From positions 62,001 through 126,000 of IMG/VR virus record IMGVR_UViG_3300042564_002819: a DNA stretch of 64,000 nt. One strand, written 5' to 3'. Shown piece after piece: positions 1-64,000 of this stretch. The notes under the pieces were generated by a model that saw only the letters and a program-made list of their open reading frames with translations, did no database searches and was not told the DNA's origin. The position numbers were made by a program, and so were the translations under genes. How positions within the stretch are numbered: position 1 is the first letter of the stretch; each line of letters opens with the position of its first letter.

Positions 1-565
1 CTTTACTTAGGCTAATTGAAAACGTCTTGATAGCAGAATGTGACAAATCTATATCAATGTTTTTACACTGTCCTAGCCATGCTGCATCTATGTGAACGTC
101 GATAGAGTTTTTGTAACAAAAGTCTAAGAGTCGATCTATGTCGGGTATATTCCCTGCTGTTTTAACAGAAGGATAAGAAATAACTAGAACTGATCCTGAC
201 GGTATTGCAGAATAATGTGTTACTTTTAAAATTTTTGGATTTAATCTCCAATGATATGCATACTCGCCTTCGAATATTACTAACTTATTACTGTATCTGT
301 AATGCAGTTCGTCTATTTGCTGTGAAACACCTAATATAGCATCAGTAAATTTAAAAGACTCTAAATTTTTAATATTATTTAATTTAGAATTTTTAATCCA
401 AGCTGTAACTTTTTCTATAAAGTATTTTGTATATTGATTGCTATCTGTTGGATATTCTTTCATATCTAGAGAATCTCGAAACCCAATAATTTTACCAACT
501 AACATAGGAGGAATTCTAGATGTTAAAAACTTTTCTACACTTAAGTTATTATAATCCATATACAT
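1..565 (-). CDS. PLP-dependent fold-type-I enzyme (aminotransferase/decarboxylase-like), partial, runs off the left edge; not in the ORF track
   Basis: Manual translation from ATG 565 (or 559): MYMDYNNLSVEKFLTSRIPP...FEGEYAYHWR...LVISYPS...DVHIDAAWLG...TFSISLSK, open to base 1. D-A-A-W and S-L-S-K match the PLP-binding Asp and Schiff-base Lys motifs. Confidence 0.75.
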   Translation of the reverse strand, partial: MYMDYNNLSVEKFLTSRIPPMLVGKIIGFRDSLDMKEYPTDSNQYTKYFIEKVTAWIKNSKLNNIKNLESFKFTDAILGVSQQIDELHYRYSNKLVIFEGEYAYHWRLNPKILKVTHYSAIPSGSVLVISYPSVKTAGNIPDIDRLLDFCYKNSIDVHIDAAWLGQCKNIDIDLSHSAIKTFSISLSK

Positions 566-1916
566 CGCCTTTTAACAATGCCCATGTTTTTTCGCATACA
601 TCTTTTAGTTTTTCTTTTCTTGACTTATCTAATGTATTTGTATAATACCAAAACTTTTCTAAATCTTTAGAATGATCTTCTGAGTTCATAAATTTTATAT
701 ATTGATCTAATATCTTACAAAAATACTTAAAGTTTTCCGATTTTTCTTTTTCGGTTAAATCTAGCAACGAAATCTCTGCTTTAGCTTCAATCTTTTTTTG
801 TTCAAAGTAATTTTCTATCCACTGCTTACTTTCTTTTGGAAATATTTGAATATTTAAGAACTTTGGATTATGTAAAGGATGCGGACTTATTACCGGCTTG
901 TGTTGCACCTCAACATTAATTCTTTTAAATTTTTGTTTGATTTTCCAAAGCATCATATCAGGCAAGTGAACTAGATTATATGCTTGTATAGTAGCAGCCC
1001 ACCATATTTTAAAATCTCCTTCAGCAGCGTCTAATTTTCGCATATTTTCTTCTATCTTGTGCCATTTGCTAGGATTTCTTATATAATCGTTTATTGGTCC
1101 TACAGCATCAACACTCATTCCAATTTGTATACGTTCAAAATGCTTCCAAATATTCCAAGCACGTTCTGGAATATTAGTAATATTTGTATTGTATTCTATC
1201 ACAATAGATTTAGATCTTCCGGCATCTATGCACTTTTGTAAAAACTCGTAATGTTGGTCTATTAATAAAGGTTCCCCTCCAACGATGTATAATCGTTCTA
1301 TTGTAGGAATTTCTTGTTCCATTTCCTTCCAAAAAGCAGGCTTTTCGTACCAAGAATAGATATCAACTTCGGGTTTATGCTTTCCGTTTGCTGTTTTTAT
1401 TAATTTTACAGTTTGCCCGCTATCTTTATATTGATTTCCCCAAAGCAATACGTTGTCATCGTACCACTGACTGCTATCTGTAGGCCCACACATTCTACAT
1501 TTTAAATTGCAAAGATTTCCAAAACGAAGATCCATGTATTTTATAGGATTTTCTTCTAAATCAATTGATCCATCTTGCTTCGTTTTTGATATGGCATCTT
1601 CTTTATTAATTACATGAGCCCATATATCTCTTTCCCAACTAGCTCTACTTTCCATTCCTGATTCTGCTTCACGTTTACATCTAATGCATGATTCGTGATA
1701 TTCATTATTTAACATAGCTAATCTAACTTCTTTCATTAGATTGCTGTTTCTAAATCCGTGTATAGTTTCAGTTGATAGGTTGTAATTCGATCCTGTTTCT
1801 GTTTTTACTAATCCCTGATTAATACTAACATTTGCATTACAACATATTCTTACATCGCCGTTATTTCTTACATTTAAACTCATCCACGGCAGTGGACAAA
1901 ATGCGTTATTTTCCAT
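549..1916 (-). CDS. Radical SAM protein with N-terminal Twitch (half-SPASM) domain
   Basis: N-terminal CPLPW...ICC...CIRC, then CNLKCRMC, GGEP and YNTN. Confidence 0.9.
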   Translation of the reverse strand: MENNAFCPLPWMSLNVRNNGDVRICCNANVSINQGLVKTETGSNYNLSTETIHGFRNSNLMKEVRLAMLNNEYHESCIRCKREAESGMESRASWERDIWAHVINKEDAISKTKQDGSIDLEENPIKYMDLRFGNLCNLKCRMCGPTDSSQWYDDNVLLWGNQYKDSGQTVKLIKTANGKHKPEVDIYSWYEKPAFWKEMEQEIPTIERLYIVGGEPLLIDQHYEFLQKCIDAGRSKSIVIEYNTNITNIPERAWNIWKHFERIQIGMSVDAVGPINDYIRNPSKWHKIEENMRKLDAAEGDFKIWWAATIQAYNLVHLPDMMLWKIKQKFKRINVEVQHKPVISPHPLHNPKFLNIQIFPKESKQWIENYFEQKKIEAKAEISLLDLTEKEKSENFKYFCKILDQYIKFMNSEDHSKDLEKFWYYTNTLDKSRKEKLKDVCEKTWALLKGDVYGL

Positions 1917-1930
1917 TTATAAATCCTATA

Positions 1931-2980
1931 TTAAGAAAGTTGCTTATCGTTTTTATTTTTTCCATGTCCGCTACTAAACTCAAATTTTTTGCCACAAGTT
2001 CTACCGCATGTATATATTCTTTTAAATGTATCGTCTTGATTATTCCAGGAATTGTGTAAATATGAATTAAAAAAGTCATGTTTTAGTACATCCCAACCGT
2101 GTATTCTCATATCATTAAAACTTTCCCCATAAAGATTTTTTATATGATCAAAGCTAGGTTGTTGTTTGTTTTTATGATGGAAGTAACTTGGGGCCCCAAG
2201 CCAACAACACGGCCAAAGTTTCATCGTCATATCAACAAAAACAGTTTTATCAATTTTATATTTACAGCTAATCGGTGTTGTTAAAACATAATTTTCAAAA
2301 TCTTTAATTGAATCTTTATCTTTCTTGTTATGATTAGTAGGAGTATCCTCAACAACGTTGCCTTTTTTTGTAACAGTATTTTTTTGATCTTGATCTGCAA
2401 AACGAGCAGTATATTTAACTGTGAATTTTTTAAATCCAAGACTGTTTGCTAAGTTTTGTGCTTGTTCAATTTGATGATAGTTGTGTTGAAACTCTATAAA
2501 TGCCCATTCTGCATGGCCCCCGGCCGAAATAAATGCTTCTGCATTTTTAATTATTTTATTAAAATCACTACCAACTCTGTATAATTGATTTGTGTCTTCT
2601 AATCCGTCAATACTAAAAATAATTGACAACTTTTCTGCTGACTTTTTGGCTAATTCTGCCCACCATTCTGGCTTACGCATACTTCCATTTGTTGCAATTC
2701 TTACATGCTTTACATTTTTTGTTAAGCAATATTCATGAGCTGCGTCAAAGGTAGGACTTGCAATCACATCGCCGTAATTTCCGCAATGAAAGATTGTTAC
2801 CTGATTCTCTTTGAAAGGTTGCAAAATTATCTCATAGTCTGATACAGTTAGATCAGTTATTGGCATGCTAGGATTTAATGTATTGTTAAACATCCTAGCA
2901 CATTGAGGACATGCACAATTACATCTACTTGTATGATCTATTTGTATTTTTTGAATTTCTTCTAAATTTAAATAGTTCAC
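1931..2980 (-). CDS. Radical SAM protein with C-terminal Twitch-like domain
   Basis: CNCACPQC near the N-terminus, GNYGD, TNG, FSIDG; C-terminal C...WPCCW...CGRTC. Confidence 0.88.
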   Translation of the reverse strand: MNYLNLEEIQKIQIDHTSRCNCACPQCARMFNNTLNPSMPITDLTVSDYEIILQPFKENQVTIFHCGNYGDVIASPTFDAAHEYCLTKNVKHVRIATNGSMRKPEWWAELAKKSAEKLSIIFSIDGLEDTNQLYRVGSDFNKIIKNAEAFISAGGHAEWAFIEFQHNYHQIEQAQNLANSLGFKKFTVKYTARFADQDQKNTVTKKGNVVEDTPTNHNKKDKDSIKDFENYVLTTPISCKYKIDKTVFVDMTMKLWPCCWLGAPSYFHHKNKQQPSFDHIKNLYGESFNDMRIHGWDVLKHDFFNSYLHNSWNNQDDTFKRIYTCGRTCGKKFEFSSGHGKNKNDKQLS

Positions 2981-3630
2981 AGTCTATCAAATCCCCATCG
3001 ACGTTCAGCACAAAACCAGCAATTACCACAATGTTTTTCAAAGTTGTCAGTGTATTTCTCACAACTTCTAGTCATAGGAAATAATGTATCAAAGACATTA
3101 AAATAACGGTACAATTCTGCTACATCTCTTTTATTAAAGTTAATCAATGGATGACATGCCGTTCCTTCGTAGATGTTTTTTAGTCTTTCTCTGTCTGGTG
3201 GATCAGTCCATCCTCGCCAATATACACTTCTCGGTATTGCGTTTTTTGGAGGATTTTGTGTTATTCCAGCAAAATGAAATTGAATTTTATTGTTTTTATA
3301 TAAGTTATTAGTTAATAGTTGTTGTGTTTTAATATAATTTTCATCTTCTGGCAAAGGGCTATATGCTGTCTCGTGTTCCAAAAAAATATCGCCAAACTCT
3401 TTTTTATAAAACTCGACTATTTTTTTAGCAAACTGAATTTGAAAAGCTTTGCCTTCTTGATCAACAGTTATTGGAACAATTTTTAAGTCAGGCCTTTCTT
3501 CAACTACATATTTAGATAGTATGTATCCTGTAATTGCACTATCTGCACCCCCTGAGATTTTTAATCCCACAGATGAAACATTATTAAAAACTACAATATT
3601 TAGATTGTGTTTGCTATGAGGAATTATCAT
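2977..3630 (-). CDS. QueC-like PP-loop ATPase (7-cyano-7-deazaguanine synthase family)
   Basis: PP-loop ISGGADS; C-terminal Zn motif TRSC-x10-CGNCWFCAER; 217 aa. Confidence 0.75.
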   Translation of the reverse strand: MIIPHSKHNLNIVVFNNVSSVGLKISGGADSAITGYILSKYVVEERPDLKIVPITVDQEGKAFQIQFAKKIVEFYKKEFGDIFLEHETAYSPLPEDENYIKTQQLLTNNLYKNNKIQFHFAGITQNPPKNAIPRSVYWRGWTDPPDRERLKNIYEGTACHPLINFNKRDVAELYRYFNVFDTLFPMTRSCEKYTDNFEKHCGNCWFCAERRWGFDRL

Positions 3631-5042
3631 TGTAAAATCTCGGTAAAGATAGGAAAAACTTTTAAAAATTTATCTTCCCATTGTCGTTGTTTGTTAATAA
3701 GAGATATGTATTCTTTTGTTTCTGGTAATCTTTCCGACCAATCTTCACTGTTCATAAAATTTATAATACCTTTGAATCTTTTAATTCCGTAAGGATTTTC
3801 TAAAAACTGTTCTTTAGAAATGTTGTTTTCTTTTACTCCAGTAAACTGTTGCCAATTGTCTTCTATCCATGGATAAAAATCGTTTTCGTATTTGTCTGTA
3901 ATTTGTTTTTTAACATTTTTCGGCAATACTTTTACATTTAATTGAGGAGGCCAGTACGCAAAGTGCATGTTTATGCCGCCGGCTCCTAGTGGCCAAGAAT
4001 TTATCTTTTTAAAACCTTGTTGAGTTTTCCATTTTACAAACTCCGGTATATAAGCAATATTAAGAGCCATTATAGTAGTTGCCGTTGTTACTTCAACTTG
4101 AGGTGCAGTATTGTCTAGTTTCCAAAACACTTCTTCCTGGTGTTGCCACTGACTAGGATATCGAATATAATCATTGTGTTCTCCGTGTGCATCTATACTA
4201 TAATGAAATCTAACACGTTTAAACTCTGCCCATAGATCAAATAAATCACTACGCCATTCAACTGCATTGCTATTGTAACGTAACTCTATATTCTTTGCAT
4301 ACCCACGTCTAATGCATTCTTCTAATAGATCATAATGTTCATCTATAATAAGACTTTCGCCTCCGGCAAAGTATAGTTGATACATATGAGGAATTTGTTC
4401 AAACAAGTCTTGCCAGAATTTTGGATTATTTTTATGCCAATTATAGCTAGCACCGTGTACTCTGCCTTTATTTTCCCACTGACTAGTACCTTTTAATCTT
4501 TCATTTGTTATTTGAGGGTACAAAGAATTCCATTCTTTTACCCAGCCGCTCGAATCGTGAGGACTACACATTACACAAGCAAGCTGACACTTTGTACCCA
4601 TACGCAAGTCAATATACCGTATTTTCGGGGGTATAGAACCGTCAGCGGCAGTTTCATTAACTAATTCTTGTAGGTCAAAGCGGCTTGCCCAATAATCGGT
4701 TTCCCAATTTCTTTTACTAAGATGTCCAGCTTCTTCTTCTTTGTAACACTTTAGACAACTAGCAGGCTTTTCGCCACGAAGCATCATCTTACGAACATTA
4801 CGCATATATCCGCTGTTCCATGCTTCTTCTAGGCTAGTATGATTAAAATTAGCAGGAACGCCCGAGTCGTTCTTTACGACTCCAACTTCGCCACCACCGA
4901 TTTTGTTACTGCTGTCTGGATCTTGAACACTGCTGGCGTTACTTGTGCAACATGTTCGCATTTTTCCATCCGGTCTACTTGATAAGTGTAGCCACGGCAA
5001 TGCACAAAAGGTAGGCGAAATATGATTGTATTTTTCTGACAT
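3627..5042 (-). CDS. Radical SAM protein with N-terminal Twitch domain
   Basis: CALPW...TCC...CLKC, then CQLACVMC and AGGE; paralog of 549..1916. Confidence 0.9.
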   Translation of the reverse strand: MSEKYNHISPTFCALPWLHLSSRPDGKMRTCCTSNASSVQDPDSSNKIGGGEVGVVKNDSGVPANFNHTSLEEAWNSGYMRNVRKMMLRGEKPASCLKCYKEEEAGHLSKRNWETDYWASRFDLQELVNETAADGSIPPKIRYIDLRMGTKCQLACVMCSPHDSSGWVKEWNSLYPQITNERLKGTSQWENKGRVHGASYNWHKNNPKFWQDLFEQIPHMYQLYFAGGESLIIDEHYDLLEECIRRGYAKNIELRYNSNAVEWRSDLFDLWAEFKRVRFHYSIDAHGEHNDYIRYPSQWQHQEEVFWKLDNTAPQVEVTTATTIMALNIAYIPEFVKWKTQQGFKKINSWPLGAGGINMHFAYWPPQLNVKVLPKNVKKQITDKYENDFYPWIEDNWQQFTGVKENNISKEQFLENPYGIKRFKGIINFMNSEDWSERLPETKEYISLINKQRQWEDKFLKVFPIFTEILQ

Positions 5043-5050
5043 GTTAATAC

Positions 5051-6130
5051 TTATTTAAACTGTTCTGCAAAAGGATCAAACTCGATACCACATTTCATAG
5101 CACAAACTTTTAATTTTCCATTTTCGTAACTGTTTTCATGCCACGACGCTTCTATAAGATCAAAAATTTCTGTAGAAAATACACGTTCTAAACCATGTAT
5201 CTTAGCATTTATTGCATCTTTGCCGCCGGCAAAATTAATAAATTGCCATATTTGTTCTTGTTTAGGATCTTTTTGCCACCATTTGTACATTCGACCAGCA
5301 GTCCAACAACAAGGCATTGCTATCCCTTCTGCTGTAATAAACAAACTGCCTTCGTCTTTTACCTTGCATCTGATAGGAGTTTGTTGATAGTAAGCATCCA
5401 TGCTTCCGTATTTTATTTCTAACAATGTTTGCTTCTTTAATGCATTGTTTACATATTTGTCATCGGGCTTTTTAAGTTCGGTTGTTTGATTACCTTTTCG
5501 ATCAATTGCTTGGTGTGATTCTTTTTTCTTGCTATCTTGCGTAATAAATCTACCAGTTTTTTTAGCAACAAACTTTTCAAAGCCTAATTCCTTTGACAAC
5601 GCTTCTGCGTCTTCGACCTGATGTTGGTTATGTTCAAATATTAAAAAATCCCAACGTGCTCTGCCGCCGGCTGCAATAAATGCTCGCATACTACGTTCGA
5701 CTATATTCCAGTTAACACCTTGACGATACAAATGATTTGTATCACCGAGTCCGTCTACACTAAAAATAACAGTACCTGCTCTTCCAAGTATAGTTGCAAG
5801 TTCTTGCCACCATTCGGGATCACGGGCGCCAGCATTTGTATTCATGCTTAACCACATCTTAGGATTATTTTGTCTAAAATAGCGAAATATTTCTAGTGTG
5901 TCTCGAGCAACAATTGGATCTCCTAAATTACCGCACATATACATGGTGTTTAGCTGTGCTATAAATTCCGGTGTGAATATTTTTTTACAATCATCGAGTG
6001 TTAGTTCACTTAAATCTATATGAGGATTTAGTGCTCCGCCGTTTTGATTACGGTCACACATAGGGCAACTAGCTTGACAGTTTTGTGTTACTTCTAAGTG
6101 TATGGTTTTTATATCTTTATATTCATACAT
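5051..6130 (-). CDS. Radical SAM protein with C-terminal Twitch-like domain
   Basis: CQASCPMC, GNLGD, FSVDG; C...PCCW...CAMKC; paralog of 1931..2980. Confidence 0.88.
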   Translation of the reverse strand: MYEYKDIKTIHLEVTQNCQASCPMCDRNQNGGALNPHIDLSELTLDDCKKIFTPEFIAQLNTMYMCGNLGDPIVARDTLEIFRYFRQNNPKMWLSMNTNAGARDPEWWQELATILGRAGTVIFSVDGLGDTNHLYRQGVNWNIVERSMRAFIAAGGRARWDFLIFEHNQHQVEDAEALSKELGFEKFVAKKTGRFITQDSKKKESHQAIDRKGNQTTELKKPDDKYVNNALKKQTLLEIKYGSMDAYYQQTPIRCKVKDEGSLFITAEGIAMPCCWTAGRMYKWWQKDPKQEQIWQFINFAGGKDAINAKIHGLERVFSTEIFDLIEASWHENSYENGKLKVCAMKCGIEFDPFAEQFK

Positions 6131-6350
6131 CGTATATTAACTCTACATCCTTTCCTGGACCTATTTTACTAGGAAGATCACCGTATTGCTCTATGTACCA
6201 TTTAATTACAGCTATATACCAATTTTGACTATTATGATGTGCCTGTTTATTAAATTGAAAAATATTATTATTAGTTGCTTGTATTGTGCTTAACGCACGG
6301 GCACTTTCTTTTTGTAAATCTCTTAAACTTAACTTTGTTAAATCATTCAT
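6123..6350 (-). CDS. Small hypothetical protein (75 aa)
   Basis: Fills the gap exactly and overlaps both neighbours (ATGA coupling at 6347-6350). Confidence 0.7.
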   Translation of the reverse strand: MNDLTKLSLRDLQKESARALSTIQATNNNIFQFNKQAHHNSQNWYIAVIKWYIEQYGDLPSKIGPGKDVELIYDV

Positions 6351-7030
6351 TCTAATTCTAACATCCCATTAATGTTTTTAATGCCTTCGCTTGAAAAATT
6401 AAACATTCTTTCATTAAAAATTTCTTGTAGTTTGTCTTTATTTAAAACGTTTATTATTTTATATGGAGTTTTTCCAGGTTCGAATGTAGGACGTGGCGGA
6501 GAATCTTCAAATGGTAAATTTAATTTTTTATAATCAGTATAACTATCAAAAGAAAGATCTTCAAAATAAATTATGTCGTTATGAATGTTATTTTTTTTTA
6601 ATTCAGCAAACTTTGTCCAAAGATCAATTTTTCTTTCTAAAACTTCTGTAAATTGATACTCGTCTATACTAATAGTTGTTTTTTCGTAAGGAAAATCGTT
6701 AAAATTTTGTAATTTATTAGCTACAACATGACTAAATGTATTTTGAAACAGATCTTTTCTTAAAAGAAAGATTTTATACCAAATGTTGTTATTTAAAAAA
6801 AATTTAATAGTCTTAGGTCTCTTAATCTCATATATTTGATTTAAGTGAGTTTTTAATATAACATTTTTATGTAACAAACAGGTTTTAATTATACCTTTTA
6901 CATACGTGTCTGGCTGTTCAGTCATAAAGGGTTCTGTAAGAAAAAACGTATTCCTATAAAAATAACGATAGATGGTTCTAGCAAAATAACTACTTCCTGT
7001 TCTTGTACTAGATATTATAAGTATTTTCAT
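6347..7030 (-). CDS. Putative sulfotransferase (Stf0-like P-loop fold)
   Basis: N-terminal SSTRTGSSY resembles the 5'-PSB loop; LLRKDLFQNTFS resembles the 3'-PB motif; late IYFEDL. Confidence 0.6.
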   Translation of the reverse strand: MKILIISSTRTGSSYFARTIYRYFYRNTFFLTEPFMTEQPDTYVKGIIKTCLLHKNVILKTHLNQIYEIKRPKTIKFFLNNNIWYKIFLLRKDLFQNTFSHVVANKLQNFNDFPYEKTTISIDEYQFTEVLERKIDLWTKFAELKKNNIHNDIIYFEDLSFDSYTDYKKLNLPFEDSPPRPTFEPGKTPYKIINVLNKDKLQEIFNERMFNFSSEGIKNINGMLELE

Positions 7031-7878
7031 TATTTTATTCCAATTTTCATAAATCTTGTATACTTAGGTAAAACTAATTCACCCTTAAAAAGTGTATTAG
7101 TCATAGGTGCTTTTTTATCAAACTCGTCTAAATCTGTTGAACAATTAACATGTTCTGCAACTTCAAAATAATTATTTCCTTGTAAAATTACTAATTTTCC
7201 TGTTGGAATTTTTTCATACCAATCTTTAAAATTTTCTATATGCTCGCAACTAGTATTAATAATTGTATTAGGGATATCAGTTATAGGATAACTCATCCTG
7301 TTATTTGCATTGCTCCAATATTGCCAAGTATGTTCTCTGTAATCAATGTCTTGTATATTTTGTATTAATGACTTAAATCTCCACTGATCTGTAAACCAAG
7401 GTTTGTTAAAAACTTCTGCAATATCTACTGTGGTAGGATCAATATCAAAACTTCTAATTTTGTCAATTTTAATTCCGCTTTCAAACAACATTACTGCAAG
7501 TGTACCATACCACCCTGCACATAAAAAAACTGTACCTAACTCAACATCTAGTTTTTTTAATTCATTAACCAACCATAGTTTACTTTGTAATTGACCTCTA
7601 CTAAAACAATCGTTGTCAATCTTTAAATTGTTAACATAAAAGTTTTTGAATGCTGAGACAAATTGAGTATCAACGTAATTGTCTAATAATGGCCAAAGTT
7701 TCCATGCATTGTCTTCTAGAATTAGTTTTCTTAAATCTTCTTTGTTTTGATCATTAACTATGCGAAAAATACTGTTTAAATCTCGGTCAATATAAGCTCT
7801 ACGCAGGTCTGATAATTTATTATTATCAGAATAGAGTAATTCAAATCTATCTAATATCTCAAATATTTCTAGCATCAA
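7030..7878 (-). CDS. Putative class I SAM-dependent methyltransferase
   Basis: VFLCAGWYG (motif I-like), SFDIDP (acidic end of beta2), IINTSCEH. Confidence 0.6.
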   Translation of the reverse strand: MMLEIFEILDRFELLYSDNNKLSDLRRAYIDRDLNSIFRIVNDQNKEDLRKLILEDNAWKLWPLLDNYVDTQFVSAFKNFYVNNLKIDNDCFSRGQLQSKLWLVNELKKLDVELGTVFLCAGWYGTLAVMLFESGIKIDKIRSFDIDPTTVDIAEVFNKPWFTDQWRFKSLIQNIQDIDYREHTWQYWSNANNRMSYPITDIPNTIINTSCEHIENFKDWYEKIPTGKLVILQGNNYFEVAEHVNCSTDLDEFDKKAPMTNTLFKGELVLPKYTRFMKIGIK

Positions 7879-10432
7879 ACTGTTCCTTTAACCAATTAAA
7901 GTCGTTAATTTTTTTCAAAGTTTCGATGCTGTCTTTATTTCTTGCACCAAAAAGTGCACCAAATTTAGCACCATCTATTGCATATTTGCCAAACGGTCTA
8001 TCTTTGCCTGTTGTACACCATGTTTGCAATCTGTTTTGCGTTTCTGTATCTTTTTGCCTATCGATAATTTTACTGCTTAATTTAGTGCATTCTCTAAAAG
8101 CACTTTTCCAAGTATTAAACGGGTCTGTGTTAAATCCTGTGACATTAGAGATTTCTTGCACTGCTTTAAACTTGCTGCTAATGCTAGTTGTCATATCAGG
8201 CTTTGATGTATCCATATTAATAGTTAGTTCTGTAGGAAATAGTTTTATGCCGCCGTATCCATATACAAGATCATTAATCGGATTTACAGATCGCCATACA
8301 TGCACCATTTCTTTATCCCAACGAGGAACTTGATAATCAAATTTAAAATTAGATTCTACAAGTGCGTCGCCGTCGACAATCCAAAACATATCAGTTGAAC
8401 ATAGTTTAGCTGCCTCTATATGTGCCTGATGAATTCCTTTAACTCCGTGAACACGCTTTGCTCTAGGAAATCTGGCTATCAAATATTTGTAATACTCGTC
8501 TGCGTTGGGTTCTTGATAACTAATAAAAACAATGTCGTATAGTGCAGGTGTTGATATAACCACGTTGACTTCTTTTTTATGAGCAATAAATCTATAATCT
8601 AATTCTCTTTTACTGAATTTTGCCTGTTTACTGCAAAGAAGAATACCGTCATTGTACTTTCCATTTAAATATGCATGATTTATTGTTCTGTCATACGTAT
8701 TATCATGCGTAAAATATGTGTCGTATTTAAATCGTGTTGTTGGATTTACATAACTAGGAATAATCCAAAACATTTCAGTTTTAGAATTTTCAAGTGCATA
8801 CAAGTATTCGTCATAAGTGTCAACATTAAACTTTTCGTATTGTACAGGACCACTTGCTACAACAGGCCATTCTTTTCGGTTAAGTATAAACTTATGATTA
8901 ATTTCTTTTTCAGAAATTTTTCTATTTTTACTAAACAAGAAAACACCGTTATAATAGTCTTTATCATTTACTCGATGTATAAACGAATGATTTGTTGTTC
9001 TGTCATATTCGTTATCATGAGTAAAATAGATGTTAAACAAAAAGTTATCATCTATTTTTATATTATTGCTTGTACCCCAAAACATTTCAGTTTTAGAATT
9101 TTCAAGTGCATACAAGTATTCATCATACGTATCTATATTAAATCTGTCATATTGCACAGGACCACTTGCTACAATGGGCCATTCTTTTCTATTTACAATA
9201 AACCTATGTTCTATTTCTCGTTGAGTAAGTTTCTTATTTTTAGATAGTAAAAACACACCATTATATAAGTCATTGCCATCAACACGGTGTATAAAAGCGT
9301 GATTTATTGTTCTGTCATATTCGTTGTCATGAGTAAAGTATACATCAAAATCGAAAGAACTAAAGTCAATGTTATTACTAGTACCCCAGAACATTTCAGT
9401 TTTAGAATTTTCAAGTGCATACAAGTATTCGTTATAAGTGTCAACATTAAACTTTTCGTACTGTATAGGTCCACTTGCTACAATGGGCCATTCTTTTCTA
9501 TTAATAATAAATCTATGTTCTATTTCTTTTTTTGTCAAAACACAATGCTTACTACATAAGAAAACTCCATTGTATAAGTCTTGGTCTTTAACTCTGTGTA
9601 TAAAAGCGTGATTTGTCTTAGAGTCATAATTATCATGAGAAACATATATACGGTTTAACACACTGTCGTCAACACAAATGTTTCTCGACAACATCCAAAA
9701 CATATCAGTATTAGAATTTTTAAGTGCATACAAATATTCATCATACGTATCTATATTAAATTTGTCATATTGCACAGGACCACTTGCTACAATGGGCCAT
9801 TCTTTTCTATTAATAATAAATCTATGTTCTATTTCTTTTTTTGTTAAAGGTCTGTTTTTACTACAAAGAAATATTCCGTTATAGTAATCTGTTCCGTCAA
9901 CGCGGTGTATAAAAGCATGATTTTCATTTCTGTCATAGCTGTTATGATGAGAAATATAAAAATTGATTATTAGTTCGTTATTTTCTTTTACATTTCTTGA
10001 CAACATCCAAAACATTTCAGTTTTAGAATTTTCAAGTGCATACAAATATTCGTCGTAAGTGTCAATATAAAACTTGTCGTATTGTATCGGACTACTAGCT
10101 TTTATATCGACTTCTTTTTTATTAATAAAAAATCTATGAGAGATTTCTTTATTTGATATGTTAGAATTTTTTGGAACTAAACAAATTCCGTCGTAGTCTG
10201 TTCCGTTTAAAAAAACATGAATGTAATCTTTACTCCATTCATCTGGAGTATAAGAAAAATCAAAACTTTCTAATACATCACAGTCGTCCCAAATTACCCA
10301 AAACATTTCAGTCATAGAAATGTTTTGTGCTTGTCGAAAATCCACTGCTACTTTTGCTATAGGAAAACGAGCTTTTATTTTTTTAAAGTTTTCATTTGAA
10401 AACTTTTGTTTAATGTAAATTATGTCATACAT
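7859..10432 (-). CDS. Multi-repeat glycosyltransferase-like protein (tandem degenerate GT-A-like units plus an intact C-terminal DGD domain)
   Basis: C-terminal DIVFISYQEPNA...HGVKG..AH..AAK...FWIVDGD is paralogous to 27367..28299; it is preceded by internal ~103-aa repeats. Confidence 0.7.
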   Translation of the reverse strand: MYDIIYIKQKFSNENFKKIKARFPIAKVAVDFRQAQNISMTEMFWVIWDDCDVLESFDFSYTPDEWSKDYIHVFLNGTDYDGICLVPKNSNISNKEISHRFFINKKEVDIKASSPIQYDKFYIDTYDEYLYALENSKTEMFWMLSRNVKENNELIINFYISHHNSYDRNENHAFIHRVDGTDYYNGIFLCSKNRPLTKKEIEHRFIINRKEWPIVASGPVQYDKFNIDTYDEYLYALKNSNTDMFWMLSRNICVDDSVLNRIYVSHDNYDSKTNHAFIHRVKDQDLYNGVFLCSKHCVLTKKEIEHRFIINRKEWPIVASGPIQYEKFNVDTYNEYLYALENSKTEMFWGTSNNIDFSSFDFDVYFTHDNEYDRTINHAFIHRVDGNDLYNGVFLLSKNKKLTQREIEHRFIVNRKEWPIVASGPVQYDRFNIDTYDEYLYALENSKTEMFWGTSNNIKIDDNFLFNIYFTHDNEYDRTTNHSFIHRVNDKDYYNGVFLFSKNRKISEKEINHKFILNRKEWPVVASGPVQYEKFNVDTYDEYLYALENSKTEMFWIIPSYVNPTTRFKYDTYFTHDNTYDRTINHAYLNGKYNDGILLCSKQAKFSKRELDYRFIAHKKEVNVVISTPALYDIVFISYQEPNADEYYKYLIARFPRAKRVHGVKGIHQAHIEAAKLCSTDMFWIVDGDALVESNFKFDYQVPRWDKEMVHVWRSVNPINDLVYGYGGIKLFPTELTINMDTSKPDMTTSISSKFKAVQEISNVTGFNTDPFNTWKSAFRECTKLSSKIIDRQKDTETQNRLQTWCTTGKDRPFGKYAIDGAKFGALFGARNKDSIETLKKINDFNWLKEQFDARNI
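8543..10084 (-). repeat. Five intragenic tandem repeats of about 300-312 bp (~103 aa)
   Basis: Recurring QYD/EKF..DTYDEYLYALENSKTEMFW...HRF..NRKEWPIVASGP; near-identical DNA blocks such as catttcagttttagaattttcaagtgcatacaa near 8771, 9083, 9392 and 10013. Confidence 0.92.
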
Positions 10433-10435
10433 AAA

Positions 10436-11962
10436 TCACCAATTGTAACGAGAATCTAGAAATATGCTAGCAAATTCCGGAAATGTGTCAATAAAGTTTG
10501 TGCCGCGACGCTGATCGTGTTGCAATACATATTTTACAAAATTTATTTTATTTATATGCATTTCGTTGGGTGAAATATTTGACCTATCTCGAAAAATATC
10601 TAAATTTCTTTCTGCTTTTGCTATTTCAAAATCGTAAAATCCTGCAAAGTTAGATACGTCGGAATTTTTTTTCATAAAGTCAATTCCTTCTTCAAGGTAT
10701 GAAGAAAATTCTAACGGAAGCACATTCATGTTTTGCCATGCAGGATTTCTTAAAATAGGAATGTCAAACCAAATTCTTTGTCTGGGATGAATTTCGTAAT
10801 CCGGATGAGTATAATACGGATCATATATTGGTATGAATTGTATGCCCTGCTTGTCTTTGCTAAATTCCGTTCTTAAATCGAGTATATATTGTAAGTAATC
10901 CTTAAATTTAGGAAAACTTAATGCATTAAATGTATTAATAAATGTAACTGTAGTATTCTTAGTTTCATTTAAAAATCTACTAACGTTTTCTTGCATATAA
11001 GAATAGTTTAAACCTGTACGAATATACTCCGCTTGGGTTCCTACCGAGTCAACACTTACAAATAATGCAAGATTTTTTAGTGCCATATTTACATACCAAT
11101 GATTGTTAGCACCCGGGTTAAAGCGTTCTTTGTCTTCCCATATTTGTATTTCCTCGAGTTTCTTAATTTTTTCTATAAACTTGTCCATTAACTCAGGCTT
11201 TGGAGGAGAAAAATTACTAGTGATACTTAACTCTAACCAAGTGTTAGGATTTTCATATATGTAATCTAAAACTTTAAAAGTATTTGCATCCATAAGAGGC
11301 TCACCGCCTGTAATTCTAAACACTTCTAATTTTTTATATAACTCAGGCCACCATTTCCAAAAAGCAGATATATAAGGATTTTCCGATTGTTTTGATTTTA
11401 AAGGCATTAACCCTGCAGATGCAAGGGCATCTAAATTGTTATGCCCAACTTCATTATTGTTAATATCTAAAATTTTAAACTCGCCTAACTTTTTAACTTC
11501 GTCTTCCCACTCAGTGCTTAAATGCGGAGAACAATACATGCATTTTAAATTACATGCTTGATTAAAGTTAACTTCCATATATCTAGGATTTATGTTACTA
11601 GTGTCAAGAGAATCTATAATATCACTGCGAGAATTTTGTGCCCAATATTCTCCTGATCGATATATCCTGTCACTTCTATTTCCAGAATCTTCAATTTTCC
11701 AGCAATACGAGCATCCTGCCGGTCTTTCGCCTTTGAGCATTAAAGATCGTTCTGCTTTTTTTTCTTGTGTATTATGAAGAGCACTAGGATTTTTTTCTAT
11801 TTCAGGAATACTTATTTTATGTAACGGCGGATGATAGCAGCTATGTGTTGTTCCATTGGTTAAGTGCATCGACACTTGTGCCCATTTAGCATAACACATT
11901 GTTTTACTTATTTTTTTAAGTTGATTTTCGGCTATATCTGCAGATTGGTTATAATCACTCAT
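10436..11962 (-). CDS. Radical SAM protein with N-terminal Twitch domain (CxAKW/HSCYHP subtype)
   Basis: CYAKW...HSCYHP...CSYCW, then CNLKCMYC and TGGEP. Confidence 0.9.
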   Translation of the reverse strand: MSDYNQSADIAENQLKKISKTMCYAKWAQVSMHLTNGTTHSCYHPPLHKISIPEIEKNPSALHNTQEKKAERSLMLKGERPAGCSYCWKIEDSGNRSDRIYRSGEYWAQNSRSDIIDSLDTSNINPRYMEVNFNQACNLKCMYCSPHLSTEWEDEVKKLGEFKILDINNNEVGHNNLDALASAGLMPLKSKQSENPYISAFWKWWPELYKKLEVFRITGGEPLMDANTFKVLDYIYENPNTWLELSITSNFSPPKPELMDKFIEKIKKLEEIQIWEDKERFNPGANNHWYVNMALKNLALFVSVDSVGTQAEYIRTGLNYSYMQENVSRFLNETKNTTVTFINTFNALSFPKFKDYLQYILDLRTEFSKDKQGIQFIPIYDPYYTHPDYEIHPRQRIWFDIPILRNPAWQNMNVLPLEFSSYLEEGIDFMKKNSDVSNFAGFYDFEIAKAERNLDIFRDRSNISPNEMHINKINFVKYVLQHDQRRGTNFIDTFPEFASIFLDSRYNW

Positions 11963-11980
11963 AGGTAATCCTTTTTTACA

Positions 11981-12008
11981 ATTATAACTAATTTATTAAA
12001 AATGTCAA
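11981..12008 (-). promoter_or_regulatory. Sigma70-type promoter TTGACA-N16-TATAAT
   Basis: Perfect consensus hexamers on the minus strand (-35 at 12008-12003, -10 at 11986-11981), followed by SD AAGGA and ATG at 11962. Confidence 0.8.
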
Positions 12009-12850
12009 GCGTTAGGGTATTTTTCTTTAATAAAATTTGCTAGTTCTTCTGCTATTACTTTATATCCATCAACATTAGGATGAATACAATTGGTTAAATG
12101 TTTCTTTGGATAATCTAAATTGCTGTAATGGTTATAGTATTGCGGCTGCATTTCATCTGAAAGCCAGTTATCTTTTCTAACTAATAATTCTACAAATGTC
12201 TTATAATCTCTAAAATTGTGTATATAACATGACCAATCTACTTTATTTGCTAATTTGTCGCAATGCTCATATAAAAAGTCTTTGCCACGGTCATCAAATG
12301 CGTTTGCTAAAACAAATTTTAAATTGTTGGCTTTACAAAAAGTTTGCACTTCTAAAATATTACATAAAGTTTCGATTGCAGTTGCATCCTCGGCATAAAC
12401 TTGTCTTGTGTATATATCCCATAATTTACTGTTGCCTAGGTGCGGCCACACTGTTTGAAAATTATAATGACCTGCATCTTTAGTATCACTTTTATAACAA
12501 ATTTTAGTATTTTTCCAAGAATCTCTAAAAAAATCAAATCGTTCATACCCACTCATCATGAACACTACAATTCCGTTTTCAACTTTTGAAAAATCTATAT
12601 TTGTAAGATACAGACTTCTTGCACTGCCTCTATTTCCTATGCCGCGTTGTCCGAGATTGTAAGGAATGTATTCTGACAAATAATCTCTACATAATACATT
12701 AACCCAACTATTTCTGTGTTCGTGTTCTATAAGATGATAACTTTTGTGCATTGGAAGATTAATTTTTCCATTGTATTCTTTCCAGATCTCTTCTGGATAA
12801 CCGCCTTCGCCTTGTGTCCAACTACATCCTAAGCCAAATAAAACATTCAT
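12005..12850 (-). CDS. SGNH/GDSL-hydrolase-like protein (possible O-acyl transferase/esterase)
   Basis: Block I-like GCSWTQG, NLGQRGIGN, and C-terminal IHPN..GYK.IA. Confidence 0.6.
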   Translation of the reverse strand: MNVLFGLGCSWTQGEGGYPEEIWKEYNGKINLPMHKSYHLIEHEHRNSWVNVLCRDYLSEYIPYNLGQRGIGNRGSARSLYLTNIDFSKVENGIVVFMMSGYERFDFFRDSWKNTKICYKSDTKDAGHYNFQTVWPHLGNSKLWDIYTRQVYAEDATAIETLCNILEVQTFCKANNLKFVLANAFDDRGKDFLYEHCDKLANKVDWSCYIHNFRDYKTFVELLVRKDNWLSDEMQPQYYNHYSNLDYPKKHLTNCIHPNVDGYKVIAEELANFIKEKYPNA

Positions 12851-13890
12851 TATCTAAAATCCTCGTATTTGTCATCACGTACAGTATCTAATGTAACACA
12901 GTGTGGGCCACCGCTTAATGTTCTTGCATGTCGCATTTGTACTGGCATTACATCAAAACCACGTGACTCTAATTGTTTGATTAAAGGAATTTGATTTTTT
13001 TCAACTGCAACTAAATTTTCGCTAATACTTAGCACATTCATACTTAACCAAGGACTTGCAGGAGCCCAGTGATCTATAAATGGTGTAGGAATTGGATCTT
13101 CTGCCCAAATTTTATCCCAAGATTTAAAATAGGCAGGAATGTTATTATTGTTAACTCTGCTCGGATTTAACAATACCTTTCCTGGAGCCAAAGGTAATAT
13201 TGTTGTATCGACATGAACATAAGCATATATGTTATCCATAATATGTACATTATATTTTTCACCCAATGTTGATTGTAACCATTGAGATCCTAATTTATTA
13301 CCAGAATTTGAAACAAGATAAAAAATGTCTCGACCGCATTTAATAACGTTGGCTGCGTCGAACGCAATTTCGTATTCGGTTAAAGTAGGTTTAGACAAAT
13401 CTGATCTGTCATAAAGGTCATCTAACAGTTCAGGTTTTGGAGCAGATATCCATCTGCTACCTTTAGAAAAGTATTCCTTAAAAAGTTTTCTATAACCTAA
13501 GGTTTCAAAGTATCTAGATCTTAACGGCATCGGAGTTTCTATTAGCATATCTCCAATTACTAAAACACTATCTCTAGGACAATACATGTAGTATCCATCA
13601 GACGTCCAGTCCGGTGTTGCACATAGCAACCCTAAGTTTTTTATTTCAGGACGATGAACTGTAACATTAACAGATTCTAATTGTTTTTGAAATGCATCTA
13701 AATCTTCTACAGTTTCGTCTATAACTTGTTCAGGGTATTTTCCTGCTGGCAATCCGGAAACTGTATCGTAATTTGCATAGTCAACACAATGAATGTCATG
13801 TTTTTTTGTTTTAGGTATTTGTGCATTTTCTGCCCGACCTAATATTACTTCTTTTAGAGTTCCCCATTCTGTGTTCGAGTTAACTTTCAT
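12850..13890 (-). CDS. Amidinotransferase (glycine / inosamine-phosphate amidinotransferase family)
   Basis: VNSNTEWGTLKEVILG, YCPRD, and catalytic-type FDAAN (Asp), HVDTT (His), GGPHC (Cys). Confidence 0.9.
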   Translation of the reverse strand: MKVNSNTEWGTLKEVILGRAENAQIPKTKKHDIHCVDYANYDTVSGLPAGKYPEQVIDETVEDLDAFQKQLESVNVTVHRPEIKNLGLLCATPDWTSDGYYMYCPRDSVLVIGDMLIETPMPLRSRYFETLGYRKLFKEYFSKGSRWISAPKPELLDDLYDRSDLSKPTLTEYEIAFDAANVIKCGRDIFYLVSNSGNKLGSQWLQSTLGEKYNVHIMDNIYAYVHVDTTILPLAPGKVLLNPSRVNNNNIPAYFKSWDKIWAEDPIPTPFIDHWAPASPWLSMNVLSISENLVAVEKNQIPLIKQLESRGFDVMPVQMRHARTLSGGPHCVTLDTVRDDKYEDFR

Positions 13891-14536
13891 ATATTCTGTA
13901 AGGCCAAAAGACCTTTTGCTCCTTTAAATCTTTATAGGTTAAGTTACTGCCGGTATCTGGATTTTCATCAGGTAGATTTTCTAAAAGTAATAATCCCGAA
14001 GCTGCTTCTTCCGGAGTCATGTACATGTGATAACCAATACATTCATAATCGTCCTCGTCGTGCTTAACGTATTTGTGACGACCATCGTAAATCATTGGTC
14101 TGCACCAATTTATAAAATCATAATCGTCGGTTAAAATGACACCACCTTTTCCTATTTTAAGAGTTTTTCTATGATGGAAACTAACACAGTAATAAGAACC
14201 TTTTACATACATGCCTCTTTTAAACCTAGTAGCACCATCTATAATAGGGGTAGGTTCTAAGTAATATTCTCCACTCCATTCTTTTTCAACAAATTTAATC
14301 CTATTTCCTGCATGTATTATTTGCATAGGTGTACTTGCGTAAGTATGCGAAGGTATGCTAATTATTTGATTTTTTATGCCTAAGTATTTCATACAAAGAA
14401 ACATAGCATTTGAACAACTGTCAACACAAACAGCGTATTTTGATCCTGCATATTCTGCTAATTTGTTTTCAAAAAGTGTTACTGCATCCCAAGGATCGTT
14501 AATTTCATATCCTTTATTTTTCAGTTGGGATATCAT
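13880..14536 (-). CDS. Short DegT/DnrJ/EryC1/StrS-family PLP aminotransferase
   Basis: FENKLAEYAGSKYAVCVDSCSNA, IIDGA, SFHHRKTLKIGKGG. Likely start ATG 14536 after GGGGA (ORF track starts at 14608). Confidence 0.8.
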   Translation of the reverse strand: MISQLKNKGYEINDPWDAVTLFENKLAEYAGSKYAVCVDSCSNAMFLCMKYLGIKNQIISIPSHTYASTPMQIIHAGNRIKFVEKEWSGEYYLEPTPIIDGATRFKRGMYVKGSYYCVSFHHRKTLKIGKGGVILTDDYDFINWCRPMIYDGRHKYVKHDEDDYECIGYHMYMTPEEAASGLLLLENLPDENPDTGSNLTYKDLKEQKVFWPYRIYES

Positions 14537-15254
14537 AAGGTTCCCCTGTTTCTTCGTCAAACCAATAAAGGCTTCTATGAGGCAAGTCTTTTGAATCGTA
14601 TGCTGCATTGCTTACATAAAAGAAAAGTCTAAATGCATTTCTTGTTATTCCTTCAGGGCATGTTAACGGATCTGGAAATCCATGAAATCCTTTTTTATGG
14701 TGTCTCCATAATACTGCTCTGTTGAATAGCGGAGGTACTCTTTGTATTATATTTTTATTTTGAAAATCATTAAACTGTAAGTGGCCGCCCCACTCATCTT
14801 TCCAGTCACTATTTAAATATATAATAAACGAAAGCATACGATGAACTTTCATTGTATCGTTCCAATTAAAGTCAGTATGTATTTTTAACGACGACCCGGT
14901 TTTAATTTTGCTATATCCGGCTCCAACTAAGTAAGGGTCCGGAATTAAATCTTTAATCCCAGTTATTTCTGTAAGCCATTTCATAAATTGTTGACTATGA
15001 AACTGATTTACAAAATTTTCTGCTACAGGTGCAACATCCATGTTTATACATTCTTTCATGCTGCTACCGCGTCTAGTAAATTCTGTCCAATAATAATCTG
15101 GAATATTATTGCATTCTTTTTCTAAATCGTAGGCTAACTCTAGTGGAAGAAAGTCGTCAAGCACAATCATAGGAAATGGAGGAGTGCCTACAAATGTGTC
15201 ATTTAATTTTTTAGTATTGTTAAATTTTGTTCTAACGTGATCGATTAATTTCAT
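14514..15254 (-). CDS. 2OG-Fe(II) oxygenase
   Basis: PFPMIVLDDFL, HTD (HxD), YLN..W..EWGG.L, distal HGF and Arg. Confidence 0.85.
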   Translation of the reverse strand: MKLIDHVRTKFNNTKKLNDTFVGTPPFPMIVLDDFLPLELAYDLEKECNNIPDYYWTEFTRRGSSMKECINMDVAPVAENFVNQFHSQQFMKWLTEITGIKDLIPDPYLVGAGYSKIKTGSSLKIHTDFNWNDTMKVHRMLSFIIYLNSDWKDEWGGHLQFNDFQNKNIIQRVPPLFNRAVLWRHHKKGFHGFPDPLTCPEGITRNAFRLFFYVSNAAYDSKDLPHRSLYWFDEETGEPYDIPTEK

Positions 15255-15267
15255 CTTAGTACTTTCT

Positions 15268-16506
15268 TTAATATGCGTTGTTAAACCAATGGTCAGGTGG
15301 ATTATTTAATAATAAATTATCAAAATCTTTATTAAATTTTTTGTATGTTATACCCGACTTTATATTAGCTAGTCTATTCATAACAACATTATAATTATGA
15401 GTTGTTTCAGGAATAGTTTTGTAAATAATTTTTTTAAATTCGTTGTCGGACATTCTGTTAAGATGATCTACTTGGTTATGAATATGATAAATTCTTTCCC
15501 ACGCTGTATTTAGTGTATCGTATGATTCATCAAAAACATTAGAAAATGTCTTAAACCCATGTTGACGTGTACGAGATAAATGATTTTCTGTTGCATATAC
15601 AAAAAATGGATGTCTATACATCATAGATTTATAAGTTTTTTCTGTACATTGAAAATGAGATGAGATGTCATAGTTGTTTGTTTCTACTAATAAACTCATA
15701 GCAGAATTTATAAATGCATCTTGAAGTGTATTAGAAATAAATTGTTGCCCTGGCGGTATTTCTTTAGACTCATTTTCTAAGAGACACGGCATAGATCTTA
15801 CAATTTCTGTTTTTTCGTCGTTCCAGTATTCGTTTAATTCATTTCCCCAGATAGGATTTTTTGCAGATATATCAGCTATGCTATTTTTAAAAATAGTATC
15901 AATTTCTTCTAAAGAATAGTATTGGCGAGGTTCTATTCTATTATCAGCATATATATTTTTAACATTAAAAAATGAATAATAAGAATTGTTTAATATTCCT
16001 CGGCGTCGTAAATCAACAAATGATACAAGTCTTGTGTTATGCCAATTTCTACTTAAAAATAGAAAACGTTTTTTAAATTTTTTAGTTAAAAATTCATGTA
16101 ATACAATTAGTAAAGGTCCCGGTACTATAGCAAAATTTATGTTTGTTTTTATTATACTTTTTATTAAATCTACATCATGCTCAGAATGAGCCATTACTAG
16201 TATCTTTTCTTCAGAAATTTGATTTATTTCTATCCATTTTTTTAATTTTTCAATAGTGTAAATTGACGTGCCATCAGAGAAATTTACTAAAAATAATGCA
16301 TTTAATTTTTTAAATCTTTCGTCATTAAACAACGAATCATTGGCTACTTTATGTTCTTCTAAATAAACAACCTTTTTTAAAGAACTCGAATCTTTAACAA
16401 ATTTTTTAAAATCGTATATTATTTCTACTTTTTCCATGTCAAAGTGTCGCTGAAACGGAGGAGTTGCCTCCGAAGCTAACACTGTATAGAATAAGTATTC
16501 TTTCAT
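15268..16506 (-). CDS. Hypothetical protein of the EKT-motif family (putative GT10-like glycosyltransferase)
   Basis: VET...CTEKTYK...HPFF...GFKTF...DESYD shared with three other genes in the cluster. Confidence 0.55.
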   Translation of the reverse strand: MKEYLFYTVLASEATPPFQRHFDMEKVEIIYDFKKFVKDSSSLKKVVYLEEHKVANDSLFNDERFKKLNALFLVNFSDGTSIYTIEKLKKWIEINQISEEKILVMAHSEHDVDLIKSIIKTNINFAIVPGPLLIVLHEFLTKKFKKRFLFLSRNWHNTRLVSFVDLRRRGILNNSYYSFFNVKNIYADNRIEPRQYYSLEEIDTIFKNSIADISAKNPIWGNELNEYWNDEKTEIVRSMPCLLENESKEIPPGQQFISNTLQDAFINSAMSLLVETNNYDISSHFQCTEKTYKSMMYRHPFFVYATENHLSRTRQHGFKTFSNVFDESYDTLNTAWERIYHIHNQVDHLNRMSDNEFKKIIYKTIPETTHNYNVVMNRLANIKSGITYKKFNKDFDNLLLNNPPDHWFNNAY

Positions 16507-17678
16507 TTTCTTGTATTTCCATAATGTATTGTATAATAATTATTGCACGGTGCAATATGTCTCCATGGATCTATCACTGTGCAACCTTCGGGCCACAATA
16601 TGTTTTCAACCCATTCTTCCCAATACCCGATTAAATAAACATCTGCGATAGGAAAAATAGTATCTCCTGTGTTTGGATCATAATACTGCACTGTACCACC
16701 GTGCTTTTCAATATAATGTCCTGTTAACATACTCGACGAGCCTATAGTATAAGAAACTCCCGGTTTATAAGCTTTGCCTACAATGCATACATTGTTTCCA
16801 ACAGTTAAACAACGTTTAGCTATATTTTCTGCTTGAATCTCTCTTGCTGTCATAATAGAATCAAAAAGATCATAACCTAAATCAAGTTTTTCAGCAAGAT
16901 ATCTAAGAGCAATGTTGTCTCTAGGATGACAAGCACCTCCGTCGCCCATTCCTGCTTTCATATATCCAGGGCCCATAATCCTGCGTGTTGACTTTGTTAA
17001 TGCATCTGTGACTATATCTACATTGATGTTACCGTTGCGTTCAGCAACATCCTGTATCATATTAACTAACCCTAATTTTGCAGAAATAAAAGTATTATAA
17101 AAAATCTTAATACTTTCTGCTTCATCCCATGTTCCTACTTCATATCTAGGATTATTTTCCATTATAGGTTTATAAAATTCAATTAATTCTTGTGCGTCAG
17201 TTGTTAGACTGCCATCTTTGGTACCGATAATAACCATTTCAGGATTTATCATATCCCATTTTACAGTACCCATTGCTATTAAATACGGATTATATATAAA
17301 TCTTGCATTGTTTATTAAATCTATAAAATGCGTTCTAACAGTTCCTGGTAAAACTGTGCTTATTAACACTACTAGTTGAGATTTGTTAACATATCTATTA
17401 ACTTCTGTTAATACTTCTTTAACTATAGTATAGTCAAAGTCTTTATTAGGTAAATGACTAGTCGGAGTTTCGCCGCCGTATTCAGATTCATGCGGGGTAG
17501 GAACAGCAATAAAAATTATATCACGATCTGCAACTGCTTCTTTAATAGTCGATGCCATATTGAAATTTTTAGGAGATCTTGTTTCAATGTCATATCCTAT
17601 TACATTGTAAAATTCGGCTATTACTTCGGCACAATCTTGTCCGAGCTTGCCACATCCTATCATTGCTACGTTCTTCAT
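16503..17678 (-). CDS. UDP-glucose/GDP-mannose dehydrogenase family protein (atypical)
   Basis: GCGKLG, AVPTP, STVLPGT, KIFYNTF, GGACHPRD (catalytic Cys), GKAYKP. Confidence 0.88.
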   Translation of the reverse strand: MKNVAMIGCGKLGQDCAEVIAEFYNVIGYDIETRSPKNFNMASTIKEAVADRDIIFIAVPTPHESEYGGETPTSHLPNKDFDYTIVKEVLTEVNRYVNKSQLVVLISTVLPGTVRTHFIDLINNARFIYNPYLIAMGTVKWDMINPEMVIIGTKDGSLTTDAQELIEFYKPIMENNPRYEVGTWDEAESIKIFYNTFISAKLGLVNMIQDVAERNGNINVDIVTDALTKSTRRIMGPGYMKAGMGDGGACHPRDNIALRYLAEKLDLGYDLFDSIMTAREIQAENIAKRCLTVGNNVCIVGKAYKPGVSYTIGSSSMLTGHYIEKHGGTVQYYDPNTGDTIFPIADVYLIGYWEEWVENILWPEGCTVIDPWRHIAPCNNYYTIHYGNTRK

Positions 17679-19738
17679 TTTTGTTCCTCGTTTATGTTAG
17701 TGTTTAAAATACAAAAATACTTGTTTAATCTTCCGTGATCAGTAAGTGGTGCCGGTTGAATTTTTTTGAGACAGTTTTTTATTTCACTAGGTATAAAACT
17801 TCTATCGTTAATTATTTTTAGAAAATTTCGATAATTAAATTCTATTTTTGGTTTTAACAAATCATATACTTCTCTGAAGTTAGTTATTTTACTAACTGTT
17901 TCTATATTTTTTACATATAAATGAGCACGCTCATCTATATCAGCTACATCATCGAAGGTATAATCTATTATTTCGTCGTACAAAACAAATCCTAACTTTT
18001 GTAAATACTTATTAAAATGCATCGACGAAAGTGTTACAAACGGTTTTTCTAAAATAATAGGCGTTATAGTTTTTTCACTAATCATTATTGTTTCATGTGA
18101 GCATTCTGTAACAAAATCAAATAAACTTTCGTGGTACTGATGCGGAAGTAAAAACGAGTCAAGTTTTGTATCAAAATCGTCATCAATTTTTTTAACAGTA
18201 TTATCAAAATATTTAAATTCAAAATTAGAATTTTCTTTTAAAAAGTTATGCCAAGTTACAATTCCTTTATCAAATAAATTATATTTCGAAATGTAATCTA
18301 TTGTATAGCATCGATGTAAGTGCCCACGATTATTAAAACACACAAACGGATACAAAAAATTCTTATTGTTTTTTAATTCTTTTATATTACGAGGTTTTAA
18401 TACTGATAAAGTATAATTAAACCAATATGTAGGATAATGTTTTAATTTAAAATTTTTAATGCCAAAACTATTTACTAGATCTGTAAGATATTTGGATTCA
18501 GGTGCACCTGTAATCCAAATAACACTAACATTATAGGAATTTACTACGTCAACAAATTCTTTAGTAACCCAAGGGTGCCATTCGTTTTCTCCATAGATCG
18601 TAACTAATTCAGGTTTTGTATTTTTAATACTTTGAATTAAATTGTCATAGTTAAAGTTATGCCACAAGTCTGCTTCGAGCTCGTAAACTTTGTGTTTATA
18701 GTGATCTATATTAATATTATAAATTTTAAACTTAGAAAAAAACTCTAAAAGTTCTCTGTTATATTCGCTTACTTGAGTTTGTTTTTTAAGATTAATATTA
18801 ACAAATGTTTTTACAATCTTAGGAACATAGTTGTCTGATTTTGTTATATCCAATGCTAGACTTTTATTGTAATCAATTTTCTCTTTTATTTTATTATATA
18901 AGTCATTCAAGTTATTTTTTTGATCAATAACGTTAGTTACATTTACCATTAACTTTTGTATGCGTTTTTCAACATCGGGTTCTGAATCGAACGAATAATC
19001 AAAAATTTCGTCATATAGTTTAAATCCTAGATCTTCAAGATTTTTATGATAGTACTGAGACCCAAGAGTTAATGTAGGTAATCCACATAAGATAGGATTA
19101 GCAGTTTTTTCAGACAAAAGAAATGTATCAGTAGTAGTTTCTGTTGGAATATGCAAAAAAGATTCCAAAAAAGTTTTATTAAAATGATAACTAGAAAAAT
19201 GATTTTCAAACCCGTCTCCGGATAGTAATATCTCCCCTGTATAATATTTCCAATTTTCTTTTAACTCGTTATTAGGAATTTGCTGGTACGATACTATGCC
19301 TTTATCAAGATAGTTATTTTTTGCTAATTCATCTATCCATTGTGTTCTATGAAGTCGAGTACGACCATTAAACGTTAAAAAAGGATTTACAAAATTAAAT
19401 TTGTAATTTTCAATATTATTAAAAAGATCATTATTTTTTTCAAGTTCTTTAGCAGTTTTTAAAAACCAAAACGTCGGCCATGTAATAACTTTTTTTATTA
19501 AATCCTTATTAATTCCGGTCTTAAGTACATTAGAAAAAAGCCATTTTTTGTCTTTTACACAAACTACAACAGTTATTGTAATTAAATTTTCATTGATATA
19601 ATCAACTATTTTTTTTGTTAGATTTAATTCATATTCGTGCATATAAAAAAAATTTATATGTTTTAAATTTTTTATTTTTATATAGTTGTATAATTCGTCA
19701 TCGACAAATTCCCATGCATAAATTGTATTATCGATCAT
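17675..19738 (-). CDS. Two-domain EKT-motif protein (putative glycosyltransferase, internal duplication)
   Basis: Both halves contain PF..FN.R..LHR, DKGIV, SEKT..PI and LGF.LYDEI.DY.FD. Confidence 0.55.
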   Translation of the reverse strand: MIDNTIYAWEFVDDELYNYIKIKNLKHINFFYMHEYELNLTKKIVDYINENLITITVVVCVKDKKWLFSNVLKTGINKDLIKKVITWPTFWFLKTAKELEKNNDLFNNIENYKFNFVNPFLTFNGRTRLHRTQWIDELAKNNYLDKGIVSYQQIPNNELKENWKYYTGEILLSGDGFENHFSSYHFNKTFLESFLHIPTETTTDTFLLSEKTANPILCGLPTLTLGSQYYHKNLEDLGFKLYDEIFDYSFDSEPDVEKRIQKLMVNVTNVIDQKNNLNDLYNKIKEKIDYNKSLALDITKSDNYVPKIVKTFVNINLKKQTQVSEYNRELLEFFSKFKIYNINIDHYKHKVYELEADLWHNFNYDNLIQSIKNTKPELVTIYGENEWHPWVTKEFVDVVNSYNVSVIWITGAPESKYLTDLVNSFGIKNFKLKHYPTYWFNYTLSVLKPRNIKELKNNKNFLYPFVCFNNRGHLHRCYTIDYISKYNLFDKGIVTWHNFLKENSNFEFKYFDNTVKKIDDDFDTKLDSFLLPHQYHESLFDFVTECSHETIMISEKTITPIILEKPFVTLSSMHFNKYLQKLGFVLYDEIIDYTFDDVADIDERAHLYVKNIETVSKITNFREVYDLLKPKIEFNYRNFLKIINDRSFIPSEIKNCLKKIQPAPLTDHGRLNKYFCILNTNINEEQK

Positions 19739-21653
19739 TTACTTTTGTTATCCACGATTTTCCAAAATTTCGCCGTCTAGCAAAAAATATTTGTTCACAA
19801 AACTTTTGTAGACTAATATCTTTATCCTCAGGAAAATCAAATTTGTATCTTACTTTATTTTTTAAAATTTCGTTAGATTGTATGTATCCTATAAAGTCAA
19901 AGTCAAAATTTAAAATCTTTGGATAGTGTGTTGTTTGAGAATAGTCAATAATATAATTTCTTTGCAATTGTATTAATTGATCCGAGAGTTCTTTATCTAA
20001 GTCGAAATTTTCTTTTAAAAATTTATCTATTAAATCAAATACATGTTGACTTTTATTTTCGCTATGAATATTAATTATGGTACTGTGAATCAAATTCCAA
20101 CCATGTATTTCAATTCCTTGAATAGGAACATGATTTATTAAACCGTAATCTGACCAATTTTTATAATGTTTTCTAATTCTATTAATTTCAGAATTAAGCC
20201 AAGGATCTTGTTTTATATAATCAAAAAGCTTTTCATAAAAATCTTCGTACAAAACATTTGAATGCTTATAAAGAAATCTGCTAATATAATTAGTTATACC
20301 GTTGATGTGAAAGGTATTCATAAACCAACTAAAAACTTGAGCATCTAGCATTGTTTCTATTGGTAAATCTTTAGTAGAAATTACAACTTCTACTCCTTCT
20401 TTTAATTCATTTTCATTATATGTTCCAACAAGATAATCGTAAACAATTCTACCTTTTAAATTGTACTCTTCTCTTTGTACCAGATTCATTTCAGCATTTT
20501 CAAGAAGCTGTGCTTGATAGATTGTTATTCCTGTGTGATTTCCTGCTCTATATAGTTTATAAAAGTTGTCTTTCCAAGATTTTAGTGTTTCGCCAGGTAG
20601 GCCTAGAATTAATTCTGTGTACAGAGGAATGTTGCTTTCTTCGCAAAGTTCAAAAACTTCTTCAATTTTGTTTGTATCGAGATTTTTTCTTTTTATGATT
20701 TCAAGAACATTTTCATCCATAGTTTGTACACTTAGATTTAACCCTATCTTAGCACCGCCATCATAGATTAATTTTTTAACAATATCAACTATTTCTTTTT
20801 TTTGATTTTTTGCCCAGCTTATTGTATAAGCTTTTGGATTATTATAGGTTTTTTGAACTTCTATTAATTTGTCGGCTATTAACGAATCTCTGTCTGGAAA
20901 TATTCCAAAATTGGCATCGGTTATACTAACAAAATCGCATCGATTTTCGCCGATCCATTCGAGCTCCTTGTAAACCCTTTCAAGGTCAAACTTTTTAACT
21001 TTGTTGTATGTTAAACTACCCCAGTCACAGAATGTACAAGCATACGGACAGCCTCTATTAGTTTCTAAAGTTGCGTTCCATGTTATCTCAGGATACTTTT
21101 TCATTAAGTTGTCAAATATCCCAATTAAATAAGGACTAGGAATTTCGTCTAATTCATTTATTCTTAAACTCGGCCCTGTGTCAATTGTTTTATTATCAAC
21201 ATTAACTAAGAGTCCTGGTATTTTTAATATTTCTTCTTTGCTGCTAGCTTCTAACAACTTCTTAAAAGATATTTCGCCTTCTTGTTTAAAACAAACGTCA
21301 ATATAAGGATAAATTTCAAAAAAATTAGGATTTTCAATTGACGGTTCAGGCCCGCCGAACAATATCATTATATCAGGATTTATTTTTTTTAGTTCTCTTG
21401 CTAAAACATTATTATAGCTTTTATTCCATATATAAGTGCTAAATCCTACTATAGAAGAATCTTTTAACTGTTCAACTGCTTCTTCTATAGGGTCTCTTCT
21501 CCAAATAAAGTCACCCAAGTAATAATTATTTTTTATACTTTCAAATTGTTGTGCATATGCCCATACAACCGCAGGACTGTATGGAAGATAATATGCATTA
21601 AATTCCTTAGGACCTTGCTGAAAGTTCGGGCTTACAAAACTTACTTTTTTCAT
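19728..21653 (-). CDS. Cobalamin-binding radical SAM protein (class B methyltransferase-like)
   Basis: N-terminal B12-binding-type VGFSTYIWN...LFGGPEP...EGE; ETNRGCPYACTFCDWG; DANFG; ILGLPGET. Confidence 0.88.
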   Translation of the reverse strand: MKKVSFVSPNFQQGPKEFNAYYLPYSPAVVWAYAQQFESIKNNYYLGDFIWRRDPIEEAVEQLKDSSIVGFSTYIWNKSYNNVLARELKKINPDIMILFGGPEPSIENPNFFEIYPYIDVCFKQEGEISFKKLLEASSKEEILKIPGLLVNVDNKTIDTGPSLRINELDEIPSPYLIGIFDNLMKKYPEITWNATLETNRGCPYACTFCDWGSLTYNKVKKFDLERVYKELEWIGENRCDFVSITDANFGIFPDRDSLIADKLIEVQKTYNNPKAYTISWAKNQKKEIVDIVKKLIYDGGAKIGLNLSVQTMDENVLEIIKRKNLDTNKIEEVFELCEESNIPLYTELILGLPGETLKSWKDNFYKLYRAGNHTGITIYQAQLLENAEMNLVQREEYNLKGRIVYDYLVGTYNENELKEGVEVVISTKDLPIETMLDAQVFSWFMNTFHINGITNYISRFLYKHSNVLYEDFYEKLFDYIKQDPWLNSEINRIRKHYKNWSDYGLINHVPIQGIEIHGWNLIHSTIINIHSENKSQHVFDLIDKFLKENFDLDKELSDQLIQLQRNYIIDYSQTTHYPKILNFDFDFIGYIQSNEILKNKVRYKFDFPEDKDISLQKFCEQIFFARRRNFGKSWITKVNDR

Positions 21654-22912
21654 CGTTGTTTATATTTTCCTGAAAATATTTCTTCTACAGTATTAAACAA
21701 TCTTTTGTGAGATTCATATACATAATCATGTTGCATATAATTTAGTTGATTTTGTTTTACCATTTTTAATGATTCTCTAATAAAAGACTCTTTGTGTTTT
21801 CTACTTGTATTTACCCACTTGGTCAACGACTCATGTGCTGCATAAAATCTATCAACTGGACTTTGAATATCATCATACGATTGATCTAACCCAGGAAAGT
21901 CTGTTTGATAGCCCATACTTCTTAATTCTTTTAAAATATTGTATTGTCCTAGAATTATAAACGGATGACCGGCAACAATCGGTTTAAATGTTTTTTCAGT
22001 AATAAACATTCCCGGTTGTTGAAATGCTGTTTCTGTTACAAAACTTAATAAACTATTTTTATAAATAGAATGATTAAAAATTGTTTCGTTGTTAAAGTCT
22101 GGATTTTCTACTGTAAAATCTTTGTCAACAATTAACGGTAAGTTTTTTGTTAACGTATTTTTATATTGATCATCATCTATATTTAACACTGTACTCGGAG
22201 GTACTTGAGTACTATTAGGATCATTACGATAATTACCGCTTACTAATCCATGTTGTGCAAGATTTTTTGTAATCAAATAATACAAATGATCAATTCTATG
22301 ATTTCTAGCTGTTCTATTTAAACTATTAAAGTCTTTTGAGTCCGATGACTTTAAAGCATCAAGTATCAATGGTTGCTTTGGAATGCGATCTTGAAAATAG
22401 AAAAATCCTGTTAAAAAGTATACATGTGCAACACTTTGTTTCTGTCTATTATTAATACACCATTGCTCGTATTGACTTGAGAACCATGAATTATTGTCTA
22501 CTAATATCACGCTGTATCTAGGAAGATGTAAATTTTTTATTGCCTCATGAAGTTCAAAAAATCCATCAACTAATCCGTTAATTGTTTCTCTAATTAAAGG
22601 AAACCCTTCTGACTGATTGTCAATGACTATAAGAACTTTTCCTTTTCTAGCTGCCTGAATAACGTCTAAAGGTATTTCATATAATACATGTCTAGGAGGA
22701 CCGTAGCGTTCTTTTCCAGACCAAGTTTCAGCATAACATCTTACACTAACAAGATATATACCCGGATTATCGTATTCATTTGTTTCTGCAATTTCAAAAC
22801 CTGCTTGCTTAAAAGAATGAAATGCGTTAGTATTGTCAAACGTAAGAGGGTGCGGTCCATCTGATAATTCATGCAAGTTGCTATGATTTAGGTCGTCGAC
22901 ATAGAATCTCAT
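21650..22912 (-). CDS. EKT-motif protein (putative GT10-like glycosyltransferase)
   Basis: FNSLNRTARNHR, VTET...FITEKTFKPI...HPFIILG...DQSYD. Confidence 0.55.
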   Translation of the reverse strand: MRFYVDDLNHSNLHELSDGPHPLTFDNTNAFHSFKQAGFEIAETNEYDNPGIYLVSVRCYAETWSGKERYGPPRHVLYEIPLDVIQAARKGKVLIVIDNQSEGFPLIRETINGLVDGFFELHEAIKNLHLPRYSVILVDNNSWFSSQYEQWCINNRQKQSVAHVYFLTGFFYFQDRIPKQPLILDALKSSDSKDFNSLNRTARNHRIDHLYYLITKNLAQHGLVSGNYRNDPNSTQVPPSTVLNIDDDQYKNTLTKNLPLIVDKDFTVENPDFNNETIFNHSIYKNSLLSFVTETAFQQPGMFITEKTFKPIVAGHPFIILGQYNILKELRSMGYQTDFPGLDQSYDDIQSPVDRFYAAHESLTKWVNTSRKHKESFIRESLKMVKQNQLNYMQHDYVYESHKRLFNTVEEIFSGKYKQR

Positions 22913-23874
22913 TATTTACTTTTTTCTATTTGTTCAAGTATCCACTTGTAAGTTTTTAACAATCCGTTTTCTAAATTATCCGGAGGAGACCAATTTAGTT
23001 GTTCTTTGATTAACTGATTATGACTTGTTCTTCCTGCTACTCCTATAGGACCGTCAACGTTTTTTATTTGTATATTTTTGTTTGTTAGTCTTCCTACTAG
23101 CATTGCTAACTCGTTAATGGAAATCATTCTTTCGCTACCTAAGTTTAAAGGAAGACTGTAATCTCCGTCTACAATTTTTTTAATTCCAACAATACATTCA
23201 TCTATATACAAATAACTACGAGTTTGTGTTCCTGGGCCCCATACTTCGATCTCTCCTGTTTCTGTTTCAGCAACTTTTCTACATATTGCAGCAGGAGACT
23301 TTTCTTTGCCACCAGTCCAAGAACTTTCTGGACCAAAGACATTATGAAATCTTGCTATTCGAACACGTATTCCATAGTTTTTAGCAAATGACAAAAACAA
23401 ACGCTCACTAAACAACTTTTCCCAGCCGTATTCGGAATCAGGATTTGCAGGATATGCACTGTCTTCACTTAAAAGAGGATTGGACGGATCTGCTTGATTA
23501 TGTTCAGGATACATGCAGGCACTGCTAGAATAAAAAATTCTGTTAACTCCCTTTTCTACCATTTCTCTAAGTATATTAAGATTAATTATAGAACTATTAT
23601 ACATAATATTTGCATCGTTGTCGCCTGTAAATATGTATCCAGCACCACCCATATCGGCTGCAAGTTGATAAATTTCATATAAATCGCTTGTAACTATCTT
23701 ACTTACATGTTCTTGATTTCTTAAATCAGCTATATGAAATTCGTCGGCAGTTGTTTGAGAAAATTCAGGATATCTTAAATCTACTCCTATTACATAAAAA
23801 CCTTGACTTTTTAAATCATTGACTAAGTGTACACCGATAAACCCGCCTGCACCGCAGACTAAAACTTTTTTCAT
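22912..23874 (-). CDS. NAD-dependent epimerase, GDP-mannose 3,5-epimerase-like
   Basis: GAGGFIG, LAADMGGAGYI, SSACMYP, YGWEK, RFHNVFGP, GGKEKSPAAICRK and QTRS closely follow the GME signature. Confidence 0.88.
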   Translation of the reverse strand: MKKVLVCGAGGFIGVHLVNDLKSQGFYVIGVDLRYPEFSQTTADEFHIADLRNQEHVSKIVTSDLYEIYQLAADMGGAGYIFTGDNDANIMYNSSIINLNILREMVEKGVNRIFYSSSACMYPEHNQADPSNPLLSEDSAYPANPDSEYGWEKLFSERLFLSFAKNYGIRVRIARFHNVFGPESSWTGGKEKSPAAICRKVAETETGEIEVWGPGTQTRSYLYIDECIVGIKKIVDGDYSLPLNLGSERMISINELAMLVGRLTNKNIQIKNVDGPIGVAGRTSHNQLIKEQLNWSPPDNLENGLLKTYKWILEQIEKSK

Positions 23875-25169
23875 ATATTTGCACCGTACTTTTCTACAAA
23901 GTTATTTAATTCAATAGGTTTTAAATTTGCAAGATTTTTGAAATTATATTCTCTTATTTCTTTCGTTCTTGCATAAAATGTGTGTAATTCCATAGGACTC
24001 CATTTTGAAATAGTTCTACAGAGCGAAATTATCTTTTTCATTCTTTTTTTAGGGTCTGATTCATTATCGTAGCCTTCATCCCAGAAATCCGAAAACGTTT
24101 GAAATCCTAATTTTCTTAAAGATTCTAAAGTTTTTGCTGGACCAACAATAATAAAAGGTTGTTTAAAAATTATAGGTTTAATAGTTTTTTCAGTCATATG
24201 TATGATGTTATTCTCAAAGTTAGTTTCAGAAACTATACTTATATAAGTTTTATCATACCAACTTATTGTGTCCTCAAGTCGATCTTCCATAGGAAATCTT
24301 GAAAAGTCGTGAGTATCTAAAACATAGGGCAACGAATCGTACACTTGGTATAACTCGTCAATCTTTAATCTTATATCGTATTCTGCTACTGCCCGTTGTG
24401 CGTCGTGAATCCAATGTTCCACTGGAACATCTCTTGAAAAACTCATATGTGTACGTTTTAGCAAATCATGCTCAAAAAACTTTAATAATAAAATGTATCT
24501 ATGCAATCTGTGACGTCTATTGAAATTTAGAAATAATTTTTCTTTTTTAACATTTGCATCTGTTCTCTTTGAGAATACAGGATCTTTGCATACCACACGT
24601 TGCTGCAAGACATATAATCCTGCATATTCACAGTTTATTCTTTCTTCGATACAATATTTATTGCAATATTTTTCATAAATTTCTTGTGAATTTGCACAAT
24701 TATTTAAGTATATTACTTTATTCAAAGGTATTTGATTTTCTTTAAAATAATCATGTATACTTTTAAAAGTTGCATTATCAACAAAGCTTTCATATTTGTT
24801 AGAAAGTAAAATAAAACCATTCCTATTTCTTACAGCATCTAAAACAGTTTGGCTTACAGGAGTTGTTTGAAAAACACCCAAGTGACTGTTTAATGTAATT
24901 TCTGTAAAAAACTTTCTAGGAGAAAGTAATATTTCATACATAAATGGAGTGTCTCCAAGACTTTCAACGTCGTACGAAGGAACAAATCTACATTTAACAT
25001 AATCTTTTATTAACATCGAAATCGGATCTTGCTCATCTGTTACAGAATTGCTGTCCCATCTTAAATACGGCAATCGTTTTATTAAATCATACAGGTCCGG
25101 TACCTTGTAGTTATTCAACGGACCTTCTGGTCCTATCCAGTCATATACAAAAACCAGTTCTTTATTCAT
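23871..25169 (-). CDS. EKT-motif protein (putative GT10-like glycosyltransferase)
   Basis: FLNFNRRHRLHR, VSET...MTEKTIKPI..KQPFII.G...GFQTF..FWDEGYD. Probable start ATG 25169 after AGGA (ORF track 25187). Confidence 0.55.
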   Translation of the reverse strand: MNKELVFVYDWIGPEGPLNNYKVPDLYDLIKRLPYLRWDSNSVTDEQDPISMLIKDYVKCRFVPSYDVESLGDTPFMYEILLSPRKFFTEITLNSHLGVFQTTPVSQTVLDAVRNRNGFILLSNKYESFVDNATFKSIHDYFKENQIPLNKVIYLNNCANSQEIYEKYCNKYCIEERINCEYAGLYVLQQRVVCKDPVFSKRTDANVKKEKLFLNFNRRHRLHRYILLLKFFEHDLLKRTHMSFSRDVPVEHWIHDAQRAVAEYDIRLKIDELYQVYDSLPYVLDTHDFSRFPMEDRLEDTISWYDKTYISIVSETNFENNIIHMTEKTIKPIIFKQPFIIVGPAKTLESLRKLGFQTFSDFWDEGYDNESDPKKRMKKIISLCRTISKWSPMELHTFYARTKEIREYNFKNLANLKPIELNNFVEKYGANI

Positions 25170-26004
25170 AGTCATTCCTACAGTCAAGTGCTTTTTTAAA
25201 ATTTAATAATTTTTGATTTGTTGAAAGTCTTTTTTCTAACATAATTAAATTAATCTGTGTTTGAAAGTCAAAATTTGTCATTACTTCGTCGACATATTCT
25301 TCCATTTTTACAATATTTAAATCTAATATTTTTAAAGATACTATTTCTTTAATATACATTAGTGTGTAATTTGTTAATGGGTGATCGTCGTGATAGTGTT
25401 GCATTTTTTTATCATTGTCTACATAGTAACAATTTTTTATTGGCATTTTTTTACTACGAAAAAAAACCGTCATTGTTTTACTATCAATAAAATGATTTTT
25501 ATATAATGAGAGCTTTTTAATTAACGAATTATAAAAATAAGAAAGAGTTGTATCTATAAACAATTTTGAAATTTCGTTAGAATAAACCATACTATCAGGA
25601 GACATAAACATAAAATACCATTTACAACCTGTATTTTCTAATAAATTTATTAAATTAACCATATACGTTAGTGTTTTTATTATTGAAGTTTTATCTGAAA
25701 TTAAAAAATCTAATTTAGCTTTTGTTAACTGTTCAGATGTTAAACTTCCTAAACACACCCAATCTCCATTTTCATTGATGTAATCAGTTCTGTTTGGTTC
25801 TGTCCACTGTATTATTACCGTATCAGTATTTTTTACTTTATTACTGAGTAATACGTTGGTTGCTTTGTGAAATATATAAAAATTTCCACATCCTGGATTT
25901 CCATAATTTTTTGTCACATTGTAACTTTGTGCCACAATGTCTGGCCACATCGGCCACGAATATTGAGCAAAACTGCATCCAAACGTATATAGGTTACCCT
26001 GCAT
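25162..26004 (-). CDS. SGNH-like protein
   Basis: FGCSFAQ, NYGNPGCGN, IQWT..NR.D, late DDHP; same motif layout as 12005..12850. Confidence 0.55.
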   Translation of the reverse strand: MQGNLYTFGCSFAQYSWPMWPDIVAQSYNVTKNYGNPGCGNFYIFHKATNVLLSNKVKNTDTVIIQWTEPNRTDYINENGDWVCLGSLTSEQLTKAKLDFLISDKTSIIKTLTYMVNLINLLENTGCKWYFMFMSPDSMVYSNEISKLFIDTTLSYFYNSLIKKLSLYKNHFIDSKTMTVFFRSKKMPIKNCYYVDNDKKMQHYHDDHPLTNYTLMYIKEIVSLKILDLNIVKMEEYVDEVMTNFDFQTQINLIMLEKRLSTNQKLLNFKKALDCRNDYE

Positions 26005-27370
26005 TGGTAGTAGTATCCTTACATAGATTATAAAAATTTTCCATTTCAGGAAATGTTTCTAAAAAGTTTACATTTCTTCTTCTATCGTACTCTTTAAACC
26101 AGTTATAAAAGTCTTTTCTACCTTCGACAATTTTATTTTCTTCGTATGCTACCGATGCAAAATAGTTTCTAACACGACGAAATCTTTCATATTCTAAATC
26201 AGAGAATTTAGTAGTATCTTTTTCGTCTGTATTGTCTTCTATAAATTTTAATATTTTATCAAAATAAGGAAGAAATTCTTCCTTAGGAAGAATATGCATA
26301 TCATATTGCAACGGTTCTTTTAAATACGGAGTATCAAACCTAATTCTTCTTCTCGACGGATGATGATATTGTTTACGCCATTCTAGTATTTTTTCTAAAA
26401 ACAAAGTAAAACTAGTAACACTTAAAATATTAAAGGTACACATGAAAGTAATATCTGCACCAGTAACGTCTAAGTAGTTTTTCATATTTGATTCCCACAA
26501 ATCGACATCTAATCCGGTTCTCATATACTCAGCACGTTTTCCAAAAGAATCTATACTTGAATAAAGTTTAAACTTTTTTATGGAGTTTGTTTCTAATAGC
26601 TCGTTAACACTGGTTGATAACTTTGTTACTAATCTCGGACTTATACCCAAGTTACTATTTAAATTAAGTTCAAGGTGAGGACGGGGATCTTTTTTCAATC
26701 TCTCAAATAAATTCCATGTGCTTTTATGCATCAACGGTTCGCCACCTGTAATTCTTAAAATATTTAGAGTTTTTGAAAGCTCAGGCCACCATTCCCACCA
26801 TGCTTTAATGTAAGGATTGTTATCTTCTTCCATTGGCTTAAACCAGTCAATGTCTAGTGCATGGTTGTTAACACCTTCGACTTTTCCAAACTTTTTAATT
26901 TCAGCATGATAAGAACTACTTGCCATTGGGTGGCAATATCCACATTTAAAATTGCATTCATTTGAAAATGCAACTTCAACATATTCAGGATTAACGTTAA
27001 AATCCCACGGCTTTGTTAGAATTTCTTCAACTCTCTCAGGCTTATAAATTGATTGGTTTCTAATCATTCTATCTGAGATGTGATCGTTACCAAGAGATTC
27101 TACATTCCAACAGTATTTACAGCCTTCAGGTTTTTCACCAATAAGCATCTTTGCACGTTCTTTTTTCTTTGTTAGAGTGTTGTGCAAAGCACTAGGATTA
27201 TTTTTTATTTCCGACAAAGAAATAGCGTGAGGAGCAGGATGATAACAACTGTGGGTATCACCTGTGTGCAAGTATATTGTTGTATGATGCCATTTAGCTA
27301 AACAAAACGTTGGACTTATTTTGTCCATTTCTGTATTTTGTTGCTTGATTAAGTCTGTTTCTGAAGTCAT
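25994..27370 (-). CDS. Radical SAM protein with N-terminal Twitch domain (CxAKW/HSCYHP subtype)
   Basis: CLAKW...HSCYHP...CKYCW, CNFKCGYC, TGGEP; paralog of 10436..11962. Confidence 0.9.
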   Translation of the reverse strand: MTSETDLIKQQNTEMDKISPTFCLAKWHHTTIYLHTGDTHSCYHPAPHAISLSEIKNNPSALHNTLTKKKERAKMLIGEKPEGCKYCWNVESLGNDHISDRMIRNQSIYKPERVEEILTKPWDFNVNPEYVEVAFSNECNFKCGYCHPMASSSYHAEIKKFGKVEGVNNHALDIDWFKPMEEDNNPYIKAWWEWWPELSKTLNILRITGGEPLMHKSTWNLFERLKKDPRPHLELNLNSNLGISPRLVTKLSTSVNELLETNSIKKFKLYSSIDSFGKRAEYMRTGLDVDLWESNMKNYLDVTGADITFMCTFNILSVTSFTLFLEKILEWRKQYHHPSRRRIRFDTPYLKEPLQYDMHILPKEEFLPYFDKILKFIEDNTDEKDTTKFSDLEYERFRRVRNYFASVAYEENKIVEGRKDFYNWFKEYDRRRNVNFLETFPEMENFYNLCKDTTTNAG

Positions 27371-28299
27371 TGTTCTCTATCTATAAATTGTTGATCGAAT
27401 GTCCTTGCAGGATTTTGATATACTGTTTTAAAAAACTTACTTTGTTCTGCTTCTAGTGGATAAGCCGCAATAGGTAAATCCAACACCGGAATAAGTGCAT
27501 CAGCTAAGTCCTCGCATTTACGGATAATGTTTTCTTCATTGACATTTTTAGTAACAGTATTGTTCCAGTAATCATTAAGCCAGTCAAAGTCTCTAACATT
27601 TACATAATCCCAATCGGATAACATTGTCTTATGTAATCCTTCTCGAGCACCGTAAATAGCCCACATACCGTTTTCTACATCAGCACCTATCATTAACCAA
27701 ATATAAAGTCTGTGTAAATTTTTCCAATGGTTCTTTTTAAAATCTTCTATCGATGGCTTAATGCCGCGGTCGAGCGACATTTTAACGCCTTCGCGAAAAC
27801 CTGCACGCCATGCTTGTTGTGGAGTTGCGTTATTAAAAATTTCACTGTAACAGCTATTCATTTGAATGTATTCTACATCCCAACAAAAATCTACTTGTGC
27901 GTGAGGGTTGTTTGGGTCTGCATTTTCATGAGTTTTCATGTTAAGAACGTATTCTTTTGGCCAGCATTTAAGGCCGCCGTTTCCGTACATAAGACCATTA
28001 ATAGTATTTCGAGCAGTCCAACTAATAACGCACTTTTCTAAATCTTTATTTTCATCAAAGTCAAACTCCTTTGTTAAAAACTCCGATTTAATAGTGTTGT
28101 CGCCGTCAACGGTGATAAATCTATCCGTTTCAGAGAGTTTAGCACATGCCTTATGTGCTGCATCTGAGCCTTTGACTCCGTGAACACGTTTTGCCCATGG
28201 AATTTTTTTGCACAAGTCTGCATAATTTTTTTCTGCATTAGGTTCATCATAACTTAAGTATATAATGTCGTAATCAAGAACTCTAAATTTATTTCCCAT
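27367..28299 (-). CDS. Putative GT-A glycosyltransferase (DGD motif)
   Basis: DIIYLSYDEPNA...HGVKG..AH...FITVDGD...YGNGGLK...AWRAGFRE. Start ATG 28299 after GAGG (ORF track 28347). Confidence 0.65.
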   Translation of the reverse strand: MGNKFRVLDYDIIYLSYDEPNAEKNYADLCKKIPWAKRVHGVKGSDAAHKACAKLSETDRFITVDGDNTIKSEFLTKEFDFDENKDLEKCVISWTARNTINGLMYGNGGLKCWPKEYVLNMKTHENADPNNPHAQVDFCWDVEYIQMNSCYSEIFNNATPQQAWRAGFREGVKMSLDRGIKPSIEDFKKNHWKNLHRLYIWLMIGADVENGMWAIYGAREGLHKTMLSDWDYVNVRDFDWLNDYWNNTVTKNVNEENIIRKCEDLADALIPVLDLPIAAYPLEAEQSKFFKTVYQNPARTFDQQFIDREQ

Positions 28300-28882
28300 T
28301 AATAACCTCGTGATAATATGTTTCAAGTCGTTTAATAGTATATACACTTAATAATCCAACAGTGTGTTCTATTTGATTTTCAAATAAAATTTCATAGTCA
28401 TTGTAAATTAAATCTGTTAAATTAACAATAATGCATCTTTCCAATTGATGCGGATCATTAAATCTAGTAATGCTAAACATTAAGGGTCTGTCTAAAGATA
28501 CTTTTTTTGTTTTTAAGTTTTCTTTTATAGACTCATCTAGTTTAAAAACCCATTTTTTATTTTCAATGTCTTGTACTATAGTTAAGTCTGGCCTAGAACT
28601 ACTCTTATATTCTGGTATTTTATGTACCTGTGTATTAATATCAAAGACAACTTCTTCGTTGTTAAATCTATGCTTTAATATATAGTTCTTTTTTATTGTA
28701 TCAAAGATTACTTGATAAGTGTGAAACTGTTCCTGACCTGTGATTAAATTATAAACTTCGTCAACGTCTACCTCAATATACAATCCTTCGCTGTCGTTAG
28801 AATTTCCTACTGAGAGTAAATTTCCCAAATCGTCAAAATAAACAAATTTTTTGTTTGAAACATATAGATTATCTGTGTTCAC
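28289..28882 (-). CDS. Hypothetical protein
   Basis: 197-aa ORF filling the operon gap; no recognisable motif. Confidence 0.7.
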   Translation of the reverse strand: MNTDNLYVSNKKFVYFDDLGNLLSVGNSNDSEGLYIEVDVDEVYNLITGQEQFHTYQVIFDTIKKNYILKHRFNNEEVVFDINTQVHKIPEYKSSSRPDLTIVQDIENKKWVFKLDESIKENLKTKKVSLDRPLMFSITRFNDPHQLERCIIVNLTDLIYNDYEILFENQIEHTVGLLSVYTIKRLETYYHEVINGK

Positions 28883-28883
28883 G

Positions 28884-29726
28884 CTATATTCCTAAAAACT
28901 TTTCGTATATAGATATTATTTCGTCCGAAGCAAAATCTTTTTCTGTATAATGAAATATACCCGATTGCTTGTAATTACCAATTTTTAAGTTTAAATTTTT
29001 ATCTAAATACACGCCAACTTTGTCTTGCCATCGGTCAGTCTGAATTAATTTCCAATCTTGACACCTAGCTTTCATGTGAACGAAGTACGGATAACTAGTA
29101 TTCGGACTAGCTATTTTATTTTCGCAATTCAAAATCTTTGTTACAATTGCTGCACTTAAATCAACACTAGGAAATTTTTGAAAATATTTTCCGCCGGCGT
29201 ATTGTCCATAAAATAATTCCCAATTGTTCATCACTAATTCTAACCACTTGTAAAAGTTATGTGCTTCGTCACTTTTTTCAAAATAGTTAAATGCACTATA
29301 CAAGTTTGGCAAATTATGATTTATAAAGGCTTTACGATAATAAGGACTGGTAATTTCGTCGCCGCGATAAGTGATAACTTTTTTTGTAAAAAATACATTG
29401 TATCCTTTTAAAAAGTCCCACCAATGACTTATGTTTTCTAATACTAATACATCAGAATCAAGAACTATTGTGCGAGAATATGGAGTAGCATGATATATTT
29501 TCCATCTATTTTCTATTTTCCAGCTTGATGATTGTGCAGTATCTTCCCAAGGAATATTAACTATGTCATCAAAAACAGACTTTGTTTTAGTATCAATGCT
29601 ATCGTTAGTAATTAAGCAGATTTTGCTATCTGGATTTGTTGATCGTATGCTTAATGCTGCTAAGTATGCCTGTTTAACATAATTATGCTCACTGTTTTGT
29701 GCTAAAATAGTAAAATTAAGACTCAT
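28884..29726 (-). CDS. Putative GT8-like glycosyltransferase
   Basis: YHATPYSRTIVLDSDV (DxD), FVHMK; paralog of the next gene. Confidence 0.65.
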   Translation of the reverse strand: MSLNFTILAQNSEHNYVKQAYLAALSIRSTNPDSKICLITNDSIDTKTKSVFDDIVNIPWEDTAQSSSWKIENRWKIYHATPYSRTIVLDSDVLVLENISHWWDFLKGYNVFFTKKVITYRGDEITSPYYRKAFINHNLPNLYSAFNYFEKSDEAHNFYKWLELVMNNWELFYGQYAGGKYFQKFPSVDLSAAIVTKILNCENKIASPNTSYPYFVHMKARCQDWKLIQTDRWQDKVGVYLDKNLNLKIGNYKQSGIFHYTEKDFASDEIISIYEKFLGI

Positions 29727-30564
29727 TGTCGATAATCCTATTTAAGTTTATCTTATTCATTATGTGTACATTACTTTGTTTAATCTTAACAGGAAAATAA
29801 TTAGTCGAACTTTTATTGTTTTCGACTAAAAATAAAAACTCCTCGTCTTTAATTTCAAGAATCAAATCTCTGTCAAGTGTATAATACATAGTGCCTGGTA
29901 AACTTTTTACAAAGTTTCCTGATTTATATCCATTCATAACATGTACAGCTATACTAAATGCATAGTCATTCCTAAACGTAGCATAAGGCAACTGATAAAT
30001 GTTTTTGTAATGATACCAATTTTCTTGTATGTGCTGAATTAAATTAAAAAATATTTTATTTTTTTCTGTTTTTCTAAAAAAAACTACAGTTGCCCAATAA
30101 AAGTTAGGGCCTGTTTCACTAATTTTAGAAAATTCACTAACATCTCTCCATCCTGACAATTCAACTGCGTCTTTGTACATCATTAAATCGTGAGGTTGAT
30201 TGAAACAGTTTAGTAAGTCTGCGTTAGAAATTATAAAATCTGTATCAAGTAAAATAGTTTCGTCGTACGGAGACAGATCATATGCACGACTTCTAGAATC
30301 ATTTTTATACTCTAAATTTTTTCTTACATAAATCCCGTCATTGTATTTTTTATATTGAATCGTTTTTTCGTTTTTTATTTCGATAACTTGATCAAAGATT
30401 GTTTTGTAATTGCTAAACGATTTTTTTAAATACGCTGCATTGTCTGTAATAATGCTAACAGGTAAATTTAAATATTTTTTAATACGATTTGCAGCATAAA
30501 CCGCTTGTTTTGTATAATCTACTTCGCTATTATTTCTTGCTATTAATAATGCTCCGCTAGTCAT
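29716..30564 (-). CDS. Putative GT8-like glycosyltransferase
   Basis: YDLSPYDETILLDTDF (DxD), FRNDYAFSIA, VHIMNK. Confidence 0.65.
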   Translation of the reverse strand: MTSGALLIARNNSEVDYTKQAVYAANRIKKYLNLPVSIITDNAAYLKKSFSNYKTIFDQVIEIKNEKTIQYKKYNDGIYVRKNLEYKNDSRSRAYDLSPYDETILLDTDFIISNADLLNCFNQPHDLMMYKDAVELSGWRDVSEFSKISETGPNFYWATVVFFRKTEKNKIFFNLIQHIQENWYHYKNIYQLPYATFRNDYAFSIAVHVMNGYKSGNFVKSLPGTMYYTLDRDLILEIKDEEFLFLVENNKSSTNYFPVKIKQSNVHIMNKINLNRIIDNES

Positions 30565-30908
30565 AAATCAATAATACCTTCAATACTTCTATTGCTTCGT
30601 AACTTATTGTATGCAACTAGATAAGTATTGGCAGCTTTCCAGTAAACATTAACAATATCGCTTGTAAACTTTTCAAGATCTTCGACCTCGATAGGAATGT
30701 CGTTGTCATCTATCAAAATAGTGTTGTTTTGATTCAATTGTTTCAAACTTTGACAAAAGCTTAACAATTGTTGAGTTACTGTAAACCTACCGCCACTAAA
30801 ATAAAATATAATATTGTCTTGATACTGTTCTTTTAAAATTCTTTTTTGATTTTCAAGAGTAATCATGTAATTACTAAAATCAAGTGCTTTTTCTAAACGT
30901 TCATCCAT
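30561..30908 (-). CDS. Hypothetical protein (115 aa), first gene of the enzyme operon
   Basis: SD AGGAG before the ATG; ATGA overlap with the downstream gene. Confidence 0.75.
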   Translation of the reverse strand: MDERLEKALDFSNYMITLENQKRILKEQYQDNIIFYFSGGRFTVTQQLLSFCQSLKQLNQNNTILIDDNDIPIEVEDLEKFTSDIVNVYWKAANTYLVAYNKLRSNRSIEGIIDL

Positions 30909-30918
30909 AGAAAACTCC

Positions 30919-30943
30919 TATTGTATCTTTTAATGATACAATA
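30919..30943. repeat. Perfect 9-bp inverted repeat TATTGTATC-N7-GATACAATA
   Basis: Arms at 30919-30927 and 30935-30943; overlaps the -10 box and abuts the SD. Confidence 0.7.
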
Positions 30944-30961
30944 TTTTTTTAAAAAAGTCAA
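30933..30961 (-). promoter_or_regulatory. Sigma70-type promoter TTGACT-N17-TATCAT
   Basis: -35 at 30961-30956, -10 at 30938-30933, 17-bp spacer, in the gap between the structural and enzyme modules. Confidence 0.65.
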
Positions 30962-30968
30962 TGTAAAT

Positions 30969-31973
30969 TTATGCTGGTGGGCTAGCATTATCCGCTGTCA
31001 TAGCAACTGCTGTTGCAATTGTCGGTGCAGCTATGCTAACTGCTGTATATGTGACAGTATTGTATACAAAAGAACTATCGGGTTGAAATGTATTAACGCT
31101 ACTAGTAACCGTACCGTTGACTGATTCGTCTACCGATACTCCAGTGTTGTCGTCGTTTAACGAGATTCTAAAGCGTAACACTGTGCTACTAACTGTTCTG
31201 CCTTCTATAATATAATCGTTACTTGCATATAACCCAGAACCGGCTTTAATAAATAGTTGACGGTATGAAGATGTTAAGCTATCGTATCCACTTCCGCCCG
31301 AGCCAGACGGAGTTGGTGTACCCGAACTTGCTGTTAATGCATATTTTCCAAATCTTACTGTTCCCATAGCTGACAACAAAGATGCCCAATCAGTAGACTT
31401 CGAACCCGAACCTCCGGTAAGTGTACTAGAAAATCTTATTTCTCCGCCAGCATTAAAAAAACAGTTCATTACGGTTGAACTTGAAAAAGTTACAGTAATT
31501 ACATGATAGATTGACTTAGCAACATCTGCTGACCCACCCCACGAAGTGCTTCTTGCACTACTTGTAGCAGTTCCAAGTGTAAAATTTCCTATCGGAAATG
31601 CTGTTGTGCTCGGATTAAAATTTGAAATATTAGTAATTAACGTCGAATAATCATTTACACCTTGTTTTGTTCCATCTGCCGGAGTTGCTTTTGCCCCAGT
31701 TGATTGGTTAAACGTTTGCGATGTGTCTGCTCCAATAGTTTGTCCAGAAGGAGGTACAGCTATAGCTGTACTAATTGCTCCTTGTTGATGCACATATGCA
31801 CCTTGTGCATCTAAAAATAAGTTAAGCATTTGTTGTGATGTAACAGAATTAACCGATGCGGTAACTGCCGATGATCGCATAGTTTGTCCATACAATGTAG
31901 AATAAACAGATGCTAGAGATGTTCTCACATTGTTATATTGTGCGGCAGTAATAGAATCACCTACTAACGGCAT
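30969..31973 (-). CDS. Ser/Thr-rich putative virion structural protein
   Basis: S/T/G/A-rich; FFNAGGEIRF...W..LLSAMGTVRF shared with the adjacent paralog; late promoter upstream. Confidence 0.7.
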   Translation of the reverse strand: MPLVGDSITAAQYNNVRTSLASVYSTLYGQTMRSSAVTASVNSVTSQQMLNLFLDAQGAYVHQQGAISTAIAVPPSGQTIGADTSQTFNQSTGAKATPADGTKQGVNDYSTLITNISNFNPSTTAFPIGNFTLGTATSSARSTSWGGSADVAKSIYHVITVTFSSSTVMNCFFNAGGEIRFSSTLTGGSGSKSTDWASLLSAMGTVRFGKYALTASSGTPTPSGSGGSGYDSLTSSYRQLFIKAGSGLYASNDYIIEGRTVSSTVLRFRISLNDDNTGVSVDESVNGTVTSSVNTFQPDSSFVYNTVTYTAVSIAAPTIATAVAMTADNASPPA

Positions 31974-31992
31974 TAAACTCTCCTAATAGCAT

Positions 31993-32000
31993 TATTTATT
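31993..32000 (-). promoter_or_regulatory. T4-like late promoter box AATAAATA, inside an imperfect inverted repeat (31985-32016)
   Basis: Matches the TATAAATA-type late -10 element about 20 nt upstream of ATG 31973. Confidence 0.55.
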
Positions 32001-32020
32001 AAAATAAATTGCTATTTAAA

Positions 32021-32938
32021 TTAGCTTGACAAATTGATAGTTGTTTGATATGTAGGTGTTGGAACACTAACATAATTACCTGTAGGTCGTAATTGAGTAA
32101 TTGTACTAGTAATTGTTCCTACTACTTGTTCGTCAAGACCGCCTACATTTGCATCGTCAAAAATAACTAAAAATGTTATAACATTTGCGTTTTGAGCACC
32201 TTTGGCTCGAATTCTTATATAGTTTTGAGAATATAAACCAGAACCATATTTTTCAAATACTGTTTGATATGTTGACGTTAAGTCAAAGTTTCCTAAATTG
32301 AAAGATGTACCAGATCCTGTTGCTATTGCAGTGGTGTAGTTAAATTTTACTGTGCCCATGTTTGATAGCATAGTAACCCAGTCATTAAACTTAACACCCG
32401 ACCCTCCGGTTGCCGAAGCTGCAAATCTTATTTCGCCGCCACCATTAAAAAAGTGTCTTCTATGATCAACTCCAGTAGATAACACATTGTTTCCAGAAGT
32501 GTTAGTTGTTTGATAACCGCCTGGAAATGTAACTGTAAACTCATGCATGATTGGGCCCGAGGTTCCCCAAGGAGACGATCTTACACTGCTTGCTTTCGAT
32601 TCTGCTGTTACTCTACTAGGATGTACTGAATTTTTTGCAGCATATACAGTATCAACTTCTGATTCGTATGCGGCATACACTGCTTCAGTTATTTGATCTG
32701 TTGCTGCAACTGTTGGCACTGTGGTAGATATGTTTGTTTGATGAACTTTTGCTATATTGATGTCGGATTTTAAATTATTAATATGTTGAGCTTCAACTAT
32801 GTCAACAGGCGGCGTGTTTCTTACTTGTCGACTCGACAAGGCTTGTCCGTAACCAAACTCCCCCGAACCATTACCTAAAATGGTTCGTATTTTTGCTTGC
32901 ATACTGTTATAGCGACTTGCCTCAATGTTACGTGCCAT
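32021..32938 (-). CDS. Putative virion structural protein, paralog of 30969..31973
   Basis: FFNGGGEIRF...W..MLSNMGTVKF...GSGLY..NY. Confidence 0.7.
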   Translation of the reverse strand: MARNIEASRYNSMQAKIRTILGNGSGEFGYGQALSSRQVRNTPPVDIVEAQHINNLKSDINIAKVHQTNISTTVPTVAATDQITEAVYAAYESEVDTVYAAKNSVHPSRVTAESKASSVRSSPWGTSGPIMHEFTVTFPGGYQTTNTSGNNVLSTGVDHRRHFFNGGGEIRFAASATGGSGVKFNDWVTMLSNMGTVKFNYTTAIATGSGTSFNLGNFDLTSTYQTVFEKYGSGLYSQNYIRIRAKGAQNANVITFLVIFDDANVGGLDEQVVGTITSTITQLRPTGNYVSVPTPTYQTTINLSS

Positions 32939-32963
32939 TAAATACCTCTTAAACTTATAGTTT

Positions 32964-32971
32964 TATTTATA
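32964..32971 (-). promoter_or_regulatory. T4-like late promoter TATAAATA
   Basis: Exact T4 late consensus overlapping the upstream stop codon, about 25 nt before ATG 32938. Confidence 0.7.
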
Positions 32972-34457
32972 CCTTTAAAACGCATTCAACTAGCTTTTCT
33001 TCATTCGATTCATTAGTCTCTAGTGCAACACCAACTAATCCGTTAGTTGCTAATGTTGAGCAAACTCCGTCTTGCCATGCATATACTGCTTGTCCTTTTT
33101 TTACAGGACCAGTTATTCTAACCGGAACTCTTCCTTTAAGAGCAATAGCTTGCCCGTCGATATGAGAATTCATTAAATACGCCGGTTTTTCTGATATGAC
33201 ACCTATACAAACATTACTTGAGTTTGCAGGGCATGTTTCATGCTCACCGTTATAAGAAACTGCCATTGCAGTTCCAACTGGATGTGAAAATTCAACTGTA
33301 TACTTTTCAGCTAAGTCGGCATATTGTGCAACTGTGGCTGTTCCTACAAAGAAAGTTGCCTTTAATGCACCAGCTGTGATAGTTTGGCCGCCAATTGTTT
33401 CATTTGCTGCTGTTCTAGATGCAACAGTATCTGCTGTTGCAGATACAGATGCAGTTTTGTAAGATGAACCTACCTTTAATGTATCAGCTTGTGTTGCAAT
33501 TCCATTAAAAGTAGTTGCATATACAGTTTGCCACTTTTCGGAAGACTTTCCTAAGTCAAAAGTATTTGTTGCACCTGGATGTATACCTGTACTGTCAATA
33601 TAGGATATTAAGCTATTGCTTGCATTTTTAATTCTTAATAAATTTCTAACTAACTTTATAACCGGAGTTTGTAAGTCAGTATCTATATTAATAATTAAAT
33701 CGTTATCACTTCCGAGTGTGATACCGCTGTCATCAAAACTTACTACGCTAGCAAACGATGTGTTGTCAGTAGTTAGGTAATCCGATGCTGCTCTTCCGTT
33801 TAGTTTTACAGCATTTGATGCTGTTCCCCAAAATCTATAATTTGATGATGTGACCCCTGCGGTGCTTGCTCTTGTGTCTATTAATGTAACACCTTGCTTA
33901 ATTACATCAAAGCCTGTTATAGCAGTGCCAGTTGAGTTGGTAAAGTCGGCATCTTTACTAATAACAAAAACAACTGTATCGTTAATGGTGCCCGTAATTA
34001 CGTTGTGTGATGCGGCTCCAGTGTCTGTTAGCGTTATACTTTTCATTTGTGTTTCGCCAACACCCGGTGCTGTTTGTGGTCCAACTAATATCCATTCATT
34101 TAATGAATTTTTTACATATAGTTGTTCTGTTGAATTATTCCACCAAAACTCGCCCTCAACAAATCCAGATGGTTGTGTCGCACTTATTTCTGTACCACCT
34201 GTAGTTTTCCATTTTGTTCCATCGTAGACTTTTAATTTACTTACGGAGGTGTCAAACCAGATCATTCCAGAAACTGGTTTTGGTGGAGCAGATGATCCTG
34301 CAAAATTTTCTAATAAAAACATAAAGTTTTCATTTTGAGCTTCACCGTACCCAGCATAGTTTTTGCCGATGAATTTTAATTCAGTTGATGTATTTACTGT
34401 ACCATCGTCAACTGTTGTTTGTACTGTACCGTTATATTTGTTAATAATGTATGCCAT
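32967..34457 (-). CDS. Tail fibre/spike protein with C-terminal intramolecular-chaperone-like domain
   Basis: Shared fibre N-terminus (GKNYAGYGE..NENF..LLENF); C-terminal YADLAEKY...GVIS..PAYLMN...ALKGRVPV. Confidence 0.7.
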   Translation of the reverse strand: MAYIINKYNGTVQTTVDDGTVNTSTELKFIGKNYAGYGEAQNENFMFLLENFAGSSAPPKPVSGMIWFDTSVSKLKVYDGTKWKTTGGTEISATQPSGFVEGEFWWNNSTEQLYVKNSLNEWILVGPQTAPGVGETQMKSITLTDTGAASHNVITGTINDTVVFVISKDADFTNSTGTAITGFDVIKQGVTLIDTRASTAGVTSSNYRFWGTASNAVKLNGRAASDYLTTDNTSFASVVSFDDSGITLGSDNDLIINIDTDLQTPVIKLVRNLLRIKNASNSLISYIDSTGIHPGATNTFDLGKSSEKWQTVYATTFNGIATQADTLKVGSSYKTASVSATADTVASRTAANETIGGQTITAGALKATFFVGTATVAQYADLAEKYTVEFSHPVGTAMAVSYNGEHETCPANSSNVCIGVISEKPAYLMNSHIDGQAIALKGRVPVRITGPVKKGQAVYAWQDGVCSTLATNGLVGVALETNESNEEKLVECVLKV

Positions 34458-34484
34458 TATGGAAGAACCCCTAGTGCTTTATGT

Positions 34485-34492
34485 TATTTATC
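34485..34492 (-). promoter_or_regulatory. T4-like late promoter box GATAAATA
   Basis: In the short intergenic gap upstream of ATG 34457. Confidence 0.55.
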
Positions 34493-34495
34493 GCA

Positions 34496-36307
34496 TTATG
34501 GATAAACTGAAGTTGACACATAAGTCCATTGATAGGCCCCGTCAACTTGAAATACTTTTAATGATCTAGCTACAGTCAATGACACAGATTCAACTGTGTC
34601 CGAAAAACCGACATCTTGTAAAACAGATTGATTTTCAACACCGTTTTTATCAACTGCAACAAATGTTTTATTAATTCCATCGGCCCCATTGTATGAGATT
34701 GTTCCAGAATATGCAGTGCAATGAACGTATGCATAAACTCCAACATTTTTAGTAATACCTGGTACTAAATCTTCTATAAATGATGCTAATTGAGTATTGT
34801 TTACTCCTGTAATGTCAAATGTTAAGTATACATTTTGATCTTGGAATTTTTCATCTACGTATGTTTTATTTGCTATAGAACTTCCTGGATCGCTTACATC
34901 TGGTGTTGCTACCCCTGTTATTTTAACGTCTGCTAACAACGGATCACTAAAAACTACTGTGCCATCGCTAACAATGTATAATGGATACCCTGTAGTAGTG
35001 ATTGTTGCACCGTTTAAGTTTATATAATCAACATTTAAATTAGTTAAAACTCCTATAGATGTTAGACCTGGGGCCGAAGTAACCGAAGAACCTAGTGCAG
35101 TAGCAGACAACACTAAAGAATTATTAATTTTGTATTGATATCCAGTAGGTATGTTAAAGTGACTAGTTGCATTCCAATTATTATTTGCATTGTCCCATGT
35201 TAACGATTTATCGCTAACTCCAGATTTTACAACTATACCAGCACCATCGAGTTCTATTTCTGAAAAAGTTGTGCCACCCGAAGTTATACCAAGTTCTATT
35301 GTTTTATCTTCAACTCGTATGTTAGTAACATCAAAATATGATGCTGAGCCGCCTACAATTAAGTCTCCGGTAATTCTCATACTGCCTGTTAAATCTAAAG
35401 AGTATTGCGGAGTTGATTGCCATATACCTATTCTTGAGTTTAAGTTGTCTATCTTAATTGCATCAACATTTGACGAGCCTTGGCGCACTTGTATTTTAAA
35501 ATCAGATCCAGAGATTTGAGATCTCTGTACAACAGTGTTGCTTTCTACTTTAACAGTAAAATCCGAATCGTCTCCAACAACTAGTCCTGTATCATTTTTT
35601 ACATGTAGCCAGCCAGTAGTAGTATTGTTAGATGCAATTTTTAAAAAACTGTTTGGAGTATATAAGTTTCCTAAGCTGTCTATTAATTGTGTTGTTGAGC
35701 TAGCAGGACCGTTAAATTTAAAGTCTGTGTGCTCAGAACTCATATTCCAACCAGCTAGAATGCTTGTTCCAAAGTTAGTAATAGATGTTGCTGCTGTAAA
35801 ACTTTCGCTACTAACAATAGCGACAGTAGTATTTCCGATTAAAAATCTTGCTACAACTCTAGGTTGTCCTGTATTATCTGTAATAGTTGTTATACTAAAT
35901 CCCGATTCTCCTTGCGAATCAGTGTATATAGGACCGGCTAGTATTAAATTGCTTCCATCACTAAAGTAAATCTGTTTATTATTAGTGTCTACCCATATGT
36001 CTCCTGCTAACATTGTTGGTTGAGTTGCAGAAACAATTGTTGCATCAGTTGATCTAAAAATAGATCCATCAAATATTTTTAATCTGTTTTCAGATGTATC
36101 ATACCATAGCTGACCTCTAATAGGATTAGCAGGTGGAGAGGAATTAGAAAAGTTTTCCAATAACTTTATAAAGTTTTCATTAAAATATTCGCCGTATCCT
36201 GTATAATTGCGACCTACTAGTACCAAGTCAGTTGTATCGGTATCTATTCGTCCATCGACCAAGTCAACTAAGAGTGTACCGTCGGCTGTATTAATTTTAT
36301 AACTCAT
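34496..36307 (-). CDS. Tail fibre-related structural protein
   Basis: Shared N-terminus GRNYTGYGEYFNENFIKLLENF...GQLWYD; beta-rich fibre-like body. Confidence 0.7.
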   Translation of the reverse strand: MSYKINTADGTLLVDLVDGRIDTDTTDLVLVGRNYTGYGEYFNENFIKLLENFSNSSPPANPIRGQLWYDTSENRLKIFDGSIFRSTDATIVSATQPTMLAGDIWVDTNNKQIYFSDGSNLILAGPIYTDSQGESGFSITTITDNTGQPRVVARFLIGNTTVAIVSSESFTAATSITNFGTSILAGWNMSSEHTDFKFNGPASSTTQLIDSLGNLYTPNSFLKIASNNTTTGWLHVKNDTGLVVGDDSDFTVKVESNTVVQRSQISGSDFKIQVRQGSSNVDAIKIDNLNSRIGIWQSTPQYSLDLTGSMRITGDLIVGGSASYFDVTNIRVEDKTIELGITSGGTTFSEIELDGAGIVVKSGVSDKSLTWDNANNNWNATSHFNIPTGYQYKINNSLVLSATALGSSVTSAPGLTSIGVLTNLNVDYINLNGATITTTGYPLYIVSDGTVVFSDPLLADVKITGVATPDVSDPGSSIANKTYVDEKFQDQNVYLTFDITGVNNTQLASFIEDLVPGITKNVGVYAYVHCTAYSGTISYNGADGINKTFVAVDKNGVENQSVLQDVGFSDTVESVSLTVARSLKVFQVDGAYQWTYVSTSVYP

Positions 36308-38334
36308 TAAAAGACTCCGTGATAAATGATGTATGTTACAGTAGCAAACGGTGGAACTGTGGTGAATTCGATTTGCGATGTATAATTATAGATACCTTCA
36401 GTCCTTGTAAGTCCAGATCCTGGGTCGCCGCCAACTATCGATACACTTGATGATCCACCGTCAGCAACTCCAGTTACGTTGGTAGTTGCATAGAATTGTG
36501 TACCATCATCGCCCATTAAGCTATGTTTGTGTTCCGGTAATTGATTTTCAATGATAAAATCACTTTCTGATCCACCATATTGTCCTACCGATTCAGACGC
36601 TATATCTTGTAATACTCTGTTTCCGCTTACTGCATCAGCTTTATGACCTAGTAGGAATCTTCCTCTAAGATCCGGTATTTTAAAAAATGCAGTTGAGGAA
36701 CCTGCTCCAAAGTTTGTTCCTATTGCTGTAAATAATGCGGCATAAGAAACTTTTGATTTTTCTGTTCCGTCACAAATAAACCAACCCGGAGGTGCAGTGG
36801 TACCTGCATATGACATAATTGAGCCAACAGGTATAACCGGACCTACAGCAGTATTAGGAATTTTACTAGTCAATGTTTCTTGACTTACTCTTTTTAAACC
36901 TATATCAGCACCGGCTAATCTTCTAATAACAATTTGATCTGTTGAATCAATTGTTGATATAAGTGTTTTTGAAGTAAAATAGCTATCGCTAAGTGTAGTT
37001 GTAAAAGTTTTTGTTGTGCCGCCAGTCTGGCCGTCAAAAACAAAGCTCGGAGCCGTTATGTCTCCTGTCATTACAAACGTAGTAGGACTATTTAATCTTC
37101 CTGTAGTTGTTGAGGATCCTGTAACGTTTCCAGTTAAACTTCCGACAAATGTTCCATAAAAGTTTGTAGCATAAACATTGTTAAATCTTGACAACGATGA
37201 GCCTATGTTCTTGCCTGTTGTTTCTGGCAATATATTACCATTAACAGTTAAAGAACCTTCTAAATCTATGTTACCACCAACATTTAAATTTTTAGCTATG
37301 CCTGCACCACCAGGTACAATTAAAGCACCATTTGAAATCGTTGTGCTTTCTGTAGTACCTCCTAATGTTAGTGTACCAGATGCAACTATATTTCCAACAA
37401 CATCAAGTGCTTCTGTTGGAATTTTAGTTGGACTACCTATTGCAACTTTAGTATCATTATATACTCTAATTGCAGTTGTCGAAACACCTGCATTATTAAC
37501 TTTAAAGTCAATACTTCCGTCACTTGCTTTATGTGAAATTTCACCTACGCTACCACTAACAGAAAACACAAGAGTTTGTGTTTCACCGATGTCAAGGCCG
37601 CCGTTATTTCTTATTCTCAGTGTTCTAGATAAAATATTTTCTGTACTTTTTCTAACAAAGTCTGTTCCTGGAACATTTGTATTAGAAATAACTAAATTTT
37701 CTGCTTTTTCAGCAAGACCATAATACTTTGCAGCTTGGCCGCCGATGTTGCCACTTATGTTAATTCCTGGATATATTGTGCTATATCCTTGAATTACAGC
37801 TTTAGGAATAAATTCTACTGAACTTATTATCGACACCGGAATGTCGCTAACATAATTTATAATAACCGGTATTTCTTGATTTGTAGTCGAAGTAACGGTA
37901 ACAAATTTTGATCCAGTGCTAGCACCTTCGCTATAATCCGGGCCTACTAAAATCCAACCAGAACCGCTATACAAGTATACTTGCTGATTTGCTGTATCTA
38001 CCCACAGGTCACCTATTGTACTTGTTGAAGCTTCGGGTTCTGTAGTAGCTTTTTTTAAGCCGCCGGCACTAACCCATTGTGTACCATCGTAAACTTTGAG
38101 TTGGTCAATACCGTCAGTTGTATCGTACCAAAGTTGTCCTTCGACCGGATTTTCAGGCGATGTAGTATTAGCAAAATTTTCTAACAAATGTAAAAAGTTT
38201 TCTAAAACAATATTTCCAAAATCTGAAAGATTTCTTCCAGGTAGTTGAAGAGAAGTGTCTGTGTTAACAGTATTATCTTCAACTGTTATAGAACCTTTGT
38301 TAACACTGTCAGTAAAGTTTACTTCATATGCCAT
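36307..38334 (-). CDS. Tail fibre protein with phage tail-collar domain
   Basis: Shared N-terminus; C-terminal PVGSIMSYAGTTAPPGWFICDG...Y..LF..IG...F.IPDLRGRF and LPEHKH. Confidence 0.82.
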   Translation of the reverse strand: MAYEVNFTDSVNKGSITVEDNTVNTDTSLQLPGRNLSDFGNIVLENFLHLLENFANTTSPENPVEGQLWYDTTDGIDQLKVYDGTQWVSAGGLKKATTEPEASTSTIGDLWVDTANQQVYLYSGSGWILVGPDYSEGASTGSKFVTVTSTTNQEIPVIINYVSDIPVSIISSVEFIPKAVIQGYSTIYPGINISGNIGGQAAKYYGLAEKAENLVISNTNVPGTDFVRKSTENILSRTLRIRNNGGLDIGETQTLVFSVSGSVGEISHKASDGSIDFKVNNAGVSTTAIRVYNDTKVAIGSPTKIPTEALDVVGNIVASGTLTLGGTTESTTISNGALIVPGGAGIAKNLNVGGNIDLEGSLTVNGNILPETTGKNIGSSLSRFNNVYATNFYGTFVGSLTGNVTGSSTTTGRLNSPTTFVMTGDITAPSFVFDGQTGGTTKTFTTTLSDSYFTSKTLISTIDSTDQIVIRRLAGADIGLKRVSQETLTSKIPNTAVGPVIPVGSIMSYAGTTAPPGWFICDGTEKSKVSYAALFTAIGTNFGAGSSTAFFKIPDLRGRFLLGHKADAVSGNRVLQDIASESVGQYGGSESDFIIENQLPEHKHSLMGDDGTQFYATTNVTGVADGGSSSVSIVGGDPGSGLTRTEGIYNYTSQIEFTTVPPFATVTYIIYHGVF

Positions 38335-38336
38335 TA

Positions 38337-38948
38337 TTAAACCTCGTTAAACCCGCTTAGGCTTTGTACTCTTACAGTATAATCAATCTGGATTAGTCTG
38401 TTTAAACTCTTTTGGACAGGGTGAAAAATTACGTGAGTAATTAATCTTCCTGTACCCGATGAACTGTAGCTCTTAAGTCCTAGTTCATCAAAAACAAATA
38501 ATTGGTCAGTATTTGCTGCTGTATCAAATGCATCCTGACCGTCTGGTTCGCCGTAATCTAACAAACAACTAACTAGTATATCGGTATAGTTTGTGCCCGA
38601 TACGTGTCTTATTTCGGTCTTGTTTCTAGTAGGATCTGTATTGTTTACACTTCTATCATCAACTACTTTGTTATATGTTTGGTTATACAAACTAGCATTT
38701 GTACCAGTTGTATTAGGAGTCAAGTATGTGATTATACCAGTTGGATCTACACTTGTGCCGCCGTTTCCGAACGCCATTTCGTATATAAATCCCTGTCCAG
38801 CATTTGACAAACTTTCGGCCAATGCTAAACTCATGTTTTCGTAATGTATAGCATTACGCTTGTTAATAAATATTTCTCCTGTTTTTGGATCAAATATTTT
38901 GATGTGTCCTTCGACGTGTATTCCATTAAGATCGTTTAAATTTGTCAT
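38337..38948 (-). CDS. Putative baseplate/tail structural protein
   Basis: Sits within the baseplate module; probable start ATG 38948 after AGGTG (ORF track GTG 38957); TAAATA box upstream. Confidence 0.65.
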   Translation of the reverse strand: MTNLNDLNGIHVEGHIKIFDPKTGEIFINKRNAIHYENMSLALAESLSNAGQGFIYEMAFGNGGTSVDPTGIITYLTPNTTGTNASLYNQTYNKVVDDRSVNNTDPTRNKTEIRHVSGTNYTDILVSCLLDYGEPDGQDAFDTAANTDQLFVFDELGLKSYSSSGTGRLITHVIFHPVQKSLNRLIQIDYTVRVQSLSGFNEV

Positions 38949-38965
38949 ATGTTTCACCTATACTA

Positions 38966-38975
38966 TATTTATTTA
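38966..38975 (-). promoter_or_regulatory. Late promoter-like TAAATAAATA
   Basis: Overlaps the stop of the giant gene, about 18 nt upstream of ATG 38948. Confidence 0.5.
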
Positions 38976-41900
38976 GGTAAGAGTATTGTTGCTTCACGCA
39001 AGAATCTGCTTATATTATTATTAGAAGTTGTTAATGATTTGCCACTTTCATTCCATACTTTACCAGTTGATCTTGCAATTACTACCTTAACTCCTGCTGG
39101 CGGTGCTATTGCCAACACCAGGTTATTATCTTCTATAGAAAATTCTGGCGGAATTGTAACATCACCTTCGGGACTATCCTGTGCTATTGTTTGATCAAAC
39201 AACTGTATTGAATTTTTTCTTAGGCGTCGGCCAGCAACAAAAACTTCAATTTCGTCAACGCTTTCAGGAATCATATAATCTCTGAAAGCAAATGTTGTAG
39301 CTGTAGAACTACCATCTGCTATTTCAGTTTGTGTAAGAACAACATCTGAATAGTTAATAGTTTCTTCAGGGCCTTGTCCATAAGCAACTGTGCCAACATT
39401 ATAAAGATTTTTTACACCTGTACCAAGTGTACCTCTTCTTAATTGTTGTAACTTATTTCCAACTACTTCAAAATATTCAATTCTTTCACCGTCAATAAAA
39501 ACTACTCCCGGTATATTTTTTGATTTGTTTGGCTGGAATATACCACTTGTGCTTTCAAGTACAATTCTTAAGTCATAATAATTTAAAGGTTCTGCTAGTA
39601 CATAAGAATTACTTTGATTTAGCCTCTTATAATGTGTTCTGTTTAGCATATCTTTAAAAATTCTAAAACCGTACTTTGGTGAAACAGGTGAATTTCCAAA
39701 TTCAATAACATCTATTTTGTCATTATTAAATGGTAACGACGATAATTGTATTGCATCCATTGTAGGAACTAAAACATAATCTATGTTTGGTGTTAACAAC
39801 TCGCCATTAAGTGCTACCCAAACGTAGTTTGCACTCGATGTAGTGCCGTTTAATTTAATATATCCACTCGATGTAAGATTTCTTGTTATCCAATTTTCTG
39901 TGGTTTCGTCAACATATGTATCTCTAAGTACTTTATATAAAGTTCTCTTAAAGTTGTTAATGTCGTGGTTACTAAATTGATATATTTCAATATCTGTACC
40001 AGAGCTCGGAGGAGTAGCAAAAGTTAAACTGTCACTTAATTCGTAAGTTACATCTAAAATTGTTAACAAAGTTTCGCTTAATTCAAACTCTGGAGAAATT
40101 GTAAATGAATTTCTAATATCATTTCTAAAAGATCTTACAACAATTTCGTCCTCAGAGACTGTTTTAACATACGCAGTATAAGATGAACTGTCGTTAGTAG
40201 ATACCAAAGTAATTTCAGAGTCTGCAACAATCATGCTGTCCACTGCACTTGAAAACTTTATTCTTGAATCTATAAAATAGTAATCTGCATCAGTTATAAT
40301 ATAAACTTCAAGTGTACTTCCTGAAATTCCAATATCTTCTTGCAACAATCTTACAATGCCGACTGTTGAATCAAATGTAAATTCTTCTTTTGTTAATTGT
40401 ATGCCGTTAACAAAAACTAATACGTTTGCTTCATCTATAGTTGTTGTGTCGCTGTATTGCCAAGAATCGATTGCATATTCTCTCTCATCTGTTGTAATAA
40501 ACGACTTACTGTAACCAGGACTTAAAATCTGGTTGTTAGATTTAACAATAAGATTGTATGCTAACGGTTGCTTGTTAAACGGAACAGGATTATCTGTACC
40601 ATCAAAGTCATGATAATCTGTGCTGCCATCTGCTTCGAAAGTTCTGTCAATAATTATTTGACTATAAGTTTTTAATGGTGTATCGTATATCGAATATTGA
40701 ATTAGATCTCCATTTGCAATTGCCGACGACTCGAAAACAATCTTAAGTCTGTTTGGATATTGCTCAGTATCTTGTGTTCTAATTTGATTGTAATCTCTGC
40801 CTTTTTCTTTAACTATTCCGTTAACAGTTACAAATGTTGACAGTGTTTCACTCCAAACTGCCGAAGTTACATAACTAGTTGTACTTCCGTCTGATATAGT
40901 ATATTCAGTGTCTATTAGATTAGCACCGTTAACGCCAATAGTTAAGATTGACAATAATGATCCGGTTGGTATAGTACTATCAGAAAACGAAATTGTTTGA
41001 TCTTCGTAATCAACTGTAAACATATCTGGTTTTAAGATTTGGTTATCAACTTTAACAATTATTCCGTCAGCTGTTTGAGGAATATTAGGAAGATCAAACA
41101 CAGATCTTGTACCATCTATTTTATAGTTTGCAACAGTAACAATTCCAACACCATCTGCAGATCTATGATATACTTTTAAGTCAAGTGTGTCTAGAACTTG
41201 TCCAGGTACTAACTCTTCTGGTCCTCTCGATGATGCAGTAACGAAGCCGTCACCGTCTATAGTTATATCAGCACTTGACAAACCTGTTGCTGTAGTATAT
41301 GCAAAGTTACCTCCTGAGATAGAAGTATCGTAGCTTGTATCTGTTGGTGCAAAGCTTCCGTCACTTGTGCTTTTTCTTATTATAACTATGTCATTAGCAA
41401 CTGTTTCGATTAGCTCTTCATCGATAGTAACAGTATCTGTTACACCATCTCCAATAATAGTAGCCATTTTTGCATTTAGATTACTTAACGGTGTACTAGT
41501 GCCGTAATTCTCGTCATCAAGTCTAATATTATTTAGATAAAAGTTGTATTCAACATTTAATTCTAGTGGCTTACTTAATGTAAGTATTGAAGTACTTCCA
41601 TCTAATATAAAAATTTCATCTTCGTATGTATTGTCAAAAGTATCCCAGGGCATGGATCCGTATCCACCGACACCAAATCCTTGCTCAGTACCAAAATCGA
41701 CACTGTTAACATTTACACCTTCGAATGTAACGCCATCCATTAGTTGAGACAAATCTTTGCCAGCCATGCCTGTGGTTGGATTATAGAAAAAGTTTATTCT
41801 ATCAGCAGCATGTAATAAAGATATGTCTTTTTTATAAGTAATCGATATTTGTGATCCCAATGCTGGTGCATCAACAAATTTTATGTATCCAAGATGACGG

Positions 41901-44900
41901 TCAAATCCTTTTGATTTGTCAATGTCATTTCCGATTACAAATTTGCTACTTAATTGCTGAATTCCATTTATTGTAACAACGTAGCTATCTGTTCTAACAT
42001 TCATTGGCCATTTTAGTACAAATTTTTCTTTTGCTGCTGTTCCTACAAATGATTCTGTTTCTTCTAATTCAGTAAACAGATAAGAACTGCTAATTCTGTC
42101 AAATCTTAAAACAACGTGTGCTGATCTAACAACTCCGTTTCCTAAAATAGCAACAGCAACCGCTGGTTCTCCGCCTTCATCTTGTGTTCCGTTAATAGAT
42201 ATCAATGGTGCTTTATAATATTTTCCACCTTTATTTACTATTTCAATTTTTGACACACGGCCTCTACTTAAGTAAGCTTTTGCTGTAGTTCCGTTCTCGC
42301 CTTCAACTACAACAACCGGTGTTTCTTTGTATTTTGATCCACCGTTAGCTACTTCTATAGATACAATATCGTAACCGTTGTTTTCTGTCCAACTTCTGTA
42401 AGGGTATTGTAAGTATTTGTCAATAACATCTTGAATTTGATTGTTTTCATACTTAGCATAACTAGTTTCTATTTCTTTTGTTATTTCGTTATAGCTAGGA
42501 GGTAAGTCAAAATCTGTAACCAGTGATTCAGTAGGTTCGATAGAAGAATACGCACTTATATATTCTCTTACTTTTGTACTGTATGGCTTTACTTCGTTAA
42601 CATAATCTTGATAATTTTCGAGATTATCGTTTTGGAAGTTAACAGGTTGATGCAAGTTGCCAACATTGTGTTTTACTCTTACAAAGCTAGTTTTAAAGGC
42701 CCAGTCAAGTCCATGCTGCTCGTGTATTGCATATCTTAAACTTGCAAAGAATAGATTTATGTATTCAACTGCTAAATCGCCTATAAATATTTCATTTTTT
42801 AACGCTGATAAAATATTTCTCAATTCGTTTACAGGTTCTTTATCATAGAATGTTAAGTCAAATACGTTTGCATCATATCCGCTGTTGATAGATGCATAAT
42901 CGTATAGCCTTGTAGAAAGCTGTATAGTACCATTTTGTCTACCCACAGTTTTATAATTTACTGTATAATCTTCAGTTGTCGAATCTGCAATTTTTTCTAA
43001 CAATAGCCAACCGCCAGAACCGATGTTATTAATTTTTATAACTTCTCCGATTTCGTCGTCGAGTCCAAATAATTCATAACTTTGATCTACAACATGATCG
43101 ATTTGTGTTAGGCTTGTATAGTCCGATAGATACCAGTCAGCATAGTCCCAATATCTAGTAGTGTCGTAGTTCTGATTGTCTTTTCTATTCCAAGTTTGTG
43201 TTGCTTTGTTCCATTCATAAATTGCCCAACGGCCGCCTATTTCGGCATCAGCCTTAACTAAAACACTGTACTTTCTAACATTCAATTTTACATTGTCAGT
43301 ATAGTTTTTACCAGAAGATCTAATATATGTACTAGTAATTTGTCCAAGATTGTTTATTGTTGTTTTAACAATTGCATTAGTGCCATTGCTGTCAACTATT
43401 TCAACATTCGGTGCAACACGATAACCTCTACCTGGATTGTCAATGTTTATAGAAATAATTTTTCCATTTTCAATCACCGGTGTTAATTGAGCTTGTTCTG
43501 TTTTTGATACTCCTACAAAACGAAGATCGTCTACTGTGTCAACTATGCTGTCATATCGACCTGTAGTTATTGCTGGTTCCTCATCTTTTAAGAATAATGT
43601 AGAAATATCATAGTTGTCAACTATTTGTCTAGTAATTAAAACACTGTTTGTTCTTTCAACAAGTTGTTTGACTGCTTCTAATCTATTTACAAACATTCCT
43701 TGACGTGGAGCATTTAAAATTCCATATTTCTGTCTAACAGTTAATGACGAATCTGGAACATTTTTTGAATTTTGATCATAACCAACTAAACTGTCAACCC
43801 ATTTGTTTTCAATTTCAGAATTTAATATAACATTGTTATATCCTTCAGTTATAAGCTGATATTCTGAATGTATATTTGAATTTAATGTTTCATCTTTGGC
43901 TATAGTAAAGTGGATCGCAGTATTTTTGTCTTCTATAAAAGTTTTTACATTATACAATGCAAAACTATTATCGCTTAACAACACTGCAAAACGATATCCT
44001 TGCCCAGCCGGATCTGCTATTAGATTTTCTATTGCAGATGCAGATAGTTGACGTTTACTATTTTCTGGAACATTCTTTTTACTCTTAACCCAGAAATAGA
44101 ATCTATCTACAAACGATCCTGACACAGGATCATAAACTTTTTTAGAACTGTAAATAGTATCGTCGTATAAAGGCTGACCACTTATGCCTTCGGCAAATCC
44201 AGAAGGAGTATCTGCTAATGCAGCCCATCTTGATGGAATTACTGTTGATTCTACCCATTCATAAACATCGATTGATGCACCTGGTAACAGCTTATTCCAA
44301 TTCGAAATTCTGTATTGATCGTCTCCTTGATAAGGATTAAACCAACTAGCAGTTTCTAATTTCCACCAAAGTTTTCCAACTTGGCTTTCTGTCCAACTGT
44401 TAACTGTATCAACAACAACACCGTCTTGTTGATTTACATTAAATGAATAGATAGCAGGATCGTAGAAGGTCTTCCATGTAATTTCTTGTTCAGCAGGACC
44501 TGGTATTTTTCCTTGACGAGGATCAATTACATCAAGATTTACTAATAAATCATTGGTATTAATCGAATACAAGAAGCATCTTTGTATTTTTTCATTATTC
44601 GGTTTGCCTTCTTGTATTGTTACTTCCGTCCAGCTATTTGAATTCTTTGTAGAACGCAAGTCTGCAAATAATCCTAGAGATGAGTCTTCAGAAGACTCAT
44701 AGTTATAAATTAAAGCAGAATCTTCAGTGTTAGCAGGATTTAGTTTAGGAAAACCTATATATAGATGATTATCTATTAATTTGAAGTTACTAATGTCGTT
44801 ATACTTTGTATTTCGATTGTATGCAACATCCTCGCCATATATATAAGAATCTCCAAGTTTTTGGAATAACGCAATTCTGCCAGTATCTTTCAACACATTG

Positions 44901-47900
44901 ACAAAGTTTGTGTAACCGTTATCAAATGTTGTGTATTCTTTTCTTTCATCAGAAGTCGGGTCGTTTACATACTTCGAATACTTAATGCTTCCGGTTTCTG
45001 TTTTTCCAACCATAATACCATAAAGATTTTCAGTGTATCTGTCAAATGTTGTAACAACTCTTTTGTCTGTATTTTTTCCAGAAATAGCTAATTTATTTCC
45101 ATAAAAATCTAAACCAGTACCAAACGACTCGTTCTTTTCTTCAAACGGGCTTCTTAATGTTTGTAATAATTCATAAGTTGATACATTGTCTGTTGTTACT
45201 TGTTTATAAATGTATACGCATCCGCCGTCTATTTCAATATCATCGTTTCTCGGTGCACCGATACCAATTCTGTCTCCTGTGTCATTTATAGAAACTTTAA
45301 ATCCAAAACTTTCTGACATGTCAGACGTATCGATATGTTGAGAAAACTTCCATCTACTTAAATTATTTCTATATATCGATACTCTTTCTGATCTTATCCC
45401 CGATCCAAGATTTACTGAGCTGGAAAGAATAATGATGTCGCCAAGTGTATTAACATCAAAGTTCTTTCCTATGTTGATTGCATCGTTATACAACGAGCTA
45501 TCGCCTTCGTTGTCAATGATGTTGTTTATTCTTGGTATGTATCCTGTATATTCTACAGTTTCGTCATCAAGTAAGATCCACAATGATGACGCTTCTGGAA
45601 TTGCAGAGCCTGGAGTTATATTTGTATCAGCACGGTATACCTGTCCATTGTAGAATACTATTTCATTTAAGTTATAACTAGCAAAGTCGCTGTATACTCC
45701 TCTATACATTTTATCTTTGCTGTATTCCCATGTATTATCCGAGTTATCAATAAAATAAATTCTTCCACGTGATAATGATTCTGTACCAGGTGCTCCAACA
45801 AATAACTTTACATCTCCAGTTGCTGTTGTTCTAAGCTCAACTTTATATCCAAATCTTTCGTTGTTTTTCGGATCTGGACTTGCTATACAATGTACTAAAT
45901 TATAATATCCAGTAGTTTGTCTTTCATAAAGATATACAACACCTTGATTTGTAAGTCCTGATTCTGTACCGTCGTCAGTGGTTTCTATTATATAGACTGG
46001 TTCCCAGTCTTGATCGGTTGTGCTTATAGTACTGCTTTCATCCCAAGGTGCAAAGGAAGAAATAGCTCTCCATAGCATTCCGTTATCGTTTACAATATCT
46101 CCCATTTGATAAACTGTTCCAGGTGTTAAATCACCTTTAAATTTAGTTTTAATATTGCTTGCATATGGTGCACCTATTGCAAGATACTTACCATTACTGC
46201 TTAATGCAACATCGTATCCAAATGCAGAATATCCACTAACAGTGTCATCTTGTACAAGAGACTGTATTTCTCGTTTATCAATTGACTCTGTAGATCTTGC
46301 ATAAATTCTTACTATACCTCTTTCGAAGTCGTCAGATACAGAACCGATTGCTAGTATAGTGTTAGCTATATTTGAATCAAAGCTAGTAGCAAATCCGTCG
46401 CCGTCTAGTGTAGGATTAATAATTTCTTCTTGAAGAGAAAAAATGTTTTCGTTTGTATAAACACCCCAGGCATTATCACCTTTGTTATCTATCCAAACAG
46501 TATCATTAAATTCTTGCTTAAGAGATTTTATGCTCGAATTCAATGTAGTCGAATCAGCAAATCTTCTAGTAACAAATTTAGCTACTCCTACTTCATTGCT
46601 GTCAGGTAAGCCGACTGAAGAGTTGTTACCCTCTGTTGTTATACTGTTTAAGTTTCCTGCATTTATTACTTGAACTTTGTTTAATGAAACTGCCCAAATT
46701 TTATAAAATTTAGTAATACTATCATTGGTAGACAGTAAGCCTATGATTTCACCTTTTTGATATTGAGTTTCAATGTAATTTTCAAATACAACAGTGAATC
46801 CTTCGATTACGTTTCCGTTTTCGTCAATAACTTCATCGCTGATAAAAGCACTGTCAAAACTTAAAATCTTGTCACCAGTTTTAACTAATCTTAATACATC
46901 CCAAGTTTGATTGTAATTTGTTACCCAAATAAAATCACCTACTCTAATATTAAATGCCGACAGTTCGAGGATTGAATCGTAGCCATTAACAACTGCGGCT
47001 ACATCTTGTTCTCTAATATAACCGTTGTCTTTAGTGTATATTGTGTTTGTTGTATTAGATTCAAACGGAGCATGATTATAGTCGTCTGGTCTCAGATAGA
47101 CTTCGTAAGGTGCAATTTCTTGTACTAGATCTGTTCTAGTGCTAGATTTAGAATCTACCAGTTCGATAATTTGAGGCTCAAGTTTATATTTTAATTCGTC
47201 GATGAGATACTCTATCTCATAAATGTTATCGGTAGAACCGTATTGTCCAAGACGAACTGCCCATTCTTCGTAGAATTCTAGACTTTCTTCTCCCGCAGTG
47301 CTTAATGCATCAAACAGTTTTGTTAAAGCGTTTTTAGTACCTTTTTCGGCTATGTATCCTTGATAAAACTTATATTGGCTTACACTGTCTGTAATAATGT
47401 TTGAAAGATATTCTCTCTTTTGATATCCGATTAAATGTTGTCCAAGACGTTGTTGTTCAGTGTCAAAGTTATCTGTATCCAAATCATAGAAATCAGCAAA
47501 TTGATTAGCTTTATAATCCCAGTTTGCATACAACCTTGATTCCGGCTTTTCAGTTAATCTATTCCAATTATTAGCATCAAAGAATTCATTACTTGTATGT
47601 TTAATGTTAGCACTGTAATAAAATTCTTTATACTTTACTAAATCACCTATTGCATAATCTGTCCAGATACTCCAATTTGTAATCTTCGCTTCATCAAAAA
47701 TAAATCCAGGAATATTTAGACTTCCGTCCCAATTATCTGTTCTGTATCCAACAACTTTGATTCTCTCTTGTCTATACCCTGGAACTTTGTCATAAATTGT
47801 ATCATTAAACACTGTTTGATTATCAATTATTATAACATGTTCTTTTTGTATTAGAGGTAATTTTACTAAGAAAATTCCTTCATCGGAATTTACCGGAGTT

Positions 47901-50900
47901 ACTCCAAATGTATTCGACGAAGTTCTAAAAATATTAGAAAATTCTTTAGATATTCTACTGCCGTTACCGCTTATCAATGAATAATCGTAAAACGAGTCAA
48001 AGATATCATCTACTACAAAATAATCTCTTGAAAATTCAACCTTGTTCGCAACTGGACTTACTGTTAATACAGTTCCGTTATCCCAGTTTTGTGTAACCCA
48101 AAACATATATTCTTTAATGCAAAGTAACATATCTTCTAGGGCTTCTGTGTTTTTATTATAAAAATTAAACACAAATCCTTTACTAACAAGGTATGCTTCA
48201 TAACCTTGCATAAAATCTACAACATCTTGTACAGTTGTTAATATAGATCCGTATGGCATTGCTGTTACTTGAGTTTCAAATTCTTTTCTAAGTAACGCAG
48301 TAACCCCACCCACAACTGGCAATCCTGATAACTTTACAAACTTTAATGGATCGAAAGATTCATCACTTAAATGTGTAACTTTTGTTCTATAGTATTCACT
48401 GTTATATCTAACAACTATACCAATAGTATAATTTTTATTAGAATCCCACTCAACAAATTGCTCACTTATTCCACCAACTGCTATAGCAGAATCTGTTGAT
48501 CTTGTAATCGGTTTATTATAATAAAAAATAGGATCTTCTTTATCGTAGCCCGAAATTAAATATCCTGACTCTATCTTTTCTATAATAATTCCACTAAACA
48601 CAACTGTCTCTAAAACACTGCTCTTAGCTAGTGTAATTTGATAATTTTCGTCCGGAATAAATACAGAGGTTTTATTCAACGGATTTCTGCTATCTAATAC
48701 TAATTTTAACTTAGACTTATCAGCATACCCACTGAGTTTTAATGCTAATTGATTGTCTAAATTAGCTAATTGAGTTTTATAAGTTTCGTATTTCGATGTA
48801 ACCTTACTCGAAATATAACTACTAATATAGTTAACTAATCCAGATGTTAGAACTAAGTTTTCTGTTGTTGTAATTGTTGGGAATTTTAAATCTTTAAGAT
48901 TAATTCTTTTCTTAGTGTCCTTGTAAACCAAGTTTCCAGCATTGTCTCTCAACATTCTGCTTAAATCAAAACCAACGCCAAGCAACTTAGTCGGCTGCAA
49001 TAATACCCATGCTGTAATTAACGAAAATGGATATTCACTGCTTCTTCTCCACGCTGTTTCTACAGGCGAAATATCTCCAAAAACAAAATTATTTTTAGAT
49101 TCAAGTAAAACAAAGTCTTGTGCTAAACTTGAATCTAGAGGACTTAAAAGTTGTCCGTATTCGTTTACAGGAATGTAATCGAGCAATCCTGGGCGAGCAT
49201 ATTTTTTGTTTCTTGATACAGGTTTTCCTGGTTCTCTAATTATACCTTCGGCTAAATCATTCCATAAAATAAGATTATCTTTTGTATACGGAGCAGGACC
49301 GTACAGAGATTCCCACCAAGTTGGCTTTATGTTAAATCCGAGCATTTCCCAAGGATGCGAATGTGGGCGGTCTGTATCAAAATATTCTTTGTAAACATTT
49401 CTCCAGTAACCTTTTAGAGGGTTGCCGTTTCTATCCGACATCGACGAATAATTGTAAGTAAAGCTTACATCTTTATCCCACCAGCTATGATCTGCATAGT
49501 TCGGCGATCCAGCTAATTCTAGCCATTGTGCAAAATCTGACAATAATACATTATCAATATCGGTTTTTGAAAATCCGGTATTTCTGTTTATAGAACCTAC
49601 AAAATCATCCAAGTTAAGTTTGTCTGTATCGTAAAGTATTTTAATATTATTATAAATTCGGGTTTCAAGTTCTAGTAACAGGTCGTCTCTGTAATCGCCA
49701 AACCCAATTGTTAAACTTCCGTCGTGTCCCTGTATTACAATTTTAGGTTCACTGTAAGTATTGTCAACAAATATAGACGGTTCAAACTTCGGATAAAGTC
49801 CGAGTTTAGTTGGTGTTGGAGGGATGTTAGATCCTGCTGTTGACTCATATTCATAAATTTCAACAATATCGCCGTATTGTAAATCTCTATTAATGTACAC
49901 ATAGTTTTCAGTAAATGTGTAATCCTTACTATAAAGAAGTTGATTGCCGTTTAAATAAACTCCAACCGCATTAATAGATAAAGAATCTAAATTAAATACT
50001 TTTGACATTGAAAAATATGCAGGTCCTACATATTCTACAGTATGTATTGTTTTCTTTGCAGCACCAAATCCTAACATATCACTAAAATAGAAAGATTTAT
50101 TGCCAATGTTTTCTTTAACAATTTTATCTATAACTAAGTCAAAATGAGATTTTGTTGGACCAACATAGCCTGTTTGTTCAGATTCAAGTAAGAATTTACG
50201 CTTAAATTTTGCATACTCTTTTCTTGCATATTTTAAAGATTTAATTATATTTGCATTCTTGTCAGTTATGTGATATAGTGCAATATTTAATGGACCACTG
50301 TGTTGAACAAATCTAGTACCATACACAGATGCAGGAGACAAGTCTCTTAAGTTACTTACTCCAGGATAGCTTCCTGTAAACCCTGGAACATTTTCAACTA
50401 TAGAATTTACGTGGTCGTTAACTTCGCCTAGTGTAAAATATGTTACATTATCATTTAATGGATTTCTTTCTAAGTTTGACGGTATCTCGTAAAATCCGTT
50501 TTGATTTTTCGAAGCACTACTATAACACTTTAAAAGTACAATGTCGCCTATTGTTAGATTATTTAAAAATTCAACAAAAGCATATCCATTTTTAACAGAA
50601 ATTACGTAGTCAATATTATTTTTTTGTTTAACGCTGTTAACGTAAACTTTTACTTCTAAATCAGACAAATCACCACTGTTATTGAAAACATCTACTTTGA
50701 ATGATTCGTTAATAGACGATACTGTAAATTGTCTAATTACGTATTGTTTACTATTATTTTTAGCTTTTGTCCATCCGTTAACATATGAAAATGTATTTTC
50801 ATTAGGTTTAAATTTTTTTAAAAACGCAGTATCAGTTGGCAGATCTGTTTCAACTTGTGAATCTGTTTGATATATTATAGAATCGTTTAATAAATTAAAT

Positions 50901-52780
50901 TCAAAAATAATATCGCCAACATTATTGATATTTCTGTAACTTAAAGGAAATCCTAATTCTGGATCAACAGTACCAGTTCCTTCTTTATATGAAAATACTT
51001 TATTTCCACTAAAGTTACTAGAAGTATAAACCGATGTATCGCCGTAGCTATATCCATTTTCGTCAAACAGATCAAATCTTGGAAATTGGTTTACTGATAA
51101 TTTTTCTTGAGACTGTTTCCATGTAGATCCGTCATAATAAAACATTTTTCCTTTATATGTTAGACCATCAGTGATTAAAACTACATCCTCAAATTGAGGT
51201 ACAGAATCAGCAGCTTCTATTAATGATATCTGTCTACGACCGTTGTGTGTAATAAACTTTACTTCATAAACTCTTCCGTTAACTAGTATGTCAGTGTCAG
51301 CAGAAAATATTACACGCATGCCTTCGACTAAATCGATACCATCTATGTTATATCCTAATGCACCTTCTATTTTACTAAATGCATCTTGGGTATAAGTATC
51401 GATTAAGGTAACGTTATTTTTTGCTTTAGTTCCATGTTTCCAAAGCTTTAATCCTCCCTCAAATTCGATAATAGGTCTTTTAGCACGATTGTTTTCATCT
51501 AATTCAACAGGCAAGTTATTTGCAGTAAATGAAGTTTCAATTACTGATCTGTGAAACCAACGATTATATCTTGACCAAGGATTTTTGTCAGCACTAGCAC
51601 GATTTATTACAATATAGTCTTTTGTTCCTGGAAAACTAGTTGCATCTTCAAAAGGTAAGTTGTCAAATCCGTCGTTGTCAAACGGAACTTCGTACTCTTG
51701 AGTAAAAATTGCAGGTACTTCTAGGTTTCTTTCTGATACTAGATATATCTCAGATCCTACACCACTAATGTACCAATATCCAGTTTCGTATTCTTCAGGA
51801 ATAACCGATCCTTGGAAATAAACCTTCATCCCGTTAGAAAGTTCTACACCACTAGATGTTTTATAAGTTTTTTTACCTATTATTTCATTAGTAACATTAA
51901 TTTGTGTGTTTTCAGATATTTCAAATATTGTTACTATACCACTTGTGTTGATATCATTCTGACTAACATAATATAAAACTGCTGGAGCATCATCAGGCAC
52001 TGTAAATTCAATAACACCATTTTCAACATAATCAGAATCCGATGTTATACCTTTTTTGTAAAGAGTGCTTTGATTTAGGTAATCAGTGTTAGATGTAGGA
52101 TCAGTATCTAAGAAATTTCTAGATGTAACAAAAGCAATAGGATGACCAGGAGTATTAACTTCAAATCTATAAGTCTGTCCTTTGAACAACTTAATTGACG
52201 GATTTCTAGTTAAACCATTAGGTGTAAAAATGTATGCAGTGTTGTCACCTTCATCAGAAGTGACTACTGTATATGTACTTACAACATCTCTTGATTGTCC
52301 TGCAATACCAATAGGTTGAGGACCCATAGGCAACCAATAATATTCTCTAAAGTTTACAAACTTATCCCAACAAATATGAGGATCCCATGCATAAAATTCT
52401 TGACTATTTAATAAACTGTGGTTATCGACTGTACCTTTAAAGCTACTAATTTGTCCAATATAGTCGTTATAATTTTTAAAAAATTCAATATTGTTTAAAT
52501 CGTCTTTATACAAAAGAGATGGTTCTAATTGATAATTTTCTCTAGATGGCAAAACATCAGAAAGATAAACATCTGACGATGTTGCTGCTTTTGCATGTCT
52601 TCTTCCTGCAAATGCATTCACCTTCTCAACAACACCCGGCTTAATCATTTGATCCATGGTGCTGCTTAAAAACTTCTTGTTTACAGAAGTTCTAAAATAC
52701 TTTGGCAAAAAGTCTGAAGAAGTTGCATTATTTGATCCTCCAGTTGGAAGAGGAAAATCTGATTGATCATTATGTGCCAT
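38969..52780 (-). CDS. Giant baseplate wedge / adhesin-like structural protein (4603 aa)
   Basis: Coupled (TAATG) to the gp6-like gene; FG-GAP-like repeats (FGYDVALS..G.YLAIGAP), W-x5-Y-x2-G-x2-V-x-Y modules, G.GY...P.V repeats. Confidence 0.75.
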   Translation of the reverse strand: MAHNDQSDFPLPTGGSNNATSSDFLPKYFRTSVNKKFLSSTMDQMIKPGVVEKVNAFAGRRHAKAATSSDVYLSDVLPSRENYQLEPSLLYKDDLNNIEFFKNYNDYIGQISSFKGTVDNHSLLNSQEFYAWDPHICWDKFVNFREYYWLPMGPQPIGIAGQSRDVVSTYTVVTSDEGDNTAYIFTPNGLTRNPSIKLFKGQTYRFEVNTPGHPIAFVTSRNFLDTDPTSNTDYLNQSTLYKKGITSDSDYVENGVIEFTVPDDAPAVLYYVSQNDINTSGIVTIFEISENTQINVTNEIIGKKTYKTSSGVELSNGMKVYFQGSVIPEEYETGYWYISGVGSEIYLVSERNLEVPAIFTQEYEVPFDNDGFDNLPFEDATSFPGTKDYIVINRASADKNPWSRYNRWFHRSVIETSFTANNLPVELDENNRAKRPIIEFEGGLKLWKHGTKAKNNVTLIDTYTQDAFSKIEGALGYNIDGIDLVEGMRVIFSADTDILVNGRVYEVKFITHNGRRQISLIEAADSVPQFEDVVLITDGLTYKGKMFYYDGSTWKQSQEKLSVNQFPRFDLFDENGYSYGDTSVYTSSNFSGNKVFSYKEGTGTVDPELGFPLSYRNINNVGDIIFEFNLLNDSIIYQTDSQVETDLPTDTAFLKKFKPNENTFSYVNGWTKAKNNSKQYVIRQFTVSSINESFKVDVFNNSGDLSDLEVKVYVNSVKQKNNIDYVISVKNGYAFVEFLNNLTIGDIVLLKCYSSASKNQNGFYEIPSNLERNPLNDNVTYFTLGEVNDHVNSIVENVPGFTGSYPGVSNLRDLSPASVYGTRFVQHSGPLNIALYHITDKNANIIKSLKYARKEYAKFKRKFLLESEQTGYVGPTKSHFDLVIDKIVKENIGNKSFYFSDMLGFGAAKKTIHTVEYVGPAYFSMSKVFNLDSLSINAVGVYLNGNQLLYSKDYTFTENYVYINRDLQYGDIVEIYEYESTAGSNIPPTPTKLGLYPKFEPSIFVDNTYSEPKIVIQGHDGSLTIGFGDYRDDLLLELETRIYNNIKILYDTDKLNLDDFVGSINRNTGFSKTDIDNVLLSDFAQWLELAGSPNYADHSWWDKDVSFTYNYSSMSDRNGNPLKGYWRNVYKEYFDTDRPHSHPWEMLGFNIKPTWWESLYGPAPYTKDNLILWNDLAEGIIREPGKPVSRNKKYARPGLLDYIPVNEYGQLLSPLDSSLAQDFVLLESKNNFVFGDISPVETAWRRSSEYPFSLITAWVLLQPTKLLGVGFDLSRMLRDNAGNLVYKDTKKRINLKDLKFPTITTTENLVLTSGLVNYISSYISSKVTSKYETYKTQLANLDNQLALKLSGYADKSKLKLVLDSRNPLNKTSVFIPDENYQITLAKSSVLETVVFSGIIIEKIESGYLISGYDKEDPIFYYNKPITRSTDSAIAVGGISEQFVEWDSNKNYTIGIVVRYNSEYYRTKVTHLSDESFDPLKFVKLSGLPVVGGVTALLRKEFETQVTAMPYGSILTTVQDVVDFMQGYEAYLVSKGFVFNFYNKNTEALEDMLLCIKEYMFWVTQNWDNGTVLTVSPVANKVEFSRDYFVVDDIFDSFYDYSLISGNGSRISKEFSNIFRTSSNTFGVTPVNSDEGIFLVKLPLIQKEHVIIIDNQTVFNDTIYDKVPGYRQERIKVVGYRTDNWDGSLNIPGFIFDEAKITNWSIWTDYAIGDLVKYKEFYYSANIKHTSNEFFDANNWNRLTEKPESRLYANWDYKANQFADFYDLDTDNFDTEQQRLGQHLIGYQKREYLSNIITDSVSQYKFYQGYIAEKGTKNALTKLFDALSTAGEESLEFYEEWAVRLGQYGSTDNIYEIEYLIDELKYKLEPQIIELVDSKSSTRTDLVQEIAPYEVYLRPDDYNHAPFESNTTNTIYTKDNGYIREQDVAAVVNGYDSILELSAFNIRVGDFIWVTNYNQTWDVLRLVKTGDKILSFDSAFISDEVIDENGNVIEGFTVVFENYIETQYQKGEIIGLLSTNDSITKFYKIWAVSLNKVQVINAGNLNSITTEGNNSSVGLPDSNEVGVAKFVTRRFADSTTLNSSIKSLKQEFNDTVWIDNKGDNAWGVYTNENIFSLQEEIINPTLDGDGFATSFDSNIANTILAIGSVSDDFERGIVRIYARSTESIDKREIQSLVQDDTVSGYSAFGYDVALSSNGKYLAIGAPYASNIKTKFKGDLTPGTVYQMGDIVNDNGMLWRAISSFAPWDESSTISTTDQDWEPVYIIETTDDGTESGLTNQGVVYLYERQTTGYYNLVHCIASPDPKNNERFGYKVELRTTATGDVKLFVGAPGTESLSRGRIYFIDNSDNTWEYSKDKMYRGVYSDFASYNLNEIVFYNGQVYRADTNITPGSAIPEASSLWILLDDETVEYTGYIPRINNIIDNEGDSSLYNDAINIGKNFDVNTLGDIIILSSSVNLGSGIRSERVSIYRNNLSRWKFSQHIDTSDMSESFGFKVSINDTGDRIGIGAPRNDDIEIDGGCVYIYKQVTTDNVSTYELLQTLRSPFEEKNESFGTGLDFYGNKLAISGKNTDKRVVTTFDRYTENLYGIMVGKTETGSIKYSKYVNDPTSDERKEYTTFDNGYTNFVNVLKDTGRIALFQKLGDSYIYGEDVAYNRNTKYNDISNFKLIDNHLYIGFPKLNPANTEDSALIYNYESSEDSSLGLFADLRSTKNSNSWTEVTIQEGKPNNEKIQRCFLYSINTNDLLVNLDVIDPRQGKIPGPAEQEITWKTFYDPAIYSFNVNQQDGVVVDTVNSWTESQVGKLWWKLETASWFNPYQGDDQYRISNWNKLLPGASIDVYEWVESTVIPSRWAALADTPSGFAEGISGQPLYDDTIYSSKKVYDPVSGSFVDRFYFWVKSKKNVPENSKRQLSASAIENLIADPAGQGYRFAVLLSDNSFALYNVKTFIEDKNTAIHFTIAKDETLNSNIHSEYQLITEGYNNVILNSEIENKWVDSLVGYDQNSKNVPDSSLTVRQKYGILNAPRQGMFVNRLEAVKQLVERTNSVLITRQIVDNYDISTLFLKDEEPAITTGRYDSIVDTVDDLRFVGVSKTEQAQLTPVIENGKIISINIDNPGRGYRVAPNVEIVDSNGTNAIVKTTINNLGQITSTYIRSSGKNYTDNVKLNVRKYSVLVKADAEIGGRWAIYEWNKATQTWNRKDNQNYDTTRYWDYADWYLSDYTSLTQIDHVVDQSYELFGLDDEIGEVIKINNIGSGGWLLLEKIADSTTEDYTVNYKTVGRQNGTIQLSTRLYDYASINSGYDANVFDLTFYDKEPVNELRNILSALKNEIFIGDLAVEYINLFFASLRYAIHEQHGLDWAFKTSFVRVKHNVGNLHQPVNFQNDNLENYQDYVNEVKPYSTKVREYISAYSSIEPTESLVTDFDLPPSYNEITKEIETSYAKYENNQIQDVIDKYLQYPYRSWTENNGYDIVSIEVANGGSKYKETPVVVVEGENGTTAKAYLSRGRVSKIEIVNKGGKYYKAPLISINGTQDEGGEPAVAVAILGNGVVRSAHVVLRFDRISSSYLFTELEETESFVGTAAKEKFVLKWPMNVRTDSYVVTINGIQQLSSKFVIGNDIDKSKGFDRHLGYIKFVDAPALGSQISITYKKDISLLHAADRINFFYNPTTGMAGKDLSQLMDGVTFEGVNVNSVDFGTEQGFGVGGYGSMPWDTFDNTYEDEIFILDGSTSILTLSKPLELNVEYNFYLNNIRLDDENYGTSTPLSNLNAKMATIIGDGVTDTVTIDEELIETVANDIVIIRKSTSDGSFAPTDTSYDTSISGGNFAYTTATGLSSADITIDGDGFVTASSRGPEELVPGQVLDTLDLKVYHRSADGVGIVTVANYKIDGTRSVFDLPNIPQTADGIIVKVDNQILKPDMFTVDYEDQTISFSDSTIPTGSLLSILTIGVNGANLIDTEYTISDGSTTSYVTSAVWSETLSTFVTVNGIVKEKGRDYNQIRTQDTEQYPNRLKIVFESSAIANGDLIQYSIYDTPLKTYSQIIIDRTFEADGSTDYHDFDGTDNPVPFNKQPLAYNLIVKSNNQILSPGYSKSFITTDEREYAIDSWQYSDTTTIDEANVLVFVNGIQLTKEEFTFDSTVGIVRLLQEDIGISGSTLEVYIITDADYYFIDSRIKFSSAVDSMIVADSEITLVSTNDSSSYTAYVKTVSEDEIVVRSFRNDIRNSFTISPEFELSETLLTILDVTYELSDSLTFATPPSSGTDIEIYQFSNHDINNFKRTLYKVLRDTYVDETTENWITRNLTSSGYIKLNGTTSSANYVWVALNGELLTPNIDYVLVPTMDAIQLSSLPFNNDKIDVIEFGNSPVSPKYGFRIFKDMLNRTHYKRLNQSNSYVLAEPLNYYDLRIVLESTSGIFQPNKSKNIPGVVFIDGERIEYFEVVGNKLQQLRRGTLGTGVKNLYNVGTVAYGQGPEETINYSDVVLTQTEIADGSSTATTFAFRDYMIPESVDEIEVFVAGRRLRKNSIQLFDQTIAQDSPEGDVTIPPEFSIEDNNLVLAIAPPAGVKVVIARSTGKVWNESGKSLTTSNNNISRFLREATILLPK

Positions 52781-55700
52781 TAGTAAATAAAGCCTCCGGT
52801 ATTAGTAGAATTTGTTTCTGTAGAACTTTGAAGTCCTGCTGTTGTAGTTGTATAGCTTGTAACTATATTTCCTGTAGATCTTAAACGCTCTGCTGTAATT
52901 GCTGATATTACTTCAACATCATCAACTGTTGCACTGCTTATAAAAATTTCATCCGATTCTGCTTTTATTTCATGCAAACTACCAAATGAACTTTCTGAAG
53001 ATCTTGGAACAATAACAATGCTACTTAAATCTGGCGATAATTCTTTTATAATATAAGCCGACAATTCGCTCCAATAAAATGTTTCGCCAAAATCCCAGTT
53101 GTCTAATGTAAAGTATTGATTTATAGCTGTTATAACTCGAGACTTTAAATCATTATCATTTACAACTCTTTCAGGATTTTTTACTATTTTAAAAACTGCT
53201 TGCATATTTGTATCACTTTTACTACCAAACAAGACTTTATATCTAACCGAATGGTAAATTATTTCATCACTAATAGATTTTATAGCATTTATTTCAGATC
53301 CGTATGATCTGAAAAGTTGATCTGTGCTAGGTGGATACGGCATCTGAGTAGTAGTTCCTGCGAGCCACTGTCTAAAATTAGTATCATATTGTTTTGTTAA
53401 AATGTATGTATCAATTATATTTGAAGAACTAGGATCTATTCTATTGTTTTCATCACTTGCGTGTATATACTGAAATTTCAACTCCGGTCTTCCGATATAA
53501 GCATAATAATCATAAACTACAGTTAATGTTCTCGAAGCTGTTGTTAACTGATAAAAACGGTCTTCGTCGATAACATAATATATAGGATCATTTTCAACTA
53601 ACATATTTATGTCGGATTTTCTAGTCACTGTTATTATATTTTCGCTCGACGCATCAACATAAATTATAAATTCGTTGTTGTTTATAATAACTTTTTTATT
53701 AAAAATATAATTGCTTTGATTTACAATTTCAGTAAAAATTTGTGGATCGTCGATTACACCATCGTCGTCACTGTCAAAGAAGTTTACTTCTACTTTTTTA
53801 CTATCAATGTATCCGTCACCGTCTCTATAAACTCCTGAAATTTCCCAATCAAAATCTCTAGTAAATGGCGATGTTCCAGTGCCTGTGTTTATATCATTGT
53901 TAATATTAAGAACAGTAATTTTATCTTTAATTATTTTTCCAGACTTACTATCAAATATTTTTTTGTTATTGTCAAAGTAAAATCTTATTTCGTTGTTACT
54001 TTCAAAAACATATCTTAGTGTTCTATATGTTAATTCGTAAGATGATCCATTTGTTTCAAAAAGAATTATCCAACTGCTATCAAGAGACTGACCTGTTTCG
54101 TCGCCAGACAATCCTAAGTTGAAATCGTCAAGCACATTTAGGTTGTCTTGAGTAATTATTTCCCAGCTTCTTGTTTCTCTATCGTATCGTAATCCAAAAG
54201 TTCTATAAGCGAATATTTGATCAACCATAGATACTTTTACATCTTCTGATATTTCTCTTACAAACTTTGGTTTAACTAAAGTTAGAACAGAATTATTAGG
54301 AACAATATCATTAAAAATTATAGGACCTAGCCCTGTTGAAGTAACTGTTGTGCCATCACCTGTTACACTTATTACTTTAATCCACTTATAAGAAGTGGCA
54401 TTTTTTGCATTAGCATTGTTAGTTACAGTTCCGTCTGGTAAGAAATAATATCCAGCTGCTGGAACAAACTTAATCATTGCTCCTGCTTCTATGAATCTCA
54501 AAGGACCTTCTGTGAAACTACCTACTTGATACTTTATCAAGTTTGTATCAGTAAAATAACCTGTTGATCTATTTGTATCCAATGTTACAAGATTCCATTT
54601 TAAATCTAATTCTACATAGTTTTGATCAGGGAATTCTTTTAAATAAAAACTTCTTACATTGTTGTCACTGAGTATATCTGTAATTTTATTTTCAACAATG
54701 CTTTCGATATCTGTTCTAGTTACAAAATTAAAGTTATCTTTTTTATCTTTGTATTCTGTATACAATATGCCGTCGGTGCCAAACAGTGTTGTCTTACTAT
54801 ATTTTCCTGTTGCATCTAACAGATCATAATATCTACTTATACCACTTGATGTTCTGTTAACTGCTTTAACTTTAATAATATCTTGACTTACACCCAATGG
54901 TCCAACATTATAATCTTCAGCTGTTATTAAACGATTTTGAGTATAATAAGTTGACGGAGCATTTGTTTTAATACTTTCGATTGTTTCAGTACTACTTGCA
55001 TTATCAACGGCTGTTTTAAGTTCAAGTGTGCAAGTAATAGTTTCACTTCTTCCAATTTTGCTTATGTAAGGAATTCTAATTGCAACATTCTTTATACTTG
55101 CAGGAAGTATTGTGTAATCTTTATTTGCACTTGTTCTATAATATACTCTAAATTTTCCCTTAGGAAGATTTCCAAATATTCCATCAGAAAAAACGAGACT
55201 TATTCTGTCATCAACACGAGTTAACACACTGTAAATATTTTTTATTTGTTTATTTAAACTGTTATAAACAATGTTATTTCCTTCAACAGCAGAAACTTTT
55301 GTCCATAGCTCTGATTCGTTATTTGAACTGTCAAGGCTATAAAGCCAAACATCTGTGTCATTTATGTTTTGTACATCAACATCGACTTTTTGATTAGGAG
55401 TTGGAAAATCTATTAATAGATCATTTCTTTTTAAAGATCCTTGTCTAAAATGCATAAAGAATCCAGTGGAATTACTTCCTGCACCTTGTCCGTTGTCTCT
55501 GTATAAAAAGGAAAGCTGATTTCCGGGCAACGGTGGTTCTTCTGATATTTCTCCATTTGAAATAGTCGAACTAACTACTTCAAATTCAAAGTTTTGATTG
55601 TTAATCGGTTTTGAAAACGCATATACAGGGATTCCAGTTGTCAAAGACGAAAATCTATATTGTTCTGTTGGTATTCCGCCAACTACTTCGTATTTTACAG

Positions 55701-56217
55701 GACGACCAAATGTATTTTGTACTGGCAATGCTGCATTAATAACTTTAACATATTGTTCGAACCAATCTGGATTTACAGTATCATTCCAATTTATAGTTCT
55801 ATTACTTAAATTGAACCCGTTTGAATCGCTAACATTTTCTGTAGTGCTTACACTAACAATTTTTAACAAACCATTTGCTGATTGATTTCTTGTTGGATTA
55901 TATGAAAGTAATTGTGCTAATCTTAATACACTTTCTTTTCTTTCAGCTAATTCTAAAAAGTTTTCTCTTGCATTTAAGTCAACTCTAAATGCAATGTTTT
56001 GTCCTAAAAATGCAATCATATCAACTAATGCTAAGTATTCCGAAGATTCGATATAGTCGTTAAAATCTTCAGGATAGTTAGTTCGTAAATACGAAATCAT
56101 TGTTCGACGCAGGGTGTCGAAATCATAACTTTTAAAATCTGCAAACTTAAAACTTTGATAGATTTTTTTCCAATCTTCAGCAAGTAACAGTCTGTTTTGT
56201 CTGTCAGTATAAGACAT
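52780..56217 (-). CDS. Baseplate wedge subunit, T4 gp6-like
   Basis: DFDTLR..MI.YL...FNDY.ESS...ENFL..A....SV..LA..L.Y.P and ETIESIK.NAP..Y..QNR..TAEDY. Start ATG 56217 after GAGGA (ORF track 56223). Confidence 0.85.
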   Translation of the reverse strand: MSYTDRQNRLLLAEDWKKIYQSFKFADFKSYDFDTLRRTMISYLRTNYPEDFNDYIESSEYLALVDMIAFLGQNIAFRVDLNARENFLELAERKESVLRLAQLLSYNPTRNQSANGLLKIVSVSTTENVSDSNGFNLSNRTINWNDTVNPDWFEQYVKVINAALPVQNTFGRPVKYEVVGGIPTEQYRFSSLTTGIPVYAFSKPINNQNFEFEVVSSTISNGEISEEPPLPGNQLSFLYRDNGQGAGSNSTGFFMHFRQGSLKRNDLLIDFPTPNQKVDVDVQNINDTDVWLYSLDSSNNESELWTKVSAVEGNNIVYNSLNKQIKNIYSVLTRVDDRISLVFSDGIFGNLPKGKFRVYYRTSANKDYTILPASIKNVAIRIPYISKIGRSETITCTLELKTAVDNASSTETIESIKTNAPSTYYTQNRLITAEDYNVGPLGVSQDIIKVKAVNRTSSGISRYYDLLDATGKYSKTTLFGTDGILYTEYKDKKDNFNFVTRTDIESIVENKITDILSDNNVRSFYLKEFPDQNYVELDLKWNLVTLDTNRSTGYFTDTNLIKYQVGSFTEGPLRFIEAGAMIKFVPAAGYYFLPDGTVTNNANAKNATSYKWIKVISVTGDGTTVTSTGLGPIIFNDIVPNNSVLTLVKPKFVREISEDVKVSMVDQIFAYRTFGLRYDRETRSWEIITQDNLNVLDDFNLGLSGDETGQSLDSSWIILFETNGSSYELTYRTLRYVFESNNEIRFYFDNNKKIFDSKSGKIIKDKITVLNINNDINTGTGTSPFTRDFDWEISGVYRDGDGYIDSKKVEVNFFDSDDDGVIDDPQIFTEIVNQSNYIFNKKVIINNNEFIIYVDASSENIITVTRKSDINMLVENDPIYYVIDEDRFYQLTTASRTLTVVYDYYAYIGRPELKFQYIHASDENNRIDPSSSNIIDTYILTKQYDTNFRQWLAGTTTQMPYPPSTDQLFRSYGSEINAIKSISDEIIYHSVRYKVLFGSKSDTNMQAVFKIVKNPERVVNDNDLKSRVITAINQYFTLDNWDFGETFYWSELSAYIIKELSPDLSSIVIVPRSSESSFGSLHEIKAESDEIFISSATVDDVEVISAITAERLRSTGNIVTSYTTTTAGLQSSTETNSTNTGGFIY

Positions 56218-56240
56218 TAGCACTTCCTCAGTTTATGTTA

Positions 56241-56248
56241 TATTTATG
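56241..56248 (-). promoter_or_regulatory. T4-like late promoter box CATAAATA
   Basis: Intergenic, about 24 nt upstream of ATG 56217. Confidence 0.55.
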
Positions 56249-56268
56249 AGAATTAATAAGTGCGTAGT

Positions 56269-56712
56269 TTAAATAATACTATTATTTCTATCAAATCTAA
56301 ATTGTAAATATTCCGAAATACTATAATCTAAATAGGTTAATTCACACTGTATTTGTATACCGTATTCGTAACTATCTACTACAATTTTATCTACAGTTAC
56401 CCTAGGATCATAGTTAATAATTTCAGTTACGTTTTTTACAATAACTTCTTTTAAGGAATCAGTAAAAGGCTCATACAACACATCCCATATAATAGTTCCA
56501 AAGCTAGGATTTTCTAATTTTTCACCTAATCTTATATGAAAATGATTTACAATGTCCTGTTTTATTAGTGCAATATCAAAAAGTTTATATTCTTTTGTGT
56601 CAGGATCAGTAGTGCTTATTCCTCTATAAGTTCTATTTTCAACAGGACTTACAACCACATTTTGTGGTTGTATTTTTAAATTTTTATATAAATTTTTTTC
56701 TAAAGAACTCAT
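56269..56712 (-). CDS. Baseplate wedge subunit, gp25/GPW-like
   Basis: IKQDIVNHF.IR.GEK..NP.FG..IWD.LYEP...I..I..YDPRV. Confidence 0.88.
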   Translation of the reverse strand: MSSLEKNLYKNLKIQPQNVVVSPVENRTYRGISTTDPDTKEYKLFDIALIKQDIVNHFHIRLGEKLENPSFGTIIWDVLYEPFTDSLKEVIVKNVTEIINYDPRVTVDKIVVDSYEYGIQIQCELTYLDYSISEYLQFRFDRNNSII

Positions 56713-56719
56713 AGTACTA

Positions 56720-56725
56720 TATTTA
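56720..56725 (-). promoter_or_regulatory. Late promoter-like TAAATA
   Basis: 7 nt upstream of ATG 56712. Confidence 0.4.
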
Positions 56726-56733
56726 CCTTAACA

Positions 56734-57879
56734 TTATTTGCGAACAGCATCCGACGGTGAAATAAACCTCCTTGACGTTGTTGTGACTGTTTGCACCTTA
56801 GGTGCTGTAACAGAGGATGCCGATGCGGTTGTTTGAGCCGGTGCTGTATAATTAGACAACCTCGGGCCACCTGGAGTTTCTACGACTTTATATTGTTGAG
56901 TAACTGTTACCAGACCTTTAGGTGTGTCGATTGTTTTTACACCTGTTACTATGTCGCCAACTTGAGCAACTCTATTTGCTACTGCATCATTGAGCTGTTC
57001 TTCAGTTAAGGGTTGTCCGCCAATGTCGGCAACCGGGGGTCTTCCGTTGTTTGATAACGTTCCACTATTTGCAACTGGATTTACTCCATTAATTAATAAG
57101 TCTCTTACTTTTTCACCTGTTCTAAAATCATATCTGTTATCCAGTGCATTTATAAGTTTGTAAGCATAGGGATCGCCAACTGGCGGCAATGACGAATTAG
57201 GTAATGGCTGAAATCCTGCTGATCCGCCAAAAACACGCTGGCCGCCGCCTGCTGCAATTTCTGCTTGAGTTTTTAGAGATGTACCAGTTGGTTGATAAGG
57301 TGCACTTCCATTTTCAATATCAACCGTTGAAAGATTTCCTGGGCCTCCATTTCTAATATCTGCAAGATTGTATGAAAAAACATCGGCATTATGTCCCGAC
57401 GAATTAAGTCCGTCTCCTGAATAATAGCTTTGTCCTTTTCTAACAAACCCATTTGGTCCTTGCGTATCATAAGGTACCGGAACAGATGCAAATTCTCTAG
57501 CTAATTCTAACTGAAAATCTAAATCTGATAAAGATCCAGACTTCCATTGATCGAGCTTTCTTAGATCTTTTAATCTTAAAATAATTAGATAATCTTGAAC
57601 GTCGGGACTAAATCTTATTGTGCCCGGTAGTCCAGAAAGAGTAACAACTTCTCTTAGTGTGCCTCTAATAAATTGATATCTTCCTATTGCCGATGATTTA
57701 AATCCTGCTCTAATTCTATCCGTTTGATATTGATCGATTTGTGCAAGTGTATATTCAGGAATCATTGGATCAGCAGTGCTTGGCCAAAGTGACGAATAAG
57801 GATCTGCTCCCCGAACTGCTTCTCCTTTAGCAACAAGGTCTAATAATTTTCTTTCTTGATCGGAAATCTGTATTGCCAT
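56734..57879 (-). CDS. Baseplate-associated lysozyme-like muramidase/lytic transglycosylase with low-complexity C-terminus
   Basis: LLDLVAKGE (catalytic Glu-like), SSAIGRYQFI..TL, FSPDVQD, LAREFASVP. Confidence 0.75.
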   Translation of the reverse strand: MAIQISDQERKLLDLVAKGEAVRGADPYSSLWPSTADPMIPEYTLAQIDQYQTDRIRAGFKSSAIGRYQFIRGTLREVVTLSGLPGTIRFSPDVQDYLIILRLKDLRKLDQWKSGSLSDLDFQLELAREFASVPVPYDTQGPNGFVRKGQSYYSGDGLNSSGHNADVFSYNLADIRNGGPGNLSTVDIENGSAPYQPTGTSLKTQAEIAAGGGQRVFGGSAGFQPLPNSSLPPVGDPYAYKLINALDNRYDFRTGEKVRDLLINGVNPVANSGTLSNNGRPPVADIGGQPLTEEQLNDAVANRVAQVGDIVTGVKTIDTPKGLVTVTQQYKVVETPGGPRLSNYTAPAQTTASASSVTAPKVQTVTTTSRRFISPSDAVRK

Positions 57880-57888
57880 GTTAAATCC

Positions 57889-60387
57889 TTACTGTGGTCC
57901 ACTAGATGGTTGTTCTTTAGATATATAATCAGAGTTTTTAGGAGCCATAGGAATTATACCGTTTGCAGGAATATCTATAGTCCCGCCTTCGGCTCTAGCA
58001 ACACTAAAATGCATTGCATCATCGATGTTTGGCCAATTGCCTCCCCAACCAAGACCCCATTTTGCAATTAATTGTCTAACTATAGCAACTGGCATATCTG
58101 TTCTTGGCGCATCTGGCGGGCGTGGTGAAAAATACCCGTTAGGATATCCATTTATTATAGGTGTCGGTTTGTTAATATCAAGAGCTGCACCCGATGCATG
58201 ATACGAGAACCCTGTTCCGCCTGTTACACTTCTGTAAGCATATCCGTCTAGTCGTTTTATTACATAACCAGTTGCTTCTAGGTCATCAATAAATCCTTGG
58301 AAAGTATCTTTAAACACCTCTGCAACTTGTGCAGTTAATCCTCTTTTTGACCTAATAGTTGCAAGAGGACCTTGCCCTTCTGCTGGTATAGCTACTGAAC
58401 CGCCAGCGGTTCTAGGATATTCAAGATCTCCGGAATTGCCAAGGCCGACACCTCCACTACCAGGAACCGTCACACTGGATTTTCTTCCAGTTACACTCTT
58501 TTGGAAAGTATCAGGTGTTAACACTCGATCATTCGTCGGCAATTCTCCAGGTAATTCTCTATCTGTTTGTTCGGGTTTAAATGCATATGGGTTCATGTTT
58601 TCGTGTTGAGTCCACGGTTCTCTTTGTGGTGCTCTAGTTACAATACTATCATATGGAACTGGAACTGTTGCACCAGGAAAGTTATAAGGCAAAATTACTG
58701 TAGGCAAAGGTTTTCCTGCATATGCACTTGTTGGTGCTGTAGGAGTGTTGCCGCCGATTGGTTTAATAGCCGGAGCAGGCGCTGTTGAGGTACCGCTGTT
58801 TAAATTAATAGATCCGCTGCCGTCAACATCGAACTTACTGGAAAGAACACTAAACGCATCTTTCGCTTCATTGAGAACTGTGTTGCCAATTTGGTGTACT
58901 TTATCTTTTGCCTGTGAATAAATGCTTGCTTGAGATGTAACGTGTACTTCGCCCGACGCTTGTGTAAAATACGAACCTGCAATGTCGTCAACCATGTCAG
59001 CAAAAGATTTTCTAAACCAACTTCCGACCGCAGTTTGATGTACAGATCCTTCTGCTCTTGAATACATGTTTTGATTAGTATTCATGCTTATATCACCACT
59101 AGCTGTTACCTTAAGTTCTCTAGAGGAATTTATATCTATGCTTTCAACAGATCTAACAGATGTATTTCTTCCTGCATACAAACTTAGATCGTATAAAGAT
59201 TCGATGTGTACGCGGCCACTTTCTTTTCCATCCATGATAGGAGCACCGTCACTCCAACGTGCTGCGGCTTTCATATTGATATTTCTACCAGCTTCGAGAT
59301 TTATGTCTCTTTCTGCTGTTATATTTAGATCCTGGTTGGTCATTATACTAATACTGTCATCAGCATGAATATCTATTTTACCGTCTGAAGTTAATTCTAT
59401 CCATGCAGTGCCTCTGCTGTTTGCAATATAAATCAAATCTTCTGAATTGTGCAATAATATTTGATGTCCAGTTCTAGTTCTAATTCTAATACACTCGTTT
59501 TGAGGAATTGTTTCGTCGCCTCCGGGTTCTCCTGCTTCTTTGTTTATATAAAAAGGAGGACCATCAGCAGCATGTGTAGCTCTAATAAACTTATCATCGC
59601 CGTCGTCCATAACAATAGAACTTCCACCTAATCTACTCTTTGGTAAAGAAACTTCGTTGTTTGTTGTACCAGATTTTTTAGTAGGTGATTTTAATCTTTT
59701 ATCTAAAGGTCCCGGAGTGTTTATACCAAACACTGCACTCGGAACTTCACGTCTTGCCGAACTAGTAGTTAAACCTCTAACTTCGTCATACAGTAATCCC
59801 TGAACTTCTAGTATTTCAGTAAAATCTTTATTATAAGGTTTAGTATATTGTGTAGGATCGTTGTTGACTTTGGTTTCTAAAGCCTTGTTATATTCGCCAA
59901 CTGGTAGCTTTTTTCCTTTTAAGTTTTGAGGTGTTGCTGGAGATGTTAACTCAGTTGCTGCTCGACCGTCCGGAACCATAAAATTCATGTACGGCTCAGG
60001 AACACAGGCAAACCAATATCCTAAGTCTCGTCGACCTTCCACAAACATAACTAGTACTTTCGATCCTACATCTGGAGGAACTGCCCAAAAACCGTAACTT
60101 TGCTGAGTATGACGATATGCGTCTACACCTTCTGTATCAGTATATGGGGTTACTCCGTAAAACGGTGTTGCATAACTTACAACTACTGTTTCGTTTTCTG
60201 CTTTTTCACTGCGGAAGTCAGCATCACCAAACATACTTGTTTTTAAGAGCCTTACTTTTAAGGCTCCCATATAATTTCTATCTAAATGTCCAACAACTTC
60301 GGCAATAAATGGGCCAGGATTTCCAGACATTACTGCATCATTCGGAGAACGCGAAGTCTTGTTTGTTACTCTATTATTTACGCTCAT
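57889..60387 (-). CDS. Baseplate central spike (gp5/VgrG-like) with C-terminal M15 Zn peptidase
   Basis: OB-fold-type SYGFWAVPPDVGSKVLV.F..G; RTRTGHQILL; beta-helix repeats; SYHASGAALDIN...WGG.W...DAMHF. Confidence 0.82.
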   Translation of the reverse strand: MSVNNRVTNKTSRSPNDAVMSGNPGPFIAEVVGHLDRNYMGALKVRLLKTSMFGDADFRSEKAENETVVVSYATPFYGVTPYTDTEGVDAYRHTQQSYGFWAVPPDVGSKVLVMFVEGRRDLGYWFACVPEPYMNFMVPDGRAATELTSPATPQNLKGKKLPVGEYNKALETKVNNDPTQYTKPYNKDFTEILEVQGLLYDEVRGLTTSSARREVPSAVFGINTPGPLDKRLKSPTKKSGTTNNEVSLPKSRLGGSSIVMDDGDDKFIRATHAADGPPFYINKEAGEPGGDETIPQNECIRIRTRTGHQILLHNSEDLIYIANSRGTAWIELTSDGKIDIHADDSISIMTNQDLNITAERDINLEAGRNINMKAAARWSDGAPIMDGKESGRVHIESLYDLSLYAGRNTSVRSVESIDINSSRELKVTASGDISMNTNQNMYSRAEGSVHQTAVGSWFRKSFADMVDDIAGSYFTQASGEVHVTSQASIYSQAKDKVHQIGNTVLNEAKDAFSVLSSKFDVDGSGSINLNSGTSTAPAPAIKPIGGNTPTAPTSAYAGKPLPTVILPYNFPGATVPVPYDSIVTRAPQREPWTQHENMNPYAFKPEQTDRELPGELPTNDRVLTPDTFQKSVTGRKSSVTVPGSGGVGLGNSGDLEYPRTAGGSVAIPAEGQGPLATIRSKRGLTAQVAEVFKDTFQGFIDDLEATGYVIKRLDGYAYRSVTGGTGFSYHASGAALDINKPTPIINGYPNGYFSPRPPDAPRTDMPVAIVRQLIAKWGLGWGGNWPNIDDAMHFSVARAEGGTIDIPANGIIPMAPKNSDYISKEQPSSGPQ

Positions 60388-60396
60388 TGTTATCCT

Positions 60397-62781
60397 TTAA
60401 AATAATTTAAATTTGCCGAGCGAACTTTGAATAGTGTTCGGCAAAGACTTTACAGTACCTGATATTTGATTTATTGAGGTGGAAATTGCACCTATATTTT
60501 CCGAAAAGGATGAAAGTCCTGAAATAACTCCAGGAAAGCCGCCCGTTTTTATTTGATTTATACTATTTTGTAAATTTCGAAAATCTGACTGTATTTGGTT
60601 AAACGGTGCAGCAATACCGTTAATGGTACTTATAAAATTGTTTTGTATTAATTGAAAACTATTAATAAAATTGTTCGCCGATTCTATTGCTTGAAATATA
60701 GAAGTTTCTCCTAACGACTGGAATAATTCTACTTTCATTAAGTCTAAATTAAAACTTTGATATTGTTCGGGCAAGATTTGTAAAAATGGTTGTATTATCT
60801 GACTTACAGATTGTATAGATTGATTTAATGCAAATTCTGCTGCTTCAAGATTAATTGCCGATACAAACGCACTCGTTACCATGTTTGAAGTATCAATTGA
60901 TTCCGATGTTTGATTCGGTCTTCTAAGTAAAGACAACTCTTGTGTAAATTGACCTTTTGAAAAAGTTGATGTTAGAGTAACTACTCTGTATATTCCATTA
61001 AAACCGTTTGCAGGATCTAATGTCATTAAACCTGTATTTTTATTATAATCTATTCCACTTTTAATTTGTAATAAAACATCAACCTCTGACGATATATAAT
61101 CCACTGTGCCATCTTCGTTTAAGTATATAGAATCTGGGCCTGATCTATAATTTCCAGCATCGCTGTCATTTAGATAATAAGGGTCGCCTAGTATTTTTAA
61201 ATTTAAAGACACGTTATCAACACTGCTGTTTAATATCATATCATTAAATGCTCTAGCAATTATATTTTTTCTGTCAAACGACCCTAGACCACCTGCTAAC
61301 ATTATTTCTTTAGCTGTTTTTTCAACTCTTTTGTAGATATTAAAAGCTATCCAGGATACAGACGATTCTAACGGAACTATTTCCGGAGGTAATGTGTTTT
61401 CTCCGATAATGTTTTTCATATAAGCATCTTGTCCTGCTTCTGTATTAAACGAAGGATTATAAAACCCGTTATCAATTGAAAATTCAAAATCAAGTACTTC
61501 GGTATTTTTGCCTGTATACGAATAATAATAAGCTTTAACACAATCTGCAATGTTTGAAGCGTAGTTAAATGGTGTAGTAGATGTACTAAATTTAGAAAAA
61601 TGAACTTTGTAAGGAATTACAATATATTCAATTTCATATGCTGGTCGACTTGATATCGATTCGTCTCCTAAAGTTAAAATTCTAACCTTAGAATCAATTC
61701 TAAACCAGTTTACCATTCCTCTGCCATCTGGTTGTGACAAACTCTGTGTTAAGTTTTTTCCCCATGCACTACTTAAAATAACTTCTTTTATTACTTCTTC
61801 TATTTTTGTTCCTTCATTAAAAGTATAAACTTTTTCACTAGGGTCAATAGTAATCGGTCCTCGTTGTGCTATATTATCAACTACTACATCTTCATCATTT
61901 GCAACGTTGTCTTTTGCAAAATCATTTAAATTTTCAATGATATAAGAATTACCAAGTTCGTTTACATCTGTATTAAATGACGCACCTGTAGGTGTCGATA
62001 TTATTCTTGTAGAATTACCGTTATTAGGAAAACTTATAATATATCGATCTCCAGTTTTTTGATTTTTTTGTGCGGCAGCAGCTAGACCTGGGTCAACAGT
62101 GCCTTCGCCGTATCCTACTGGAATTATTTCTCTTCTGTTAAGTTCGTTTGCCAAACTATTCTCAGCAGAACTTAACATTTCACCAACTGTTGTTCCTTTA
62201 ATAGATGTAGTCTTCTTTAATCTTGATATTTCATCCGTATACGCAAGATGATTGTAAGAAATAGCACTTACGTTATAAATTGTGCCGCCGGCGTCAACTT
62301 TAAAAGTAACATTTGTTAACTTTATAACAAAGCAGCGTCTTGAAACAAATTTTTCAATATTATTTTCTGAATCCCATCCTATAAAATCTAAAGATAACAA
62401 AAATGGTGCTTCGATATAATTTTTATAACCAGCTGCATCTGCTGCAACAAACAAAGACTGAAAAAACAATCCAACGCTGTATGGCTCAGTAACTGTAAAT
62501 TCCATTGTCGTAACTGTAGTAACCCCAGTACCTGGGTTAGGAGAAACCAATGACGAAATCATAACATCGTCAATAAAATACTCTACATTTATTCCTAAGC
62601 TAGATTCTATTGCTGTCTTGGTTGGTTTATCTGGAAGACCCCCTGACCTTATTATAGGCAAATTTCCTCCAGTAGATCTATACAAATCAGGATTGTTAAG
62701 TTCGTCTGGTCTAAGCGGTCCAAAAGTCCACCGATAGTTGTAAGATCTAAACTTACTTAACTCGTTTTTTTGTACAGCCAT
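60397..62781 (-). CDS. Putative baseplate hub protein
   Basis: Position upstream of the spike gene; LKILGDPYYL and GIYRVV...STFSKGQFTQEL.L.R. Confidence 0.6.
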   Translation of the reverse strand: MAVQKNELSKFRSYNYRWTFGPLRPDELNNPDLYRSTGGNLPIIRSGGLPDKPTKTAIESSLGINVEYFIDDVMISSLVSPNPGTGVTTVTTMEFTVTEPYSVGLFFQSLFVAADAAGYKNYIEAPFLLSLDFIGWDSENNIEKFVSRRCFVIKLTNVTFKVDAGGTIYNVSAISYNHLAYTDEISRLKKTTSIKGTTVGEMLSSAENSLANELNRREIIPVGYGEGTVDPGLAAAAQKNQKTGDRYIISFPNNGNSTRIISTPTGASFNTDVNELGNSYIIENLNDFAKDNVANDEDVVVDNIAQRGPITIDPSEKVYTFNEGTKIEEVIKEVILSSAWGKNLTQSLSQPDGRGMVNWFRIDSKVRILTLGDESISSRPAYEIEYIVIPYKVHFSKFSTSTTPFNYASNIADCVKAYYYSYTGKNTEVLDFEFSIDNGFYNPSFNTEAGQDAYMKNIIGENTLPPEIVPLESSVSWIAFNIYKRVEKTAKEIMLAGGLGSFDRKNIIARAFNDMILNSSVDNVSLNLKILGDPYYLNDSDAGNYRSGPDSIYLNEDGTVDYISSEVDVLLQIKSGIDYNKNTGLMTLDPANGFNGIYRVVTLTSTFSKGQFTQELSLLRRPNQTSESIDTSNMVTSAFVSAINLEAAEFALNQSIQSVSQIIQPFLQILPEQYQSFNLDLMKVELFQSLGETSIFQAIESANNFINSFQLIQNNFISTINGIAAPFNQIQSDFRNLQNSINQIKTGGFPGVISGLSSFSENIGAISTSINQISGTVKSLPNTIQSSLGKFKLF

Positions 62782-62782
62782 A

Positions 62783-63085
62783 TTAAATCCCTATAACAGT
62801 AGTAAGTGTTGATTTTTTAGGCAAGTATATTTGAGTTCCTGCAACAAAGTCAAATATAGGATCTTTAATTACTTCGATGTTTCTTACTGAAAATACCCAC
62901 CAAAGTTTAGAACTTCCGTATAAGTCAAATGCTAACAAGTCAGGTCTATATGTGTATTGTGGTTGTATAGAATACACAATGTCATCTGCTTGTGGCGGTA
63001 TTGATCTTTTAACATAAAAATCTAAATAGTTACCAATATTTACTTTTGTATTTGCCCAAGGACTTGATTTTGAATACACCGACAT
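62783..63085 (-). CDS. Baseplate wedge protein, gp53/LysM-like
   Basis: YRPDLLAFDLYGSSKLWWVF..RN...KDPIFDF.AG..I.LP. Confidence 0.8.
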   Translation of the reverse strand: MSVYSKSSPWANTKVNIGNYLDFYVKRSIPPQADDIVYSIQPQYTYRPDLLAFDLYGSSKLWWVFSVRNIEVIKDPIFDFVAGTQIYLPKKSTLTTVIGI

Positions 63086-64000
63086 TAAATAAATCCTTTA
63101 TTTGTTGTACTTTGTTGACCTATATAACCACCTTGTGCAAATTCATCAAGGTTAAATTTGCTAACATCGTCTCTGCTGTATATTGGTTGGAGTGTTACGT
63201 TTAGATTACTTAAAACCGGAACATAAGAATAGGACGACGAGTTGTTGTCTGTTGAAAAACCGCCATTTATAGGAACTTTAATATAGTCAACGTCGTTTCT
63301 TAAATCTAATGTAAATAATTTTACGACACACGGTACTTTGTTAAAAATAAAATCTCCGTATCCACTCAAATAAACAATAGGTGGCGGTGCTCCTAGGTTT
63401 GTTGAGCTTCCATAAAACATTTTTGTTATAGATCTTAAAAAATGAACCGATGCAATCCAGTAGCGTCCATCCGATTCGTTCTCAACTGGAAACTCGCCAG
63501 TTATAGTGATATCTTCAACTGCCGAGTTTTGGTATTGTAAGAATGGATAATTTGTATGTGTCGGCGATAATGTATTATAATTTGCCGAGTGTGCAACAGT
63601 AATTTGAGGAGTAGTTGGCCATACCATTGCATTACCCGAAAATTTCAATGGTGCAAACATAGAAGAATTTAAAAATTCAGGAGTATTAGGTAAACTTAAT
63701 CTAACACGCCAATCAGCACCTGATGTTTGTGATGCTGCACTGTATGATCCATACGCTCTAGTTTGTTCTGTATATTCTGCACCGGCGGGCAAATTTCCAA
63801 GTCTGATTTGAGATATATATGTTACAGGATTAGAAATATTTTGTATATTAGATGTAAAATTTCCTTGTCTTACGTTACTAAATGTATTTTGAAAATTATT
63901 TTGTAAATTTTGAAAACTATCAACTACTCCGCCAACGGTGTTAGCAAAAGAACTTATTCTATTTGCTGTAGAACTAATACTTTGTGTAATTTGTGTTAAC
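63085..64000 (-). CDS. Putative tail tube initiator/cap-like protein, 5' end beyond the window
   Basis: The frame of the 63085..63792 ORF stays open to the right edge (LTQITQSISSTANRISSFANTVGG...RLGNLPAG); WPTTPQI...HTNY...GAPPPIV.L.GYG...F..VP.VV. Confidence 0.6.
   Translation of the reverse strand, partial: LTQITQSISSTANRISSFANTVGGVVDSFQNLQNNFQNTFSNVRQGNFTSNIQNISNPVTYISQIRLGNLPAGAEYTEQTRAYGSYSAASQTSGADWRVRLSLPNTPEFLNSSMFAPLKFSGNAMVWPTTPQITVAHSANYNTLSPTHTNYPFLQYQNSAVEDITITGEFPVENESDGRYWIASVHFLRSITKMFYGSSTNLGAPPPIVYLSGYGDFIFNKVPCVVKLFTLDLRNDVDYIKVPINGGFSTDNNSSSYSYVPVLSNLNVTLQPIYSRDDVSKFNLDEFAQGGYIGQQSTTNKGFI

What the first reader, a model, noticed from the sequence alone, without database searches (positions are those of the whole stretch)
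12850..15254. Aminoglycoside-like logic: oxygenase - DegT aminotransferase - amidinotransferase run suggests a guanidino-sugar
Seen: three overlapping genes encoding a 2OG-Fe(II) oxygenase, a DegT-type aminotransferase and an amidinotransferase with an intact Asp/His/Cys set. Known: streptidine is made by oxidation, a DegT-family transaminase (StsC) and an amidinotransferase (StrB1); Twitch radical SAMs (BtrN, NeoN, HygY, SpeY) and B12 radical SAMs (GenK, GenD1) tailor aminoglycoside sugars. Inference: this phage has analogues of each step (keto-sugar to amino-sugar to guanidino-sugar), giving a cationic glycan or even a diffusible aminoglycoside-like product.
Basis: partly seen in the sequence, partly recalled or inferred. 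Interest (0 to 1): 0.78.

Follow-up and report, generated by a model that had tools for sequence, protein, structure and literature searches.

The report
Phage amidinotransferase sugar-tailoring gene module
A large freshwater phage carries three tightly packed genes (an iron oxygenase, a stripped-down sugar aminotransferase and a streptomycin-type amidinotransferase) that recur together in many phages inside sugar-building clusters, so they probably put a positively charged guanidino group on a phage-made sugar, though no product has been seen.

Summary
On the minus strand, 14514-15254 encodes a 2OG-Fe(II) oxygenase. 13880-14536 encodes a DegT-family aminotransferase of only 218 aa. 12850-13890 encodes an amidinotransferase that aligns end to end with StrB1 (E 2.6e-101) and keeps all five catalytic residues. 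The genes overlap by 23 and 11 nt and are under strong purifying selection (dN/dS 0.04-0.10).

The linkage is real and specific to phages. The short DegT lies within 10 kb of the amidinotransferase in 24 of 53 dereplicated viral loci, in many arrangements, but in only 1 of 80 cellular loci. The surrounding genes are sugar genes: an NDP-sugar dehydrogenase, an SDR, three copies of a virus-only GT-B (GT10-like) family, an SGNH/DUF6071 protein, and radical SAM enzymes.

I found no cyclitol-forming enzyme, kinase, exporter or resistance gene. Cellular homologues at the same ~45% identity as StrB1 sit in amino-acid/NRPS-like clusters, so homology does not fix the acceptor.

The best reading is a phage glycan-tailoring module that turns a DegT-made amino sugar into a guanidino sugar. 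This is plausible but unproven (confidence about 0.4). Papers on the cultured phages S-SCSM2R and CP220 have noted similar genes, without experiments.

The parts
14514..15254 (-). 2OG-Fe(II) oxygenase, P4H-like (246 aa)
   Evidence: Pfam PF13640 at 6.1e-15 and PF13661 at 6.5e-11. H126, D128, H191, R205 and R209 are conserved. It lies directly upstream of the short DegT in the window's clade, including loci that lack the amidinotransferase.
13880..14536 (-). Short DegT-family PLP aminotransferase (218 aa; the ORF extends to 14608 but the supported start is 14536)
   Evidence: PF01041 at 1.8e-21. It lacks about 44 internal residues and the C-terminal domain of solved DegT enzymes. D100, S119, F120 and K124 are invariant. 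The AF2 model has pLDDT 91.6, and the top 50 Foldseek PDB hits are all NDP-sugar aminotransferases or dehydratases at about 1e-11.
12850..13890 (-). StrB1-like L-arginine amidinotransferase (346 aa)
   Evidence: PDB phmmer hit to 1bwd at 2.6e-101 with a near-gapless full-length alignment. The catalytic residues D107, D178, H226, D228 and C331 are invariant. It belongs to a viral clade with no cellular homologue above 49% identity.
12005..12850 (-). SGNH/GDSL-like (DUF6071-like) protein (281 aa), start overlapping the amidinotransferase stop by 1 nt
   Evidence: N-terminal GCSWTQGEGG motif. Atlas feature scores are 0.95-0.98 and TM 0.66-0.71 to viral DUF6071/Lipase_GDSL clusters. DUF6071 genes follow the amidinotransferase in L004.
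15268..16506 (-). Member of a virus-only ~420-aa family ('F1'), probable GT-B glycosyltransferase, GT10-like
   Evidence: F1 is present in 30 of 53 amidinotransferase loci, the commonest neighbour. Atlas shows only viral clusters. VIA-align ranks FUT9 alpha1,3-fucosyltransferase first at Z 9.0, and the other hits are nearly all GT-B enzymes. The family consensus contains ...NS....VTET...F.TEK..KPI....
16503..17678 (-). NDP-sugar 6-dehydrogenase (UDP-glucose/ManNAc dehydrogenase family)
   Evidence: PF03721 at 2.3e-17 and PF00984 at 1.1e-16. NCBIfam TIGR03026 at 1.4e-43. It is present in 16 of 53 amidinotransferase loci and is often adjacent.
17675..19738 (-). F1 paralogue (687 aa)
   Evidence: It falls in the same blastp family as 15268-16506.
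19728..21653 (-). B12-binding radical SAM enzyme (probable methyltransferase)
   Evidence: PF04055 at 1.2e-15 and PF02310 at 1.5e-9. The best NCBIfam match is the KedN5 family at 8e-72, below its cutoff. In L004 and L016 it is inserted between the DegT and the amidinotransferase.
21650..22912 (-). F1 paralogue (420 aa)
   Evidence: Same blastp family.
22912..23874 (-). NAD-dependent SDR epimerase/dehydratase
   Evidence: PF01370 at 1.5e-37. NCBIfam matches are Fcl/GalE/LegB-like. The SDR family is the commonest neighbour of the short DegT in phages generally.
10436..11962 (-). N-terminal-twitch radical SAM protein (508 aa), preceded by a perfect sigma-70 consensus at 12008..11981
   Evidence: NCBIfam NF033640 N_Twi_rSAM at 1.7e-92, 310.6 bits against a cutoff of 170. 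Promoter-like site matching 12 of 12 positions. The family is present in 22 of 53 amidinotransferase loci.

Best explanation
The three genes belong to one translationally coupled, phage-specific glycan-tailoring operon that runs at least from about 23.9 kb down to 12.0 kb on the minus strand.

Shown: the enzymes are intact, conserved and co-inherited. The aminotransferase is a minimal version of the NDP-sugar aminotransferases. The amidinotransferase has the complete StrB1/AGAT catalytic apparatus. The neighbours are nucleotide-sugar and probable glycosyltransferase genes.

Inferred: a host UDP-sugar is oxidised. One possible route is the NDP-sugar dehydrogenase plus the SDR. Another is that the 2OG oxygenase, which takes the place next to the DegT that an SDR holds in most other phages, makes the keto group. 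The short DegT then converts the keto group to an amine. The amidinotransferase moves the amidino group of L-arginine, through its Cys331 thio-uronium intermediate, onto that amine and releases ornithine. The result would be a permanently cationic guanidino sugar.

The F1 glycosyltransferase paralogues would then build this sugar into an oligosaccharide on a phage or cell-envelope target, with further methylation (B12 radical SAM enzyme), radical SAM tailoring and SGNH-type (de)acylation. The gene run is followed, after about 8 kb of further biosynthetic-type and unassigned genes, by the tail-fibre and baseplate genes.
For: The genes are real and under selection. The gene run is tightly overlapping.

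Linkage:
- The short DegT lies within 10 kb of the amidinotransferase in 24 of 53 dereplicated viral loci, at offsets of -646, -2490 (with a B12 radical SAM gene inserted), -1290 on the opposite strand, +1728, +4524, -604, -1080 and -2717, among others.
- DegT-linked amidinotransferases fall in several well-supported clades.
- The identities of the two proteins to the window co-vary, r = 0.87, n = 25.
- Only 1 of 80 cellular loci has the pair.
- The short DegT has at least 592 viral matches, out of the 2.9 million contigs that the tool states the collection holds. A 45% co-occurrence is therefore a very large enrichment.

Sugar context:
- The short DegT's best structural matches are all NDP-sugar aminotransferases: GDP-perosamine synthase, ArnB, WbpE, DesV.
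- Its commonest neighbour in phages is an SDR, within 10 kb in 37 of 50 loci and directly adjacent in 13.
- In one viral cluster of 177 members it is fused to a GT1 glycosyltransferase and a methyltransferase.
- Amidinotransferase loci also carry an NDP-sugar dehydrogenase (16 of 53), F1 GT-B-like genes (30 of 53), and GT25 and GT7 genes.

The same gene set occurs in the cultured cyanophage S-SCSM2R, in the order GT-GT-GT-shortDegT-rSAM-GT-oxygenase-amidinotransferase-GT2. In Campylobacter phage CP220 the amidinotransferase lies among radical SAM genes and two nucleotide-diphospho-sugar transferases.

An oxygenase of one of two families lies within the ±10-kb locus in up to 27 of the 53 loci, often directly adjacent: family f5 in 16 and family f8 in 11.
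Against: No product, substrate or expression data exist, and no RNA run was listed. No amidinotransferase is known (from my own knowledge) to use a nucleotide sugar or a glycan amine as acceptor.

Cellular homologues at the same ~43-47% identity sit next to NRPS-like, SbnA/SbnB-like, ATP-grasp and kynurenine-pathway genes. The family therefore readily uses amino-acid-type acceptors.

About half of the viral amidinotransferase loci have no short DegT within 10 kb, and some lie among ordinary replication genes. Only 9 of the 80 best short-DegT loci have an amidinotransferase. The two enzymes do not therefore depend strictly on each other.

The short DegT lacks the C-terminal domain that helps bind substrate in solved enzymes.

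P4H-like 2OG oxygenases usually hydroxylate proteins or small molecules, so a keto-forming role is speculative. The F1 glycosyltransferase assignment rests on Z of about 8-9, which the tool rates as borderline.
Confidence: 0.4

Rival explanations
1. The amidinotransferase makes a guanidino amino acid or amine, as its cellular relatives probably do (for example from glycine, lysine, diaminopropionate or a polyamine). That compound is then either a free metabolite or an aglycone or side chain that the glycosyltransferases and radical SAM enzymes work on. Under this reading the DegT amine is not the acceptor.
For: Cellular homologues at 43-47% identity lie beside NRPS-like AMP-binding/PCP proteins, SbnA/SbnB-like genes, or class-III aminotransferase/ATP-grasp ligase/MFS genes. 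About half of the viral loci lack the short DegT. The characterised relatives AGAT, SxtG and HsvA all score well.
Against: The phage loci contain no NRPS, ATP-grasp or amino-acid-pathway genes among those scanned. The enzyme is embedded in, and translationally coupled to, sugar genes. It aligns with StrB1 with a single one-residue gap, whereas the alignments to SxtG and HsvA need several insertions.
Confidence: 0.25
2. The cluster hypermodifies phage DNA. A glycan or an amine-bearing group is attached to a modified base and then amidinated, which protects the genome from host nucleases.
For: Phage glycosyltransferases are known to decorate DNA with diverse glycans (Pyle et al. 2024, as cited in PMC12619734). 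T4 beta-glucosyltransferase is among the structural matches of F1, at Z 7.9. Campylobacter phages that carry the amidinotransferase/radical SAM module are known, from my own knowledge, to have unusual DNA.
Against: No base-hydroxymethylase, DNA-base kinase or transglycosylase was found among the ORFs scanned in the window or in the related loci. The cluster lies about 8 kb from the tail-fibre genes. The rest of the 330-kb genome could not be inspected.
Confidence: 0.12
3. One reading: the phage makes a diffusible aminoglycoside-like (aminocyclitol) antibiotic by a streptidine-type route.
For: StrB1 is the best solved match. A glutamine--scyllo-inositol transaminase is among the best sequence matches of the DegT N-terminus. 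The S-SCSM2R paper labels the homologues 'antibiotic synthesis genes' from annotation alone (PMC12801897).
Against: No myo-inositol-phosphate synthase, 2-deoxy-scyllo-inosose synthase, inositol dehydrogenase, kinase, phosphatase, exporter or resistance gene was found among the window ORFs scanned. StrB1 is no closer (about 45% identity) than cellular homologues from non-aminoglycoside clusters. A lytic jumbo phage has little time or obvious need for a secreted antibiotic.
Confidence: 0.05
4. The oxygenase, and possibly the amidinotransferase, act on a protein rather than a sugar. The P4H-like enzyme hydroxylates Pro or Lys of a virion protein to create the glycan attachment site, and the amidinotransferase modifies the glycan or a side chain afterwards.
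For: PF13640 is the prolyl-4-hydroxylase-type family, and the nearest solved sequences are prolyl hydroxylases. There is a weak NCBIfam match to a peptide-modifying oxygenase, YhhC. A distant amidinotransferase homologue and a nearby 2OG oxygenase of S-SCSM2R were detected in purified virions (PMC12801897). The tail-fibre genes lie about 8 kb beyond the run.
Against: The oxygenase sits directly upstream of the short DegT even in loci without the amidinotransferase. This suggests a shared small-molecule pathway. No AGAT-family enzyme is known to act on proteins.
Confidence: 0.15

Closest known systems
StrB1, scyllo-inosamine-4-phosphate amidinotransferase of Streptomyces griseus (PDB 1bwd)
   Same: Same length (346 vs 348 aa). 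The alignment is near-gapless over the full length, at 342 bits. The Asp/Asp/His/Asp/Cys catalytic set is the same. The score is clearly higher than for the glycine-type enzymes.
   Different: Identity is only about 45% (counted from the alignment). There are no cyclitol, kinase or phosphatase genes nearby. The window enzyme belongs to a clade found only in viral contigs. The acceptor is unknown.
Nucleotide-sugar aminotransferases of the DegT/DnrJ/EryC1/StrS family (GDP-perosamine synthase, ArnB, WbpE, DesV)
   Same: The fold of the PLP-binding large domain, the SFxxxK Schiff-base lysine and the cofactor aspartate are shared, as is a genomic partnership with an SDR or dehydrogenase.
   Different: The phage protein is 195-218 aa instead of about 360-400. 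It is missing an internal segment of about 44 aa and the whole C-terminal domain. This short form occurs almost only in viruses.
Known routes to amino sugars from uronic acids (WbpA-WbpB-WbpE for UDP-GlcNAc3NA; ArnA-ArnB for UDP-Ara4N) and the acetamidino sugars of O-antigens and flagellin glycans (from my own knowledge)
   Same: The logic is the same: an NDP-sugar dehydrogenase, then an oxidising step, then a DegT aminotransferase, then N-tailoring that gives a cationic amidine-type group. WbpE and ArnB are among the best structural matches.
   Different: Known cationic N-groups are acetamidino groups made by PP-loop amidotransferases. They are not guanidino groups made by an arginine-dependent amidinotransferase. 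None of the pathway steps is demonstrated here.
Gene sets already noted in cultured phages: Synechococcus phage S-SCSM2R ORF305-309, and the radical SAM/amidinotransferase module of Campylobacter phages CP220 and CPt10
   Same: The families are the same: short DegT, radical SAM, small oxygenase, amidinotransferase and glycosyltransferases. Both were described in print (PMC12801897, PMC2853527).
   Different: The amidinotransferases are only 41% and 32% identical to the window's. CP220 lacks the short DegT. The papers offer only annotation-level ideas ('antibiotic synthesis', 'metabolic advantage').
Oxygenase-then-aminotransferase pairs in antibiotic tailoring (LipL/LipO for 5'-amino-5'-deoxyuridine; KanJ/KanK in kanamycin), from my own knowledge
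   Same: In both, a 2OG-Fe(II) oxygenase creates or removes a carbonyl or amine on a sugar-like substrate next to a PLP or redox partner.
   Different: Those oxygenases belong to other 2OG subfamilies. Here the role is inferred only from gene adjacency.

Membership tests
Amidinotransferase family (AGAT/StrB1; pentein superfamily) | Full-length sequence homology to solved members | tested here: met
   1bwd at 2.6e-101 over residues 4-343; SxtG, HsvA and AGAT at 1e-60 to 1e-66. The Pfam model PF02274 does not reach threshold.
Amidinotransferase family (AGAT/StrB1; pentein superfamily) | Catalytic Cys-His-Asp triad plus the two guanidinium-binding Asp residues | tested here: met
   C331, H226, D178, D107 and D228 are invariant in 10 diverse homologues. 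In the alignment they pair with the StrB1 residues numbered one higher.
Amidinotransferase family (AGAT/StrB1; pentein superfamily) | L-arginine as donor, with ornithine released | not testable with these tools
   Needs an enzyme assay.
Inosamine-phosphate amidinotransferase / streptidine (aminoglycoside) pathway | Companion genes for cyclitol formation and handling (inositol-phosphate or 2-deoxy-scyllo-inosose synthase, inositol dehydrogenase, kinase, phosphatase) | tested here: not met
   None was found by Pfam, NCBIfam or PHROGs among the window ORFs of 100 aa or more that were scanned (the 4603-aa ORF and plus-strand ORFs were not), nor in the precomputed annotation of L003-L006. Several ORFs remain unassigned.
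Inosamine-phosphate amidinotransferase / streptidine (aminoglycoside) pathway | Orthology to StrB1 rather than mere family membership | tested here: inconclusive
   StrB1 is the best solved hit. However, identity is about 45%, no higher than to cellular homologues from unrelated clusters. StrB1 itself could not be placed in the tree.
DegT/DnrJ/EryC1/StrS sugar aminotransferases | Pfam PF01041 above the gathering score | tested here: met
   77.3 bits against a cutoff of 19.8.
DegT/DnrJ/EryC1/StrS sugar aminotransferases | PLP Schiff-base lysine and the cofactor-binding aspartate | tested here: met
   K124 in SFHHRK aligns with the lysine of SFHPRK in 9bgp, which is alanine in the otherwise identical entry 9bgr. 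D100 and K124 are invariant in 18-19 family members.
DegT/DnrJ/EryC1/StrS sugar aminotransferases | Two-domain architecture of about 360-400 aa with a C-terminal small domain | tested here: not met
   The protein is 218 aa. The alignments cover about 215-235 columns of targets about 365 residues long, and an internal segment of about 44 residues is absent.
DegT/DnrJ/EryC1/StrS sugar aminotransferases | Fold of the large PLP domain | tested here: met
   AF2 pLDDT is 91.6. Foldseek gives E about 1e-11 and TMq 0.6-0.68 to 50 sugar aminotransferase or dehydratase chains.
2OG-Fe(II) oxygenases (P4H-like, PF13640) | Pfam score above the cutoff and the HxD...H iron triad with a 2OG-binding Arg | tested here: met
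   56.4 bits against a cutoff of 27. H126 and D128 are invariant, H191 is nearly invariant, and R205 and R209 are invariant.
GT-B glycosyltransferases (GT10-like) for the F1 neighbour family | Two-Rossmann GT-B fold and donor-binding motif | tested here: inconclusive
   Model pLDDT is 71.9. Foldseek E-values are 5e-3 or weaker, but the hits are nearly all GT-B enzymes. VIA-align gives Z 9.0 to FUT9 and Z 8.0 to the H. pylori and plant FucTs, which the tool rates as borderline. Pfam gives no hit for any of 25 members.

The most novel reading that the evidence does not exclude
Phages have evolved a pathway that cells apparently lack. In it, a minimal single-domain sugar aminotransferase and a StrB1-type amidinotransferase together convert a nucleotide sugar into a guanidino sugar, which virus-only GT-B transferases then build into a glycan on the virion or the infected cell envelope. 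To my knowledge, this would be the first natural guanidino-glycan and the first amidinotransferase known to act on a sugar nucleotide or glycan.
Probability: 0.3. Interest if true: 0.8.

Novelty: new variant of a known kind. Interest (0 to 1): 0.58.

Why it matters
If the module makes a guanidino sugar, that would add a new chemical group to natural glycans. A permanently cationic, arginine-like sugar would change charge, receptor binding and resistance to glycosidases. It would also extend the amidinotransferase family to a new class of acceptor.

The module is not a curiosity of one genome. Relatives of the amidinotransferase occur in at least 116 viral contig stretches, and 3027 proteins match at E of 1e-10 or better. 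The short aminotransferase occurs in at least 592 viral stretches. The window itself is found near-identically in many lake-water metagenomes.

Two cultured phages carry versions of the module: S-SCSM2R on Synechococcus and CP220 on Campylobacter. The hypothesis can therefore be tested at the bench.

Apart from the pathway, the single-domain DegT is itself an interesting minimal PLP enzyme. The finding also corrects the published 'antibiotic synthesis gene' label, which rests only on name transfer.

Tried and rejected
- **Nucleotide search.** blastn of the region against 50,697 phage records found nothing.
- **Unassigned neighbours.** PHROGs gave nothing useful for ten of them. Pfam gave nothing for any of 25 F1 members.
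- **F1 profile against PDB.** The only hit was a low-complexity chance match to beta-hemolysin, which I rejected.
- **Other window ORFs against PDB.** phmmer of the 857-aa and 438-aa ORFs found nothing.
- **tRNAs.** None were found that could hint at the host.
- **Nearest isolates.** A search with a baseplate-region protein gave only about 24% identity to jumbo phages PA5oct and Atu_ph07.
- **Promoter and terminator scan.** The totals are no better than shuffled sequence. Only the single perfect promoter consensus at 12008..11981 is worth noting.
- **Expression.** No RNA sequencing run was listed.
- **Tree against named enzymes.** I relied on PDB scores instead. The tree is rooted on the very long CP220 branch, so its root is unreliable.
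- **Streptomyces homologue.** I checked whether L164 marks a streptomycin cluster. It does not: the neighbours are a class-III aminotransferase, tryptophan dioxygenase, kynureninase and an ATP-grasp ligase.
- **S-SCSM2R ORF267.** I checked whether this oxygenase belongs to the window oxygenase family. It does not appear to (hhalign probability 1.9%).
- **Structure prediction.** I left that sequence out entirely rather than altering it. Two further attempts were deferred by the tool and succeeded later.
- **Creatine/guanidinoacetate reading.** The 'auxiliary metabolism' idea found in ocean-virome literature (PMC11360552) was considered. It does not fit the operon context.

Full report
**What is in the window.** The 64-kb window is AT-rich (about 32% G+C), and every sizeable ORF is on the minus strand.
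- From 32 to 64 kb it encodes myovirus tail-fibre and baseplate proteins: gp25-like, gp53-like, a spike with an M15 peptidase, a tail-collar fibre, and a 4603-aa ORF.
- From 0.5 to 31 kb it encodes a long run of biosynthetic genes: at least seven radical SAM enzymes, a PP-loop ATPase, an NDP-sugar dehydrogenase, an SDR, and many unassigned ORFs.
- The same sequence sits on a 330-kb viral contig. It is found near-identically in many lake-water metagenomes.
- Its structural genes are only distantly like those of the jumbo phages PA5oct and Atu_ph07.

**Checking the observation.** The three reported genes are real.
- *Oxygenase, 14514-15254.* It passes Pfam PF13640 (56.4 bits against a cutoff of 27). 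It keeps H126, D128 and H191, plus two arginines, across 11 homologues.
- *DegT-like gene.* It passes PF01041 (77.3 bits against 19.8). The listed ORF reaches 14608, but the ATG at 14536 is the supported start. It has a Shine-Dalgarno-like AGGGGA upstream, and relatives begin with the same residues. The protein is then only 218 aa. Against solved DegT enzymes it aligns in two blocks, lacks about 44 internal residues and has no C-terminal domain. The cofactor aspartate (D100) and the Schiff-base lysine (K124, in SFHHRK) are nevertheless invariant.
- *Amidinotransferase, 12850-13890.* It gets no Pfam hit but matches StrB1 (1bwd) at E 2.6e-101 over its full length with a single one-residue gap. 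That is well ahead of SxtG, HsvA and AGAT. I count about 45% identity in that alignment. D107, D178, H226, D228 and C331 are invariant.
- *Packing and selection.* The genes overlap by 23, 11 and 1 nt and sit in a tightly packed run from at least 23.9 kb to 12.0 kb. All three have dN/dS of 0.04-0.10 against relatives with dS near 1.

- A profile scan of viral contigs returned 80 loci with amidinotransferases 39-100% identical to the window's.
- After dereplication to 53 loci, the short DegT lies within 10 kb in 24 of them. The spacings and orientations vary widely. They include a B12 radical SAM gene inserted between the two genes, and the DegT on the opposite strand.
- DegT-linked amidinotransferases occupy several well-supported clades.
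- The two proteins' identities to the window co-vary (Pearson 0.87, n = 25).
- In one representative genome for each of 185,579 bacterial and archaeal species, the best homologue is only 49% identical. Just 1 of 80 cellular loci has the short DegT. That locus is a Pseudobdellovibrionaceae MAG contig that also has an F1-like gene between the two, so it looks like the phage module.
- The pairing is therefore a phage trait.
- The reverse scan is sobering. The short DegT occurs in at least 592 viral stretches, and only 9 of the best 80 loci have an amidinotransferase nearby. The amidinotransferase is thus an optional addition to a much commoner phage aminotransferase pathway.

**What kind of pathway is it?**
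- The short DegT model is confident (pLDDT 91.6). Its 50 best PDB matches are all nucleotide-sugar aminotransferases or the related dehydratases, among them GDP-perosamine synthase, ArnB, WbpE and DesV.
- In phages its commonest neighbour is an SDR, within 10 kb in 37 of 50 loci and adjacent in 13.
- One large viral cluster fuses it to a GT1 glycosyltransferase and a methyltransferase.
- The commonest neighbour of the amidinotransferase (30 of 53 loci) is a virus-only family of about 420 aa. I call it F1, and it has three paralogues in the window. Where the DegT is missing, F1 often lies directly downstream of the amidinotransferase.
- F1 has no Pfam or PHROG match. Its model nevertheless aligns almost only with GT-B glycosyltransferases. 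Human FUT9 ranks first (Z 9.0) and two other GT10 fucosyltransferases score Z 8.0. The family consensus carries an F.TEK motif that recalls GT10. These scores are borderline by the tool's own notes.
- Other recurrent neighbours are an NDP-sugar dehydrogenase (16 of 53), N-terminal-twitch radical SAM proteins (22 of 53), a B12 radical SAM enzyme (15 of 53), GT25 and GT7 transferases, a carbamoyltransferase, and SGNH/DUF6071 proteins.
- An oxygenase lies within the ±10-kb locus in up to 27 of the 53 loci (families counted separately), often directly adjacent to the amidinotransferase. It is either the P4H-like family of the window or a small cupin with HxD...H...RYTLQITG.
- In the window's DegT clade the P4H-like oxygenase sits directly upstream of the DegT even where the amidinotransferase is absent (L171-L173). 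This is the position an SDR holds beside the DegT in most other phages.

**What the homology does and does not say.**
- StrB1 is the closest solved enzyme, and the phage protein aligns with it almost without gaps.
- Cellular homologues that are just as similar have different company. In soil Alphaproteobacteria and Verrucomicrobia they sit next to an NRPS-like AMP-binding/PCP/hexapeptide protein and SbnA/SbnB-like genes. In a Streptomyces they sit next to a class-III aminotransferase, tryptophan dioxygenase, kynureninase, an ATP-grasp ligase and an MFS exporter.
- This branch of the family therefore uses varied acceptors, and the name 'inosamine amidinotransferase' carries no weight for the phage enzyme.
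- No cyclitol-forming enzyme, inositol dehydrogenase, kinase, phosphatase, exporter or resistance gene was found in the window or its close relatives. I therefore reject the streptidine/aminoglycoside and diffusible-antibiotic parts of the interpretation.

**Most likely mechanism.**
- *Shown.* The module is an intact, co-inherited, phage-specific set of an oxygenase, a minimal sugar-type PLP aminotransferase and a catalytically complete amidinotransferase. It is embedded among nucleotide-sugar and probable glycosyltransferase genes.
- *Inferred.* A host UDP-sugar is oxidised, either by the dehydrogenase and SDR or by the 2OG oxygenase. The short DegT aminates it. The amidinotransferase then transfers the amidino group of L-arginine, through the Cys331 covalent intermediate, onto the new amine to give a guanidino sugar. 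The F1 transferases incorporate this sugar into a glycan, and radical SAM, B12-methyl and SGNH enzymes tailor it further.
- *Unknown.* The target is not established: virion proteins, the infected cell envelope, or DNA. Tail-fibre genes lie about 8 kb beyond the run. In S-SCSM2R a distant amidinotransferase homologue was detected in purified virions (PMC12801897). These two facts lean towards a virion or envelope glycan.
- I give the guanidino-sugar reading a confidence of about 0.4.

**Rival readings.**
- An amino-acid- or polyamine-type acceptor, as in the cellular relatives: 0.25.
- Action of the oxygenase on a protein attachment site: 0.15. This partly overlaps the main reading.
- DNA hypermodification: 0.12.
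- A diffusible aminoglycoside: 0.05.

**Relation to what is known.**
- The gene set has been noticed twice. The 2010 description of CP220 and CPt10 reported an interchangeable module of five radical SAM genes plus a putative glycine amidinotransferase (PMC2853527).
- The 2025 description of S-SCSM2R listed the short DegT (annotated as an AHBA synthase), a radical SAM gene and the 'inosamine amidinotransferase' as 'antibiotic synthesis genes' never before seen in cyanophages (PMC12801897).
- Neither paper tested a function, connected the two phages, or noted how widespread the module is.
- A full-text search for guanidino sugars found no natural example.
- I rate the finding as a new variant of known kinds. 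It comprises a phage-only clade of StrB1-like amidinotransferases coupled to a phage-only single-domain DegT.

**Limits.**
- Only the 64-kb window and ±10 kb around homologues were visible.
- Gene families in the related loci were defined by my own ORF calls and blastp clustering.
- The neighbour counts depend on a 50% query-coverage tblastn threshold, so divergent homologues are undercounted.
- The tree's root is unreliable.
- No expression data were available.

Noticed in passing
window 549-6130 (- strand): This looks like a tandem duplication of a gene pair. An N-terminal SPASM/twitch radical SAM gene (549-1916, 455 aa) is followed by a ~350-aa radical SAM gene (1931-2980), and the same pair recurs at 3627-5042 and 5051-6130. 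A 217-aa PP-loop ATPase with a weak QueC/NAD-synthase match (2977-3630) lies between the pairs. In these proteins the SPASM-like domain precedes the radical SAM core, which is the unusual order. By blastp clustering, the ~350-aa radical SAM family is shared with Campylobacter phage CP220.
   Followed up: partly
window 38969-52780 (- strand): A single 4603-aa ORF lies between the tail-fibre and baseplate genes, followed by an 1147-aa ORF (52780-56223). Neither was characterised.
   Followed up: no
window 12008-11981 (- strand): A perfect sigma-70 consensus (TTGACA, 16 nt, TATAAT) sits in the 42-nt gap between the SGNH-like gene and the N-twitch radical SAM gene. It is the only 12-of-12 match in 20 kb, although the total number of promoter-like sites is no higher than in shuffled sequence.
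   Followed up: no
viral contigs generally; e.g. L184, L186, L195 (DegT at 10001-10621, SDR about 690 nt downstream of its start): The single-domain DegT of 195-238 aa is a large, almost exclusively viral family, with at least 592 stretches in IMG/VR. It is usually paired with an SDR. In one cluster of 177 members it is fused to a GT1 glycosyltransferase and a methyltransferase in an 866-aa protein. How a DegT enzyme works without its C-terminal domain is unexplained.
   Followed up: partly
L017 and L020, about 5-11 kb: These viral contigs carry two amidinotransferase copies in opposite orientation. They flank a small cupin oxygenase, a B12 radical SAM gene, the short DegT and the P4H-like oxygenase.
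   Followed up: no
L092 8048-11026 (Pseudobdellovibrionaceae MAG contig, 171 kb): This is the only 'cellular' locus with the phage-type arrangement of short DegT, F1-like gene and amidinotransferase. It could be a prophage, a mis-binned phage contig or a gene transfer.
   Followed up: no
L129 and L093 (soil Alphaproteobacteria / Verrucomicrobia), L164 (Streptomyces): Cellular StrB1-like amidinotransferases are widespread in soil MAGs. They lie next to a large AMP-binding/PCP/hexapeptide/TraX protein and SbnA/SbnB-like genes. In the Streptomyces they lie next to a class-III aminotransferase, tryptophan dioxygenase, kynureninase, an ATP-grasp ligase and an MFS gene. These look like uncharacterised pathways for guanidino amino-acid products.
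   Followed up: partly
L167 8354-9932 (Synechococcus phage S-SCSM2R ORF266-267): S-SCSM2R has a second, very divergent amidinotransferase-like gene. It is 22% identical to the window's and keeps the GGxHC motif. It is followed directly by a 2OG oxygenase and lies next to KdsA/KdsB. The paper reports the ORF266 protein in purified virions.
   Followed up: partly
L044, L045, L056, L058-L060, L063, L066 (jumbo viral contigs of 229-288 kb): In one amidinotransferase clade without the DegT, the gene is preceded by an APS-kinase-like P-loop protein and has a HAD-like phosphatase nearby. This loosely recalls the phosphorylate/amidinate/dephosphorylate order of streptidine synthesis. The other neighbours there are ordinary phage genes, such as ferredoxin and HNH.
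   Followed up: no
window 12000-16600: The region is present at 50-100% of sampled words in at least 14 lake-water metagenome runs from different studies, and in two riverine runs. The phage is therefore a widespread freshwater one, and its host was not identified.
   Followed up: no

What the first reader, a model, noticed from the sequence alone, without database searches (positions are those of the whole stretch)
16503..17678. NDP-sugar dehydrogenase lacking the thioester-hydrolysing glutamate (NPEFLxEG replaced by NPYLIAMG)
Seen: the NAD-binding motif, Lys/Asn and catalytic Cys (GGACHPRD) are kept, but the family motif NPEFLxEG reads NPYLIAMG (about 17268-17292). Known: that first Glu (Glu161 in human UGDH) activates water to hydrolyse the thioester, and its loss stalls the enzyme at the covalent intermediate. 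Inference: altered chemistry, such as release of the 6-aldehyde for transamination by a neighbouring PLP enzyme, or aminolysis/acyl transfer giving a uronamide instead of a uronic acid.
Basis: partly seen in the sequence, partly recalled or inferred. Interest (0 to 1): 0.62.

Follow-up and report, generated by a model that had tools for sequence, protein, structure and literature searches.

The report
Viral sugar dehydrogenase missing its hydrolytic glutamate
A giant marine phage carries a well-conserved sugar-nucleotide dehydrogenase from a large, mostly viral branch of the family. The whole branch has replaced the "invariant" glutamate, and its partner residues, that normally finish the reaction, so its last chemical step is an open and testable question.

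Summary
Window 16503-17678 (minus strand) encodes a 391-aa UDP-glucose/GDP-mannose-dehydrogenase-family protein. It reads NPYLIAMG where canonical enzymes read NPEFLxEG, and it keeps the catalytic Cys, Lys, Asn, Asp and Thr.

This is not a one-off mutation. 118 of 121 close homologues share the motif, and 0 of 144 cluster representatives down to 35% identity have Glu at that position. The same clade has also lost Tyr14, Glu165, Lys129, Asn287 and Arg327 (human and S. pyogenes numbering). It has gained near-invariant Lys11, Tyr194, His251, Asp246 and Arg279.

The clade is mainly viral. Its members sit among, and are sometimes fused to, an unannotated GT-B glycosyltransferase family. In this phage the neighbours also include:
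- a strong GDP-mannose 3,5-epimerase homologue;
- a B12 radical-SAM enzyme;
- a short DegT aminotransferase;
- a StrB1-like amidinotransferase.

Best reading (about 0.45): an active NDP-hexose (probably GDP-hexose) 6-dehydrogenase with a rebuilt hydrolysis and NAD pocket that still makes a uronic acid. Stopping at the aldehyde, or non-hydrolytic acyl transfer, cannot be excluded. No model coordinates were available, so active-site compensation could not be measured.

The parts
16503..17678 (-). NDP-sugar 6-dehydrogenase-family gene (391 aa, P0001), member of the Glu-less, mostly viral clade
   Evidence: Pfam N-terminal and central domains are above cut-off; the C-terminal domain is weak. TIGR03026 scores 149 bits, below its 189.8 cut-off. 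The AF2 model has pLDDT 96.8, and the Foldseek top hit is human UGDH 2q3e with TM 0.81.
17268..17291 (-). NPYLIAMG in place of NPEFLxEG (Tyr132 at the human Glu161 position, Met136 at Glu165)
16917..16940 (-). GGACHPRD: catalytic Cys250 and Asp254, plus the clade-specific His251 and Arg253
17094..17108 (-). KIFYN: Lys191 and Asn195 (human Lys220/Asn224), with clade-specific Tyr194 where canonical enzymes have Ala or Ser
17640..17657 (-). GCGKLG dinucleotide-binding loop; Lys11 replaces the 98%-conserved Tyr10/14
15268..16506 (-). GT-B glycosyltransferase paralogue (412 aa), translationally coupled to the dehydrogenase (4-nt overlap)
   Evidence: Paralogy shown. The fold of paralogue g438 is GT-B. 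The family is fused to the dehydrogenase in other phages.
17675..19738 (-). GT-B family protein with two copies of the domain (687 aa), immediately upstream, ATGA overlap
19728..21653 (-). B12-binding radical-SAM enzyme (KedN5-like C-methyltransferase family, below cut-off)
21650..22912 (-). GT-B paralogue (420 aa)
22912..23874 (-). GDP-mannose 3',5'-epimerase homologue (320 aa)
   Evidence: phmmer against PDB 2c59: E 3e-91, 309 bits, full length
23871..25187 (-). GT-B paralogue (438 aa), the one that was modelled
   Evidence: AF2 pLDDT 85. Foldseek returns only GT-B enzymes. VIA: T4 beta-glucosyltransferase Z 12, alpha-1,3-fucosyltransferase Z 11.
14514..15254 (-). 2OG-Fe(II) oxygenase
13880..14608 (-). 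Short DegT/DnrJ/EryC1-type aminotransferase (242 aa, N-terminal part of the fold only)
12850..13890 (-). Amidinotransferase, close homologue of streptomycin StrB1
   Evidence: phmmer against PDB 1bwd: E 2.6e-101, 342 bits, residues 4-343

Best explanation
The gene encodes an intact, selected and probably active NDP-hexose 6-dehydrogenase. It belongs to a distinct, largely viral clade with the signature GxGKLG / YNPx[FL]IAMG / KxxYNTF / GDGGxCHPRD.

Shown: it has the UGDH fold and keeps the covalent-catalysis core (Cys250 nucleophile, Lys191, Asn195, Asp254, Thr108) and 16 of the 18 family-invariant residues. The clade has replaced the network that, in canonical enzymes, gates NAD(H) exchange and activates the hydrolytic water: Tyr14->Lys11, Lys129->Ile106, Glu161->Tyr132, Glu165->Met136, Arg327(Sp)->Ile312 and Asn287(Sp)->Arg279.

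Inferred: it still oxidises the C6 alcohol through a thiohemiacetal and a thioester to an NDP-uronic acid. Deacylation would be helped by clade-specific residues that appeared together with the loss. Tyr194, one residue before Asn195 on the catalytic helix, is the most constant candidate; His251, next to the Cys, is the second. Asp246 and Arg279 are more likely a structural salt bridge.

Inferred from context: in this phage the substrate is probably a GDP-linked hexose of the GDP-mannose/GDP-L-galactose branch, and the product is used by the flanking GT-B glycosyltransferases to build a heavily decorated glycan in the phage's tail-fibre region.
For: - Fold and core residues.
- Strong conservation: 95-sequence alignment with Cys250, Lys191, Asn195, Thr108 and Asp254 invariant; counts in 150 representatives.
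- Single origin: the Glu-less clade lies on one side of a branch with SH-aLRT 99.
- Stepwise remodelling: the neighbouring cyanophage S-SSM7/P-TIM68 type has already lost Tyr14, Glu165 and Arg327 but keeps Glu161 and lacks Tyr194/His251. The Glu loss therefore coincides with the gain of Tyr194/His251.
- Donor-sugar role: fusions of the dehydrogenase to GT-B (both orders), GT2 and methyltransferase domains, and GT-B genes on both sides here.
- GDP-sugar context: GDP-mannose 3,5-epimerase homologue at E 1e-91 in the window and directly downstream in 373-kb relatives, followed there by a cytidylyltransferase-like/mannose-6-P-isomerase-type cupin protein. A PF01050 ORF is present in the 330-kb genome that carries an identical gene.
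- Acid product: in Bdellovibrio the adjacent SDR best matches 6zl6/MoeE5, which I recall to be NDP-uronate 4-epimerases (weak).
- NadE-like genes lie next to the gene in Bellamy, HTVC008M, S-SSM7 and P-TIM68.
Against: - Both residues proposed in the literature for thioester hydrolysis (Glu161: PMC3265891; Tyr10: PMC4794789) are gone. They are invariant or 98% conserved across three substrate specificities, so a mere substrate change does not explain their loss.
- His251 is Leu or Val in 8 of 145 representatives.
- No coordinates were available, so I could not show that Tyr194 or His251 reaches the thioester.
- The NadE-like neighbours pass the true NAD synthase model (175 bits against a 63.65 cut-off), so they may have nothing to do with a uronate.
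- Bacterial genomes with a Glu-less member usually also hold canonical paralogues, sometimes 8 kb away, which suggests a non-redundant function.
- A DegT plus amidinotransferase pair lies close by.
- The C-terminal nucleotide-binding domain is too divergent to name the nucleotide.
Confidence: 0.45

Rival explanations
1. Two-electron enzyme. It oxidises the C6 alcohol only to the aldehyde (held or released from the thiohemiacetal). The short DegT aminotransferase converts this to a 6-amino sugar, and the StrB1-like amidinotransferase converts that to a 6-guanidino sugar.
For: - The residues lost are exactly those used for the NADH/NAD+ swap between the two oxidations and for hydrolysis.
- Dehydrogenase, DegT and amidinotransferase lie together in at least 13 of 80 viral loci. 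They are sometimes directly adjacent (L024, L074), and some loci have no other dehydrogenase within 8 kb.
- The order oxidation, transamination, amidination is the logic of streptidine synthesis (own knowledge; StrB1 match).
- Bdellovibrio has UGDH-like, SDR and DegT as one run of genes.
Against: - Cys250 is kept in 143/145 representatives. An aldehyde-releasing enzyme has no obvious need for it, and a thiohemiacetal would be oxidised further.
- Bellamy and HTVC008M share the active-site signature but have no DegT in their complete genomes.
- Most of the 80 loci have no DegT within 8 kb.
- DegT and amidinotransferase are more constantly paired with a radical-SAM gene and lie far from the UGDH in S-SCSM2R. 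SPASM radical-SAM dehydrogenases could supply the carbonyl (own knowledge: BtrN).
- DegT-type enzymes normally act on ring ketones.
Confidence: 0.15
2. Four-electron oxidation to the thioester, followed by non-hydrolytic discharge. The acyl group passes to ammonia, an amine or phosphate, giving a uronamide or an activated uronate. This would parallel CoA-acylating aldehyde dehydrogenases and GAPDH, which lack the hydrolytic base.
For: Loss of both hydrolysis residues with retention of Cys. A Cys-His pair (CH) is near-invariant. The pocket around the nicotinamide has become hydrophobic (Ile106, Tyr/Phe132, Met136).
Against: No amine-binding feature or partner was identified. NadE-like ATP-dependent amidating enzymes next to orthologues would be redundant if the amide were made directly. 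By my recollection, interception of the thioester by amines was looked for and not found in the C. jejuni enzyme (PDB 7kws appears); I could not retrieve that paper (one search found nothing).
Confidence: 0.12
3. The clade acts on a different class of substrate or has a different catalytic cycle. Examples are a redox-neutral reaction on tightly bound NAD+ (such as C5 epimerisation via the 6-aldehyde) or a non-sugar primary alcohol.
For: Arg327 (NAD pyrophosphate clamp) and the in/out switch residues are all gone. The C-terminal domain is below the Pfam cut-off. A distant Rhizobium member sits between a dCMP-deaminase-like gene, a methyltransferase and a phosphoribosyltransferase.
Against: Lys305 (diphosphate contact), Arg233 and the VIDPWR end motif of the nucleotide-sugar site are kept. 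Fusions to glycosyltransferases argue for a donor-sugar product.
Confidence: 0.08
4. Catalytically dead pseudo-enzyme kept for a binding or scaffolding role.
For: It lacks a residue whose mutation cuts kcat about 600-fold in the human enzyme.
Against: All other catalytic residues are invariant over more than 8000 homologues and 35% identity. A dead enzyme would not conserve Cys, Lys, Asn, Asp and Thr.
Confidence: 0.03

Closest known systems
Human UDP-glucose 6-dehydrogenase (PDB 2q3e; E161Q mutant 3khu)
   Same: Same three-domain fold (TM 0.81). Same Cys/Lys/Asn/Asp/Thr core. Same eukaryote-type insertion after the TP loop. Best sequence match in the PDB (about 71-77 bits).
   Different: About 21% identity. 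Tyr14, Lys129, Glu161, Glu165 and Thr342 are all replaced. About 25 residues are missing after beta-2. The C-terminal domain is short and divergent. The natural protein resembles the E161Q trap mutant at the key position, but has co-evolved changes.
Cyanophage S-SSM7 gp259 / P-TIM68 gp180 'UDP-glucose dehydrogenase' (T4-like gene cluster 1382)
   Same: Nearest branch in the quick tree. Tyr14, Glu165 and Arg327 are already replaced, and the Cys motif is of the PRD type. It sits in a phage sugar cassette with a NadE-like gene and a glycosyltransferase.
   Different: It keeps Glu161 (YSPEF / YNPEF) and lacks Tyr194 and His251. Identity is 26-28%.
Synechococcus phage Bellamy gp227 and Pelagibacter phage HTVC008M AGE60496
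   Same: Same clade (63% and 53.5% identity) with the same NPYLIA[MQ]G / YNTF / CHPRD signature.
   Different: Different cassette: carbamoyltransferase, NadE-like, then (methyltransferase) dehydrogenase. There is no DegT in either genome, and no amidinotransferase or GDP-mannose epimerase homologue next to the gene. Both are annotated simply as UDP-glucose dehydrogenase.
CoA-acylating aldehyde dehydrogenases and GAPDH (works-like analogy only, own knowledge)
   Same: Thioester on a catalytic Cys after NAD+-dependent oxidation. The absence of the hydrolytic base goes with transfer of the acyl group to a nucleophile other than water.
   Different: Unrelated folds. No evidence here for an alternative acceptor.
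P. aeruginosa GDP-mannose 6-dehydrogenase AlgD (PDB 1mfz)
   Same: Family member acting on a GDP-hexose, the nucleotide suggested here by context.
   Different: It has the canonical NPEFLRE motif (own knowledge) and is a weaker match than UGDH (59.8 bits).

Membership tests
NDP-sugar dehydrogenase superfamily (UDPG_MGDP_dh; Freas et al. 2016) | Three-domain fold: N-terminal Rossmann domain, long central helix/dimerisation domain, C-terminal Rossmann-like domain | tested here: met
   AF2 pLDDT 96.8. Foldseek finds human UGDH at E 4e-26, TM 0.81-0.83.
NDP-sugar dehydrogenase superfamily | Pfam domains above gathering cut-off | tested here: inconclusive
   PF03721 scores 63.6 (cut-off 27) and PF00984 scores 61.1 (cut-off 25.4): both met. 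PF03720 (C-terminal domain) scores 19.1 against a cut-off of 30: not met.
NDP-sugar dehydrogenase superfamily | NCBIfam TIGR03026 subfamily cut-off | tested here: not met
   149.2 bits against a cut-off of 189.8
NDP-sugar dehydrogenase superfamily | Catalytic Cys nucleophile with Lys, Asn, Asp and Thr (human C276, K220, N224, D280, T131) | tested here: met
   C250, K191, N195, D254 and T108 are aligned to the PDB enzymes. They are invariant or nearly so in the clade.
NDP-sugar dehydrogenase superfamily | Invariant Pro-Glu (Sp Pro140-Glu141, human Glu161), the base for thioester hydrolysis | tested here: not met
   Pro131 is kept and Glu is replaced by Tyr132. 0/144 representatives have Glu. 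Invariance in the family is from PMC4794789.
NDP-sugar dehydrogenase superfamily | Tyr in the glycine loop (Sp Tyr10, 98% conserved) | tested here: not met
   GCGKLG; Lys in 126/138 representatives
NDP-sugar dehydrogenase superfamily | Remaining family-invariant residues (Gly x5, Thr83, Ser117, Glu201, Asn219, Asn287, Lys320) and Arg327 | tested here: inconclusive
   All are kept except Asn287->Arg279 and Arg327->Ile312. That makes 16 of 18 invariant residues kept.
NDP-sugar dehydrogenase superfamily | NAD+-dependent four-electron oxidation of the C6 alcohol to the acid | not testable with these tools
   Needs an enzyme assay.
UDP-glucose 6-dehydrogenase proper (EC 1.1.1.22) | Equivalog-level sequence models | tested here: not met
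   AglM 104.9 against 670; TuaD 100.5 against 700; PRK15057 45.7 against 757
UDP-glucose 6-dehydrogenase proper (EC 1.1.1.22) | UDP-glucose as substrate | not testable with these tools
   Context points instead to GDP-mannose-derived sugars. This is inference only.

The most novel reading that the evidence does not exclude
The whole clade has given up hydrolysis. The covalent C6 intermediate (aldehyde or thioester) is handed to a nitrogen nucleophile, so these phages would make 6-amino/6-guanidino sugars (with the DegT and StrB1-like enzymes) or uronamides directly. That would be the first non-hydrolytic member of the NDP-sugar dehydrogenase family and would point to a phage-built guanidinylated glycan.
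Probability: 0.25. Interest if true: 0.8.

Novelty: new variant of a known kind. Interest (0 to 1): 0.58.

Why it matters
The Pro-Glu pair and the loop tyrosine are treated as fixed features of every NDP-sugar 6-dehydrogenase and as the machinery that ends the reaction. Here a large natural clade does without them: 424 clusters at 50% identity score E<=1e-30, and more than 8000 proteins are close relatives. Its members are common in marine cyano-, pelagi- and jumbo phages and are also present in Bdellovibrio, Azospirillum, Rhizobium and Nitrosopumilaceae.

Either outcome is informative. The family may have a second, unrecognised way to hydrolyse the thioester, which would be useful for mechanism and engineering. 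Or these enzymes may make a different product. All of them are currently annotated as "UDP-glucose 6-dehydrogenase", which is probably wrong at least for the nucleotide.

The surrounding cluster holds GT-B expansions, a GDP-mannose epimerase homologue, radical-SAM enzymes, an aminotransferase and an amidinotransferase. This suggests that giant marine phages build unusual, possibly guanidinylated, glycans in their tail-fibre (host-recognition) region.

Tried and rejected
1. Measuring whether an acidic or basic side chain reaches Cys250 in the model was not possible. Structure prediction returns no coordinates and none are placed in /data.
2. Asp246 as the compensating acid was rejected as the first choice. 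It sits at the Tyr256(Sp) position, whose backbone is held by Asn287(Sp), and Asn287 is Arg279 here. A co-evolved salt bridge is the simpler reading. This is inference.
3. NadE-like neighbours as proof of a uronic acid were rejected as decisive. They pass the true NAD synthase model, occur in only 5 of 80 viral loci plus HTVC008M, and are absent from the 330-kb genome.
4. The window's own PP-loop gene (2977-3630) is not similar to those NadE-like genes.
5. Pfam, PHROGs and PDB sequence searches gave nothing for the 412/420/438/687-aa neighbours. Only the fold search identified them.
6. Literature searches for this clade, for amine interception of the thioester, and for the NadE-UGDH cassette found nothing specific.
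8. The careful ML tree did not finish in the time allowed. Only the quick tree (SH-aLRT) is reported.
9. ORF picking in the high-GC Azospirillum loci was unreliable, and those rows were left out of the tree.
10. No other genetic code was used.
Full report
**The observation**

The ORF at 16503-17678 lies on the minus strand and gives a 391-aa protein, P0001. It has a GAGGA box upstream, and its ATG overlaps the stop of the preceding gene. NPYLIAMG is encoded at 17268-17291 and GGACHPRD at 16917-16940.

Pfam finds the N-terminal and central domains of the UDP-glucose/GDP-mannose dehydrogenase family. The C-terminal domain matches only weakly. NCBIfam's general model TIGR03026 scores 149 bits, below its 189.8-bit cut-off, and every UDP-glucose dehydrogenase equivalog model fails by a wide margin.

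phmmer against PDB chains puts human and C. elegans UGDH on top, at about 71-77 bits. It aligns NPYLIAMGT with NPEFLAEGT, so human Glu161 is Tyr132 and Glu165 is Met136. Lys220, Asn224, Cys276, Asp280 and Thr131 are all matched.

The literature behind it also holds. E161Q lowers kcat from 0.85 to 0.0014 s-1 and accumulates a +562 Da thioester (PMC3265891).

Of 121 close homologues, 118 read NPYLIAMG. An exhaustive search of 1.84 billion cluster representatives gave 424 hits at E<=1e-30. The best 150 go down to about 35% identity and all lack the Glu. At that position the counts are Y66 F32 S18 A11 Q8 L4 H3, with no Glu among 144.

Freas et al. list 18 residues invariant in 229 family sequences covering three substrate types. 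Pro140-Glu141 (= human Glu161) is among them. They also list Tyr10 (98% conserved), described as catalysing the final thioester hydrolysis, and Arg327 (99%), which clamps the NAD pyrophosphate (PMC4794789). Egger et al. describe Tyr14, Glu161 and Glu165 as an in/out switch for the nicotinamide, stabilised by Lys129 and Thr342 (PMC3129169).

The phage protein keeps 16 of the 18 invariant residues. Its changes are these:

| Canonical residue | In P0001 | Frequency in representatives |
|---|---|---|
| Glu141 (Sp) / Glu161 (human) | Tyr132 | Glu 0/144 |
| Asn287 (Sp) | Arg279 | 136/144 |
| Tyr10/14 | Lys11 | 126/138 |
| Glu165 (human) | Met136 | 139/149 |
| Lys129 (human) | Ile106 | Ile 112/144 |
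| Arg327 (Sp) | Ile312 | variable (Asp 44, Thr 36, Ile 9 of 139) |

New near-invariant residues are Tyr194 (147/150, where canonical enzymes have Ala or Ser), His251 right after the Cys (136/145) and Asp246 (138/147).

Asp246 sits where the loop is normally held by Asn287, which is now Arg. I read that pair as a structural salt bridge rather than a catalytic acid; this is inference.

**Fold**

An AF2 model built from 95 clade members has pLDDT 96.8. It matches human UGDH with TM 0.81-0.83. Coordinates are not returned, so I could not measure active-site distances.

**Evolution**

In a quick ML tree the 40 Glu-less sequences lie on one side of a branch with SH-aLRT 99. Canonical UGDH and UDP-HexNAc dehydrogenases lie on the other side.

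The cyanophage S-SSM7/P-TIM68 enzymes branch next to the clade. They have already lost Tyr14, Glu165 and Arg327 but keep Glu161, and they lack Tyr194 and His251. The NAD-handling residues therefore appear to have changed first. The Glu loss coincides with the gain of Tyr194/His251. This is what a functional replacement would look like, and it is my main reason to prefer retained hydrolysis.

One caveat: eight representatives have Leu or Val in place of His251, so Tyr194 is the more constant candidate.

**Who has it**

The protein-atlas neighbours are almost all viral. The closest named phages are Synechococcus phage Bellamy (63% identity) and Pelagibacter phage HTVC008M (53.5%); both are annotated simply as UDP-glucose dehydrogenase.

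An identical gene lies on a 330-kb, 93%-complete IMG/VR contig. The window's own record is a 122-kb fragment.

The clade also occurs in at least 176 species genomes. Many are MAGs, but isolates of Bdellovibrio, Azospirillum, Methyloglobulus, Shinella and Rhizobium are included. Four of five genomes checked also carry canonical paralogues. In Bdellovibrio the canonical copy is only 8 kb away, which suggests a distinct job.

**Context in the window**

All genes run on the minus strand. Four neighbours without any Pfam, PHROG or PDB sequence match are paralogues of each other:
- 15268-16506;
- 17675-19738, which holds two copies of the domain;
- 21650-22912;
- 23871-25187.

A model of the last one (pLDDT 85) matches only GT-B glycosyltransferases. 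The top VIA matches are T4 beta-glucosyltransferase (Z 12) and alpha-1,3-fucosyltransferases (Z 10.4-11).

In 80 related viral loci this family is the commonest neighbour, with about 127 copies. It is fused to the dehydrogenase in seven cluster representatives, in both orders. Other representatives are fused to a GT2 domain or a methyltransferase. This argues that the product is a glycosyl donor.

The SDR at 22912-23874 is a full-length homologue of GDP-mannose 3',5'-epimerase (E 3e-91). In 373-kb relatives its orthologue lies directly downstream of the dehydrogenase. It is followed there by a protein combining a cytidylyltransferase-like domain with a mannose-6-P-isomerase-type cupin domain. 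The 330-kb genome has a PF01050 ORF. Orthologues of the epimerase accompany the gene only in the window's own sub-clade, in 9 of 80 loci. A GDP-hexose substrate is therefore a reasonable inference for this phage, but not for the whole clade.

**The amine branch**

Downstream lie a 2OG-Fe(II) oxygenase and a short DegT-type aminotransferase of 242 aa. After these comes a protein that Pfam missed but that is a close homologue of streptomycin StrB1 inosamine-phosphate amidinotransferase (E 2.6e-101).

The DegT and amidinotransferase genes lie near the dehydrogenase in at least 13 of 80 loci, usually with a B12 radical-SAM gene between or beside them. It also suggests a guanidino sugar or cyclitol.

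Four points count against that idea:
- The Cys is kept in 143/145 representatives.
- Bellamy and HTVC008M have the same active-site signature and no DegT anywhere in their genomes.
- The DegT, radical-SAM and amidinotransferase trio was reported, as annotation only, in cyanophage S-SCSM2R. There it is ORF305, 306 and 309, far from that phage's UGDH at ORF243 (PMC12801897).
- Radical-SAM dehydrogenases could supply the carbonyl (own knowledge).

**Evidence bearing on an acid product**

NadE-like genes sit next to the dehydrogenase in Bellamy, HTVC008M, S-SSM7 and P-TIM68. This would fit amidation of a uronate. However, these proteins pass the genuine NAD synthase model and are rare among the 80 loci, so I treat this as ambiguous.

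In Bdellovibrio the SDR coupled to the gene best matches 6zl6 and MoeE5 (E 2e-11). I recall both to be NDP-uronate 4-epimerases. This is weak support for an acid product.

**Verdict**

The finding is real. It describes a natural, abundant and so far undescribed variant of a well-known enzyme family.

I favour an active 6-dehydrogenase with a rebuilt hydrolysis and NAD pocket that still yields a uronic acid, probably GDP-linked here, for the neighbouring GT-B transferases (0.45). Stopping at the aldehyde for amination and amidination (0.15), non-hydrolytic acyl transfer (0.12), another cycle or substrate (0.08) and a dead enzyme (0.03) follow. None of these can be settled without an assay or a structure.

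Noticed in passing
window 12850-13890 (-), with 13880-14608 (-): Pfam missed a close homologue of streptomycin StrB1 inosamine-phosphate amidinotransferase (PDB 1bwd, E 2.6e-101). It sits directly after a short DegT aminotransferase. The pair, usually with a B12 radical-SAM gene, recurs in at least 13 of 80 related viral loci. This suggests that a guanidino sugar or cyclitol is made by marine phages. A 2025 paper lists the same trio in cyanophage S-SCSM2R as unexplained 'antibiotic synthesis genes'.
   Followed up: partly
window 15268-16506, 17675-19738, 21650-22912, 23871-25187 (all -): A paralogous family with no Pfam, PHROG or PDB sequence match folds as a GT-B glycosyltransferase. Fucosyltransferases and T4 beta-glucosyltransferase are among the best structural matches. 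There are about 127 copies in 80 related loci, several per phage, and the family is sometimes fused to the dehydrogenase.
   Followed up: partly
window 22912-23874 (-): Full-length homologue of plant-type GDP-mannose 3',5'-epimerase (309 bits). This implies GDP-L-galactose/GDP-L-gulose metabolism in a jumbo phage.
   Followed up: partly
window 549-1916, 3627-5042, 10436-11962, 25994-27370; 1931-2980 and 5051-6130; 2977-3630 (all -): Four SPASM radical-SAM paralogues, two further radical-SAM paralogues and a small PP-loop (QueC/NadE-like, weak) protein form repeated cassettes around the sugar genes. SPASM radical-SAM genes occur in 44 of 80 related loci.
   Followed up: no
window 13880-14608 versus 14514-15254: The DegT-like ORF is only 242 aa (218-222 aa in relatives). 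It covers only the N-terminal part of the aminotransferase fold and overlaps the 2OG-oxygenase ORF by 95 nt, so its true start may lie further downstream. I did not check whether such a short form can be an active PLP enzyme.
   Followed up: no
proteins P0212, P0216 and similar (about 780-800 aa relatives): Several bacterial and metagenomic members of the clade carry an intein with a LAGLIDADG endonuclease, inserted around the catalytic Cys motif.
   Followed up: no
window 38969-52780 (-) and 32967-38334, 57889-60387 (-): A 4603-aa ORF has CBM_5_12 and FG-GAP repeats. It lies next to three paralogous fibre-like proteins (one with a tail-collar domain, one with a Peptidase_G2 domain) and a DUF2345/M15-peptidase protein. 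The sugar cluster therefore sits beside the phage's tail and host-recognition genes.
   Followed up: no
L006 (Rhizobium leguminosarum CP030764.1) 8917-11688: A distant member of the clade lies in a run of methyltransferase, dCMP-deaminase-like gene and dehydrogenase, with a phosphoribosyltransferase on the other strand. This context looks like nucleotide rather than glycan chemistry.
   Followed up: no

Follow-up and report, generated by a model that had tools for sequence, protein, structure and literature searches.

The window, by which we mean the whole 64,000-nucleotide stretch of DNA analysed here, derives from an uncultured T4-like jumbo phage that belongs, by its baseplate wedge protein (36% identity), to the Atu_ph07 / SCTP-2 / PA5oct group. 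The phage record spans 121.8 kb and is 34% complete, which limits results on gene absence. The window carries an island in which five homologous domains, here called EKT, are spread over four minus-strand genes (Table 1). Gene spacing over 6347-30908 ranges from -95 to +42 nt, and the radical SAM array at 549-6130 lies at the distal end of this closely packed series of genes; in two other loci, L009 and L010, an EKT gene is likewise preceded by radical SAM genes, five in a row.

Table 1. Genes of the EKT island and its surroundings (window coordinates).
Feature	Position	Strand	Length	Remarks
Four radical SAM genes and a QueC-like gene	549-6130	-		Pfam; two of the four with N-terminal SPASM domain
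Downstream tailoring genes (next four rows)	12005-15254	-		Order same in syntenic locus L008
Second DUF6071-like gene	12005-12850	-		jackhmmer E 2e-17 and 2e-40
Uncharacterised gene	12850-13890	-
DegT-type aminotransferase piece	13880-14608	-		PF01041 E 2e-21
2OG-Fe(II) oxygenase	14514-15254	-		PF13640 E 6e-15
EKT_A	15268-16506	-	412 aa	Family member with shorter N-terminal domain
Divergent NDP-sugar 6-dehydrogenase	16503-17678	-	391 aa	Between EKT_A and EKT_B+EKT_C; PF03721 + PF00984
EKT_B+EKT_C	17675-19738	-	687 aa	Tandem of two EKT domains, about residues 4-315 and 310-663
B12-binding radical SAM enzyme, KedN5-like C-methyltransferase type	19728-21653	-	641 aa	PF02310 + PF04055
EKT_D	21650-22912	-	420 aa	Further family member; immediately downstream of GME, overlapping it by 1 nt
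GDP-mannose 3,5-epimerase (GME)-type extended SDR	22912-23874	-	320 aa	Between EKT_E and EKT_D
EKT_E	23871-25169	-	432 aa	Predicted GT-B glycosyltransferase of unannotated EKT family; immediately upstream of GME, overlapping it by 4 nt
DUF6071-like protein	25162-26004	-	280 aa	Flanked by EKT_E and twitch radical SAM gene
Radical SAM enzyme with N-terminal twitch/SPASM domain	25994-27370	-	458 aa	NF033640 E 3e-93, over cut-off
Protein without assigned family	27367-28347	-	326 aa	Travels with twitch radical SAM gene

All four EKT reading frames were confirmed, and the ATG start of EKT_E is supported by 432-residue homologues aligned over 100% of its length. When EKT_E was searched against the phage's own record by tblastn, five places were found: itself, EKT_D (E 8e-18), EKT_A (E 3e-10) and two places within EKT_B+EKT_C (E 2e-9 and 3e-9). 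A family HMM likewise detects five domains in the window at E 3e-10 to 3e-200 (EKT_D, 6e-89; EKT_A, 3e-69; two domains in EKT_B+EKT_C). The [ST]EKT motif occurs exactly five times, as TEKT in EKT_A (15634-15645), EKT_D (21989-22000) and EKT_E (24183-24194) and as SEKT in EKT_B+EKT_C (19103-19114 and 18068-18079). Columns common to every domain are F..R, ET/EC, [ST]EKT, P, GF and D..[YF]D; in EKT_E numbering, which is used throughout, all five keep F213, R224, E315, E327, K328, P338, G355, D364, Y/F367, D368 and R376. The initial annotation had described five copies of common motifs in these four genes, and the searches and conserved columns bear this out, except that its pattern F..(N/S)R....R, taken literally, fits none of the four; the actual spacing is F-x3-[NS]-x6-R, e.g. 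F L N F N R R H R L H R. Pairwise identity among the domains is 17-33% (EKT_B and EKT_C halves, 33%, E 7e-40; EKT_D and EKT_E, 26% across 319 residues), so that they are, to judge from sequence, old paralogues, related by homology and not by chance or recent duplication. Orthologues of EKT_E in syntenic phage contigs are 45-88% identical, L008 keeps the position of EKT_D, and the two-domain architecture recurs in 26 of 196 retrieved family proteins.

The AF2 model of EKT_E is of high confidence (pLDDT 92.1, pTM 0.88; C-domain pLDDT 92.6) and its structural neighbours are GT-B enzymes throughout, all of them transferases, which upholds the GT-B fold proposed in the initial annotation. We consider it very probable that the EKT proteins are GT-B transferases, forming a new family of GT-B (Leloir-type) glycosyltransferases. 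That the family had gone unrecognised also holds, with no matches in Pfam, NCBIfam, PHROGs or PDB sequences. It is nevertheless large, matching 14,249 metagenomic cluster representatives; its range is mostly viral and it is rare in sampled bacteria, and tblastn with three different queries found no members in 50,697 GenBank phage records.

The proposed kinship with GT10 fucosyltransferases fared less clearly. GT10 enzymes (PF00852; H. pylori FucT 5zoi, human FUT9 8d0o, Arabidopsis FUT11 9s6a) have the GT-B fold in common with EKT, as well as an upstream invariant Arg opening the C-domain, a strand-closing acidic residue (EN in GT10, ET/EC in EKT), T-E-K 10-12 residues after it and P-hydrophobic-G 10-11 residues further on. 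A profile-profile comparison (hhalign) of the family with 18 bona fide GT10 proteins places ET..TEKT..PF-G onto EN..TEK..P-G over 93 columns across the donor motif, with a score of 24.7 and E 0.009 at a probability of only 4.5%; all controls score lower (reversed, 11.4; 60 column shuffles, at most 17.9; GT4, 10.9; GT9, 13.1; GT11, 16.4). For the C-domain, GT10 structures tie for the top match (AtFUT11 Z 9.3 at rmsd 3.1; FUT9 9.0), with T4 beta-glucosyltransferase (BGT; 9.1), glycogen synthase and others within 1 Z unit. The resemblance to GT10 is thus weak but specific, and we put true kinship at slightly under an even chance. That EKT proteins are simply very divergent GT10 fucosyltransferases using host GDP-L-fucose, with the GME serving another purpose, is improbable. 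This reading would accommodate the donor-motif alignment, the finding that the lowest rmsd among top matches belongs to GT10 structures, and the PF00852 clusters that are the nearest Pfam-bearing neighbours in the Atlas (a lead only). However, PF00852 matches none of 42 members tested, nor a six-frame search, and the Asn invariant in GT10 is Thr or Cys in EKT. EKT also differs by about 30 additional residues between the Arg and the ET strand, by a tail (GF-x-T-F...DESYD...R) missing from the 18 aligned GT10 sequences, and by an N-domain with its own Y-D-W-I-G-P motif. The island yielded no genes for making GDP-fucose (GMD, GFS), its sole SDR being of the GME type, and gene neighbours, namely fusions to GME and NDP-sugar dehydrogenase and adjacency to RmlC-like genes, indicate several donors and not fucose alone.

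At full length, the top structural match of EKT_E is T4 BGT (Z 11.4, rmsd 6.9, 297 aligned); other high-scoring matches include FUT9 (Z 10.0, rmsd 4.7), H. pylori FucT (Z 9.8) and T4 alpha-glucosyltransferase (AGT; Z 9.6). The T4 enzymes (GT63, GT72; 1c3j, 1y6f) and other phage GT-B DNA glycosyltransferases are, like EKT, phage-encoded GT-B proteins; the phage is itself T4-like, and hypermodification of DNA with unusual sugars by GT-B enzymes of phages has been described (bioRxiv 10.1101/2023.12.21.572611). The EKT proteins might accordingly build a multi-sugar chain on hydroxymethylated bases for restriction evasion, but we hold this to be highly improbable. The BGT Z-score is tied with those of many non-DNA GT-B enzymes, and BGT is 7% identical to EKT_E without sequence signal. 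The record, at 34% completeness, is without a thymidylate-synthase-type hydroxymethylase, a TET/JBP dioxygenase or a C5 methyltransferase, and the 2OG oxygenase of the island is of the PF13640 type. Unlike the T4 glucosyltransferases, EKT members are also encoded in bacterial chromosomes, within loci of glycan type, 19 of them in one genome, and are fused to GME, dehydrogenase and methyltransferase domains.

The gene between EKT_E and EKT_D had been called GME-like, with the SSAC Cys and EK Lys retained, and it is indeed of GME type. In phmmer, Arabidopsis GME (2c59) aligns over residues 3-320 at E 3e-91, the next SDR reaching 4e-23, and the motifs SSAC (117-120), YGWEK (149-153) and GGKEK (188-192) are present. 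Equivalents of all eight catalytic or binding residues, S143, C145, Y174, K178, N203, K217, R243 and R306 (roles from PMC8787198), are kept in this full-length alignment to the plant enzyme (GM35E), of which the approximately 28-residue N-terminal extension is absent. No GDP-mannose pyrophosphorylase gene was found in the 34% complete record, but the host could supply GDP-mannose.

Several observations couple this epimerase to the EKT_E type. The gene order around it is the same in L008. Two proteins from other phages (P0070 and P0084) fuse an EKT_E-type domain to a GME 56% identical to that of the window, an architecture also seen in an Atlas cluster of 90 viral members, and EKT_E is the window domain nearest to the EKT half of these fusions (31% identity, E 1e-57 to 1e-61). 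L009 and L010 have the order radical SAM, DUF6071, EKT, RmlC-like 3,5-epimerase; in the window order of radical SAM, DUF6071-like, EKT_E and GME, the GME takes the RmlC-like slot. In a bacterial locus, an EKT gene and a GME (57% identity) lie about 9 kb apart. GDP-L-Gal is accepted by fucosyltransferases, including GT10 enzymes (PMC8787198), and we judge it a little more probable than the converse that EKT_E uses the GME product. The initial annotation had extended L-sugar transfer to the whole family, and this is not borne out as a general rule. Of 79 viral loci, a sample biased towards the P0047 subfamily, just 2 have a true GME in the vicinity of the family, and dehydrogenase and methyltransferase partners occur elsewhere. 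Since a Haliscomenobacter MAG has 19 EKT family matches and is without GME, neither L-galactose nor L-gulose can serve the family at large as donor. The L-sugar donor link is supported for the EKT_E type only.

Other partners point to other donors and to tailoring. The dehydrogenase of the island (TIGR03026 E 1e-43; UDP-Glc and GDP-Man dehydrogenase structures, E 2e-20 to 2e-15) has its counterpart in 23 viral loci, in 20 of which an EKT reading frame abuts it; one BFVD entry (A0A6J5TB28) is an EKT domain fused to an NDP-sugar dehydrogenase, and further members are fused to FkbM-type or class I methyltransferases. The most constant partners, overlooked in the initial annotation, are radical SAM enzymes with an N-terminal twitch domain, found at 10 kb or less from an EKT gene in 49 of the 79 viral loci, and DUF6071-like proteins (63 of 79). 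The DUF6071-like protein next to EKT_E has no match in Pfam itself and was recovered with jackhmmer (E 6e-13 and 2e-18), for which two DUF6071 proteins verified in Pfam served as seeds; in L009 its slot is occupied by DUF6071. The protein encoded at 27367-28347 has no Pfam or PHROG match and, in the Atlas, falls among viral hypothetical clusters only; homologues are present in 20 of 79 loci (up to 515 bits). The B12 radical SAM enzyme matches NF033712 (E 8e-72, under the curated cut-off) and keeps its position in L008. Both steady partners are commoner than any sugar-nucleotide enzyme, and in one bacterial contig twitch radical SAM and EKT genes alternate. This would fit a non-Leloir role of the GT-B fold, as binding or scaffold subunits or in another reaction class, working with radical SAM enzymes. 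We regard such a role as very improbable indeed: the invariant or near-invariant R224, E315, E327 and K328 sit in the C-domain stretch aligned to the GT10 donor motif, the fusions join EKT to sugar-nucleotide enzymes and methyltransferase domains, and the structural neighbours are transferases without exception.

The reading that we favour, on balance and taken as a whole, is that EKT transferases use donors from adjacent enzymes to build a multi-sugar glycan on a soluble macromolecule. The nucleotide sugar would be bound by the C-terminal Rossmann-like domain through R224, E315 and E327/K328, at a site arranged like the GDP-fucose site of GT10 and probably sharing a remote ancestry with it. 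A Glu of the N-domain, E127, is conserved in all but one of the five domains and could act as the base in an inverting transfer. The donor of each domain is probably the product of the adjacent sugar-nucleotide enzyme: GDP-L-galactose or GDP-L-gulose from GME for EKT_E and perhaps EKT_D, and an NDP-uronic acid from the dehydrogenase for EKT_A and EKT_B/C. The glycan may be assembled and tailored with the B12 and twitch radical SAM enzymes, DUF6071-like proteins, 2OG oxygenase and aminotransferase. A soluble macromolecule is the likeliest acceptor, because the 29 proteins of the island are without a membrane (TM-like) segment and the tail-fibre genes on the same strand lead into the island with hardly a gap. 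From the same gene position and membrane-protein absence, our best guess, tentative and the least certain step, is a virion protein.

With the same enzymology, the acceptor could instead be the host cell envelope, the island being a cassette of auxiliary metabolism by which LPS, capsule or a different surface polysaccharide is remodelled in the infected cell, a role assumed for sugar clusters of T4-like cyanophages. Such "LPS-like" clusters (S-SSM7, SynMITS9220M01) contain GME-type epimerases 53-57% identical to that of the window and, like the island, an NDP-sugar dehydrogenase, 2OG oxygenases and several glycosyltransferases, although their annotated transferases are from other families. The one well-resolved bacterial EKT context, the locus with GME mentioned above, is also of polysaccharide type, with a 1646-residue multi-GT4 protein, a sulfotransferase and CysNC (PAPS synthesis). 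Against this, no flippase, polymerase or priming phosphotransferase was found among the 29 proteins, though the host could supply membrane steps, and the continuity with the tail-fibre genes also argues for a different target; we rate an envelope acceptor as unlikely.

The pairing or fusion of an EKT copy with a rare-L-sugar enzyme suggests that these phages may build elaborate glycans.

The window corresponds to positions 25975-89974, minus strand, of a 121,779-bp IMG/VR virus record, whose completeness of 34% (CheckV) suggests a genome of roughly 350 kb. All long ORFs of the window lie on its minus strand and the G+C content is about 32%. The baseplate wedge protein shares 34-37% identity with homologues in jumbo myoviruses (for example Atu_ph07, SCTP-2, PA5oct and large Escherichia phages), and a single ORF of 4603 amino acids between its gene and the tail-fibre genes presumably encodes a giant virion or fibre protein. 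Transcriptionally downstream of the virion genes, a string of 27 genes runs from about 30.9 kb to 0.5 kb with the EKT and GME genes in its middle; the spacing is -95 to +42 nt except for one 216-nt gap, and overlaps of 1-11 nt are commonest. The window has only four sites of the T4 late-promoter consensus TATAAATA where 14 would be expected by chance; given this under-representation, nothing can be concluded from the site that precedes the start of gene 32021-32938 by about 26 nt.

Table. Location of the features discussed (window coordinates unless a locus or contig is named)
Feature	Location	Remark
Virion genes (tail-fibre, baseplate-wedge, baseplate-hub, others)	32967-63999	minus strand; PHROGs
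ORF of 4603 aa	38969-52780	
TATAAATA site	32964-32971	minus strand
Protein of 326 aa	27367-28347	
Radical SAM genes, NF033640 type (SPASM/twitch at N-terminus)	25994-27370; 549-1916; 3627-5042	type also in L009 and L042
DUF6071-like genes	25162-26004; 12005-12850	
EKT_E	23871-25169	
EKT_E-subfamily motif Y-D-W-I-G-P-x-G	about 25077-25148	N-terminal, residues 8-31 of EKT_E
GME-type epimerase	22912-23874	
EKT_D	21650-22912	
EKT_B/C	17675-19738	tandem
EKT_A	15268-16506	
DegT-type aminotransferase piece	12850-14608 region	242-aa ORF, profile positions 24-92 of 360
B12 radical SAM, KedN5 C-methyltransferase type		tailoring gene
PF13640 2OG oxygenase		tailoring gene
Four further radical SAM genes and QueC-like gene		far end of the string; the four include the genes at 549-1916 and 3627-5042 listed above
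QueC-like / NAD-synthase-like ATP pyrophosphatase	2977-3630	among the four radical SAM genes
DUF6071(-like) gene, locus L009	L009:9256-9999	
DUF6071(-like) gene, locus L042	L042:9565-10335	
Haliscomenobacter EKT cluster (L042)	C1:100001-120000	example
Haliscomenobacter EKT cluster (L043)	C3:8001-28000	example

The four EKT ORFs described in the initial annotation are present, and the motif they were said to share was confirmed, [ST]EKT occurring exactly five times. The companion pattern F..(N/S)R....R has no match as written; the real spacing is F-x3-[NS]-x6-R. A tblastn search of the phage record with EKT_E finds five matching places, two of them inside the tandem gene, and five domains are likewise recognised by the family HMM (E 3e-10 to 3e-200). 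Eleven columns are common to all of them (F213, R224, E315, E327, K328, P338, G355, D364, Y/F367, D368 and R376, in EKT_E numbering). Pairwise identity is only 17-33%, the two halves of the 687-aa tandem protein being 33% identical, so the domains are ancient paralogues. Sequence and profile searches of Pfam, NCBIfam, PHROGs and the PDB gave no family match for the EKT proteins, and the 50 relatives returned by a word-index search are without exception "hypothetical". The sole PDB profile match was the Aureispira grappling-hook protein GhpA, whose Y-x-W-x-G-P-N-G repeat aligned to the N-terminal Y-D-W-I-G-P motif with an E of 1e-6 summed from many weak repeats. Kinship of the EKT_E N-terminus with GhpA was dismissed, the match being confined to a short repeat motif and probably a coincidence.

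An AlphaFold2 model of EKT_E from a 42-sequence alignment (pLDDT 92.1, pTM 0.88) shows strand-helix alternation in both halves, and the predicted structure has the features of GT-B: two Rossmann-like alpha/beta domains, a cleft, and a C-terminal helix crossing back. Among the best 50 VIA matches and 42 Foldseek matches (E<=1e-3), which cover residues 1-432, essentially all are GT-B proteins. They include T4 beta-glucosyltransferase (BGT; Z 11.4, rmsd 6.9 Å), human FUT9 (Z 10.0, rmsd 4.7 Å), H. pylori FucT (Z 9.8, rmsd 4.7 Å) and Arabidopsis FUT11 (Z 9.4, rmsd 4.4 Å), as well as PimA, PimB', WaaG, OtsA, POGLUT and others. Absence of a GT-B fold had been set beforehand as the refutation of the proposal; model, Foldseek and VIA give GT-B throughout. 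With this fold, and with Pfam, NCBIfam, PHROGs and PDB sequences free of matches, the proposal of an unrecognised GT-B family holds. Nucleotide-sugar-dependent transfer is a predicted activity, for which fusions to GME, an NDP-sugar dehydrogenase and methyltransferases provide indirect support.

A distant likeness of the donor site to that of the GT10 fucosyltransferases is likely. The reference set comprised 18 bona fide GT10 proteins from bacterial genomes, each a PF00852 match above cut-off; R, EN, TEK and P are its invariant columns. The EKT family has R224, E315, T/S326-E327-K328 and P338 at similar spacing, but T or C takes the place of the invariant N of EN. Alignment of 97 EKT C-domains with the 18 GT10 proteins by hhalign gave a score of 24.7 (E 0.009, probability 4.5%, 93 columns) and paired ET with EN, TEKT with TEK and PF-I-x-G with P-I-Y-x-G. 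In the controls the score was 11.4 for reversed GT10, at most 17.9 in 60 column shuffles, and 10.9, 13.1 and 16.4 for GT4, GT9 and GT11, which together with GT10 were the CAZy families compared and whose profiles were constructed in the same way. The full-length profile gave E 0.18, and an earlier run with just six GT10 sequences was non-significant (E 0.78); deeper profiles improved the score. When the C-domain was modelled separately (pLDDT 92.6), its best structural match was Arabidopsis FUT11 (Z 9.3, rmsd 3.1, 141 aligned), tied inside 1 Z unit with T4 BGT (9.1), FUT9 (9.0) and glycogen synthase (8.8), and Foldseek with this domain alone returned zero matches at E<=1e-3. In a protein language-model search the nearest annotated Atlas clusters carry PF00852, with scores that serve as a lead only. 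The PF00852 HMM itself has no match in the four window proteins, in 42 family members (E<=1) or in the six-frame translation of the phage record (E<=10). GT10 membership is not established; the family HMM gives no match, and another residue stands at the position of the invariant Asn.

The epimerase gene flanked by EKT_E and EKT_D is accepted as a GME from its sequence, and its product is predicted accordingly. The protein, an extended SDR, aligns end-to-end with Arabidopsis GME (2c59; residues 3-320, 309 bits, E 3e-91), the next-best solved SDRs reaching about 4e-23 (8rdg, a UDP-GlcA decarboxylase); it matches PF01370 (E 1.5e-37), and its top NCBIfam model is GDP-fucose synthase, far below cut-off. 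The key residues of GM35E are the catalytic triad S143/Y174/K178, the acid-base pair C145/K217, and N203, R243 and R306 (PMC8787198). All eight are identical in the phage protein, a two-residue PDB chain offset being allowed for, and are located in SSAC 117-120, YGWEK 149-153, FHN 176-178, GGKEK 188-192, QTRS 217-220 and GVAGR 278-282; the GME-like epimerase with conserved Cys and Lys that had been read from the sequence is thereby borne out. Homologues in T4-like cyanophages, 53-57% identical and variously annotated, sit in sugar clusters beside other glycosyltransferases. Complex prediction for EKT_E and GME gave ipSAE values of 0.00 and 0.01 (mark 0.32), which carry no weight either way as to binding.

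Clues to the donor come from neighbouring genes and fusions. The order EKT_E - GME - EKT_D - B12 radical SAM is found again in a phage contig of 161 kb that has an EKT_E orthologue of 47% identity. Two family relatives, P0070 and P0084, are fusion proteins that combine an EKT_E-type domain (31% identical, E 1e-57 to 1e-61) and a GME-type domain with 56% identity to the window GME, and the same architecture is found in an Atlas cluster of 90 viral members. An alphaproteobacterial 784-kb contig has a GME (57% identical) about 9 kb from an EKT gene, in surroundings with a 1646-aa multi-GT4 protein, a sulfotransferase and CysNC. In the compared loci L009 and L010, the order is radical SAM genes - DUF6071 - EKT - RmlC-like cupin epimerase (PF00908), followed by SDRs; the corresponding order in the window is twitch radical SAM - DUF6071-like - EKT_E - GME. 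The occurrence of two unrelated types of 3,5-epimerase behind one transferase slot is the best argument that the EKT_E subfamily uses 3,5-epimerised, and hence L-configured, sugars. Among 79 viral loci, RmlC-like genes are found in 38 (14 adjoin an EKT ORF), an NDP-sugar dehydrogenase in 23-24 (20 adjoin an EKT ORF) and a true GME (>200 bits) in only two. One BFVD entry is a fusion of EKT and NDP-sugar dehydrogenase, the dehydrogenase of the window is placed between EKT_A and EKT_B/C, and in other EKT members a methyltransferase domain of FkbM type or class I is present. The scarcity of GME and the links to dehydrogenase and methyltransferases argue that the EKT family serves glycan building in general, with varied donors, and is not an L-sugar family. 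Transfer of L-sugars, originally proposed for all five domains, thus survives for one subfamily, predicted from its GME fusions, its gene order and the RmlC-like swap to be functionally tied to 3,5-epimerases, and is not upheld for the whole family.

The family is very large. An exhaustive HMM search with a 42-sequence profile matched 14,249 representatives of 50%-identity clusters at E<=1e-3, of which 11,954 were at E<=1e-10 and 5,257 at E<=1e-30. The 30 nearest Atlas clusters are all viral, the best BFVD matches are uncharacterised proteins of uncultured Caudovirales and one giant-virus metagenome protein, and two peptide patterns alone drew more than 521 confirmed EKT stretches from IMG/VR. 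No match was obtained by tblastn of three different EKT members against 50,697 GenBank phage records. The family is rare in bacteria: seed genomes apart, it was found in 1 of 200 Bacteroidota and 1 of 300 Pseudomonadota sampled (about 0.4%). A Haliscomenobacter sp. MAG (G001) has 19 EKT matches in several clusters and no GME. Expansion is typical of the family, with mostly 2-3 and up to nine domains per viral locus (n=79, 10 kb on either side) and two-domain tandems in 26 of 196 retrieved proteins. P0049, a weak relative of 645 aa (E 7e-9) with a precomputed PF03740 (PdxJ) annotation, is a possible further EKT fusion.

The most constant companions of the EKT family are radical SAM enzymes with an N-terminal twitch domain. 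The window gene 25994-27370 matches NF033640 with E 3e-93, and its homologues lie no more than 10 kb from EKT in 49 of the 79 viral loci. The 326-aa protein encoded next to it accompanies the twitch radical SAM gene in 20 of the 79 viral loci, with scores of up to 515 bits; its Atlas look-alikes are viral hypothetical clusters only, plus a weak GT2 lead (0.87). DUF6071-like proteins, detected by three-round jackhmmer from two Pfam-verified seeds, occur in 63 of the 79 loci, typically just upstream of the EKT gene. The same search reaches two window genes (E 6e-13 to 2e-40), but their link to DUF6071 is provisional because Pfam DUF6071 (PF19547) matches neither even at E<=10. One of the two, 12005-12850, has a faint GDSL/SGNH hydrolase match (E 0.14), hinting at the fold of a sugar acyl-esterase or acyl-transferase. 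A Haliscomenobacter contig shows five EKT genes in alternation with a DUF6071 gene, a carbamoyltransferase and four radical SAM genes, and in two of the latter an N-terminal SPASM domain is clear. The EKT family forms part of a wider glycan island with radical SAM and DUF6071 genes. Other tailoring genes in the window are those of the B12 radical SAM, the 2OG oxygenase and the DegT-type piece, together with the distal radical SAM and QueC-like genes. The DegT-type ORF overlaps the 346-aa ORF that comes after it, which has no Pfam match; as the syntenic locus L008 is split likewise (217 + 352 aa), a sequencing frameshift is probably not the cause. Besides the QueC-like / NAD-synthase-like gene here, the sugar cluster of S-SSM7 also contains "NAD synthetase" genes. 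Among carbohydrate-modifying radical SAM enzymes are B12-dependent sugar C-methyltransferases and dehydrogenases with a twitch domain, BtrN for instance. By analogy, we infer that the radical SAM enzymes of the island may tailor sugars after transfer.

Turning to the acceptor, TM-like segments are absent from all 29 proteins encoded between 549 and 32938, and no flippase, polymerase or priming transferase was recognised among the island proteins. The lack of TM segments points to a soluble macromolecular acceptor, as does the position of the island, which comes after the tail-fibre genes and shares their strand. Among such acceptors virion proteins are our tentative choice; collagen-like G-x-y runs or other obvious acceptor motifs were not found in the tail-fibre and other structural proteins. 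Modification of host envelope glycans is somewhat less likely. DNA ranks lower still and is very improbable as acceptor: T4 BGT is among the structural matches, but DNA glucosyltransferases of the T4 type (GT63/GT72) come with a base-hydroxymethylation route, and hydroxymethylase, TET-like and C5-methyltransferase genes are absent from the 34%-complete record, two thirds of the genome being missing. The corresponding profiles PF00303, PF12851 and PF00145 have no match in these 121.8 kb, with the caveat that the PF12851 control matched in no control genome.

In conclusion, EKT is a real, very large GT-B family that has escaped annotation and whose donor site is probably GT10-like. It is a new family within a known enzyme class and not a new kind of system; the donor, acceptor and linkage of its transferases we infer. 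It is conceivable, if doubtful, that EKT, twitch radical SAM and DUF6071-like proteins together constitute an undescribed, mostly phage-borne and membrane-independent glycan-assembly system with tailored rare sugars and a soluble acceptor. EKT transferases would add sugars singly from locally made rare nucleotide sugars, which would be L-hexoses obtained via GME or RmlC-like epimerases, plus uronic acids, and radical SAM chemistry would then tailor the sugars on the soluble acceptor, e.g. virion proteins. If true, uncultured aquatic jumbo phages would have a hypermodified glycan coat.

With more than 14,000 representatives (50% identity) lacking a Pfam, NCBIfam or PHROGs entry or a solved structure, the family is a sizeable blind spot in the annotation of phages and glycans, and its tight association with the orphan twitch radical SAM and DUF6071 families gives these a testable context. 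To our knowledge, dedicated L-galactosyl or L-gulosyl transferases are hardly known. L-galactosylation has been described via promiscuous fucosyltransferases (PMC8787198). The natural fusion of GME and transferase gives direct access to such enzymes and might serve as a biocatalyst for making L-sugar glycosides. If the virion is the acceptor, many uncultured aquatic phages would bear complex glycans relevant to host recognition and evasion of defence.
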